A stretch of 58,801 nt of DNA, counting the filler, from Dugesia japonica (taxonomy: Eukaryota): assembly GCA_001938525.1 (NCBI GenBank). It is 6 parts of 6 records of this genome, joined end to end, with 100 filler letters (N's around TTAATTAATTAA, not from the genome) between each part and the next. Parts side by side here need not be neighbours in the genome. Positions count along the whole stretch, not along the records: positions 47,806 to 58,801 come from MQRL01616857.1; 5 more parts are not named here. One strand, written 5' to 3'. Positions 1 through 58,801 of this stretch are shown here, piece by piece (position 1 is the first letter of the stretch; every line of letters begins with the position of its first letter). Both the position numbers and the translations under genes were made by a program. The notes under the pieces were generated by a model. That model did not search any database. It saw only the letters and a program-made list of their open reading frames with translations, and was not told the origin of the DNA.

Positions 1-799
1 ACATTAGGCATAACATAAACGATGAATTTTTCATATTAATGCTTTAGACAGTGTATGTAAGTATAGGAAGTATATGTAACTTTTAATTGTCTATCTTTTT
101 CTTATTAAGGTGCGGTAATTTACGTGCCTGTGGCGGCCTACAGAAAGCCTTTGTTCTTTTAAACCGTAATTTCAACCGGAAGTACGCGGAAATTTAAAAT
201 TTCAAGATGACAGATCGTCTTGAAATTAAATTCTGCATCTATATCACTTTAAATTTGTTTCGTAGCATTTTCCTATTTTGCCCTAGGGGGGGGTGCGGCA
301 GTGCGGACACATCTGGAGTCGAAACGAAGCATTTTTCAAGCATAGTACTTTAGATAATGTATAGGTAACTTTTAATTTTAAGACGATTGGTAATAGTTTC
401 AAGTCGATATCTCAAAAAAAAATTTTAAATTCAAATTCAAATATTTTATTGATCCGATCATATTTTTCAAAAAATAATTACAGAACATAGCGACGCATAC
501 TCGCGCGCATCTTTTCCACTTTTCAAAACATCGATAGCATACACTTATTGACCTTGAGTTACTTTTTAAAAAAGTTTGAAACAAAAAAAAATTTTTTCAA
601 AAATAATTTTATCAAAAACATTTTTTCAAAACAAAATTTTTCAAAAAAAAATTTTTGTCAAAAAAAGTTTTTCGAAAAAAAAAATTTTCAAAAAAAGTTT
701 TTGTCAAAAAATATTTTTGTCACAAAAAAAAATTGACGAAAAAAATTTTCTGGCTAGGGGGCGGAGGGGGGTGAGGTAGTGCGGACATATCTCACTACT
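1..799. mobile_element. Polinton/Maverick-like terminal segment (right end ...CTCACTACT at 799)
   Basis: Reverse complement of 779-799 is AGTAGTGAGATATGTCCGCAC (AG-starting AGTAGT terminus typical of Polintons). Internal direct repeat CTAGGGGG...AGTGCGGACA at ~283-310 and ~753-790, and A/T-run low complexity at 560-750. It abuts and truncates the retrotransposon ORF at 801. Confidence 0.6.
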
Positions 800-800
800 C

Positions 801-1109
801 CAAGCCCATGTTCTTTGTCACTGCGGTTCCTCTTCGACTTTTCGCATTGGTCGTTACAATGATGTTATGGAACTTCTTGCGGACGTTGTCCGCCATAAGA
901 TGAGTTTCAGAGTTATTATTCACTGGTTATGTGAATTTGTGAACCGTACTAATCGAGTTGATTTACATCTAATTAATATGGAAAGGAGAAAGATGATATT
1001 GCTTGATGTGAAAGTTCCTTATGACACTTCTAAAAATATCAAATTGGCTAGAGACAACAAGATCAGGAATTACACACCGCTCAAGGAAGACATCAAACGT
1101 AATCTTTGA
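801..1109 (+). mobile_element. Non-LTR retrotransposon (R2/R4/NeSL-type, restriction-like endonuclease) C-terminal fragment
   Basis: Translation QAHVLCHC...IGRYNDV (end of CCHC finger plus RHN/RHD-like motif), then RVDLHL...LLDVKVPYD...ARDNKIRNY (PD-(D/E)xK RLE with K..Y motif). Confidence 0.75.
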
Positions 1110-1199
1110 AATTGAAATGTCTACGTAAAATAATTACGAAAACTATTACATTTAAAGAAAATCATTACCATTTAATTTAAATAAAAATAAATCCTTATA

Positions 1200-1402
1200 T
1201 ATGTATAACTATTATCATTATATTGATTAAGTGCGCCACACCCTTTATCCCGAGAACAAAGCATTTTATGGACAAAATCATTTAGGTAATGTATAGGTTC
1301 TTTTTTATTTCCTACCAAATAATACCAAGTTCAACTTGATCCGATCAAAACTGGAGGTTGAACGAGTTATTAATCTTAAATTCTTAATAACTTTTCATCA
1401 TC
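1200..1402 (+). repeat. Dispersed repeat, probably an LTR fragment; inverted copy at ~36620-36830
   Basis: ATAACTATTATCATTATA...AGTGCGCCACACC..TTATC.CGAGAAC..AGCATTTTATG...TCAACTTGATC...AATAACTTTTCATCATC matches the reverse complement of 36620-36830, which lies upstream of minus-strand Gypsy pol remnants. Confidence 0.7.
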
Positions 1403-4042
1403 TCGCTTGATTAAATCAGTGATTACACCATGAGATCTGTCACGTCTTTACGCATCAAACGATAGTCTGGCCGAGGAAAAATTGAATTCTTGCAGAAATT
1501 TCTCGGTTACATAGTTTCAATTAGTTACAGTCCAAAGGTCAAACTACTAAATTTTTAAAACATGTCCAAAGTCTAAAACACCAAAAACTAAAACACTTTG
1601 GAACCGGCAAAAATTTGACAGTTTTTCGTGTACTGTTTCCCTCTATCCCAAGTTCATGCGGGACTATACAGTATCCTGTCTTATAGAGAAATCTTGATAC
1701 TACTTGCTACAGTTTAATTTATACTTTTACTTTGCTGTTAATCAAACAACACCCTGACTCTTTGATTCTCGACGCAGAACACCATAAATAACGAATATTT
1801 ATTAAATTACAATTTACTGATCAGTCAAATATGTCACCGATAGTTATAATCTCTTTCGATTCTCCCTTTTTGGCTTTTACCTCGGCTAGAGAAGTTTGTC
1901 ATAAGGTTCCCAAGTTTTCAATGACTTCCATTTCCTTGTCCGTGTATGATTTTTTCGGGTCTGGCATTGTATGACTAGTCTGGGTTAGAGCCATATCCTG
2001 CTCCCGTAAGCAAATTAAAAATAGTCAAATAATTGGAAAGTCACATTTTATTTTGAAAATAAATTTTTATAATTACAAAATCTAAAAAGTTCTATTTTCA
2101 ATTCTAAATAAAATATTGCAATAAAATTTTAATTTACTATTAATTTTGTTGAAATAGAGCACTATAATATAGGAAAACGATGAAATTCATAAGTAGATAT
2201 TGAAAAAGAAAATATTATTAACGAAAAAGATATCAAGAGTAAAGAACGTCCGAAAAGTTTTTGGATAAAAGAGAAACTTTTAATGAAAAGTCATAGTAAA
2301 AAATGTTAAGAAACAACTTGGGAAGAAATACATATTGGAAATAACATCAAAAAAAGAGAGTAGAAAAAAGAGCAAAACAGACACGAGAAAATTTTTAATA
2401 TTAAATAAAGCACTGAAATGATTCTTCTTAAAGACTGACATTATGAGAAGAAAGCATTAAATTTTAAAACAAATATTTAATGACGAAGAAAAGGAATAAA
2501 ATGAATGAGATTGAAAACTAGAAAAATTCATTAATTTCGAAAATGTTAATTTTAGAATGGAAGATTATTAACCAGTTAACAAGAAAATAATTAATTTATT
2601 AAAAATAAACTAAATCATTAGAAAATGAAAATGATTTATTATACAAAAAGAATTAATTTTATGCAGAAAATTTCAAATGGAAAAAATCCGTAGAATTTAA
2701 AAATCTAAATTAAAAAATTGTAGCTCAACCTGTACGAAAGTTGTAAGAAAGGATTTTAAGAAACAGCTAATTAGAATCTGTAAGTGTTAGAATTACAAAA
2801 AATTGGTCAATGAGAAGAAAGTGGCGTGATAATGATAGAGAAATAATACGCAGCAACAATTTTCACAATAATCAATCATTTTGAATTGCAATTTAAAAGT
2901 GTTATGTTAAATTTATGAATAACCTATTAAAAATCTAATAATGTAATGGTTTCTGATTATATTCCCATGATGAATATTCCTGTCAATTTTCCTTCAAAAG
3001 TTAAAATTTATTTCATCAATAAAATTTTTCTTAGTATTTTAATTTTGATCACTTTGCTTGTTTGATATTGTATTGCTAAATCTTGTGCATATAATATAAT
3101 ATTTATTTTAATGTGAAATATCATTCATCAGCTCTTGGATTTTATTCCATTTTCTTTTTATTTTGATTTTGTTAACCAAATTTTTTCAAAATCCGAATAT
3201 CCAAATCACTATTTTTATATATTAATTCGACATATAACTTTTAATCTTCACATTTATAACGAAAAAAAATCAATTCGATTCCAGCTTTGCTTTATTTTGA
3301 AAATTTGAAAACCAAAATTAAATTATAATAACAAATCAACATTCAATATCTATTATTTGGATGTATTTAATATTTAAAATTCATTAACCAATAAGAATTA
3401 TTTTTCATCGAATCAAATGGAATTTGGTTAATATTTACGATTTTTTTTGGCTGAATAAAATAATCAATTGTTCCTGAAAAATTCAATGTAGAAATATTGA
3501 ATAATCTAGTAAAATAGGAACATTCCAATTTCGATCTTCACATTTTTGAAGTTTTTTTGCATTTTTTAAAAAGGAAATTTTTTTAACATAATAATTAAAT
3601 CACATTAAATCAGAATTTTATACGTAATATTTTCAGCTATAATTGCCAAAACAATTGAATAAAATGGAATATTCACGGGTTAACCTTAACTAAATTATTG
3701 ATCGAATAAATAACTGAGAAATTTAAGTTATTTATATTTATTGAACTCTTGAATACCTAGCTTTTACGCCCGCATGTGTGTATGTGGGTGTGAGTGTGCA
3801 GTTGTCAACTATTAATTTGGAAAATATAAACATTACTTTTAATTTTATTAGTTATTGAATTGATATGTTTCTAAGGTCACAAATATTTTGAGAAATAACT
3901 TCAATATGTTGTTTTATTAAAGTATATATTAAATTTTCAAAGAATTATTTATCATTAAAATGATTTTTAAAATGCAAAATATTCATTGAAATCAAATAAT
4001 TTAAAACAAAAATAAGAGTAATTAATTACTTTGAACGGATTT

Positions 4043-5278
4043 TATTATGTTATGCGAAATTTTTTTTCGGTTTTTTAATATGAAATTAAAAGCAATTTTT
4101 AATCTTTAACTTTTTGGTCATTATTTTCGATAATTTCTTGAAATCTCTCAGTCAATATCAATAATAAAATGTCTTATTTTGTTTCGCAAAAAATGCTTTC
4201 AGATACGTTGGAATACTGTAATCTGAAGTAAAGGTTTTCTCAGAGTTTCGAAGAAACTGAAACACAGTGTTATATCAGGATTATATGGGGGGTGTGGCAG
4301 TCCATCTTAGCCAAGTTTTAGTTATTTTTGTAGAGCCTTTAAAGATGTGTTAGGTTTTGTGTTGTCATGTATGAAAACAACACCTTCACGATAGTCTAAT
4401 TTTGGATGTTTATACTGCCCGGAATCCTTTAATATGTTTAATTGATAACAGTAAACATTCGGGTGAATTATTTTATTAACTGGTAAGAGTTCAAAATGTA
4501 AAATTTCCTTATAAATCTACAATATTGACAATTTAACCTTTTCCTGATGAGTTTCAGTTTTTTATATTGTTTGAGGTTACTCGCTGGACTTGAACAATGA
4601 TCTTTTGCATTTAACATTATTGTGTACAATCCATTATCATTGCTAAATATGAGTTTCTTTGAAAATGAACTGGTCTAATTACGGCTTAAGAGCATATCGC
4701 AGATATTGATTCTTTCCATTAAATAAATTTTCTTCAATTCATATGGAATACAAATATTAAATTTCTTTACATATCCAAGCCTTTTTAATTGGTCTGTAAC
4801 AGTTGTTTTCAATAATTTTAACTGTCCTGCTAATTAATGTATCGTTGCGCGTGTAATAGCTTCCATCATCGCCTTCACTTGATCTGCAGAAGTTTCCAAT
4901 GGCCTACCGGAACAGACCAAATTTTCAAGCAAGAAATTTTCAGAAATAAATATTTTATACCAATATTTTGCAAGTACCTACTGTTACTTCGCAGATCCGT
5001 ACACATCGCATGTTTTTGTATGAGCATTTGCAGTTGATTTACTTTGCTTAAATTAAAAAGGTAAAATATGTTTAAAATATACTCTTTTACTGTCCATTTG
5101 TAAACGACGCCAAACAAATGTAAACAAGCTAAATCAACTAACATATTTAAATAATATTAGAATAACTCATTATTATTAAAAATAAATATACTTTTCAGAT
5201 TTTCTTTCACAAATACGTAAAAAGTTATTAAAACCGTACGCTGGTAAAAACCGAAAGACCTTTACTGACCACCTAATA
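4043..5278 (-). mobile_element. Mariner DNA transposon, full-length (~1.24 kb) but decayed
   Basis: Minus-strand peptides CSGRPLETSADQVKAMM, GVVFIHDNTKP, LPHPPYNPDI. Imperfect TIRs TATTATGTTATGCGAAATTTTTTTTCGGTTTTT (4043) and revcomp TATTAGGTGGTCAGTAAAGGTCTTTCGGTTTTT (5278). Confidence 0.85.
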
Positions 5279-5490
5279 GAATACCAGAATTGAACAAATA
5301 ATATTGACCAGAAAGTAAGCAATGAAAATTTTAGAATACTTCAAAATTTTCTAACTTATTATGAACTTCTATCGAGATAATTCAGCTAATTATTTTTGAA
5401 ATTTACTACTGCTAATAATTATTATTATTATTATGTAAAAAAACGATGGTAATCTTAAAAAAAAATTAAGAGCGCAATTTAAAATAAAAT

Positions 5491-5540
5491 TTTATTGTTA
5501 TATATTTCGACGGATCAATCGTCATCATCAGACAAAAATG
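5491..5540 (-). ncRNA. Minimal type I hammerhead ribozyme (Penelope-type)
   Basis: Minus strand reads UUUUUGU-CUGAUGA-U-GACG-AUUGAUC-CGUC-GAAA-UAUA-UA-ACAAUAAA: conserved core, 4-bp stem II, stem I UUGU/ACAA, palindromic minimal stem III. Confidence 0.75.
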
Positions 5541-5680
5541 AAACATGAGTTTATTCAGTCTATATTATTTAAACAAAGATGCAAGCAATTGTACAGAATA
5601 TAAAATGGCTATAATTTTATTTTTTTTAAATTTTAACAACTTTTCCATAAACAAATTAATTTATATTCTAATAAAAATTA

Positions 5681-5910
5681 TTTTCCTATAATAATATTTT
5701 ATTAAAATTACTATTTTAAACCTATAAAAATCAAAGAAACAAAAAAAGTTTTTCAAAAATATTTAAAATTTTTAATTTTAAAATTTATTAAAATTTTTTA
5801 AAAGCTTTAAAATAAAAAAATTAAAAATTAATCGTTTTTAAAACTTTTTTTGTTTCTTTGATCGTATAGGTTTAAAATAGTAGTTTTAATAAAATATTAT
5901 TATAGGAAAA
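5681..5910. repeat. Long fold-back inverted repeat (~75-bp arms)
   Basis: TTTTCCTATAATAATATTTTATTAAAA...TCAAAGAAACAAAAAAAGTTTT pairs with AAAACTTTTTTTGTTTCTTTGA...AAAATATTATTATAGGAAAA. Confidence 0.85.
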
Positions 5911-5969
5911 AAATTTTATACTATATAACAATACACTATATAACTTGTACCTAATTGTTTTACTTATCA

Positions 5970-6250
5970 ATGTTGAATTTTACTACGAGCAATTGAATCG
6001 AGTCTTGAGCTTTTTGAGAAGTATCCAAGTCTTGTTCGTTTTGCTTCAATAGTACAATGAAAAACCGCATAACACCAGAAAAACTTGTAACAGGTTTAAA
6101 GAAATGGACAATAACGATGTTCTGCCGTCTTCAGTTTATAGTCCAGACATTGCTTTTTCTGACTACGGTATCTTCCGGTCAATGCAAAATTTTATGAAAG
6201 GTTGACGATTTGAGTCATTTGATGAAATTAAAAAATCATATCAAAATTTT
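5970..6250 (+). mobile_element. Mariner transposase C-terminal remnant
   Basis: LLQ*YNEKPH...VLPSSVYSPDIAFSDYGIFRSMQNFMKG*RFESFDEIK (YSPDLAPSDY motif) with stops. Confidence 0.8.
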
Positions 6251-6306
6251 TCGTTTTTGTTTTAAAGGAGTGATTTTATTTTATACTTGAAATTTTTTAT
6301 CATTAA

Positions 6307-6636
<330 letters not shown>

Positions 6637-7924
6637 TAATTTGTTTTCATAATTTCATTGGTGTTTTTGGAATATTATTCTAACATTTACATTCAAATGA
6701 GGTTGTATTTGCACTTGCATGATAATAGAAATAATCTTTTATTTTCAACATATATTAAAAATGAATTCTGCTAAGTAGAACAATGAAAGAAACATTGTTT
6801 TTATTATAAATATTTTTAAAATGAAATTGTACAACTGGTGTAATAAATTATTATCTTTGATAGTTTGATACATTCATTACTATCATTACAATATTTCAAA
6901 TTAAAACCGGGACTAAGTATTTATACTAATTATCTCCACATACAAACTCGTACATACAATCATAATCAATTATAATCATAATTAAATGTAACATACAACA
7001 CATACTATCTTCATTTTGATTTTCCAAGATTTAAATGATTCTTGCAAACACGATAACGAAATTTTCAATGTTACTAAATATTTAGATTTTCCAAATGTTC
7101 AATTACACACACACACACACACTTATACCTTATTTACATTTTAATTTAATTTAAATTTATGCATTAAAACCACCAGACATTTTTGTTAATATTATGTTTT
7201 TTATTAATTTATAATTTTAAAATTATAATTTAGAAAAAATTAGTAAAATACTTTCCGAAAATTTTATACATTTAGATATTTTTTGTTTATTAACAATATT
7301 AAATTCATTATAATACTTCAATTAAATTAATTGTGAAAATTAATAATTGAAAAAGTTAATTGGAGAAATCAAACATCTAACAAAACAATCTCAAAATAGT
7401 AGATTTCAATGTTTCTACCTTAACTCAAGTTACAAACGTTAAATGTAAAACACTTATTTGAATACTTGATGTAAATGTGTAGATAAATCTGTTTTTACAC
7501 GCATTACTAATATTAGTTAATAAATTGATGATGATATTAAATAAGAATCGCTGAATAAATTTTCATGTTCTAATTTGCTGTAGAGACAAAATACATTTGT
7601 TTGTTCACCAAATGATATTGTAGTCTTCGATATATAAATAAACATAATAATTAAAAATTATTGATTAATGAAATACAGTAAATGTTTACCATGCATTTCT
7701 GTCAAGTTTTTACAAGTATTAAATTCAATTTACGAGTGCGTCTATTATTTTTAAATTAAAATTATTGATTATTTATTAACAAGTAGATTATATTTATCTC
7801 TTAAAAAAAATTATTTTGATTAAATATTTATTCAATCTTTATTTTACAAAATTTTTAATTTATTTTGTTATTTATTAAATATTAAGAACTATTTTATTAA
7901 TTTTTTCTAATTGATTTTTTGTAG

Positions 7925-8014
7925 ACTAGTGGAATAAGGCTAGGATCTAAAACTAAGTCATCTGATTTTGTAAATTCTACCACAGACAAAACAAATCGAT
8001 TTGCATGTTGTTGA
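7925..8014 (+). CDS. RAB2: Rab2-like small GTPase, terminal exon with CC prenylation motif
   Basis: TTTTTGTAG acceptor, phase 0 matching the donor at 6631. TSGIRLGSKTKSSDFVNSTTDKTNRFACC* (GIRLG resembles Rab2 GIKIG; C-terminal CC). Not in the ORF track. Confidence 0.85.
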   Translation, partial: TSGIRLGSKTKSSDFVNSTTDKTNRFACC

Positions 8015-8132
8015 TAATTTTATTGGACTGTTTTTTTAATTATTGAAATGTGAATATTTTTTTATTTATTTATGTATTTATTATTAAAAATGATGTTTAT
8101 TTTAAAAAATAATATTTATGATTTGTATCGAT

Positions 8133-8232
8133 NNNNNNNNNNNNNNNNNNNNNNNNNNNNNNNNNNNNNNNNNNNNTTAATTAATTAANNNNNNNNNNNN
8201 NNNNNNNNNNNNNNNNNNNNNNNNNNNNNNNN
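8133..8232. other. Artificial contig-joining spacer N44-TTAATTAATTAA-N44
   Basis: Exactly 100 nt with a six-frame-stop palindrome; identical at five places. Confidence 0.95.
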
Positions 8233-8244
8233 ATATATATATAT

Positions 8245-8843
8245 ATATAGACGAGACCTATTGTAATGTGTGGACCCAACGATTAAGAGGAAGAAGTCTT
8301 AGTGGCGACAATGCATATATTCAGGTACCAACTCAGCGTGGCTAGAATATATCCATCTTAATGGCGATTGGAAAAAAGGTCCAATTCATCATTTGGTTCA
8401 TCAAGGGTCTGTCAACCAAGTGCTCTACATGANNNNNNNNNNNNNNNNNNNNNNNNNNNNNNNNNNNNNNNNNNNNNNNNNNCATGAAATTTATTCATGA
8501 CTTATCGTTAAAATTGGATGCAAGTGAATATTACTTTATTCACGATGATAATGCATATATCCACAACAATACGCTGACAACAACAGAAAATCATAAAGTT
8601 CTTCATCTACCACCATATAGCCCTTTCCTGAACCCAATAGAAAATTATTTTTCCCAATTCAAATCAAAACTAAGAAAACTTCTGACAAACAATTTAGATT
8701 TGGACTCAAGTTCCAAATTCCAACAGATTAAATCAGGAATTTCCCCAAGTTTAGAAGAGGATAAAAATAATTCACTAAAACCTTATTATAATAACATTAA
8801 ATATTTTTACCAGAATTGTTTGTTGCTGAAAGATATTTTGTAA
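8245..8843 (+). mobile_element. Tc1/IS630-type DDE transposase remnant
   Basis: IDETYCNVW...NISILMAIG, then FIHDDNAYIH...HLPPYSPFLNPIENYFSQFK; stop and frameshift present. Confidence 0.85.
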
Positions 8844-9068
8844 ATAAATATATAATTCCTTCGATTTATTCTTCTCTATAAATTTTTATCTAAAAATTGA
8901 TCTAAAATTTATCTAAAATTGTCATATAATTATTGTCATGTAAAAATTTTAACTTAAAAACCATTAAAAATTAATTTAGCTAAAATAAAATTAAAAAATA
9001 CAAAAATTTTTAATAATAAAAAACTTACAATATTAAACATTGTAGCTCTTAAACTTATGATAGTGTAC

Positions 9069-9701
9069 CTATACTATGGTGGTATTGTTTACTTCTGTTA
9101 AGAAATCTGTATTAACGAACACAGTTATGTATTCATCTGGTTTTAGAGCATTGACTGGTTGAAAAGCACATTTACAATATAATGTTTCATCAGCTATAAT
9201 CGCCACTTTCTGTCCGGCTAATTTTGCTATTATATTAGCGTGATTTGGTTTGTAAATTCTTGAAGCATATAATTCCCTAAGCGTATTATCTTGCGATATC
9301 CCACCACAGCCTTTTACGTTCTTCTGTATGAAACTACGCAATATAGGGTTGTCAAATTTCTCCAGAGGTATATTGGCTGCCAGAAATGCTTCAACCAATT
9401 CCATAACTAAAATATCTTTGGCCTAAGTTGCATGGCTTGATCTTTCAATAAATCCTGTGATGCTACTTTGTCGTTTGGTGTTTGTAGAGTCATTCGTGTT
9501 GTCCTTTGTTTGCACCCGCTGTATGCTTTTTTTTGTCCCCAAACGATCAGAGATAGTCTGTCTTCTAATATAATCAACTGGTTCATTGCAGGTCTTACAC
9601 CACAGTAAACCACCATCGGCGTAGAATGTATCCTGCTCAAATTCTTTAACTCGCTGTACTGGACCAATATCCACTGCAGTTTTATTACGTTGATTGATCA
9701 T
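9069..9701 (-). pseudogene. CGGBP1-like / hAT-derived transposase N-terminal fragment (frameshifted)
   Basis: RVKEFEQDTFYADGGLLWCKTCNEPVDYIRRQTISD (BED-like Zn finger as in CGGBP1), then LVEAFLAANIPLEKFDNPILRSFIQKNV...IIADET. Confidence 0.75.
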
Positions 9702-10542
9702 TGCTATACTGAAGGATTAATATTAGAAATGAATAATAATTTATTTTAACAATTAATAATAATTTATTTTAACAATTATACCGAAAACAATTTCAACAAT
9801 TATACAATTTTAATATATATTATATTATAAAATTAGAAGTTAATTAAATCAGAAACCTTCAAAAATTTAAAAATATTACAAAATATATATTGAATATAAT
9901 TAAAAAAAATACTTTCATGAAACATTGATAACATAACAATGAGGCTTACATAATTAATAATCACAACTAGAAATTGATATTCAATGATTAAATAGAAATT
10001 CCAGATTTATATATAGATTGATATTAAACTAAAACAATATTTTAATAGTTTTTTATATGATCAGTGATCGCTAAATTTATTACACGTATTACATAATTAA
10101 AGGTTGAATTACACAATTCCGCGGCGTCGCGCGATAAATCGTGGGTCGTAATAATAATTGTTCATTTAATAAATTTTGTAAACCAGTTTTAATCAATGAA
10201 GTATATTCTGAGGTACATGCGCCCCACAAACCTAATACAAAAATTTTAATCCCTCAATCTATTTGATACATTCTATCCATTATAAAAACATAATCCACTT
10301 AATTAGTTTATCCATTACACTTAGTCTGTTCCAATTAGACATAATACAATTCAATACATTCAATACACCAAATAAATCAAATACATTTTATAAACCAATG
10401 CAACATTATACACGTAATACAGCCGCGTAATAAAGTATCGGTTCAATACTTTAAATATAGCGAAAATAATACGATAGAGCAAATTAAAATTCATTTTTAT
10501 GTGCTTACTTGAACTTTTTATCACATATAGATTAAAAAAATT

Positions 10543-10763
10543 ATTTTACAATAGCAATTATTGCGAGAATAATTGTTGGACGTAACCATTGATCGTTTTT
10601 CAGAATTCATTTAAAAAAAAAGTTTCGATCAAAATTTGATTTTTGGTTTTTGATAACAATTCTATATTTCGACTTTGTCTTCGTCAGGAATTGACTTTTT
10701 GACTAATTCTTATCAAAAACCAAAAAAACAAATTTTGATCGAAGGTTTAATTTTAAATGAATT
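10543..10763 (-). repeat. Small fold-back repeat family, copy 1 (contains a hammerhead)
   Basis: 10543-10612 is the reverse complement of 18730-18800 and of 32549-32613. Arms 10604-10661 and 10705-10763 are inverted repeats. Confidence 0.85.
10657..10693 (-). ncRNA. Minimal type I hammerhead ribozyme
   Basis: Minus strand CAAUUC-CUGACGA-A-GAC-AAA-GUC-GAAA-UA-UA-GAAUUG: perfect 6-bp stem I, 3-bp stem II, intact catalytic core. Confidence 0.8.
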
Positions 10764-11153
10764 AAAATTATAAAAGAAAAATAATTCAATTATAAAAACA
10801 CCAAATTTGCTGCTTTAAGGTTCCTTATTCTGAAATCCAAAATGTTTTTGCTTTTTAAAACGTTTCAAAAAATCGTTTTTCATAAATTTTAATTTAAATC
10901 TGATACACAATATTTTAAAAATGATCACATTAAAGCAAATAAATTTTTAATATGATTTTCTAATTTCTTCCTCACAACGCAATACTCTCCATAGTCAAAA
11001 TACATTTAATAAACCAACTCGGTCATTCAATCTATTGAATACATTCTATTCTCAATCCAATCACTCATGTCGACCAATACAATACCATTACTTAATCCAA
11101 TGAATTTACTTAATTCATTGAATACAATTAATTCAGTCAAAAAGTATGGTGCC

Positions 11154-11174
11154 GTGTACTACTATCTACCTACT
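11154..11174 (-). mobile_element. Polinton-like terminal motif (remnant)
   Basis: Revcomp AGTAGGTAGATAGTAGTACAC, 20/21 identical to the terminus at 50180-50200. Confidence 0.6.
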
Positions 11175-13546
11175 ATACTGTATTAAGTATTATAAATGAA
11201 ATTTTATATATAAAAATATTTGTTTTATTAATAAAACATAATAATTGGAGCAGCTCCGGAGCCGGAAACAAAATTCAAGCTTCGGCTTTAAAACCCTGAT
11301 AAAAATGCTGATAAACCACAACAGTAAAGTATTTTAAGTGAATTAGTCCTGATTACAAGACAAAGTTATTTATAAGTTCTATTTAATGAACATGTTAAAT
11401 CCTGCCTTCTATTTCAATTGTTTTACACATCGAATTTGAATCTATTTGAATATAATAAAAACTACGAATATTAAAAAATTTCAACAATTTAAAATTACAT
11501 TGATTGAAATTAAAACGAATATTTAGTGCATTTATCAAATAACCAACTTGAATTGTTATATATATTTATATATAAATGATATAAATACAAAGTATAAATT
11601 CAGTAAATGTATGTGCTTGTTAAAAATCATTTTTCATAATTATTGTTTTATTGATTACACTTAAATATTTTTATAAAATAAATTCATGAAACAAATTATA
11701 AAACAGAACTGTATTGGAATAAAAATAAGATGAGTTATAAAATACTTAAAATAGAAATGTATTATTATAGGAATACTTAATTATTTAAAAAATTTTTATT
11801 ATAATTGTTGAACATATTTCACCATTGTAAAATAATAAATAAAAATTTTTCTAACCGCAAATCAATAACGAGGCATTCATAAGTACTTTCTATTTGATAT
11901 TGGCTCTCAATATGTTTATATTCGATTCAATTAGGTTAAATTGCAGTAAAGCTTTGTATTATTTTGCCGATTCTTATTGTTATAACTAGTATTATATTTC
12001 AGTGATAATCAATGGATTATAATTATTGATAAATTGCAACCTGCGAAAATAGTTTATGGAAAATTTATCTTATTAGAAATAATAATAATATTCAAATTAA
12101 ATCGTGTGGTTTGCAATAATTGATTTGCAATTGATCAGTTCATAATCATTTATTTTAAAATGTAATGAAATATAATCTATTTATAAGTTAATAAATGAAA
12201 AAATATAAATTGTTAAGTATGCATATTCCAAATAGGTAATTTTTTACAATAATAATCTTATAAATATGTCAAAAATAACTAAGGTAAATTTTTCACGCTA
12301 AGAATATATTTACAAATAAAATTATTTAAAATAATATTTCTGGGAAATTATAATTATTTTACATGCCTGAAAAGTTTCTTTCATGCCTTTTATGTTTCGA
12401 AAATATAATTGTTGGTGAGATATTCCTTAAATTTTCTCGTTGAGTCAAGTTTATTTTGTATTTTACAAGCGATTGAATTTGTCGTGTTCTGGAATTTGTG
12501 ATTATAATTAAATAATTATAAATTAATTCAGCCAATAGAAATCGATTAAATTGTAGATAAATATTTTTATGGTTCTATTCTTATATAATTATATAATTGA
12601 GATAGCTGAGCTGTGTGAATTGAAATAAATTGTCTAAAAATAGTTGTGATTTTGAAAATGAATTACCAATTGAAGAAATACCTAACAGTGATAATGCTGT
12701 GTATTTTATCTAATATCAATAATTGGCCGATCCACTTTTCAAAAAAGTAATATTTTTCTATAATAAACTGGAAAAAATCTTCAAATAATTATATTAATGA
12801 ACAGGTTAATAAAGATTCATAACATGCATGCATTTAGTGCGATTATTGTGTGATAGAATTATGACGACTAAAATACATTTTTATTGGCGAGAAGTTAATT
12901 TTCCGTTTATTATGTTGTTTATTTTAAGTTGATAGTTGTATTTTGTATTCTCTAATACTTAATACTTAATATTGGAAATTTTTTTAATTATATTAGGTCA
13001 TAAGTTCGTCATTTCTCTATACAAATATTTGATTAAATTGAAATTATTAAAATTATTATTGAAATATTAAACCTTAGCACATATTGTATTGATGAAATGT
13101 AATTTATTTTAAATAAAATTATTCTTTCATTTTTAAATAAAAAAGAAACGAACTTATGCACAGACTTAATACTTTGTCTGTAAAGAAATAGTATATAAAT
13201 CATCTATTAATTTATATTTAATTAATAATGATGTTTTATTTAATTAAATTATATTTGACACTAACTTATATCTTTTTATCATCATTTGTTCCCATGTATC
13301 TTTTGACAATCTCTTTTGAACAATCATTTACGCATCCAGAAACAATTGATTATATTATAAGATAAACATCAAAGACTGATAAAATAAATTTTTACTTCAG
13401 TTAGAAATAAACTGGATTTCAAAATTTATGCCAATAGAAATCTTTTAAGTTTATAATTATATTTCTGTAGTTCAGTTCTAAATAAATAAAATAATTACAT
13501 TTGATGCAATTTTCCAAAATTAATTAATGGGTTGCATTTTTTCTAG

Positions 13547-13769
13547 ATTATCTCACATTATACTTGCTGATCCATGGGGTTTTAGAGAATGTAAAAGTCG
13601 ATTTGAATCCCCATTCTATATGAATTGGACTCTTAGTTTATTGAGCTTTTTATTTAAATATTTAAATCCCTTGTTTCCTGTCAGACTTTTTGGTCCTTTT
13701 GCACCTTATATTCTTAGATTGGTCAGACAGGATCTTGGAATAACTTTTACTCCTGCTCAAATATCTCTG
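13547..13769 (+). CDS. ABHD4/ABHD5 (CGI-58)-like alpha/beta hydrolase, internal exon
   Basis: TTTTCTAG acceptor, GTAAGA donor. LSHIILADPWGF...LNPLFPVRLFGPFAPYILRLVRQD resembles ABHD4/5 HLILVDPWGF...NPLAVLRVAGPWGP..RPD. Confidence 0.8.
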
Positions 13770-14250
13770 GTAAGATTTTATTGTAATTTATTTGTAAACT
13801 ATTGAAATTAAAACCTAATTTTAATGTTTTCCTTGATTAAATTAATTTTATGTAACATTAATAGTTTATTATTTCTTTTTTGGTAGATATGCGAATTTTC
13901 GACTATTGTCTTCATTTATATCTCTGAATTCAGGAAGAGCATTTGTATAACAACTTTTTTTTGACAACTTTAAACCTTGTTTGATTTGTAATAGTAATTT
14001 TTAGTTTCCTTGCCATTTATTTAATTTTCTACTTTTACATTTATTCTGAATGTCCATAATTTTATTAAATATACATACTGATTCAACTTTCTAATTATAA
14101 AACGAATATTAATTCTTACAACTTATTGATATTATGAGATAAAATCTAAAATAATTATCTAAATGAATATGAGGACTAGTAAACTTTAGTTAAACTTAGT
14201 AAATTATGTGAATAATAATAATAATATTAATAATAATAATAATAATAATA

Positions 14251-14284
<34 letters not shown>

Positions 14285-14591
14285 NNNNNNNNNNNNNNNN
14301 NNNNNNNNNNNNNNNNNNNNNNNNNNNNNNNNNNNNNNNNNNNNNNNNNNNNNNNNNNNNNNNNNNNNNNNNNNNNNNNNNNNNNNNNNNNNNNNNNNNN
14401 NNNNNNNNNNNNNNNNNNNNNNNNNNNNNNNNNNNNNNNNNNNNNNNNATTATTATTATTATTATTATTATTATTATTTGACGGATTCTACATCGCTCTT
14501 GAAATTATTTTATTGAATTTTTTTATTGAAATTGCGCAATTGAAATTATATACTCATTTAAACTTTGTAAAAAGTTTGTTTTAATATTCTT

Positions 14592-14640
14592 TTATTGCCT
14601 GACGATGACGGTTATTCCTTCGAAATCTATCGCAAATAAA
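14592..14640 (+). ncRNA. Hammerhead ribozyme in 5' pseudo-LTR
   Basis: UUAUUGC-CUGACGA-U-GACGG-UUAUU-CCUUC-GAAA-UCUA-UC-GCAAAUAA; one mismatch in stem II. Confidence 0.75.
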
Positions 14641-16637
14641 TATTAAAAAAAATTATTTATTTAATTATTTATTTAAAAAAATTAACAATATTTTTTGAGT
14701 TTTTAAATCGTAATTATTCACTTGCGTTACCTGTTTTTAAGAGATATACATAAATATTTTGCTCTGTTAGAAGGAAATAATTGGACATATGTTTTTTGGA
14801 AACATGTATTGAAGAACAGATTATTCTGGTTTTTATTTTTAAATCCAAACTCCACAAATGCCTCTCAAATGAGGATGTCAGAATGATCCACAGGAAGATG
14901 CTCTGACGTTTGTTAGAAATGGAGAAGAAAAGAAGGAATGATTTAGTTAGACAATTATCAGTTTTGAGACTTGCTCTTTATGAGGTGACAGGCGATTATT
15001 GTTTTCAATAGTGTATTAAAGTTTCGATTGTAATTCTTTAAAATTACTCTCCAATAGGATCACTGCACAGACTAAGAAATTAATTAGAAAATGGTTTGGC
15101 GTTTTTAAATTTAATATAAAAAATACTGTTTTAAATATGAGTGATATTATATTAACTGATGATGAAATTAAAATTCTACGTTATGGACCAAGACATAGTA
15201 TTAAAAAAAGGATTAATCAAGTTAAATTTAAGTCTAAAATGGAATCAAGTTTCAATTTTATTTCAAAAAAGTTTGAAAATTTTAATTCTAATATTAAAAA
15301 TGGTTCTGATTTAAATTCTTTTATAAAAACACTGAATTATTTGTATAAAAATAGTAAGCAAGATAATAAAAAAATTTTAATATTAAAAAATCTATCTTCA
15401 AAAAATATTAAAGTTTGTAAGTTTGATAAAGGTAATGGATTTGTTATTCTGAATCATAAGGATTATATTGATAAATTGGCATCTATTTTAAGTAGTTCTT
15501 AATTTTGGAAAAATGGTCTTTTCCGAAAAAATGCTAAATTTCCACCTTTGAAAGACGAGGAATATTTGATTTCGTTACTTAATAGATTGTTAAAAATAAT
15601 AATATTACTAAGGATATATTTGAGAAATTAGGTCATAGAGGTTCGCAACCTGCGAAACTTTATGGGCTTCCTTAAGATGTTCCTATGCGTCCTGTTTTAT
15701 CCATGATAAAAACAGCTCAATATAAGGTTGCAAAACTGTTGGACTAGCTTATTAAGCCATTACGTAAATCTGAATTTGAGTGCAAAGATAGTTTTGAATT
15801 TTCATCTGTCATTTCTCAGTATCTATTTGCTAGTAACGATTGCTTTATGGTCTCATTTGATGTCACAAATTTATTTAATAATTAAAAGAAACAATAGATT
15901 AGTGTTGTGAAATATGTAATGATTTTAATTCTAATAAATCTTCTTTAGATGATATAGCGTTTCATGATCTTTTAACTTTTGCAACATCGAATGTTCAATT
16001 TCTTTTTAATAATGAATGGTATAGACATTTTGATGGTGAGGCGATGGGATCCACATTATGTCCAATATTATCTTCTATTTTCTTGTCTAAATTAGAGAGT
16101 AAGATTAATGATTATTCGTCTGTTANNNNNNNNNNNNNNNNNNNNNNNNNNNNNNNNNNNNNNNNNNNNNNNNNNNNNNNNNNNNNNNNNNNNNNNNNNN
16201 NNNNNNNNNNNNNNNNNNNNNNNNNNNNNNNNNNNNNGGTTGAAGAAGAGATCAATTCAACTATTCCATTTCTTGATTTGCTTATTGAAAGAAATAATAC
16301 TTCATTTGAAACAGATATATATATAAAAAGAAAACTGATACCGATTTGTTAACAAATCCTGCCAGTTTTTGTTACATAAAATATAAAAGTAATATGATCA
16401 AAGGACTAATTCATCGTTCTTGGTCCCTCTCTTCTACTTTTATCAAAGCAGACAATAGTCTAAAAAAATTAATTGACTTACTTCATAATAATGGGTATTC
16501 TAAATTGTTTACGAACAAATTAGTTTATGAAACTTTGAATAAACTTAATTGTGACTTGTCGTGTGTTGATGTATTCGAGGTTGTAGAAACAGATCCTAAA
16601 ATTGTTTTATCTTTACCTTATTCTGAAGGCTTTAAAG

Positions 16638-16928
16638 CAGTGTTGTTCAAACTTTTTTGAGCCACGGCACATTTTTTTTATCTGAATTAAAAATTTTCAC
16701 GGCACACTAATTTTGTGCTTCAATTGCAATTTCTTATTGCACTTTTATTAAAGATTTAAAATATTATTGCAAACAAATAGATTTCGCACTTAATTGACCA
16801 ATGAATATTTAAAATTTAAGCAACCGTCAAAAAATCCCTTTTTCAACTTTCTTTAATTTAGTTGTCAAAAAAACAGGGTATTTTTACTTTATTTGAAAAA
16901 TTTCGCGGCACAGGTTTGGACAACACTG
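16638..16928. mobile_element. hAT (Buster/Charlie-type) MITE inserted in the Penelope ORF
   Basis: TIRs CAGTGTTGTTCAAAC / GTTTGGACAACACTG; perfect 8-bp TSD CTTTAAAG (16630-37, 16929-36) with central TA; subterminal CGGCAC repeats. Confidence 0.92.
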
Positions 16929-17442
16929 CTTTAAAGAATTCAAACTTTTGATTGAAAATGCTGTTAAGAATATTTTAAATATAAAGATTGTATCTCAATC
17001 TCATAAAGTTATAAATATGTTCAATAATAAATCTATAATCTCTTTAGGATGTGCTCTGATTTGGTCTATAAATTTAAATGTAATATTTGTAATGACACAT
17101 ACATTGAGAGACTTCCCGTCATCTCTTCACCAGAGTTCAAGAGCATAGTCGAAATAGTGGTAATAGTAATATTGCTGAGCATCAGAGAAAATGTAGAAAA
17201 TCAATAGGGTGTTCTGATTTTAAAATTCTGTGCAGTGGATTTAATAATTATTGGGAGAGAGTTATGTGTGAAGCTTTGTTGATAAGGGCATTAAATCGTA
17301 AAATTAATGTTCAGTTGACGGATTCAACATCGCTCTTTAATTATTTTATTTAAAATTTATTTTATTGAAATTTTTTATTGATATTGCACAATTGAAATTA
17401 TATAATAATTTAAACTTTGTAAAAAGTTTGTTTTAATATTCT

Positions 17443-17492
17443 TTAATTTCCTGACGATGACGGTTATTCCGTCGAAATTGATCGCAAATAAA
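17443..17492 (+). ncRNA. Hammerhead ribozyme in 3' pseudo-LTR
   Basis: CUGACGA-U-GACGG-UUAUU-CCGUC-GAAA-UUGA-UC-GCAAAUAA; perfect 5-bp stem II, weakened stem I. Confidence 0.75.
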
Positions 17493-18207
17493 TATNNNNN
17501 NNNNNNNNNNNNNNNNNNNNNNNNNNNNNNNNNNNNNNNNNNNNNNNNNNNNNNNNNNNNNNNNNNNNNNNNNNNNNNNNNNNNNNNNNNNNNNNNNNNN
17601 NNNNNNNNNNNNNNNNNNNNNNNNNNNNNNNNNNNNNNNNNNNNNNNNNNNNNNNNNNNNNNNNNNNNNNNNNNCTTAAAGACTTCGATTTATCATATTC
17701 CATTAATAATTCTTCATGAACTATACTAGTTTCCAAATTTCTATCATTTTGTTAAAAAAGTAGCACTTGGTAAAAATTTCTTTTGTGAAACGAAACTTTC
17801 CTTTATTTATTTATTTTTGTTCAAACAATGTAACCAATTCCCACATTTCCTAATATTCGGCAGTAAGAAAGTTAAAATATCTTTCTTCCACCTTAGTTCA
17901 TTTTCCTTTGCACATCAAATAATACAATAACATTTAAATGTCTTGTATGAAAAAGTGAGTGTGTATTAATAAAATGTTGTTTTTGGAAAAAATGAAACTT
18001 CGGAAAAATAAAGGTTTTTAAATATAAATATTTATTAAGTTTATTTTCTTCCAAATTTTCGATGATAAAAACTTAACTGATGAAGTAGTTTCAATTTTCT
18101 TTTGCAGTTTTTTTTCGATTTATTAAATCTTGTATCTTGAATAAGNNNNNNNNNNNNNNNNNNNNNNNNNNNNNNNNNNNNNNNNNNNNNNNNNNNNNNN
18201 NNNNNNN

Positions 18208-18278
<71 letters not shown>

Positions 18279-18370
18279 CCTAATTTCTAACAAACCATTT
18301 AGTTTTAATATACATCAATTAATTATGCATAATAAAATGTTTAAGGTTTGTTATAATTTTAAATATTTAG

Positions 18371-18549
18371 AATATAAAAGATAATCAGGATACATCTAAT
18401 GAATCACTAGAGAAATCTGGTGATATTGGAGAAATAAAAACTGAATCACAAAAACCAATTGATAAGCACAATTTTGTGTTAAAACAAACTGAATCAGATT
18501 TAAGTGCAATATTCGATTATGTTTACCATTGCAACACAAGGAATCCTAG
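18371..18549 (+). CDS. ABHD4/ABHD5-like hydrolase, next exon
   Basis: TTTAG acceptor in phase 0 with the donor at 13770; open frame ending AIFDYVYHCNTRNP (cf. ABHD4/5 YIYHCNAQNPSGE); GT at 18550. Not in the ORF track. Confidence 0.8.
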
Positions 18550-18622
18550 GTTAATAATATAATATTAATCTAATTTTCTTATTCTCACTAAATTTATATT
18601 TTCTATATATTTAAGAATTTTT

Positions 18623-18800
18623 TTTAAAATAAAAGCTTCGATTAAAATTGTTTTTTTTTAATTTGGTATTTGATAGCAATTGCTATCAAATACCACATTT
18701 TAAAAAAAATTGATTGAAGCTTTTATTTTAAATGAATTCTGTAAAACGATCAATGGTTATGTCCAACAATTATTCTCGCAATAATTGCAATTGTAAAATT
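18623..18800 (+). repeat. Small fold-back repeat family, copy 2 (perfect 32-bp central palindrome, no hammerhead core)
   Basis: TGGTATTTGATAGCAA|TTGCTATCAAATACCA at 18664-18695, arms extending to 18623/18732, followed by the shared tail GAATTCTGTAAAACGATCAATGGTTA...GCAATTGTAAAAT. Confidence 0.85.
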
Positions 18801-19177
18801 AAGAATTTTTGTTTAAAAAAATGTCAACTTTTCAACAAATAATTAATTAAAATTTCACACGTTAATAAAAATCACTTTAAAATTTACCGTTTTCTTATTG
18901 ATTTCAATTCAAATAAAACAGTCTTTTTAAAAATATAAAATGTTTGTTCATATTATCAAAAGTCTCTGAAAATAACCACTTGCAGTTTATATGTAATAAA
19001 TATTTTATTAGTCATGATGTTAGAATTTCAATAATCTTTGTCATATTAATTTTGGAACCAAGAATCTAATATTAACAAGTGAATATAAATAAAACAGATA
19101 GATATAAATTTCACTAAATTAAAAAGCGTATATCAAAACGGTGTTATTTTTATGACTTCAACCGTTTAGTAATAATA

Positions 19178-19277
19178 NNNNNNNNNNNNNNNNNNNNNNN
19201 NNNNNNNNNNNNNNNNNNNNNTTAATTAATTAANNNNNNNNNNNNNNNNNNNNNNNNNNNNNNNNNNNNNNNNNNNN
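19178..19277. other. Artificial contig-joining spacer
   Basis: N44-TTAATTAATTAA-N44. Confidence 0.95.
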
Positions 19278-19880
19278 CATTACAAACTTTTTTCGATAAA
19301 TACAACGAATTAATTCGATTTTTAAGAACTGTCCTTGAACTAATTACAACTGATGACTACAAAATTATAGTCAAAGCAGACAAAACACGTTTTTGGTCTT
19401 TACGAAAGACCAACAATTCATGAAGTGGTGATCCTTACAGTTGACGAATAATTTAACTCGTGTTATATATTCTTCATAGCAAAAATGGTGATGTTCAGCT
19501 AGTCTCAGAAATTCATCACTCAAGCAGTTGTAGGACATCCAAATTTAAATTCGACCGACACATAAGTCCGTTTATACACTGTTCACCCCAACAATACAGA
19601 ATGCTTTTAGTTACAATTACTGTTAATCAATGTACGTAGACCGAGTAGGTCAAGTATGTGCCACTTATCGTTAAGGTTTCCAAGAATTGAATATTTTGGA
19701 AAATATTGCACATTGGGTCACTTCACTCGCTGATGCATCGAATACTGTTCAACCACAGCAAATACGCACGTCATTTGCAATAATATTGACTACGTGCTTC
19801 AATAAACAGAATTAAAATACAAATCCTTTCTTTCTTTGAGTAGCATTGCACCGCATGCCGGGTATTCGCTAGTCATAATT
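19278..19880 (+). mobile_element. Helitron Rep/helicase remnants (internally deleted)
   Basis: NELIRFLRTVLE..TDDYKIIVKADKT...PTIHEVVILTV...VSEIH, and RLYTVHPNNTECF*LQLLLINVRRP, typical of RepHel segments. Confidence 0.7.
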
Positions 19881-19949
19881 CTACCTCCAAACCATAAAAA
19901 AGTGGATTTGTTATTTTGCAGTAAATAAGAAAGAAAAGTTATATTTTCA

Positions 19950-21195
19950 ATATATATACAACATGATCCAACAATAATTGAATTTTTCTATGATTAACAT
20001 TGACATCAGCTTCTCTTGAAGTAATAATCTAGTTAATGGTCCAAGGCATCGTGCTAAAGAGAAAAGTAAGTAATTTTTCTTCAGAACCCAAAATGTTGTT
20101 TGTAGTACGGTCCACAATGCATCCAGGTCATTGCACATAGATTTCTAGCTTCGTTTATTCAAAGAATGAAACAAGCCGAGATCATTAATGTTTAATTTTG
20201 TAGATTGAACATGCTGGTTCGTAACAGTGACGGTTGGAATTAAACTGTCCCCAAAATCCTTAAACTTTTGTGTGTTGTTTTTACCAATATGTGGATGAGT
20301 ATTATCCATTTGAATAAAAACGTTTTTGCAGCAGTGCATCTTGTTTGAAATTAGAGGCATGATTTTATTATACACCAGCTTGTAAAAGATTGCAGAAGTC
20401 ATTGTGCAATCGACTTTGTAAACATCCCCTTTTGTATGGTTTTTTGAATATCGCTGGGCTACGTGGTCTTCTTGAATCCTCCAAATGCCGATTAGACCGT
20501 TGAAATTATTTTCAGAATTCGGTTTGGCAACAGCAGTTATTATCATAATTTTAGGGATATTAGCCTTGCTTATTAAGAGTACATTCTTCTTTCAACTATT
20601 CTCGTGATATCTTTCATGACTGAAGGAATACAATTCAAAACATTTTTCAACAATGTCCACATAATTATCCCATGTATTATATCTGTGTTGTCGGCACAAC
20701 TTCAACCTTTTGATCATCTGTTAAAAGTGGGCATGTTCTTCTCAGTACGAATCAGAATTCTTCATCTTTAATTATTCTTTAAACACTAGTATTTGGAATG
20801 GCTGTATCTTTTGAAATGTCACATATGCTACTAGAGCGACGTTTACGATTGACATTTGTTACTGCTGCCACCCGTTCTTCGTTGTTTGCAACATAAGGTC
20901 TACCAGAGCCTCGTTTTCTTGCAATTGTATCACGTTCAAAAAAATTTTCCCTCAAATTTCTAACATAGTTTTTATTGACATTGAATGTCTGGCATAATTC
21001 TTTGACCGTTGAGTACTCTGGTTTCACCTTTCCTATCTTAAAAATTAATATCTCATAATTTAATAATATAATCATTTTTTCTTCTTCGGATAAAGTTGAC
21101 ATTTTAAACGTCTTCCTAAAATTAAAAAAGCTAGTTATAACAAAATTTAAATGACTTGATTGAATTTGATATATTGATAAAATTAATAAATCCAC
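19950..21195 (-). mobile_element. Tc1/mariner transposase pseudogene related to the DD39D (plant-mariner-like) group
   Basis: RKRGSGRP linker; MIITAVAKP...FNGLIGIW; FIQMDNTHPH...QSTKLNINDLGLFHSL, with 40 residues between the last two Asp. Confidence 0.8.
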
Positions 21196-21382
21196 TTTTT
21201 ATGTTTTGGAGGTAAGTATATTATTTAATTAGTTACTGATTTATTCTATACTTTTTCATTTATTTGTATTGTAATTTATATATAATTTACAATTTATTCT
21301 GTTTTTAATTAAATTTATAATATTTATAATCCAATATTTATAAAAGTATAAAATATTTTATTAAAATTCATTTAATTTTTAG

Positions 21383-23224
21383 ATGAATAAAAACGCTACA
21401 AATAAAGTTGCATCTACCTCAGGAATGACAGTAGACCATTTAATGAAGTGCAGTAAAAACTTTGATTTGATCAACTTTATTAATGTTACCAACAATAACA
21501 CTAACAATCATTCTATTAATATCAGTAATATGGCACTTTCATCTTCAGATGAAAATCATATTTCACAAATGTCTTCTAGTATCATCAAACCACTTTCATC
21601 GCCTCCGATAAATAATCAATTAGTACAGAAAAATCATTCACTGATAAATTCAGTTTCTACAAAAGATCCATCTTCAAATCGTCTTTGTTTACCAAGGCAA
21701 CGATCTTTCGATCAGGGTGGAGAAGGAAAATTGTCTTCATCTCAAGTTAAACAGAAACTTAAAGAATGCGTGTTAAATAAGAAAATAAGCAAACTTAATA
21801 AGTCTCCTATGACCGCTCCTTCTCCTCAGAATTCATTTGAATCTGAAGAACCACAAAGTAATCCAGTAGTTCCAACTAATCAACCGACGTCTGTCATGAG
21901 TAGTTATCCATTACCAACAAATAATGAATCCATAAGTATTTCTCAAGACGATTTTCCGATTCGTAAAACTTCATCTTTACCAAATTTAAAAGTTCGATCT
22001 GCTCTTAAGCAAAAAGCTCTTGACCGAAGACCCAGTCCTTTATCAAAACGGCGGTCGAAAATGTCATCTATTGAGCGTGGTAGCAATGGAACAACTGTCA
22101 GTGGACTTACTATGTATAATCAAAGTTCTATTTTAAATAGTGAAAGTTCAATGAGTAGTAATAATATAAATAGCAATAACAATAATCCCAATATAGCTTT
22201 ATCTCAAAGCAACCCAATTCCATCATCCCAAATAAGTTTTGGAAAATATCAACCTCACCTTTACGACAACGAAAGTGGTTCATCAATGCCCATTAATTTA
22301 TTAACATCTGGGCCATTCAAGTCCATAAATCCCACACCACAACCAGAATTATTTCAACCGAATTTTTCTTCATATCAGTTGCCGTTACAGGCTCTTTTCA
22401 GCTCTCAGTCACAGCTTATACCTTCATTTACTAGCTTACCAAATCTAAACCTTGCTCATTCATTATCCGCACTATTATTGGCAAATAAACCTTCAGAGTC
22501 TGTTGTTGATTTTAATCATCATAATCAAAACAATGACACCTCAATGTCTGTTGAAATGAAAGAAATAGATTCTTCATGCTCCCAATCTCCAGATGTTGTT
22601 ATTGATCCCAGTCTTGTTTCTGGTAATTCTTCAGCTACTTTACCATCATCTATCAATAAACTTATTCCTCATGGATATAGTCCTCGTAGAAATGTTAATT
22701 CGGGAAATTCAGTATCTGGTCGACCACGTTCTCATAGAATTTTAAATCGCACAAATTCAGCTCCTTTACCATTAGGTAATGGAGCAAATGCTGCTTCAGC
22801 ATTACAAATGGCAATTCAAGAACAAAAACTTTTGCTAGTAAAAGCACAACTACGTCAAAAAGTTTTACATCGAACCAATACTGGAAAAATCAATCCAGGT
22901 ACTGAAGAGTTTCAGATGTCAATGGATGGAAATAATGAGTTTGATTGGAAAAATGTTTGTACTCGTACATTGTCAGATAGTTTAATTACATCCAATGAAA
23001 AAACACCACAAAGGTCATTATCACTTGATGACAGCTCATCGGAATTTGATGTTGGACAACATATTTTATCCGCACCGTTTAGTCCGGATGCAAACAAATT
23101 GAACAATTCATTTCAATTTCGTATGCTTCCAAATCATTCCACATCAAGTGGATTTAATATTCAAACTTCAAACTCTGGTTCTATAAATAAACTTCCTTCG
23201 CCGATTCTAGAAGAAAAGATTCTT
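21383..23224 (+). CDS. HDAC4: Class IIa histone deacetylase (HDAC4/5/7/9 family), large N-terminal regulatory exon
   Basis: TTTTTAG acceptor and GTAAGT donor at 23225. SSQVKQKLKECVLNKK (MEF2-binding-like), DFPIRKTSSLPNLKVRSALKQKALDRRPSPL (14-3-3 site/NLS), SLPNL, HRILNRTNSAPLP. The catalytic domain is not in this contig. Confidence 0.85.
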
Positions 23225-23256
23225 GTAAGTTTTATTGAAAATACTGTTCAATTTTA

Positions 23257-23320
<64 letters not shown>

Positions 23321-23899
23321 NNNNNNNNNNNNNNNNNNNNNNNNNNNNNNNNNNNNNNNNNNNNNNNNNNNNNNNNNNNNNNNAACAACAACAATAATAG
23401 TATTATTAATAATAATAAAATCACACAATTACTCTACTTTTTGTGCATATTTTTTCTAATACAACGGAGAAATATTTTTTAATATTATTTAAAAATAAAT
23501 AAATATTATATATATATTTGTAAGAATTTTTTATTTTTTTTAAATGTTTTAACTATCATTATTGAACATTTTTCTTGAAATACGATTATTGACATTCATG
23601 TATTTGTATTAGTTTATTAATTCTAAAGTTTAGATTTGTAATTGAAATGTTCAATACAGTAACTGGTACCGGAAATGGAAAGAAATCAAATTGAAGGAGT
23701 GCCATTTGAAAATTGAAAATGTTTGAAACAATCAAAATTAAATGAATCCATAAAAATTTATTCAAATCAAATAAATAGAAGCTATTATTAAAATAATTTT
23801 GCGATGTTTTTTTATTTTAAATACTTGAATTTTTTTGTATTTTTTTCATTGTTAATTTCAATTTTGAACATTCTCATATGGTCATTCTTATCTATCTTG

Positions 23900-24880
23900 A
23901 CTTTTATTACGTGTTTCTAATTTTATTAGCACGTCTTCTTCCACATTGAATTTCTTCATTGTTTGTTCTTCCAGCTTTTTTTTATATTTATTTCTTGGAC
24001 ACATACTATTTTACCCTGCTAATCTTTTTCCAAAGATACCTTTACTTTGAATTTTATTCTGTCGTATTTCGTTTGGGATTAATCAACGTAAATTCGATTT
24101 CCGGAAGTATCTCTGTACAATTCATCTTGCTTAAGTAGTATAATGGTAGTAGTATATGGTCTTAAATTGCGTGCAACAGTACTTTACTCCCAGTAACTCC
24201 TTCCTTGTAGTACAATACCTTTTTTCGTTGCTTGACATTGAGTGTGGCCCATACAACTTTACTCTCTCCTTTCCATCTTTATCTCTTTCTGGTAGTACCA
24301 TTGTGATGGTATCAAAAATGGTACCTGTATCTTAGAGTAACTCCCTCCTCAGTTCTGGAAATCTTAGGAACCATGCTGTCCTAGATGCCACCTTCAATCT
24401 CTCAAAGACGTTATTTATTTCCTCCGTGCATTTAAATCTTTTGTTATTTGTTATCTTCAAAATTATTTTAACATTCTGGTTTTTTTCGCATGCACACTGA
24501 TAAATCATCTGTTTTTATTGCAAATGCCTAAAAAGCTTCAAGGGTTTTTAACATAACTTGAGATTAAAAATTTTGTATGACTTCAATTTTAGAATGGTTG
24601 GTCTGTACTCTGTTTTACTGTTTATGTGTTTTAACAACTTTATTAATTTTGGTAATAATTGACTATTTTCTCGTTAAATCTTTTTTCCTGCTTCCATGAT
24701 CTCCTTTAATGTTTCCTCGATTATTNTATAAAGTTGTTCTTTATTGCTCAAATAAATCATCATTTCATTTAAATGAATAAGAATTATCTTTGTCATATTT
24801 TCATCAACATCTCATCTATAATTGGCACTGTTACCACGTTTAACCTTTGGAAATCTAAAAAATCCTTATATATTTTTATC
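23900..24880 (-). mobile_element. Gypsy/Ty3 pol remnant (RT/RNase H)
   Basis: Minus strand ...SMSSNEKRYCTTRKELLGVKYCCTQFK and AFLGIC; heavily decayed, boundaries approximate. Confidence 0.7.
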
Positions 24881-24886
24881 ATACAC

Positions 24887-27525
24887 ATAATATTTAAACA
24901 TTTAATTTTAATAAACTTTGATAATTACCATGTCTACATTTGAAATACAAAATCTAACGGGCGACCATGTGNAAGTTAGTACCATTACTAGGCAAAGGAA
25001 AAACGAGCGACAAAACATGTTTAAAAATCTTCCACAAGCTACTCAAGAAAGGCTGATTCCTAAGCATACATTTTATTTTATGGCTCTTGTCGTATTTAAT
25101 CAAATGGAAATTTCTTTTGCATTTGATATACTATTACGAGTCGATGCAAAGAATTTGTGGCAAGAAACGAACACAATACAAATGAAAAGTGCGAAAGTTT
25201 GTTTCGATCAACATTTATTAATGATAAATCGCTAGTTGAAAAACTTACAGATCTATCATCAGTTAAATAAAGAATTGACGAAAAAAATCGGAATTTTGTA
25301 TTAAGAGTAAAAAAACTTGTCCACAATATATTTCAAAGCAAAAGATCACAGAGAAAATATCAAGAGTTTTCATTCTGAATGGATTAAGTAGTGAAAACTT
25401 AAAAGAATCCTTTACTTTCCAACAAGAGTTAAATGACTATAAACGTCGAGAATCGGCTGCAAACTTTGAAAAAAATTGGTGGCAAAAAGTAATATAAATG
25501 TTGTCAACAAGTGCATTTAAGAAATCAGCTTTNNNNNNNNNNNNNNNNNNNNNNNNNNNNNNNNNNNNNNNNNNNNNNNNNNNNNNNNNNNNNNNNNNNN
25601 NNNNNNNNNNNNNNNNNNNNNNNNNNCGACCAACGATTCAAGAATTGGTAATAATATGCATCAATTAAGATATATAAATTAAGGAATATGTAGAAACAAA
25701 AATTTATAATATATGTCATGGTAAAGCTCCTCCTAGAGTAGAATTCCTACAGCCTTGTGCTTGTTTTTGCTGTGGAGAGACAAACCATAGAAGAATAAAC
25801 TGTTCTTTAAAAATAGGTGTTTAATATGCGGTAAATGAAGGCTACACTATTAGAAATTGTGCATTNTTGCAAACAGGGCTCAATAATCAAAGAATATCAT
25901 GTATAGAAGAACAAGAGAAGGAAGAATCTTTAAATGAATGTGACTCATTAATTGATTTTGAACATGATGCAATAAATACTTTAGGAAATAATAAAAAAAT
26001 GTCCAGAAACCCGCTTTATCCATCTCGTCAGTGAGGTTGCATTAAAGCATTTTAAAGAGAAAAATCGAAATATTGATAGAAGACCTGATGTAAAACTGAT
26101 GTATCAAAGACGTGATGATAGAAATTGGAGCAGTGTAAATTGTAATGGAATTAGTGTAAAGATGTTATGGGATTCTGGATCGCCTGTCTCAGTAATGAGT
26201 GTAGAAATTTAAAAGAATATTGGTTCACCTAAAATTCAATTTTCAAATGTAATGCTAACTGGAGTATTTTCTGAGAAACGTTAAAAATGAATAGGAAAAG
26301 CCAGAATTAAATTATTTTAGAATAAAAATCATATAGAGAGATAAATAATTATTGTTAAAGACATTTGTTCAAATTTTATTGGTGCTATCGATATAATGGA
26401 AACGTTTGGAATGGGAATAAAACAAATTGATTTCATAGTTTCAAAAGATGTTATATGCAAAATTAAGAAACATAATAATAAAAAAATGAATACTCTCAAG
26501 CTAAATGCCAGCTATAGAATAATTGAATTACTTGATATTAGATTTGTGATATTAGACCACATATTTATCAAAATTGGATGTAGGGTCAACACATATGACA
26601 ATGAATAACATAGAAACTAAAGGAGAATCCGTATTGATAAATCCAAGAAGACAACCAATGCATTTAGAAGGCAAGATAGACGAATTAATACAAAATCTAT
26701 TATCAGCAAATGTTATAAAACCTTTTCGAAGTCCATGGAATTCTCCATTAGTGATTGTTCCAAAAAAATGGTTCTCTCAGAATGTGGCTTGATTTTAGGA
26801 AATTGAATTCAGTAACTGATAAAATATTCATTTTCTGTTCCTGATATAAATATGTTACTGGATACACTAAGTGGCTCTATGATTTTCTCATCAATCGATC
26901 TAGGACAGGGACAATTTTATTTCAATCGCATGCCGTTCGGATTATGTACCGCTCCTGCAACATTTCAAGAATTAATGTATAATATGTTCAACAACATGTT
27001 ATTTACTGGGATCCTCATTTATCTTGATGACACCAGAAATTCATGATAAACATTTACAAAATGTGTTGGAACTTCATTTTAAACATGAGCAATCTGATCT
27101 CAAAGTTAATCCTGAAAATTTTATATTTAGTGTATCGAAACTCGAATTTCTTGATCATACAATCAGTTTTAAATGTGTTGAAACAAATGATGACATTATT
27201 AATAAAGTAAAATAGGCTGTTATTCCAAAATATGCAACTCAAATTCGAATCTTCTTGGGATTGTCAAATTACTACCGTAGGTTTATTAAAGATTACGCAA
27301 CAATTAAAATTTATAAGCCCACATCAAGTGCTTTTAAATTAAATTGAAATCCCTAAACCACGAAGGATCGAGTGGCTAAAAAATGGATGTTCAAAAAGAT
27401 TAAGAAGGAGTGATGTTAAATATAATATTTAAACATATTTTTTTAAATATTATTAATTTATTTAATTTTAATAAACTTTGATAGTTATCATGTCTACACT
27501 TGAAATACAAAATCTAACTATAACA
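24887..27525 (+). mobile_element. Gypsy/Ty3 LTR retrotransposon, deleted derivative with short LTRs
   Basis: Partial 5' LTR 24887-24958 with GGCGACC PBS-like site; zinc knuckles CFCCGETNHRRINC (~25760); protease LWDSGS (~26170); RT SPWNSP, RMPFGLCTAPATFQ, YLDD; PPT AAGAAGGAG; 3' LTR 27414-27525 TGTTA...TAACA. Confidence 0.88.
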
Positions 27526-28412
27526 ATGTGTTCCAATTAGAATTTCATTTCCATATACCCANATAATCTCATTTTCGAACAAATTTTGTATTGCTTAGTC
27601 GATATTTGCTTCCAAATTAAGTAGCTGACGATATAGGTTTATGTTGATCGGTTCAATATTTTATGTTTTACTAAATGCGTAAAATATTTTATCATTCTTT
27701 TATCCGTGAAATACCTTCTTATATGTTCGTTTCTTTGACATGTCCAGCACTCTTTTCTTCATTTTTTAGACAATATATCCTTGTGTGAACCATTGAATTT
27801 CTCGACCCTGATTCTGATCCTTCTCATTTTCTGATTTGTCCTTTTTTATGCTTTGTCTCCGTCTCGGTTTATCTCGATGAGCTTCTCTAATGTAGCTTTT
27901 TACAGCATATATAAATATTCCTTGTTTTTCTGATTACTACATCACAATTAGTGTTTCCTTTATCTCTTTCGTGCACTTTTCAAATCAAAAGATATCATTT
28001 TAGAAAATTTTATTTTATTTATAAATTTTTCACTTAAAATTTCAGTTTTTTCTTTAAAAAAACTTGAACAAACTTGAAAAATATTAAATCTCAAACACTA
28101 TCTCATGAAATCAAATAATTTCATTGATAAAACGATCCATATGGGAGAATATCGAATACACATATAATTTAATTCTGGTATTATTTCACAAACTTTTTTT
28201 CAATTAAATTTTTTCAAAAAAAATGAAACAATTAAATAATGAAAATCTTCATAGTTTTAAGTTTTACTAAATTATTGCAATCAATTTGAACCTATCTTAT
28301 ATTTCACTAGATTTGTTTTCTATTTCCCTAATTATATTGAAATTTTTACGGTTTTTACGGCTCGCTTATCATACTTTTGTTATGTATGTGAAAGAAATAA
28401 TTTTTGTAATAA

Positions 28413-28512
28413 NNNNNNNNNNNNNNNNNNNNNNNNNNNNNNNNNNNNNNNNNNNNTTAATTAATTAANNNNNNNNNNNNNNNNNNNNNNNNNNNNNNNN
28501 NNNNNNNNNNNN
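28413..28512. other. Artificial contig-joining spacer
   Basis: N44-TTAATTAATTAA-N44. Confidence 0.95.
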
Positions 28513-28581
<69 letters not shown>

Positions 28582-28774
28582 AAAACTGTATTGCGCCAAT
28601 TACTGTAAAAATATTAATTTAAAATAACTTATTTCATTAACTTATAATACGTTTTGCAAAAATAATATTTGAAGCGTAGCAAGTTTTTATAACCTTAGTG
28701 ATTTGCTAAGTAACAAATATTTTATCAGTCAATTGTTACACCACTTAAAATGAAATATCAATTTTAACAAATAG

Positions 28775-31700
28775 ATGGAGCTTCCAATAAAATTAAATTC
28801 TTCATGGATTAGTACATTCAAAAATCTAAATGCCGATTTCGAATATGAATATAAACGAGATTATCTTCCTAATCAAATATACAATTTTAATGCTGTTATT
28901 CAACATGAATCTTCTCTGGAAAACGTTAATAATTCAAAAATGCATCTAGTAAATGATGAAAATAATATAAAATTTGGAGAAGGTTTACAATCATACACAT
29001 TAGGAAATAATGATATTGTTCATGATAGTAATAGTAATAATAGCAGTAATTATCATGAAAACTCGTCTACACCAAAAGATGATCAATCATTCAAAAAAAT
29101 TTCTAATGATAATCTGAATATCCAAGAAATATCAAGTGAGACTATTAATCAGGATTTGCGCAATAATGATTCTAGATTTGAAATTGAATTTGAAAATGAA
29201 ATTGAACCGGAAATTTCTATAACACTAGAAAATAACTTGAAAGTTGAAAATTTACAAAATTCTGCTTTAAAAACCCCCGATAGTGAAAATGAATGTNNNN
29301 NNNNNNNNNNNNNNNNNNNNNNNNNNNNNNNNNNNNNNNNNNNNNNNNNNNNNNNNNNNNNNNNNNNNNNNNNNNNNNNNNNNNNNNNNNNNNNNNNNNN
29401 NNNNNNNNNNNNNNNNNNNNNNNNNNACACAACTTTTTCAAAGGAAAATTGTCCAACAGAAATTAATGCAATCGATGATCAATCACGCAATCAAAGTCAA
29501 TTTATAAATGCTTGTTTTAATCCAAACGAAAGCAATGAAAANNNNNNNNNNNNNNNNNNNNNNNNNNNNNNNNNNNNNNNTGAAAATTTAGAAAAAGCCA
29601 ATGTTTTAAATGAAAATGAAAAATTCAATAAAATATATCCAAATACAAATGAATTTGAATATTTAAAAGAAAATACAAACAAAAATATTTCATATCAAAA
29701 TAAACATAAGCATAATGAAATTCAATCGATAGAAATGGAAATTGAAACCCCAGTGTTTATTAATCATGAACCGAAATTATACATTGCTAAAACTATTGAT
29801 TTTTCCACTATCAATGAAAGTGATCAATTGCTTCATGATAATGATTCTAATAAAATTGCCAAACCAATAAATAATGAACTTTTGAATTTAGAAAAAGATC
29901 TTGAAAATCTAAATGAAGAAATTCTAGAAACGGAAATTTTCCAAACAATTTCACCGTCTACATGTAATCAAAAATATATGCCNAACAATAAAGAATCATT
30001 TGAAACGAAATTAGATCAAATGAAAGATAATTTTGAAAATTATTTATCCGATGACAGTTACATGAATACCAACGTTTTACTTAATTTTCATGAAAATTTA
30101 ATAGTAAATGATGTTTCTCAAGAAATTATTGTTCCCATAAATAATATTAAAACAGAAAAGGATGATTCATTTACCGATGAAAATAACAAAGATTTAAACA
30201 GAAATAATAATAGAATTGAAAACAATGTTGTCAATCTAAATTTGGAAAATGAAAAATGTAATTTACTTAATTTGAATAAATCATTTTCTAACCCAATTAA
30301 AATCAATGATATTAGTGAAAGTCATTTAAATATCAATGAAAACAAACTTCATTTAAATGACCTTCTTAAACAAAATGAAAATGCTGACAAAGTTGAGCTT
30401 TTTGACAAAAGTTCTATTATTGATAATTCAGAAGAAATAAGTTTCGATCAAAGCTTAGAACCTGAAATTGAATTAAAAGAAAAAATGAATCCTATTGACA
30501 ATTTTTATGAGAATGATTTAAATGAAAATAAATATGATAACGAATTTGAATGGAAAACATCGAAATCTGTAATTCCAGATAATTTGAATTTTATTAAACA
30601 AGAAATAAATGAATTAAAAATAGAAAATGACTCTCATTTCGTAAGTGATTTTATGTCTCATGAAATTGATATTTCAAATAAAGAAAACAAAATTGATGAT
30701 TTCTTGAATATTGAAAATATAAATGATCAGTTATTGCCAATTCATAATTTCACGCCTGTTCAAAATGATGAAAATTCAATTATAAACAAAAATAATTTTG
30801 AATTNNATGGTAATTTGACATCTGAAAATTTAGTTAATGAAAATATTAACAATTCGTTTACTAATCCAAATGAACTCGATAATGATATAAATGAATATTT
30901 TAAAATAGTTCCAACGAATTTCAAAGAAATTAATGTAGAAATATCATCTTTTGTTCAAAATCCAGACGAAAATAAATGTTCATTTTTGGATGATTCTTCG
31001 CAAAATAGTTCAAATAATTATGAAAATGAAAATGCACATAAAATTAATTTTACCTACAAACAACCAATCGAAATTAAAGCCACTTTATTGGATCATTCCA
31101 AATCAGTCAATGACAATGTAGAATATGAACTCGATAATTCTAGTTGCAATTTTGAATTGAAGCTCAATCAAAATTTATCTCGTAAAGTTTCAGAAAATAA
31201 TTGGAAAGAAAAATTAAGTTCACCAAAAAATGTTTATGAAAAAGATCTAAATGAGAATGAAAATGATGATTTGATCAATCAAGCCCCTTTGGAATATAAA
31301 AATAAATTTAATGACAGTTATAAGAAAAAAATCAAAGTGAAACCAGAAGATAATTTTTTTTCCACGAATAAATTGTTCAAAAAACACGAAATGCCATGCA
31401 AAGAAAATAATATTGATTTTACTGTAAGTAATGATAACCAGTTATATTTGACTAATAATTTTCTGAAATGTAAAAATTTTGATAACAATTCAATGGATGA
31501 TATTAATAGCTATGTCTCTCCATCATTTCAAGTATCGGATACTTCACCATTAAAAAGTGATTTCGATAAATATGCTAGAAATGATCATTTTCAAACGTCT
31601 TTTAATTTGAATGAGAATAATGCTAACAATTTTGAAGAATCAGATAATCGAAAATCACTAAATAATAATATTAATACATATAAAATGAGTGACAAATTAA

Positions 31701-32326
31701 ATATGGGAAAACCAGATCGTCATTACCTAGAAGATAATAATGATGATGAGAAAACTATGAAATCTAATAGTACAATCTTTAAATTACCAATGGATTTAAA
31801 GTCAGACATGCAATTAACAAGTAATAAAATGAGGAATTATAGTGATACTTGTAATAATTTAAAACATAATCTAGATTCAAGTTACAATTATGACTCAACA
31901 AATTTAATGAGTAAAGGAAATTTCAAAAATAATTATTATCCTTCATCCCAAAATTTACTACATAATAACCAAATAAAATATTCCAAAGATTTATCACATT
32001 TGATGCTTCCAAATAAAAATAAAAGGGACATACACAATATAAATGAAAGTGTATTAGGTAATGAACAGCCCAAAGACCAGAATACGCAATTGAAGAACAT
32101 GAATACAATGGATTCATTTTCAGTTAAGGCAAAATATCAGCCGACAGTTCAAGTTAGGTTTGAAAACAATAAAAAAATGATTTATGAAAACAATGAAAAG
32201 AATAATATAATTGCTAATGGTAAGCCATTCTGTAAAAAATGCATGAAATTTCATTTTCCATCTACAAGTTATGACTCACTGAATTATCATAACATATCAA
32301 AACCATACTTGGGTAATAAAAATTTG
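28775..32326 (+). CDS. Large Asn/Glu-rich low-complexity protein of unknown function, ~3.55-kb exon
   Basis: ~1180-codon open frame in very AT-rich DNA, maintained across gaps; AG immediately before 28775; GTAAAT donor at 32327. No recognisable domain. Confidence 0.75.
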
Positions 32327-32399
32327 GTAAATTATTTTTGGTTCTATAATATTTAATCATTGAATTTATAATTATTATTTATATTAAATAAAATGACAT

Positions 32400-32613
32400 A
32401 TAATATAAAAGCTTTGATNNNNNNNNNNNNNNNNNNNNNNNNNNNNNNNNNNNNNNNNNNNNNNNNNNNNNNNNNNNNNNNNNNNNNNNNNNNNNNNNNN
32501 NNNNNNNNNNNNNNNNNNNNNNNNNNNNNNNNNNNNNNNNNNNNNNNNAATTCTATAAAACGATCAATGGTTAAGTCCAACAATTATTCTCGTAATAATT
32601 GCAATTGTAAAAT
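32400..32613 (+). repeat. Small fold-back repeat family, copy 3 (palindrome falls in an N gap)
   Basis: ATAAAAGCTTTGAT[N gap]AATTCTATAAAACGATCAATGGTTAAGTCCAACAATTATTCTCG...GCAATTGTAAAAT matches copy 2. Confidence 0.8.
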
Positions 32614-32799
32614 AAAATAACATAATTCCGATTTAAAAAATAATGTTAAATATTTTAATTTAAGACTATAGTAAATAAAATATCAATAAATTATGAAGCA
32701 TTTAAATTAATAAATTGGTACATAAATTGTTTTAAGTGCGTATGAAAACACTTAAAATTCTGAACAAGTTTATATAAATCAATTAATAAATTAAAATTC

Positions 32800-33860
32800 G
32801 TGATTTTTTCATGTTTTTGAAATTTTCCAGAAATGAATTTTTAAAATAAAAAATATTAAAGTGAAACTAAATTAATTCAATAAGAAATAGCGATCAATTT
32901 ATAGCGTTTTTTTTTATTTAATTTGATTTTTAATTGATTCTAATTTTTTTTAATTGAGGTTAATTTTTGAATAATTCTAATTNNAATAATTCTAATTCTA
33001 ACGTTAAATGCACTTTTAAAGAAGTCGTAGGATGAATGAAAATTATATTTATAAAAAGAAAAAAGAAGAGTTGCAGAAAAATCAAGACGCTAAATAAGCG
33101 GTAGGACTGAGAGTAGTATCAGAAGTTACTAAAATGTTGAAGTAGTAACTTGATATAAAAACAAATTATAGCGTTGCACATTTTAAAATTATATCAATGT
33201 TTTCAATAAACTCAATAAATATCAGATTTATAAAAATTTCAACTCAATGTTAAATAATACGCAAACCAAATTAATCTGTTTTGTTGATTGAGTAATTGAT
33301 ATAAAGTTTTGTTACAATATTTATAATTTTGTTGCACTATTTATTTCATTTAAATTCTGCATTCAAAAGAAGAAATTAATTAAATTCTTTGTATGACACC
33401 ACTAGCATAATATAAACGAAAATTAATGTCAACCGAAGGCATATAATAAATCATCGTAACAACCATATAATATTATTATGAATAATTGTAAATATGGAGT
33501 TCTGCAGCCGTATCACCATGTGACTAAATGCGTGTGTGTATGTTTTGTTTTTGAGGTTATTCATATTTTATTGTATTTTCGATGTTTTTTTTAATGTATT
33601 TTTCATGTTTTTGTATGTATTTTTTTATTTAATTGTCATTTTTTTGTTTTTTCAAAATTTTTACGAAAATGCGAAAATAGTGATTTTTTCATGTATTTGA
33701 AATTTTCCAGAAATAAATTTTTGAAATATAAAATTTAACTAAATTAATTCTATAAGAAATGGCGAGCAATTTATAGAGTTTTTTTTTATTTAATTTGATT
33801 TTTTTTAATTGATTCTAATTTTTTTAATTGATGTTAATTTTTTAAATTATTCTAATTTTT
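32800..33860. repeat. ~180-bp direct repeats (32800-32982 and 33680-33860)
   Basis: GTGATTTTTTCATG..TTTGAAATTTTCCAGAAAT...AACTAAATTAATTC.ATAAGAAAT.GCGA.CAATTTATAG... occurs twice. Confidence 0.85.
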
Positions 33861-33968
33861 GCAACCTAAACTCATAGATAGTTCAAATAAATAAAAGTAA
33901 CCGGTTTCAGTTAGTTTATTTATTCTTCAAACAAGTTATTTCCACTTAAACATTATCAATCACACGTC

Positions 33969-34330
33969 TCANNNNNNNNNNNNNNNNNNNNNNNNNNNNN
34001 NNNNNTTGAAATCACTCGATGGACCGCATAAGTTCGATGTCTCTAGTAAGCTTTTGTAATCTTTCCATGAGAAGAAAACATGAGAGAACATGAACTCGAT
34101 GGTCTTGTTAAATGGGCTGAAGAGGAGTAAAAACACTTTTGAATGTCCCTCATACTTCACAAAAGCTGCTATTTCTGAACATTTATGGAATGACTTATTA
34201 TCCATAATAATTATGACATGGTTCATTTTTTTCTCTGTCAATATTCCCGTCAACTCATTCATGTATTCCGAAAAGTAAATTTGATTTCCTGCTTCATTTG
34301 ATACTTCATAACAAACCATTCCCTCTTTAG
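33969..34330 (-). mobile_element. Tc1/IS630-type transposase remnant
   Basis: VIIIMDNKSFHK...FLLLFSPFNKTIEFMFS (degenerate LPPYSPFLNPIE). Confidence 0.75.
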
Positions 34331-34399
34331 TTTATGTGCGGCGAAATTTAAAATATTAGCCGCACAAACAACTCATACAAAAAATAGAAAATGTTTTAT

Positions 34400-34910
34400 A
34401 AAGAAAGATGAAACAAAAAGATGAAATGTATATAGTTTAAGTTATACTATAGCATTAGATTATCAAAAACATACACAGAGCAAAGAACATTTAAGAGAAG
34501 ACAAATTGAAGTTTAAGTTTTTTAATTCTCAATAATTAATTATAGGCACAAGCGTATCAATGGGCTAAACAAGCAAAACAAATAATTGGTGGAAAATATG
34601 GATTCATTTACGAGATATTACTTTCCTGTTATTGATGAAGAAAATACAATTGAAACTGGTAAATTCACAACATTTTCGTTGCATAACAAATCATTGAAAA
34701 TATGGTGTATACATGCAAATTAAACTGATTGGCAAAAATCAATATATAGTTGCCCTACCCATATGAAATATTATATCTGTATGTTTTTGGAATTACAATA
34801 CTTTTGAAACAATCTAAACCACTAGGAGTAGCAAGAAATATTCCGATTAGTGAGAAACGTAAATGAGGAAGACCTGAAAAACCAAAATCAGCATTGAAAC
34901 ATCAATCAAA
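34400..34910 (+). mobile_element. Mutator (MULE) transposase C-terminal remnant with SWIM finger
   Basis: SCPTHMKYYICM...ARNIPISEKRK*GRPEKPKSALKHQ resembles a SWIM finger followed by a KRKRGRP tail. Confidence 0.55.
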
Positions 34911-35065
34911 ATTTGTAAAATAAAATTTAATTATAAATCTTTTATTTGTGCTTTAACTTAATTTTAATTATTTTTCAAGAATAATTAAATTTACTTCTCT
35001 TTAATTTTAATTTAATTTACTGTCTTATTAATTCATTTTACCTTTAATTTTTTATTTTTATAATA

Positions 35066-35101
<36 letters not shown>

Positions 35102-35114
35102 TTTCTACTTTTAG

Positions 35115-35378
35115 AAATCATCTATTTCATCAAATTTACCTAGAAAAATAATTTCAAAAGAAAATAGTTTTGGTAAAGGTAAATTTGTATCCAATATTAA
35201 TACAGAACCTAGCATTTTGTCAAAATGTTATTCTAAGAAATACAATATGTCTAGCAATGATGTGATGGATTTGAATTCATCAATTAATTCGAATTGCAAC
35301 TTTATATCAAATGCTGATCAACCTCTAGAATTGCGAGTTTATTGTAGAGGTCGACTAATATATGAACCTTTGTTTTAA
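35115..35378 (+). CDS. Probable terminal exon of the Asn-rich protein
   Basis: Polypyrimidine-AG acceptor, phase 0 with 32326; 87 codons KSSISSNLPRK...DQPLELRVYCRGRLIYEPLF*; AATAAA ~50 nt downstream. Confidence 0.7.
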   Translation, partial: KSSISSNLPRKIISKENSFGKGKFVSNINTEPSILSKCYSKKYNMSSNDVMDLNSSINSNCNFISNADQPLELRVYCRGRLIYEPLF

Positions 35379-35569
35379 ACTTTCAACTGACAGTTTATTA
35401 AAATAAGTTTCATCCGATTATATTAAAATAAATAAATTTCATAATATTTTTCTTAATTAAGTTATTCTTAGTTTATGTTTTTATAAATTGAAACTGTTAC
35501 ATAAATACTTGTTATTATAAATATTAAACATTTAAAAATATTTTTAAAATTTTTTTAACAAAATTGATC

Positions 35570-36830
35570 AAGTGTTGACTCTTTTAACTCAAGATTGCTC
35601 TTCTTTGGCATCGTTATGTAGAGTCTGACATTGTGATTAATCACCATTTCGTGAGCTATTCCTACTCGGAATTCTAAATCAGAATTACATTAGTAGATTA
35701 AGCATACCAATCTTCGTCATAAAAGTCAATGTTTTATGATCAGTTCTTGCACTGAAATTTTTGTTGTATAGATAGTTTTTAGAATGAATCAGAAACTGTT
35801 TACAATCCCTAGCAAGCAATTGAATGTTCATTTAACTCAATATAACATGTTCCAGTTAATTTCCCATTACCTGGCTTTTATTATCATTTTATTCTTATTA
35901 TTTTGGTAAGCTATTATTGTAGTACTACATAATTTTATCTTCAAAATTACCAAAACTATCCCCAGATTCTTTTATTCATTTCCGGTTATTCCTTTACCAT
36001 TAAAGTAGCATTTATAAAATGTTTGTAATTCTCGGATTTGTGTTGTATATTTCAGGCGTTACTGTTTCTCGAATTTTTCAAATAATTTCGTTATTTGTCT
36101 TTACGCATATAGCGCTAGATAAATGTCCTAATAAGTTTAGCTTCTTTGGTATCCCCGAGAATGATTTATTACGTAACATAGCAACTAAATATTGTACCGG
36201 GGGAAATACTAGTTTGGTTATATCAAATACATAATATGCTTAATTTGTTCAATTTTTATCTCTTTTCCTCCGTTTTCCACGATTTTCCCAAATTTTTCCA
36301 TAATTTTTCTATTTTCTCCCATTTTCGCATTTTTTCTCCTATTTTCCGATATTTGCACTATTTTCTATTGGGTCTTTGTGCATATTTTCTCTCTTTTGCG
36401 TAGGATTGCTTTATGTTTCTTTATTGACTTCACTTCATTAATCTTTAAGGAGTAATATTAATCGATAAAAGGAAACATTGGGATTGACATATAGTTTAAA
36501 ATTTCATATTGGCTTTACCTCTCGATATGTCAATGTCTAGGTATCAATCGTCATGGTATCGTTGGATGCGTAATGAACTGATTGATTCCATGGGGCAATC
36601 CTCGATTCAGTGATGCATGATGATGAAAAGTTATTAAGGATGTAAGATTTATAACTCACCCAACCATTAACCATAACCATTTTAATCAGATCAAGTTGAT
36701 CTTGATATCAATCGATAGGAAACTAAAAACTATCTAAACATAACCTAAAGTACCTTGGTCATAAAATGCTCTGTTCTCGAGATAAGCGGTGTGGCGCACT
36801 AAACCATTATAATGATAATAGTTATATATA
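35570..36830 (-). mobile_element. Gypsy remnant (LTR-like part plus RNase H fragment)
   Basis: Minus strand LLGIV...KNYLYNKNFSARTDHKTLTFMTK at ~35820-35710; 36620-36830 matches the repeat at 1200-1402. Confidence 0.65.
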
Positions 36831-37690
36831 TAATGAAATAAAATTTTATACAAAAACATATTAGCATAAAATAAATACCTATACATTGTTTCTTCGAAAA
36901 TGAGTTTCCTTATGTACCATACCCCACTCCTAGAGGATGACGTGATATATAAATTTGGTTTTCACATTTAGTTAGAAAATTAAAAAATAGGATAGAAACA
37001 CATTCGTACAAAATTTATGAAAATGACTTCTTTTTATTCAAAATGGCGATTACAGGTACACATCGATTTTATAGGTCAAAGTCCATTTAAAATCATAATT
37101 TCTGATTAAACTTGCTATTGTTAAATGCACAATGAAATGATGAACACAATGAAGTTGTTGTAATTTTATTTGGATGTAAGGGTAAAAAGTTATTATAGAT
37201 TTAAAATTTTAAAAACTTTAAAAAATCATTCTTCATCAAAGTTTTCCTATCACAGCCATCAATGTTTACTAGAAGCCGCTAAATATTTGATGACATTTAC
37301 CAGAAGTGTATAAAACTTATCTGAAATTTACTAGAATTTGATAAATTTTTCAAAATCCTGTATAAAAGGATGAGAAAATAATAAAAACCTGCATTCATGT
37401 CATTAAAAAGTTTAGGGAATTTCATAGAAGTATTTTAAGATGATTAGAAATTGCAAAGAAGTCACGAAATAATTTATATCATAATATAATGAACAATGGT
37501 ATCAATTATTCGATTAATGTTGTAAATTTCATGAATTATGCTACTATAATGAATAATGTTCAGATTTTATAAATTATATGACAAATGCAAATAAATCATT
37601 TAGGGTTTATCGATTTTATGAGATGTTCACCTTTCATTTTTATTATTATTATTAATAATGTATGTTTTTCTCATAATTTAATTTGTGAAA

Positions 37691-37790
37691 NNNNNNNNNN
37701 NNNNNNNNNNNNNNNNNNNNNNNNNNNNNNNNNNTTAATTAATTAANNNNNNNNNNNNNNNNNNNNNNNNNNNNNNNNNNNNNNNNNNNN
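37691..37790. other. Artificial contig-joining spacer
   Basis: N44-TTAATTAATTAA-N44. Confidence 0.95.
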
Positions 37791-37862
37791 TATTTTATTT
37801 TATTTTATTTTATTTTATTTTATTTTATTTTATTTTATTTTATTTTATTTTATTTTATTTTT
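37791..37862. repeat. (TATTT)n microsatellite
   Basis: ~14 perfect pentamer units. Confidence 0.95.
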
Positions 37863-38289
37863 TAAATTTTACATTTGTAATAATCCTTTTCAAAGACGGA
37901 ATCAAAAACTGAAACACGATACATCAAATTATTGTTAATTATTTTCATTCAATTTTTAAAAAGAATTGAGTTATTACGTTTCTTTTTATTATATTTAAAG
38001 TCATATTGGTCATATTTTATTATTAGAACTTCTAATTAATTTTAATGGAAAAATTATAAATTAGTATTTAATGCATTTGTCAAATTAAATTTCTAATACT
38101 TTTCAAACATAAACATTAGCAACCAATTAATTGCAAGAGGATTCGACGGATTTTTAAAATTTATTAATTTAAATAATAATTTTCGATTAAGATAATTCAG
38201 ACGATAAATTAATGAAGAGTTTTTTTTTCATTATATCAATTATACAAAACGTTTTCTATAATGAATTGAGATAAAAATTTAATTAAATG

Positions 38290-38355
<66 letters not shown>

Positions 38356-38405
38356 NNNNNNNNNNNNNNNNNNNNNNNNNNNNNNNNNNNNNNNNNNNNN
38401 NNNNN

Positions 38406-38454
<49 letters not shown>

Positions 38455-39474
38455 TATAAATAAATTGTTTGTTTTCATACAAAATTTTAATTAATGCATT
38501 TGAAACAAAAATTTTAATCCCATACATTTGTATTCACCCAAAGGTATTATTTTATTTCTATATTTAAACAAATATCCACCAACTCAGTTAATTTCAATAA
38601 TTATTTATTTTCTGATATTAATTGATCATAATTAAGTCACTGTTTCGATATAATACCACTCATAAAACAATTTGTTTTTCATTTTCATGTTTCAATATTA
38701 ATATCAAAAAACAGATTCAACCGTTTAAGGAAAATCATGTATTTGATCAAAAATTGAAGATAATTTCTCATAGTAAAAAAAGTAAAGTAAACTTTTGTAA
38801 TACTTAATTAATAATATAAATCAATAATTAATATTAATAAATTATAATTAATATTAATAAATTATAATTAATATTAATTAATATAAATTTTTAATTTAAA
38901 TCACTTATTTGACTAGCTTCGTATTTTACTTTAAATAATAACGTTTTAATACTGAATATTTTTATTTGTTTGGTAATTAATATTACCGAAGTACTAAATA
39001 AATACTTTCATTTAAAATAAAAGACAGATAGAATAAATAATTTCTTTTAAAATTAATGACTTTTATAAAAAAATTTTCTTTCATTTTCAAGTGTTCAATC
39101 TTTTAAACAAAAGCAAATTCATTTCACTTATTATTTTTTAAATAATTTAAAATATTTTAATAAGAATTTTTTAACTGTGAAACGTTTTTTTTTTCAAGGA
39201 AAAAATTTTAAAAAAGCAAGAAAAACAAACGGTTGTATAGGTGAGATTTATTATTTTATATTTCTATTATTTAAATTTCTAAGATAAAAAAAATATTATT
39301 TTGAAATTAAAAATATTATTAAGACATTTACAAATTCTCTTATAAATCTAAATATTTGTTTGGAATTATAAAAAGTGCCATTTGTAAGTATATCTCTCAG
39401 AGAAAGTTTGAAAAATACTGAAAATATCAAAGTTTAAACTGCAAACAAATTTCCTTAATTGAATTAATTAATTA

Positions 39475-39535
<61 letters not shown>

Positions 39536-39585
39536 NNNNNNNNNNNNNNNNNNNNNNNNNNNNNNNNNNNNNNNNNNNNNNNNNN

Positions 39586-39616
<31 letters not shown>

Positions 39617-41269
39617 TAATAATAATAATAATAGCTAAAACTGACAATTATTAAAATATTATTAATAAATATTAATTAATTTTCGCCAAAAAGAATTAAA
39701 ACTAGATAAAAACCTATTTTTCGAAGATATCTCCGCTCAGTAAAATCATAGAAGCTTTTAATAAGAAAAACTAGAAGGAGAAAGTGCCAGGGCAATAAAA
39801 TTGTGCCACAAGAAAACTTTACCACCACCAGAAGGGTCTAAAAAGAGAGGTTGAAGAATGGGTCAATAAGGGGCTAGAAAAGAAATATAAGACAAAGACC
39901 AGAAAAACACATGGTTTCCTAAAAATAGGTACCAAAGATAAATGAAAAACTCTAAGAAAATGTCTAAAAATTGGCACCAATACCAATGAAAAAGAAGAAA
40001 TTCAAAATAAAAATAACCGGCCAATACGGAAAGAATCGATTTGTATTGGAAAAGGGTATAAAAACCACTAACGTTTAGAAAAAATAACACTTAATTCTTT
40101 AATAATTGTGACTTAATAGTTCACGTCGCAAACAGTTAGCTTTTACCAAAAATAAATCAACTCTCGCGATAGTGAAATTATTATTGGAAATATCCAGGAG
40201 AAGATACCGGCTTTAACTTAATCAAAGAATATTGTTAAAGTAGTGTCAAAAAAAATTTTTGGATTAACAAATTAATTTTGATTTAAAACAGAAGGACATC
40301 TAGTGATTCACATTATTCGAATTCAAGAAATACTAGTTTAACCAACCCGTTGCAGAAACCCCTAGAAGTATTAAAAAAGGAATAAAAAGTAATTATTATA
40401 ATTTTTTTTATGTGAATGATATATTAAAATAAATCTTTCATAGTAAAAAAGAAATTGTTTGCCATTTTTGGTTAACCGAGTTTGACCTTTAATTGTAAAA
40501 ATCCAGCATCAAATTAATTACACTGGTGTTGATCGAATGGCATTACTGTTTTTCTTCCCTGTGCTAGAATAAAAGATTATTGATGGAACACTATGCAATC
40601 CCGAAAACAGAGATTAATAATCAACGAGTAAAATTGCTAGTCATTTCTGGGCTTGTTACTGATAAGAGTCCGTTGAGGGTACTTACATAGCACAACTGAC
40701 TATACTGATCTAAGACACATCACTCTGTCATCTACGTATGAATAACTGAAGTAGGTGTGTGGATTAGGTAAATCCGGTGAGCAGAAAGTAAGCCATGTAA
40801 TATCATTCATTTGTAATGCATCAGTGGATGAGTAACACTCACTTATATCGATTGACTATGTTTGACAGAAACAGTTTTAGTCGATTTCTAATTGTCTCGC
40901 TAACCAAAGTTTATTTCTGTGTTGACATATAAGATCAGGCAGTAATACAAACCAGTTAGGTGGCATTACAATAATCACAAATTCGAATTTTGATCACTTC
41001 TGATATTGATTTCCTCACATAACATCGAAATTTATGCTATGGACAAATTTCTTTAAGTGGAATTATGAATTGGAAATCCATTTTAATCATACCACACGTA
41101 TTACTAAGATTAATAGATTATTTTCCCCCCATTATTATTAATGTTATGATAACTATAAATATTCCTCATATTATGGTTAATATCGATATTTGGAATTGAT
41201 TATGCCTGTTATCGTTATTACTAGGGTAATAACATTTTTCTCATGATCTTTGTATCACGTTTAAATCGG

Positions 41270-41870
41270 GTAACATCATATTATAATTATTATTATGATT
41301 ATTATTATTATTATTGTTATCATCCCTAATATTATTATTAATTCTTATAGTTGATTCTATTAATTCTATTGTTTTGAGTATAATAACTAATTGATTGATC
41401 GCTCTATTATAATTATATTGCTTACTGACATCATTCTTATTATTACCATTATCTTTATGATAATTATTATCACTAATGTTATTACCCTTGATGTTATTAT
41501 TATTATTATTGTCATTAATAGTATCATTCGTTTTATTAGTATTTTTAGTATCCTCACCATCACTATTATTTTTATCACTTTTACTACAGGCATCATTATT
41601 ACAGTTATTTATTCATTTCTTTAGCATTAGGGTTTCACATATTATTGTTATTATTAGTATTATGGAAAGAATTACATTGATTAAAATTATTAATATTGTA
41701 TTACTATTCTACTATTACTTTTATTATTATTCCCACTAATTTTAATGTCATCAATTTTACTCTAAGTCCGGTTTCCTAATTCCACTAATGTTATTACTAT
41801 TAATCCCACTAATATATTTATTAGTAATTCTGGAAAATAATATTATGACTATTCATGCTATTAATTATTG
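41270..41870. repeat. Degenerate (ATT)-based trinucleotide low-complexity tract
   Basis: ATT/ATC/ACT/GTT triplet runs giving Ile-rich spurious ORFs on both strands. Confidence 0.8.
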
Positions 41871-42070
41871 TTATTTGTCTTTTCGCCATCAATATTTATA
41901 AGGAGTCCGAGAGGTAAAATTTATTTTTTTGTGACCGGAATGCATTGGTCATTTTTCTTAGCTAGGATTTATGGGTTGAGGCCCCGTACTAACCCTACAT
42001 ATATTAGTTTTTATCAGAAAAAGATACCATCTAGATGAGCCCAAATCGTTTTGACTTTATCCATGTTTAG

Positions 42071-43784
42071 ATCATGACCGCCGAATGGAGAAAAACTTTA
42101 CGAGTGATTTTAAGAGAACGTAAATCAGCACGGCGAAAACAGCTTATGGGACATTTGTTATTTCCTGACCTAATAGAATATCCAGACGAGACTGACTTAC
42201 AATGTTTCGCCGATATGTTCCCTTTGAAACACCAAGTTAATCTAGATGGCAGTGAATTATTGTTAATTGATTTATTGCAAGTGGTAAACGCTTTTAGACC
42301 GGCGCACGGTAGATTAATTATCAAAAGATATAGAAATCCCCACGACCGAGATGCTAGGGTGTTAGCAGACTAGTCTAATCTATCTAAGGAAGAGGCCGAT
42401 AACGAATGACAGTGGAACGAGGCGGGACGTCGAGAGTTTTATGAGTGGAACGGCCCAAACCGAACGCTAGAGGTATACCATACCGCTGCAGCGTTCCCAC
42501 CAATTAATAATGAGGAGTTCCGGACCACGAGTGAGTGGCGTGACGGTCCCTCTGTTGTACCAATATCTTCTGCCCACCTACCACCTTCCGGGTTAAGAGA
42601 GTTCATAACTAATACTCTTGGAATTTGCGAAACAGTGCAAATAGTGGTACTTCTGAAAATGTCTTTTCGGTTGACAATAATGTTACTGATTTTGTTCTCT
42701 TTTATGATTGTCGTAGTAAAAAAAAATACATATGTGTCTAATTAAATATTTATTTAACTAGTTATTCACATCACATTGGCATGGTCTAGTATTTAATAGT
42801 TTTATATTTGTGTGGGACTGTTTGCCATAAGTACCATGGAATTCTCATGAGTTTTAATTAATACCTTTACTAAAGGCAAACTACCTTAATGTTTGGTTTT
42901 TATTTTTAGTGCATTCTTCCTTAAATCATTCCACCACCTCCACAAAAAAACTGAGAGTCAAGCGAAGATCCTGAGATAACATGGGATCTGTATAAGCTGG
43001 CCAAACAGAGTTGGGAGGCTGACACTACCGCTGCAGCAAACAAGGTTAAGCGATATAAATCGAAATGCATAGTCTTTTGTAAGGAAGCAGAGGCATCTCA
43101 TGAGCAGGAGAGGCTCTGGAAAGCCCAAGTAGAGTGATTTGCAGCGATTATCCGGTCTCTCCATGACCAAAAAAATAAACTGGTCTCGAACATTCTTACC
43201 TTAAAAAAGGCCATGCCTTTGGAACCCATAATGATCGAAAAAGGCACACAAACTTTGCGCCCATGATTTTTTAAATTCTATTAACTTTTTAAACAAACAC
43301 AATTTTAATTTATATCGACTTGGTTTTCGGTTTTATGTTTATTTGGAAAATGTTTCTTTATGTAATTAATTATTAACAGTGATCAGACTATATTTTATTC
43401 CAGTTAATTGTTCTTCGTTTAAGTGCCATGCATCCAATTACCTAATAGCTTACGCAGTTGTCATCGTATAATACAAAAGCTGCTTCTCGAACGCCATGTT
43501 AAACGCAAAATGAGAGAGCCTTGTTGCGTCACTTGACTCAGCGTAACTGGTTGATCAAAAAACTCGATCTGATGGTTAAAAAACAAGGCAAGTTTGCCGA
43601 ACAGGCCAAAAATATTCTGAATCATAAAACAGAGTTTCTGCACCAATATATTGCCGACTTATCCAATCAATTAGAACAGGAAACGTGGACTCGCTAGAAT
43701 AGCGAGGATGATGAAGCCGCTTTGGGTTTCACATCAGAAGAGCCAACCCAATGGTTAGATCCGGGTGCTCTCAATTATATGTAG
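42071..43784 (+). pseudogene. Three decayed ORF-like blocks upstream of the Gypsy PBS (putative LTR-borne accessory genes)
   Basis: GC-richer blocks starting after AG acceptors at 42071, 42910 and 43404; frames continue through isolated stops. Confidence 0.5.
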
Positions 43785-44040
43785 TCAATTAAAAAATATA
43801 ATTGCATTTCTAGTGTATTCTGAATTTTTTTTGATAAATGGAATTAAAGGGAAAATAAGGAACCCAAAAATAAAGGTATAACGAGTGTATACTTAAAATA
43901 AACGATGGAAGTCTACCACTCTATACCGAAAATCTAAAAAAGGACTTTAGATTAAATTCTTGAACGGGTCCCCTGACAGCTGTTTTTTACCCAGCCATGT
44001 TTTTCTCCCACAAACTCAGGTGGAACCCGAACAAGAATTT

Positions 44041-44058
44041 TGGGGGATCAGGCGGAAT
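44041..44058 (+). promoter_or_regulatory. Putative tRNA-Pro primer-binding site
   Basis: TGGGGGATCAGGCGGAAT, 13/18 match to the canonical TGGGGGCTCGTCCGGGAT; 7 nt after ...CGAACA (LTR-end-like); upstream of gag. Confidence 0.5.
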
Positions 44059-45520
44059 ATGATTAAATATTTCAGGAAAATAAACATTTTTAGTGACTAT
44101 TAAATAGAGAAAAATCTTATCAAACATTATTAATGTTATTATTGAATAAATAAAACAATGATCGAACATTTGATAAATAAATTATCAAGATTGTGAAGTT
44201 ATCATATGAAAATAAATAAATAATAGAGAAATAAATTTTGGAAATTGTATTAGGATAATAAAATAAAGTAATTATAAAAAACGTTAAATGAAACAAAATA
44301 AGGAATCCGATTAAAAATAGGAAATAAAATATTAAAGAAATTGTATTTTATATTTTCAGAGATCATGTCGAGATAATCACGGAAATCATCACGGAAACTC
44401 ATAATCAAGAAGACAAATAAAACGAAGATAAATTAAAGGAATATAAAATAAGCCGATTAGGAAGAAATTAAAGGAAACCAAATTTAATAGGAAGAAATTA
44501 GGAAGAATATCCATTCATATCTATTATGGACGCAGTTATGGAAAATACGGATACCCAACTTGTAAGCTGTAATCAGAATATTGATCACCTTCGTAGAAAG
44601 CAGTCGTGACAGTTGTCTAATGACCATAACTGCAGAAATAATTGGGTATGCATTGGATATGTTTTGCGCGCATATTTAAGAAAGCCTGCGTATGGGAGGA
44701 AACAACTCGGAAGTATATTAAAGGAAGCCTACGCAAGGGAGAAAGCATAATAAAGAAAGCTTACGTGAGGAACGAAGCACAGTAAGGAAGTATATTATAG
44801 GAAGCCCACGTAAGAAAGGAAGCACACTAGAGGAAGCATAAAAGGAAAGAATTGAAGGAAGCCTGATTAGAGGAAGAATTTAAAGGAAGGGATGCTAGAA
44901 GCGTTCACCTGCACGTAAAAGGGTACTCCAACCGGGGCCGCCGATCTCTCAGAAAACTTTCGGTACTCCTCCCCATAAATTTAAGAAAGTATGCACTGTT
45001 ATCCCAGCATTAAAAAAAGAAAGAAAGCCAGAAGAGTTCGCCTATACTATCAAAAAATGGGTACTCCCACATTTAGGAAGAGATAGCCTGGCAATTAAAG
45101 GAAGAAATTAAAGAAGCATTACAGGAAGATTAAGAAAGAAAGCTAGAAGAGTTCGCCAAAAATACCGAAAATGGGTACTTTCACATTCAGGAAGAGATAA
45201 CCTAGCAGTTGAAGAAAAACTTAATAAAGGAAATCGAAAGGAAGAAATTAAGGAAGCCGGTTATGAGACTGTGATGATAAATGTGGAGCAGCATGATATT
45301 ACAGTAAATTTAAAATCAGGAAGAGAAGTGATTGTCTCCTAAGTAAAGATAGTTACAAGTAACTTTTCATTCTAAAGGACTAAATAACAAACTATCAAAA
45401 TCAAAGCCCGAAATACGATAAACAACCGACAAACCGAATATTGACTAGATAGATCCAGATTTAGAAAATAAGAAATGGATTACTAGATCTAGTTCATTCG
45501 GATTAATTAACCAGGACTCA

Positions 45521-47705
45521 TTGTTAAAGGAAATTCAAGTTAGACGTGCCAAGTCAGTTAAGAAAAAATGCAAATCTAATCTATATATCAACTCAGAAGG
45601 AAATATTTGCTTGTCAGAGAGACTAGATTTCAACAAATCAACATCCCAATCCAGACCACCAATCATAGAACCAATCAAATTAAACAGTAGCCCAAGTGAC
45701 AAAGAGAACAAAACCAAAAGGAAACAAAATCTCGAGAGCCATCATTAAATACGGATATTGTGAAACGAAGTAGAAGATTATTTGGAGGAAATCGAAGACA
45801 ACGAAAACCTAAACATTAACATAAAAGAGTTAGAATCAGACAAAACAAATAACCTACAACAAGAAAAGGAAACTACTATAATAATAAATAAAACACCCAT
45901 AATAAAATTACAAAAAGCCCAGGATAATATGAAAAACATGTCAACAAAACCGAAAACTAACAAGTGGAATGGGAAATTAAATTCGACGGTGAATACTTTA
46001 GTGGAATACCTGAGAAACTCGATGAATTTATACAAAACTATGAAATGTATGCTAAAACCTGNGGATGGGATGACGAATCCAAAAGGAAGCGATTACCAGC
46101 ATATCTGACAGGAGTGGCCAAAGACATAGAGGAAATCCGTGACACATGGGTAAAGGTAGTAGCAATATTGACCGACAATTTCCAGACTCTGAAACTCACC
46201 GGACAGGATTTTGAACAATTCACCAATAGAAAACAACAACGAGGAGAAACTTACCAGGCATATATGATGGAGCTCAAAAGACGGGGCAAATTANNNNNNN
46301 NNNNNNNNNNNNNNNNNNNNNNNNNNNNNGCCATATTTTTAAACGGATTACGCGATGAAAACGCAAAGATCATGGTAAAACTAAGTAAAACCACGACTCT
46401 TCAAGATGCCCTGACAACACTACGAATAGTGTCAGAGTGACCAAACGAACGAATTTTCAAGGGCGAAGGTCAAACGTAAGAAGCTACCCCACTTATATCA
46501 GATTTTATACCATATATTCAATCTATGATGAAAGCCTGACCCCAGGGCAAGAACGGAACAACCGAAACCCTAAACTGAATTACCTAGAAGGAAACGGAGG
46601 AGGATTTAGCTCACAACGGAATAATTGGCAAAATAACCAAGACATGCAATGTAATGCATGTGGAAGAAGAGGACACATAGCCAGGTAATGTAGGAGCAAA
46701 AGCAATAATAACAACAACCGATTTTGCATTTATTGTAAGAAAACCAATCTTAATGTAGAAACCTGCTTCTTAAAAAATTCGACCACGTGTTATGAATGCA
46801 ACAGAAGGGGCCATATGGCAAAAGAGTGCCCCAAGGGGAATCAATCTAGTTACAATAACCGTAATCAAAACACGAATCTCGATAATCTAATGCAATATAA
46901 TGAGAGATTACGACAGCGGGTAAATCAAAATAAAGGACAGGTCAATCTGGTACAACAAAGCACATTCGACAACGTGTATAATAAANTCCAACAAGAAAAT
47001 TATTGGCTCAAATGGCAAAACCAAGACTTACAAGTGCAACAAGCGAGATTGCCAAAAAGAAACCTACTTAATGAACTACACAAGAACCAATGTAACATGA
47101 TTAAAATCCATAGACAAATTTACAACCAACACGATGAAACTACGAAAGTTACTGAGATGGAGCACAAAACATTGGTTAAGCTGCCCGTATATAATACAGC
47201 AAAACCTTTACGGGATAAACTACCATTCAAACCACCATATAAACTCCTGGATGATGGCGGAGTAGTAGAGGAAACTAAACCAATTNGGCTAATGAAGACA
47301 GATTTAGTTAAACTTAATACTTTATGGATTTACCCAGAATTGGGATGTACCCTCATACAAAAAGATCTAGATCCATTTAAAGCAGCTGAAAAAACGCGAC
47401 CAATAATGGGAGAAGCCTCGGATAAATTGAAAGCTTTTAAAAAACGAACCCAAATAGCGACCAGTAAACATTGAGACCCATAACCGACCAATCGGGTATT
47501 GCGGAAGCCTCTCATAAAACCAAGAGAACTCCCACTACCGCACAAGAATGGGAACGAGAAATATTCGGATCACCATCAGTGGATGAATCTTCAGAAAGCG
47601 AAAACGAGTTAGTAATTATCAAATACTCACTACCTGCAACGAAAGAGGCAACACGGGAATAAAGTATGAGACCAGTAAAGTAGATTTAGATGAGGAAGAT
47701 GCACT
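45521..47705 (+). mobile_element. Gypsy gag pseudogene (capsid region plus three zinc knuckles), truncated by contig end
   Basis: FSGIPEKLDEFIQNYE...GWDDESKRKRLPAYLTGVA...RKQQRGET...FLNGL; CNACGRRGHIAR*C, CIYCKKTNLNVETC, CYECNRRGHMAKEC. Confidence 0.88.
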
Positions 47706-47805
47706 NNNNNNNNNNNNNNNNNNNNNNNNNNNNNNNNNNNNNNNNNNNNTTAATTAATTAANNNNNNNNNNNNNNNNNNNNNNNNNNNNNNNNNNNNNNN
47801 NNNNN
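47706..47805. other. Artificial contig-joining spacer
   Basis: N44-TTAATTAATTAA-N44. Confidence 0.95.
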
Positions 47806-47877
47806 AACGGTTACCATGGCAACGGGGGGACCCCCCCCTTGACCTACTTTGTCCTGGTGTCCTCATATCCTACTACT
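47806..47877. mobile_element. Polinton-like right terminus inserted in a pPolB gene
   Basis: Revcomp AGTAGTAGGATATGAGGACAC; GC-rich subterminal sequence; directly abuts truncated pPolB. Confidence 0.65.
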
Positions 47878-47879
47878 GA

Positions 47880-48275
47880 GATCAGCTACCTGATACTTCA
47901 AATTATGGTAAAGATCATGCCCTTTATAGTAACAGTATGAACTCAGTTATAGGGGAATTTAAAGATGAGAATAAAGGAAAGAAGTATCAAAAAAGAGTAT
48001 TTTTGAGACCGAAATGCTATAGCCTGCTTGGAGATAAGAACAGCATGAGAGCCAAAGGCATAACATTGAAGAAAACGGAAATTTCTCACCAGTCTTACCT
48101 TGACTGTTATAATGAGAACAAATCTGTCTCAGTAGAGCAATTCAGAATAACATCTAAAAACCATCAGCTCTATAGCATTAAGTCGAAAAAATTAGCGCTT
48201 ACTAATAGAGATGATAAGCACGTATGGGTAGGTAAAAATAATAGTATCCCATATGGTCACTGTAGTATTAAATAG
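47880..48275 (+). pseudogene. Polinton/Maverick protein-primed DNA polymerase B, C-terminal fragment
   Basis: DTSNYGKDHALYS..NSVIGEFKDE...FLRPKCYS...RAKGI...YLDC...RITSKNHQLYSI...KLALTNRDDK...IPYGH. Confidence 0.88.
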
Positions 48276-50200
48276 TTTTTCCATAAAACCACACATTCGA
48301 TACAGCTTGGTACCAAAACCTCAAACAAAAGTATTTATTTTGTTTATAAATGTTATTTTTAATGATTTATATTTAGATTATAATGAGAAAAGAGAAAAAA
48401 AACATTGTGAACATATAACCGATCCTCTTAAGGTACAAAAATTGTATATTGATGCATTTATTTGTAATAAAAGTTGTTATTTCATTGTTTGTCTTATTAT
48501 TTATTCATTTATAAACATATCGCAAACATGCATTGTGTATGACGTCAGAATATTCACGAAAAAGATTTTTACTTATAAGTTCTTTTTATATATATGGAAA
48601 CGCTACATACTTTTATGATTTTGAATAGAAAACGAATGTCTCTAGTAACATGTTTTTTATAGAAACCATTCATCACTAATGTTTTTTTTTAGAAAATGTT
48701 TTATTAAAAATTGTAACGCTAATGAGATTTTTTATTAAAAATTGCATCGTTAATATGTTTTTTAAAGAAAATTATCACTAGTAATATGGTTTTATAGAAA
48801 CGTTTTATTTGAATATTTTATCATGTGAATATCCCAAAGACTCCCCTCTTTGAAGTTATTTTTTTGGATAGATATATTTGATAATAAAAATATCACATAG
48901 ACTCCCCTCTTTGAATATTTTATCATGTTAATTTTATTTAAATTTTAGACTGCCCAATATCTTACAATAATATCAAAAAATATAAAGAATGCACAATATC
49001 ATACATAAATAGGAATGCAATACAGCAACACTTGCCTGGAAATTTCAATGAATGCAATAGGCATGCGACTCAGATCCAATACAACAACACGTGCCTGAGA
49101 ATTTTTTAAACTACTCAAACCTCGCAACCATAGCAGTAATCTAAAGAAAACCTATTCCGCGTAGCGTAACTATGTAAATAATACAAACTATACATGGTAA
49201 CTAAGTAAATACTCGGTAACTATGTAAAAAATTATATTTTATTCATTTCCTATTACCATAATTACAATAATTTCAATTATGATAATATAAAATTAAGCAA
49301 TCAATATATTTATTGATTGTTTAATTTCATATTTACTTAATTGCATAAAAAATTAAAATTGGAGAATTAAAAATGGAGAATTTAAAAATGGTGAGTTAAT
49401 TTCTTTTATATGTTAATTTAATGTAAATTTAGGTAAATCAAATAAAACGTTCCATTATTATATGGTCTATTATATTTAAAGGTTCCATAGTAATATCGTC
49501 TATGATATTTAAAGGTTCCATTAATATGGTGAAAAAATGTGTTAAAGATGTTTAATATGTGCTAAATAATATAAAAAATGTCATATTTTGAATAAGAAAC
49601 AGTTGACTTGAAATTCCTGACCATTTTGCGGATCTGAGTCTAGTCAACTATTGACGATGATGCCTGATTGTNNNNNNNNNNNNNNNNNNNNNNNNNNNNN
49701 NNNNNNNNNNNNNNNNNNNNNNNNNNNNNNNNNNNNNNNNNNNNNNNNNNNNNGAGCTTAGCCTAGTTAAAACTACGCAAGCTAATCGATAAGTTCAATT
49801 ATGAACGGACTCGAATTAGATGCTAAAAACTTTGATGGATTCGCTCCGTCGGACTGTACATGTCGGAAGAAGTAATGTATTGGTATGGAAGGAAAACAAG
49901 ATCCGATAACCTCCCTTATATATTGAGTGACAACCAGTAAAAAAATTCATAGATCACTCAAAATCCGAGTGATCTACAGAAAAAAATCATATATCACTCA
50001 AAATCCAAGTGATCTACTAAAAAGAATTTCTAGATCACTCATAATCCACCTGATTTACTCGAAAAATTTCATAGATCCCAAAAAAAATCACCCAAAATCC
50101 GATTGAAANNNNNNNNNNNNNNNNNNNNNNNNNNNNNNNNNNNNNNNNNNNNNNNNNNNNNNNNNNCCAGGGTGATCCAGTGTGCTACTATCTACCTACT
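48276..50200. mobile_element. Polinton subterminal region and right terminus (50200)
   Basis: Follows pPolB; clusters of short repeats (48640-48920, 49940-50108); ends ...TATCTACCTACT. Confidence 0.65.
49940..50108. repeat. Tandem array of 40-41-bp units with internal hairpin
   Basis: Units start at 49950, 49990, 50031 and 50072; unit 1 TAGATCACTC-AAAATCC-GAGTGATCTA is a perfect 10-bp stem. Confidence 0.85.
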
Positions 50201-50895
50201 CTTGCAAGAAGAATAGTGAAAGAAAATCAAAACTGTTGGGAGAAGACGAATATTGGGATTACATTTTGGAAAAAGAACTTATTAATATGAAAGATGTGTT
50301 ATACTTTGAATTCGAAATAGCCACCCTAAATTGGGAAGAGCCATGTCCATACAGTCTAATGCAGAAAATTATTATTCAATACTTTCCATGATTTTAGTTT
50401 GAGATTATATAAATTGTAGTTGGTTATAAAATAAATTTTAATGTAAACAGTTATTTTCTTTTCTTTAGTAATGTATAAGAAATATGTCAAATTAAAATAT
50501 TTTCAAATAAACAAAAAAAACAAAATTTCTATGAAAATTTTTCAAAAAAAGTTTTAATTAAAGTTTTAAATTAAATTTTAAAAGTAATGTTTCCGTGAAA
50601 GGGGGGTACTATCAATGACCTTGAAAGTTTTCTTAAAATATATAAAAAAATTTGAAATTACCAAAAATAAATTTTTAAGTAATGTTTTCGCGGGGGGTAC
50701 TATTTTAAGTGATGTTTCCGTGGGAGGCAGGGGGTTTTTGTTCTGACTCATCAAAAAAATTTTAATGGGTGGTACCTTTGACTCATCACCCCCTCCAAAA
50801 AATTAGGACACCCTGACTCACCACCACTTCCTAAATTTTTTTTGATGACTCATCGGGAGGTAGGCCCTAGTTTGGTGCGCTCTTATCTACCTACT
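50201..50895. mobile_element. Second Polinton right end (ORF fragment, repeats, terminus at 50895)
   Basis: Truncated ORF 50202-50391; AAGTAATGTTT.CG..GGGGGGTACTAT repeats; four TGACTCA; revcomp terminus AGTAGGTAGATAAGAGCGCAC. Confidence 0.65.
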
Positions 50896-51233
50896 CTTAT
50901 ATTATTTAACAATAAGAAAAATTTTAATAAAGCCTTAAAAAATAATTCTAGTTCAAAAGTTTTAAAAAACAGTAGAACTTAAGAGATAGTAAGGATAAAA
51001 CAATCAATTAAAATAAACAAAATGCAATAAACGGAAGAAAAATACTTTATAAAAATGAATATTAGCCACAAATCAAAATAACTATGAATAAAGGTTAAAA
51101 TAAATAATAAGTAAAGAAAATGGATTATTTACGAAATTGAATTTAATAACATCATAAAGTGCTGATGAAAGTCTTTATTGACACTATACATGAATCAGAT
51201 GTACATAAAATGAACTTAATAACAAAAGATCAA

Positions 51234-51400
51234 TTAAGTTTTAAACATTGATAAAATATTGAGATGAACATCTGAAAATGCAACAATTGCACATCCTACA
51301 CCTCCATCATGATTAAGAAGCTGGCTCATTTCCAACCATTGCTGAGATCTAGGATTAAAACATTCCATTGATTTTAGATTTCCTGTTCCATCAAATCCTC
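51234..51400 (-). CDS. KLHL18: Kelch-like protein (KLHL18-like), terminal exon
   Basis: GGFDGTGNLKSMECFNP...NHDGGVGCA...* (cf. KLHL18 HEGGVG); AG acceptor; 47-nt upstream intron. Confidence 0.8.
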
Positions 51401-51447
51401 CTAGAAAAATTTAAATTAAATACATGTGAAATAATTTCCCAACTGAC

Positions 51448-51604
51448 CAATTGCAAAAATTTCACCAAATGTACTTATCAACGACATACGAGATCTAGGA
51501 ACTTTCATCGATGATACAAAAGTCCATTGATTGGTAATTACATTAAAAATTTCTACAGACGATAAAAAATTGACGCCATCATAACCACCAGCAGCATATA
51601 TTGA
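51448..51604 (-). CDS. KLHL18: Kelch-like protein (KLHL18-like), exon
   Basis: SIYAAGGYDGVNFLSSVEIFN...QWTFVSSMKVPRSRMSL; canonical splice sites in phase. Confidence 0.85.
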
Positions 51605-52515
51605 CTAAAATAATTTAATCAAACGCGATAAATATAAATTTTAAAAAATAAGTAACAAAAACTTAGTTTTGTGGAAAATATTTAGATAAATCATTTCATA
51701 TTATTCAAAAATCTGATTTAATATACGTTTTCTCTAAGTAAATAGCTGTAGTGTTTTTTTCATAATTTAAGATATGAAAATGATATTGTGGTGGTTTAAA
51801 ATAATATGCAGTTTCATTAAAATTAGATTTGTATTAGTAGGAATTATATTGCCTTTCAAATACATGCGCATCATCATTTTAAGGCAAAGGAAGCCTGCAC
51901 ATTGTATCTTTAAAACAATCTTGCAGCCCTTCGTTATCAGTCCATAAGTGTGTTCTATTACTATTACTTCAGTACACATTTTTATGTTATTAAATTTCGA
52001 GTTGGTTAAATGTAAATTCCATGCACACATTAATCTTGTTTTAATATTGAACAGAGAACTCAACGGTTATTCAAATATGTATTACCTTTAAAAATAATTA
52101 TACTGCCAACACCAAATTTTCATTAAAATAAAATCTACCATGAATATTGTAAAATAATTAATTATTTATATATATATATATATATACACCATACACTTCA
52201 GCTGTTCCTACATCGCTCTGGAGAGTCTGTTGGCTTCGATAGGATCTCTTTCACAATTAAATCACAAAAATTAAAATAAGATATTAAACATAAGAATAAA
52301 TATACGAAAAGAATAAATAATTAAGAAATTAAATCAAGAGATCCTTACGATAACAAAGTCTAGTATAAAATAAGTAAGGTGTTTAGACACAGGATCATCT
52401 CAATTCTAAACAAAATAATGAAAAATGAAAAACTTATAAAACTGAAAATTAATATTTTTTCAATACAATAAAAAGTATATAAAAAATTATCTCATAAGTA
52501 GAATAATGGTTTAAC

Positions 52516-52720
52516 TTGATTTAAAACTGCTACTCCATGTCGACAACGCCTACTCAACATGGGAGTGACAAAATCCCAACATTTCATAACTGGATTAAAG
52601 CATTCCACCGAATTATCAATTGCTAATCCATTATGACCACCTATTGCATACAATTTCTGTGATAAATGAACCACACCTGTAGCTGACCGACACTCTAGCA
52701 TAGGAGGAATGACTTTCCAT
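52516..52720 (-). CDS. KLHL18: Kelch-like protein (KLHL18-like), exon
   Basis: WKVIPPMLECRSATGV...LYAIGGHNGLAIDNSVECFNP...PMLSRRCRHGVAVL. Confidence 0.85.
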
Positions 52721-52766
52721 CTATAAAATTAATAAAACTGGAAAATGAATTCGCTAGAAAAGATAC

Positions 52767-52986
52767 CTATTTAACTTCGGACAATATTCTTCACAACTTT
52801 TTAAAGCTATAGTTCCGTCATAACCACCACAAACATATATTTTATCATTCATCATTGTTGCACCCAATGCACTACGGTTACAATTCATATTTGCCACAGA
52901 ACTCCATTTCATGGTTTTAGTGCTAAACACATCGACATGTGATAAACGTCGAGATCCATCGAAGCCCCCGATAACATAAATGCAAT
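52767..52986 (-). CDS. KLHL18: Kelch-like protein (KLHL18-like), exon
   Basis: CIYVIGGFDGSRRLSHVDVF...MNCNRSALGA...IYVCGGYDG; 46-nt downstream intron. BTB/BACK exons not identified. Confidence 0.85.
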
Positions 52987-53138
52987 CTAAAATTTAGATG
53001 AATTTTTTAACAATTTTAAGTATCAATAGTCAAATTTTAACAACTTATATAATATTATTTAAGACTTAGTAGTTTAAGATGTTTTGTCTACATATTAAAT
53101 TTTCGAAGTTATATGGTATAGTATAATACATTTAATAT

Positions 53139-53850
53139 CAATGATGTACAATCTTTGGCCCGCAATTTTTGCATGCATGGCCCGCGAGTTTGAGTAAAAT
53201 TGATATAAAATATTGGGAAAATCACCATCATTAAAATAATAAAGACAAGGAATATTAAAATCTTATAAATTTCGTTAAAAGAAAATTTTAAAAAACAGAT
53301 AATATTAACGTGTTAAATTGCCGAAGTAAATTAAACGTTTTCTAGCATATACATTAAATCTTTACTGTAAACTCGCAAGATTGATTTCATCGTCGAATTA
53401 CTTTAGACCAGCGTTTGTCAACATTTTCATTATTGAAAATTGGTAGAAAAAAAAAAATTTAACATAATTCGAAAAAGATAATTACATAAAATTTATTTAT
53501 TTATTTTATCACCGGTGAAATTTTTTGAAGAAATCCACTGTTGAGTAACAGTCCATCAACATGTTCGCTACCTACTACGAGTTAACTCGAATGTCAAAAT
53601 TTTTTTTTGCGCCGGCTGCGAGTTATATCGTAGAACGTCTTTTTCATTATCTACGCCACACAATTAAATTCATAGTATATTCATGTTCTCGTATAATCAA
53701 TAAAACAATTAAAAATTATCTGGAATCAATATCTTACCAATAAATGTTTTGTAGTTTTGTATTACAATTAAATAAAATTATTTGGCGTGGTGGACTCGCT
53801 TTTGAAAATGTCGCTCAGCAGCGAACGTGTTATCCATATCGAACATTTTG
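53139..53850 (+). mobile_element. hAT transposon remnant
   Basis: Terminal-like CAATGATGTACAATCTTTGGCCCGC with repeated GGCCCGC; hATC-like APAASYIVERLFHYL. Confidence 0.55.
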
Positions 53851-55561
53851 AACAAACGATTAATAAAATAATTTAAGAATAACATGAACTTCGTAAATAA
53901 ACATAATAATAAGATATTTATCTTTTTTAATATAAATTTGGTAATTAAAAATTACTAAAATAGTAATAATTTTAACTATATAATAATATATGATTAATTA
54001 AATACCAAAAATGAAATTTATCAATTTAATTCNATTTTCGCAAATATTTGTTGTGGATATTTAGTGGAATTACTTTGAACTAGTTTGTTTTTCTGTCAAT
54101 GATTGTAAGATATTTGTGCCCGTCATTTGGTAGTAATGGCATATATATTAAAAATATATCTACATTATTATTTCGAATGCTTCGCTACTGGGGATATTGA
54201 CCTTTTCGATTTTTATGTTTTTTGTTACCTTGTTTTTCTGGCAGCTTGAACATGTTTTGACATATATTTTTAATTACTGACTTGAAAATTATTATTATTC
54301 TTATAAATATTATTATTTGTATAAAAAATGTTTGAAAGATTATGATTTCGGTTGATTGAACAAAATTTTTTCCAGTTCTAAAAAATCAGTCAACCGGATG
54401 ATAGTTTTTAAATTTAAATTTCAAAGGTTCAGCAAGCAGCAAAGTGATAAGTTACAAAATGTTGCTGCTAGATGATAGAGCACAATGTGAATTTTTATTA
54501 TAAAGCGGCAAATAATAATAAGCAAAAAAATAATGTGAATGATTTTACAATGCTATCGGGTGGTTATTGTTCTACGACGTGTGCTGGATTTGAAAAAATG
54601 TAAGCGTCCTTAAAAGATGTATAAAACCCGATGATAAATGCAGCAGACCAGTTTAGAAGTAAAATTATAAATCATTACAACGTTTCAAAGATGCATAAAA
54701 TGGAATAGAATTCCTACAAAAATGTAAATATGACAAATTAAGTCGCCAACAAAACAGCTATATAAGCGAAAGCCAAACAACACAAAATAACTAAAAGCTT
54801 AGAACGTAGACGTAATTTCGTAAAAATCATATTAAAGTCTAAGCAACTTTTAAATTATTACTTTGAATATTACATCGAGGGTGAGAACAAATTAATACTA
54901 TTAATTCTAAGAGAATATCAATTTAGCAACAAAGCAATTTTCTATGAATTTTACATAGAATTAATTGTTAATTACCTTTCATCACCACTTCTGCGAGATC
55001 ATCCACCAGCACAGAATAAATGGTACGAACTAAAATCTATGTTTGTACTCGGCCAAAACAAAATGTGATATATTCCTAATAGACCGTAAAAAACTATTTA
55101 TTAATTATTGGCATGGTTCAATTGCCAACAGTTTAGGATTTTTAGAAAGTAAATCAGTTTCAACTTTCAAATAATTTGAAAATAAAATTTATTTAGACGA
55201 AGAAATTTTTAAATAAAATTATTATCGAGTATAATCTAAGAAATTACAACAATGAATATTTGAAACAAATTTGATGGACTATATTGAACTATATAAAAAT
55301 TGTTAATATTCCGACCAGAATATAATTAGAGCCTTTCACAACTTTTCCGATACTAATTGGCTTCGCGATCAAAAAAGTATATAAAGTATGTGCCATAGTT
55401 TGCAGACACTCACTGAATTGTTATTTTCTCGATTTATTATAATGTCACATCATCATGTATTGATTTTGTAAATAAATATGTTTCACAATTTTATCGTATA
55501 TTACGTGTTTAAACCTATTTTCATCGATTTAAATTATTCATGCCTTTTTAGGTTAAAGAAA

Positions 55562-56530
55562 ATGGAAGAGAAATGGCTATTAGAACCGTAATTAAATTTC
55601 ATTGGAAAAGAGGAATAAGTGCACGAAAAACAGTCGTTGAAATTTATGACGAAGAAGGCCAGGGAACCTTTGATCATGTTGCAGTATCCATTATATTCAA
55701 ACGCATTTCTAGTGGAGATAGTCTTTGTGATAAATCACTTTCAGGAAAACGGACGCTGGAACCAAAAGTTCTACGCAAAATCGTATGAGGCAATCTGAGA
55801 AATAGCACACGTCGATTTTCACATGACTTTAGGACTTCAAAATCATCCATACATCGTCACATTATCCTTATCGGGAAAGTGTACAGAGACTGTAGACTTG
55901 TACAACATGATTTAATTCCTTCACAAGCATAACGTCATGTAAAAGTGGGCCATAAACTGCTAAGCAATGCCTAGAACAACCATTTCCTTAACTGAATTGT
56001 CACCTGCAATGAAAAATGGATCGTGTACCACAATCCTGATATGAGAAGGCAATGATTGTACTCTGGTCAGTTGGTAAAAACTATCGGCAAACGAAAACGG
56101 TTCAAACAAAATTTTATGTTATGTGCTTCATAAAACTATGAAGTCTTGCTGCACATCGAATTAGTTTCAGATGGAGAAAGAATTAGGCCATATCTTTACT
56201 TTAAATAACTACAAAAAATTATTGCAATTCTGTTTTCTAGTCAGCCATGAACAAGTTCTTCTGCAACAAGACAACATACCACCGCACGTCGATCGAACAA
56301 GTTGCCAAAAAGTTGAAGACCTGGATGGCATCGAATTCCTACCTCATTAAGCTTACAGCTCGAACCCAGCACCTTCTGGTAACTAAATGTTCAAAACCAT
56401 GGCACATTTCTTATGAAACTGACAGTTTGAGAGTATTCACGAGGTTGAAACTGGGATTAGAGTATTTTTTGCTACTACATGGTATCGCCGTGGAATTTTA
56501 AAATTGGATGAAAGATAAAAAAGAACATAA
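55562..56530 (+). mobile_element. Mariner transposase pseudogene
   Basis: IRTVIKFHWKRGISA...; LVQHDL; IVTCNEKWIVY; LQQDNIPPH; AYSSNPAPS; multiple stops. Confidence 0.85.
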
Positions 56531-57119
56531 TTAATTGTATTTCGAATATTAATTATGTTTGCATTTTTTTATGATTTTGATAAAATTTTGTCAATATAAA
56601 GGCTGTTTTAATTTTAAATATTTATTGCTTAATAACTTTTAATTGCTTATTTAATTTTACATATTCAATAATTTGAATTTTGATATATTTAAAAATTATT
56701 ATTAATAGTTAAATTTAAAGTCTCACCAGTCTCTATAAATTGTTTATTGATTATTACAAAACTTTTCTTAAAAAATAAAAATATGAAATAAAAATTCACA
56801 AATTTCAAACAAATAATCTGAGAAATCTTAATAAANNNNNNNNNNNNNNNNNNNNNNNNNNNNNNNNNNNNNNNNNNNNNNNNNNNNNNNNNNNNNNNNN
56901 NNNNNNNNNNNNNNNNNNNNNNNNNNNNNNNNNNNNNNNNNNNNNNNNNNNNNNNNNNNNNNNNNNNNNNNNNNNNNNNNNNNNNNNNNNNNNNNNNNNN
57001 NNNNNNNNNNNNNNNNNNNNNNNNNNNNNNNNNNNNNNAAACTAATTTTAATATTAAACATAAAAATTAAAAAATCTCAGACATCCGAAATTCATGAATC
57101 GATACTCACAATTATAATT

Positions 57120-58045
57120 TAAATATATAAATAATGAGGAAATGATGGATATTTTATATGGAGCCAAATATTTTACTATCATATATTTTGGTAATTCTTA
57201 CTATAGTAGAAGTAACATATGACTCAAAATGTAAAACTGCATTTTCATCAAAAGGTGCATAATATTATTTAAAAGAATGCCATTTGGAACTGCAGCTGCT
57301 CCTGCTACTTCTCAGAAATTGATGAATAAGGTTTTAGGTCTGTTAAATTGGAAGAAAGCAGTGGATTACTTAGATGATATTTTAAGTTTTCCCGAAACTA
57401 ATAAAGAACACTATAAGATAATTGTTAATTTTTTGAAACGTATAAGAAACAGTTTAAAAAAAGTCCATCAAAATGTCATTTCATGAAAAACGAGATAAAA
57501 TGTCTGGGTCGTATTATTAATTCAAAAAGATTTTATACTGATAATGCAAAAATTGAAGCAATTTTTAATTTTGATACACCAAGATGTGTTACAAAAGTTA
57601 AGAAGTTTTTTATGTCTCGCAAATTATTATAAGACATTTATAAAGGATTACACAAAGTATTCAAAACGTTTAGAAAATCTATGTTGTAGTAGCTAGAAAG
57701 AAATATACTGGACAGATGAGTGCAAAATTCCTTTCAAAAATTTGAAAGCTAAATTAATGAAAGCTCTAGTTTTAAAATTTCTGAATTATTCTAAAGAATT
57801 TATATTGGATACTGATGCCAGTTTTGATAGAAAAGATGCAGTTTTAAGTCAAATTGATAACAATGATAAAGAAAGAGTTATGGCTTTAGGATCTAAAACC
57901 ACGAGTAAACACGATTTGGGTTATTGCATTACCAGGAAAGAACGTTTGACGATTGTTTATTTCACAGAAAGAGATTTCAATTAAGAAATGATCATAAAGC
58001 AATAATTTTTATACTGAAAACTAAAAGACCAATAACACCCCAATG
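57120..58045 (+). mobile_element. Gypsy RT/RNase H remnant
   Basis: RMPFGTAAAPATSQKLM, YLDDIL, FILDTDAS...AVLSQ, YCITRKE, NDHKAI. Confidence 0.88.
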
Positions 58046-58149
58046 TATTCAAAATATTATTAATCGCTTTATTGCGAATGTATTTTTTTTCATTAATATT
58101 GTTAAATGTAGTTTATATTCTAATGATTTATTATTTTATATTAATATAG

Positions 58150-58502
58150 GCACCGCCGGAACTGACTTCTATCTTTATCGGATTGTCCACAATTGATTGC
58201 AACGAAAAGATGAAGATATTAATTGTCTGAAAGAACGAATATCAGGATTGGAGCAGGAAGAGCAAACAATACTGAAATATCAGATCCAACACTACAATGA
58301 ACTGGCAGGGTTGCTCGAACGGTTAACTCAACACCTGAAAGATGCCCCAACGATCAACAAACAGTGGACCTATGAGCAACATGCATAACCCGAACAACAA
58401 AGTAAACGAATAATCACCAAAGTATATGCGGAAATTCCACAGTTGGTTCCGTACTCGGACGTCGACGATTATGAAGGAAGCCAAACAGCGACAAGTGTCT
58501 AA
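58150..58502 (+). pseudogene. Decayed coiled-coil ORF fragment of unknown origin
   Basis: After an AG acceptor: LYRIVHN*LQRKDEDINCLKERISGLEQEE...HA*PEQQSK...SV*. Confidence 0.4.
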
Positions 58503-58739
58503 ACCGTTCGAAGGAGTTTTGTTGTTTCAGCAATAAAATTTCTATTAAATATTTTCGTTGTTATTATATGAAGTCTCTCGATCATTTGTACCATTCCTTC
58601 CTGTTTAATTAACAAAAAAGAAGAAAAGGATCATAATTAATCAGTGCTATTCAGTATTATTAAGAACATTATTAATTTTTTACTATGTTGAAATCAGATA
58701 TAGAAAATTGAATTTAGTCAAGATGCGCGTAAATCTTAC

Positions 58740-58801
<62 letters not shown>
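58740..58801. repeat. (AAT)n microsatellite (also ~14210-14477, 18208-18275, 23256-23320, 28513-28580, 38291-38452, 39478-39632)
   Basis: Perfect AAT/ATT runs, usually next to N gaps. Confidence 0.95.

Follow-up and report, generated by a model that had tools for sequence, protein, structure and literature searches.

Do otherwise dissimilar ends of Polinton-like elements carry a common recognition sequence and, if so, which protein reads it? The question is raised by a 58,801-nucleotide stretch of Dugesia japonica DNA (the window), which is composed of six contigs of 8-11 kb each, joined by artificial N44-TTAATTAATTAA-N44 spacers. Five sequences of 21 bases, which an earlier note had interpreted as a motif common to Polinton-like termini, were all recovered, every one on the minus strand (Table 1). 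They come, as the note had it, from three different contigs: 1 (1-8132), 2 (8233-19177) and 6 (47806-58801). The window is AT-rich (17-38% G+C per 2 kb) and holds AAT microsatellites, pieces of host genes and abundant transposon debris. This debris includes DDE_3 pieces and, where contig 5 ends (45961-47474), broken zinc-knuckle-bearing (PF00098) gag-like frames of an LTR retrotransposon; other pieces we take to be mariner-like, hAT-like, Penelope-like and Helitron-like, judging by their motifs only.

Table 1. Positions of the ends (numbered along the window), of the sequences around them and of other features in the window
Feature	Position	Strand	Remark
Damaged sixth copy, end-1 type	288..314	-	lacks the outer 7 bases; retains 8-21 with a single change in the GATA box
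Array of 15-16 bp A-tract/T-tract repeats	582..749		inside end 1
End 1, AGTAGT-type terminus, GATA (9-12) and CAC (19-21)	779..799	-	junction fixed by cut retrotransposon frame
Probable non-LTR retrotransposon frame (3' portion), the target of end 1	800..1109	+	zinc knuckle and restriction-like endonuclease
Rab-like Ras-family host exon	6307-6639		
18-bp repeats	11088..11135		inside end 2
End 2, AGTAGG-type terminus	11154..11174	-	placed by motif
HDAC4-like host exon	21383-23257		two distant vertebrate matches
Long low-complexity host exon	28775-32356		possible LIM start at its end (by eye)
Other transposon debris (DDE_3 and motif-assigned pieces together)	8484-8843, 20145-21198, 34008-34331, 9069-9700, 15020-16660, 19500-19800		
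14-bp near-palindrome	47810..47823		inside end 3
End 3, AGTAGT-type terminus	47857..47877	-	inserted in Polinton polymerase gene
C-terminal 131 codons of Polinton-type protein-primed DNA polymerase B	47878..48275	+	best E 5.6e-53
Highly repetitive non-coding stretch	48674..49913		between polymerase piece and end 4; borders are those of depth bins
41-bp repeat array	49940..50077		inside end 4
End 4, AGTAGG-type terminus	50180..50200	-	
Short frame, like one 65-aa protein (P0012, E 5.9e-9)	50201..50388	+	outside end 4
Four TGA(C/G)TCA sites, 32-35 bp apart	50744..50852		inside end 5
End 5, AGTAGG-type terminus	50875..50895	-	followed by low-copy flank

Numbered from the outermost base inward, all five sequences agree at columns 1-5, 9-12 and 19-21, and four of the five at columns 8 and 18. 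The fixed positions that had been claimed for the two inner boxes, GATA at 9-12 and CAC at 19-21, thus hold in every case. All start with AGTAG, the end hexamer being AGTAGT in two and AGTAGG in three. None of the 12 columns compared outside base 1 is common to all five, which is background level, and no column from 22 to 34 agrees in all five, so that the sequence inward of the motif is indeed dissimilar. The exact pattern matches these five places and no others in the window, and a scan allowing up to two mismatches returned the same five sites without a sixth, as compared to a mean of 0.32 matches in 100 dinucleotide shuffles, none of which reached five. Of the 76 AGTAG sites in the window, five have GATA at 9-12 and all of these have CAC at 19-21; CAC without GATA occurs at one further site (19644), which was rejected as an additional end as it lies inside a frame that is presumably Helitron-like, judging by a motif.

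Ends 2 and 4 (11174 and 50200) are identical at 20 of 21 bases and end 5 (50895) has its first 12 bases in common with both, so the five ends represent three independent types. The GATA of ends 2 and 4 may alternatively be seen as belonging to a run of TAG repeats. The pattern was derived from the matches themselves, and in a post-hoc test, where 76 16-mers drawn at random from the window were searched for their best pattern common to three, 21 of 150 trials scored as well as the real ends. A four-sequence version (117 of 150) was uninformative, as its filter removed the related ends. For three types, the motif alone is not significant, and the case for it therefore rests on boundary evidence. 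Three ends can be regarded as placed independently of the motif, on the strength of a gene break in two cases and of a less firm step in depth in the third; for these, the probability that at least 7 of 16 columns agree by chance is 5.6e-4. Moreover, when a matrix was trained without each type in turn, no other AGTAG site left in the comparison outranked the held-out ends in any of the three splits.

The frequency with which an equally good triple turned up in random sets would suit a pattern that arose by chance and was selected from repeats rich in A and T, and the matches recovered elsewhere fit that explanation as well. In viral contigs, three exact patterns matched 17, 18 and 22 loci; since none of these 57 was near a Polinton gene, as judged with the proteins of six relatives, they were treated as chance, and the bacterial matches examined were chance too. 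An inverted pair of exact motif matches in a bacterial assembly (G001) was rejected, being one site in a fold-back contig (C94) where the repeat runs on past the motif; the gene downstream of this site we take to be LysR-like from its sequence. A further contig of this assembly (L137:1-3200) is chimeric and combines a eukaryote-like Polinton polymerase with Tc1-like pieces.

The strongest boundary evidence is the position of two of the ends relative to genes. At end 1, a retrotransposon frame is cut inside its zinc knuckle, with the break at 799|800. The frame is 63-65% identical to the proteins P0016 and P0017. Both of these extend further upstream and have the zinc knuckle in full, and the likeness to the window stops at the edge of the motif. 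Its assignment to the non-LTR retrotransposons is probable on the basis of its domains; P0017 has a weak zf-RVT match. At end 3, the polymerase frame is cut at 47877|47878. In three samples, there are contigs whose alignment begins precisely at 47878 after 99 unrelated letters, hence other copies of the polymerase gene lack the insertion. The coincidence, within a codon, of two motif ends with independent gene breaks, together with the ranking of the held-out ends, largely rules out the chance reading, which we consider extremely improbable. The junction at end 5 is bridged in all four sequencing runs compared (one of which may be the source of the window itself), and the summed contig depth drops from 272-471 in the bin before it to 13-21 after it, a hint given that contig depth is not equal to copy number. 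A further boundary hint is provided at end 4 by two listed contigs that end at 50198 and 50199. The likeness of the adjacent frame to P0012 begins around 15 bases beyond this end, and the frame had no match among 79 Polinton loci. Since both genes are broken at the AG edge of the motif, the reverse reading of the element, from the CAC side, was rejected; it would have suggested the ends of CACTA, Transib or Chapaev elements. These observations support the conclusion that the places are ends of mobile elements, and the motif is a real, sharply bounded end signature in one genome.

All motif matches are right ends, and three of them follow in a row within 47806-50895. The three probably represent nested insertions of Polinton-type elements in one another, and since nesting leaves three independent orientations, their common direction is unremarkable. 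Neither a left end nor an inverted partner nor a duplication of the target was found in the window, in which 72-3090 bases are present inside each end before the contig starts; nor was any upstream hexamer followed by a credible left end. The only Polinton gene in the window is the polymerase piece, which lies outside end 3, as its target. Six of the nine protein matches of this piece carry PF03175, and the polymerase tail is multi-copy: at each of the sites listed, a single run contains 34-83 variant contigs. Seen from end 4, the piece lies 1.9 kb inside and points outward to it, contrary to the orientation in the relatives L025 and L037, so that it need not belong to that end. The DNA in between is repetitive: its main stretch contains internal inverted and tandem repeats and has a summed contig depth far above that of the flank, and the 41-bp array is joined to end 4 across an N gap by contigs that cover 49994-50199 and 50031-50198.

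Do the ends belong to Polinton/Maverick elements? Of the earlier designation 'Polinton-like', the mobile-element nature (two gene breaks) and the Maverick hexamers stand, and a Polinton gene is not demonstrably enclosed by any of the ends. Polintons are 10-25 kb in length, with long terminal inverted repeats and a 6-bp target site duplication, and carry genes for a protein-primed polymerase, an integrase, an ATPase and a capsid between their ends; the contigs of the window measure 8-11 kb. The closest known termini are those of the 5'-(AGT)2//(ACT)2-3' class of Maverick/Polinton elements (Barreat and Katzourakis 2021, PMC8097293; Kapitonov and Jurka 2006, as cited there). According to Barreat and Katzourakis, (AGT)2, (AG)3 and (AC)3A are Maverick end motifs, the first being the commonest (PMC8097293). 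The terminal data found in the supplement consist of hexamers, AGTAGT appearing 713 times, AGAGAG 339 times and AGTAGG 37 times. For the tuatara, 20 of 25 rows among the matches listed there have AGTAGG//CCTACT ends, and many of the AGTAGG rows show identical 6-bp duplications (PMC8097293). Considering that AGTAGT and AGTAGG both figure in this table of vertebrate Mavericks, both window hexamers are documented Maverick ends. The window ends thus resemble Maverick/Polinton termini in the AG start, in both hexamers, in the random-looking target flanks and in the presence of a Polinton polymerase in the same genome; they differ in having two inner boxes at fixed spacing across dissimilar ends. 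In the accessible text of PMC8097293 the end motifs are 6 bp long, and the information further inward falls 'to a lesser degree'. In keeping with the earlier note, whose author knew of no such consensus, a description of the inner boxes was not found in the accessible literature on Polinton/Maverick termini and origins; earlier descriptions, Repbase or Fig. S2 of PMC8097293 may show them. The motif is a new detail of a known system.

The flanks bear on the type of element as well. The five outer hexamers are all different, none begins with TA or TTAA, and they obey no TWA rule. Fixed TA, TTAA or TWA targets are characteristic of Tc1/mariner, piggyBac, Kolobok and Harbinger, and cut-and-paste transposons with such targets were rejected as candidates, no fixed target being present in the five hexamers. 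A different DNA-transposon superfamily that starts with AG and has a two-part transposase site, with the polymerase piece as a bystander target, would account for the fact that Polinton genes are not demonstrably found inside the ends, and sub-terminal repeat arrays occur in several cut-and-paste superfamilies. The documented Maverick hexamers, the flanks free of TA, TTAA or TWA targets and the abundance of Polinton polymerase copies in this genome argue against it, and we hold this explanation to be unlikely. On sequence grounds the five ends are very probably Polinton-type ends, and they appear to be the right-hand termini of Polinton/Maverick elements, or of their gene-less derivatives, that fall into three or more families. 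The code had been called cross-family; this holds for the three end types, within the scope of one genome.

Relatives of the polymerase were sought in other data sets. The polymerase and capsid queries had no relatives in the viral contigs, and the polymerase query had none in the phage set. In metagenomes, 79 Polinton polymerase loci (325 kb with 460 AGTAG sites) yielded no full motif and none had a recognizable end: the 9 longer loci that were checked lacked long inverted repeats, and inspection by eye of 9 end stretches, from 8 loci, revealed no clear end. The missing motif therefore speaks neither for nor against the code. Thirty of 90 AGTAG places in the accessible supplement of PMC11414722 were viewed and none could be identified as a Polinton end; the searches with end sequences gave no matches in the accessible supplement of PMC10748475. 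Beyond the polymerase, the Polinton proteins of the 79 loci gave one weak match in the window (35232-35351). The polymerase of L025 and L037, two near-complete relatives, faces the interior of the element, with its capsid, integrase and ATPase genes, and not a nearby end. The capsid genes, which had no Pfam match, are presumably such. The relatives encode an rve integrase. Some of them carry additional genes: a TBP-like gene (PF00352) is found at L025:10318-10764 (E 2.3e-17) and L037:11330-11779, with similar frames in L045, L067, L073, L074, L078 and L085, and a ubiquitin-conjugating enzyme (PF00179, E 1.7e-12) at the far end of L037 (13480-13977). An endonuclease VII-like domain (PF02945) occurs in the N-terminal part of the polymerase in P0004 (residues 278-317), and also in P0009.

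As to the protein that reads the signature, we consider the chances evenly balanced that the 21-base core is the origin recognized by the protein-primed polymerase-terminal protein complex of the element. This reading, the leading one, is suggested by the same three tiers being seen in the window ends and in the adenovirus origin. In adenovirus, pTP-Pol binds bases 9-18, as the earlier note had stated and as PMC2794291 confirms; host-factor sites lie further inward. Initiation by protein-primed polymerases takes place at an internal base and is followed by sliding or jumping back; for adenovirus, TP-CAT is formed at bases 4-6 before the jump (PMC4974454). By analogy, bases 1-5 (AG-T-AG) would constitute the short repeat that is needed for protein priming, GATA and CAC would form a fixed core kept across families, and a family-specific repeat array would extend inward from base 22. 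The complex would dock on the core, start opposite base 4 and jump back three, and the integrase probably grips the same 21 bases. The boxes start ten bases apart, one helical turn as had been proposed, and therefore lie on about one face of the helix. On AGTAGG a three-base jump can carry only A or AG; considering that AGTAGG ends are stable here and in the tuatara, the jumped intermediate would be two bases at most. The ends resemble the adenovirus origin in the 3-base tip repeat, in a conserved block from base 9, a likeness of position only with no evident sequence in common, and in the variable factor-like sites further inside. They differ in that the core is split (9-12 and 19-21), in that AGTAGG ends permit no three-base intermediate, and in that the elements integrate.

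The inner tier varies from end to end. Inside end 3, the near-palindrome resembles what we take to be an RFX (X-box) site, and a G/C hairpin is also present. The four TGA(C/G)TCA sites inside end 5, presumably AP-1-like, were reached in none of 5000 shuffles, for a motif and a stretch that were both picked by eye. A hairpin common to the five ends was not found (one z of -2.3, four unremarkable). An A/T-tract array resembling that of end 1 lies around 3 kb upstream of a metagenomic Polinton polymerase (L073:860-1220), with no matching end motif.

The same tips could also be read in terms of integration: the core would then be mainly an attachment site for the retroviral-like integrase, and priming would need the first five bases only. 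A conserved span of about 20 bases is the length gripped by DDE integrases and transposases, and two-part ends, with a tip motif and an inner box within the last 20 or so conserved bases, are usual in DDE systems. The rve integrase of the relatives fits this explanation, as does the consideration that gene-less derivatives must retain their integration signals. On the other hand, the first box starts at base 9, like the adenovirus polymerase-terminal protein core. Retroviruses, Gypsy and Ginger elements have CA-3' ends (those of Ginger read TGTNR, PMC2836005); the window ends are CT-3'. An integrase site fits the core almost as well and is the closest rival, although we regard it as rather unlikely to be the main role; the evidence suits polymerase and integrase alike as reader, and both readings may hold.

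A reader might be superfluous if the ends were Polinton ends that are alike because they still bear the traces of common descent within one local clade, and if the boxes were under no particular selection. The data come from one genome with three types, two of the ends are nearly identical and the post-hoc significance is weak, all of which would suit such descent. Neutral descent would decay evenly, however, whereas the identity between types comes in patches, 8 variable columns alternating with 7 invariant ones, and immediately inward of base 21 no more than 2-7 of 13 columns agree. Given that the variable positions 6-8 and 13-17 lie between invariant boxes, protein contacts fit better than uniform descent, and we consider leftover descent decidedly improbable. 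We infer that the boxes are under selection, that they have a reader protein and that a jump-back step exists. In its widest form, the core-origin reading would make AG-T-AG/GATA(9-12)/CAC(19-21) the conserved origin core in animal Polintons of many phyla that together form a broad clade, with the polymerase-terminal protein as reader, a two-base jump-back intermediate, and inner, family-specific arrays of host-factor sites that serve as exchangeable auxiliary origins; we put this forward tentatively, as an outcome that is possible and on balance improbable.

Polinton replication has hitherto been argued from sequence alone, and the accessible literature defines the ends by six letters. A minimal core of 21 bases would provide a short substrate for a first biochemical test of how Polinton copying starts and of integration, and would allow a direct comparison with the adenovirus origin. 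The motif could also serve as a probe for ends and gene-less passengers in fragmented genomes. The window holds five ends in ~57 kb, on three of its six contigs; if it is typical, the genome is very rich in Polinton-type ends. Should the boxes be confined to the families of this genome, the value of the motif would mainly lie in annotation. If the code is true across phyla, one helper could mobilize every family that carries it.
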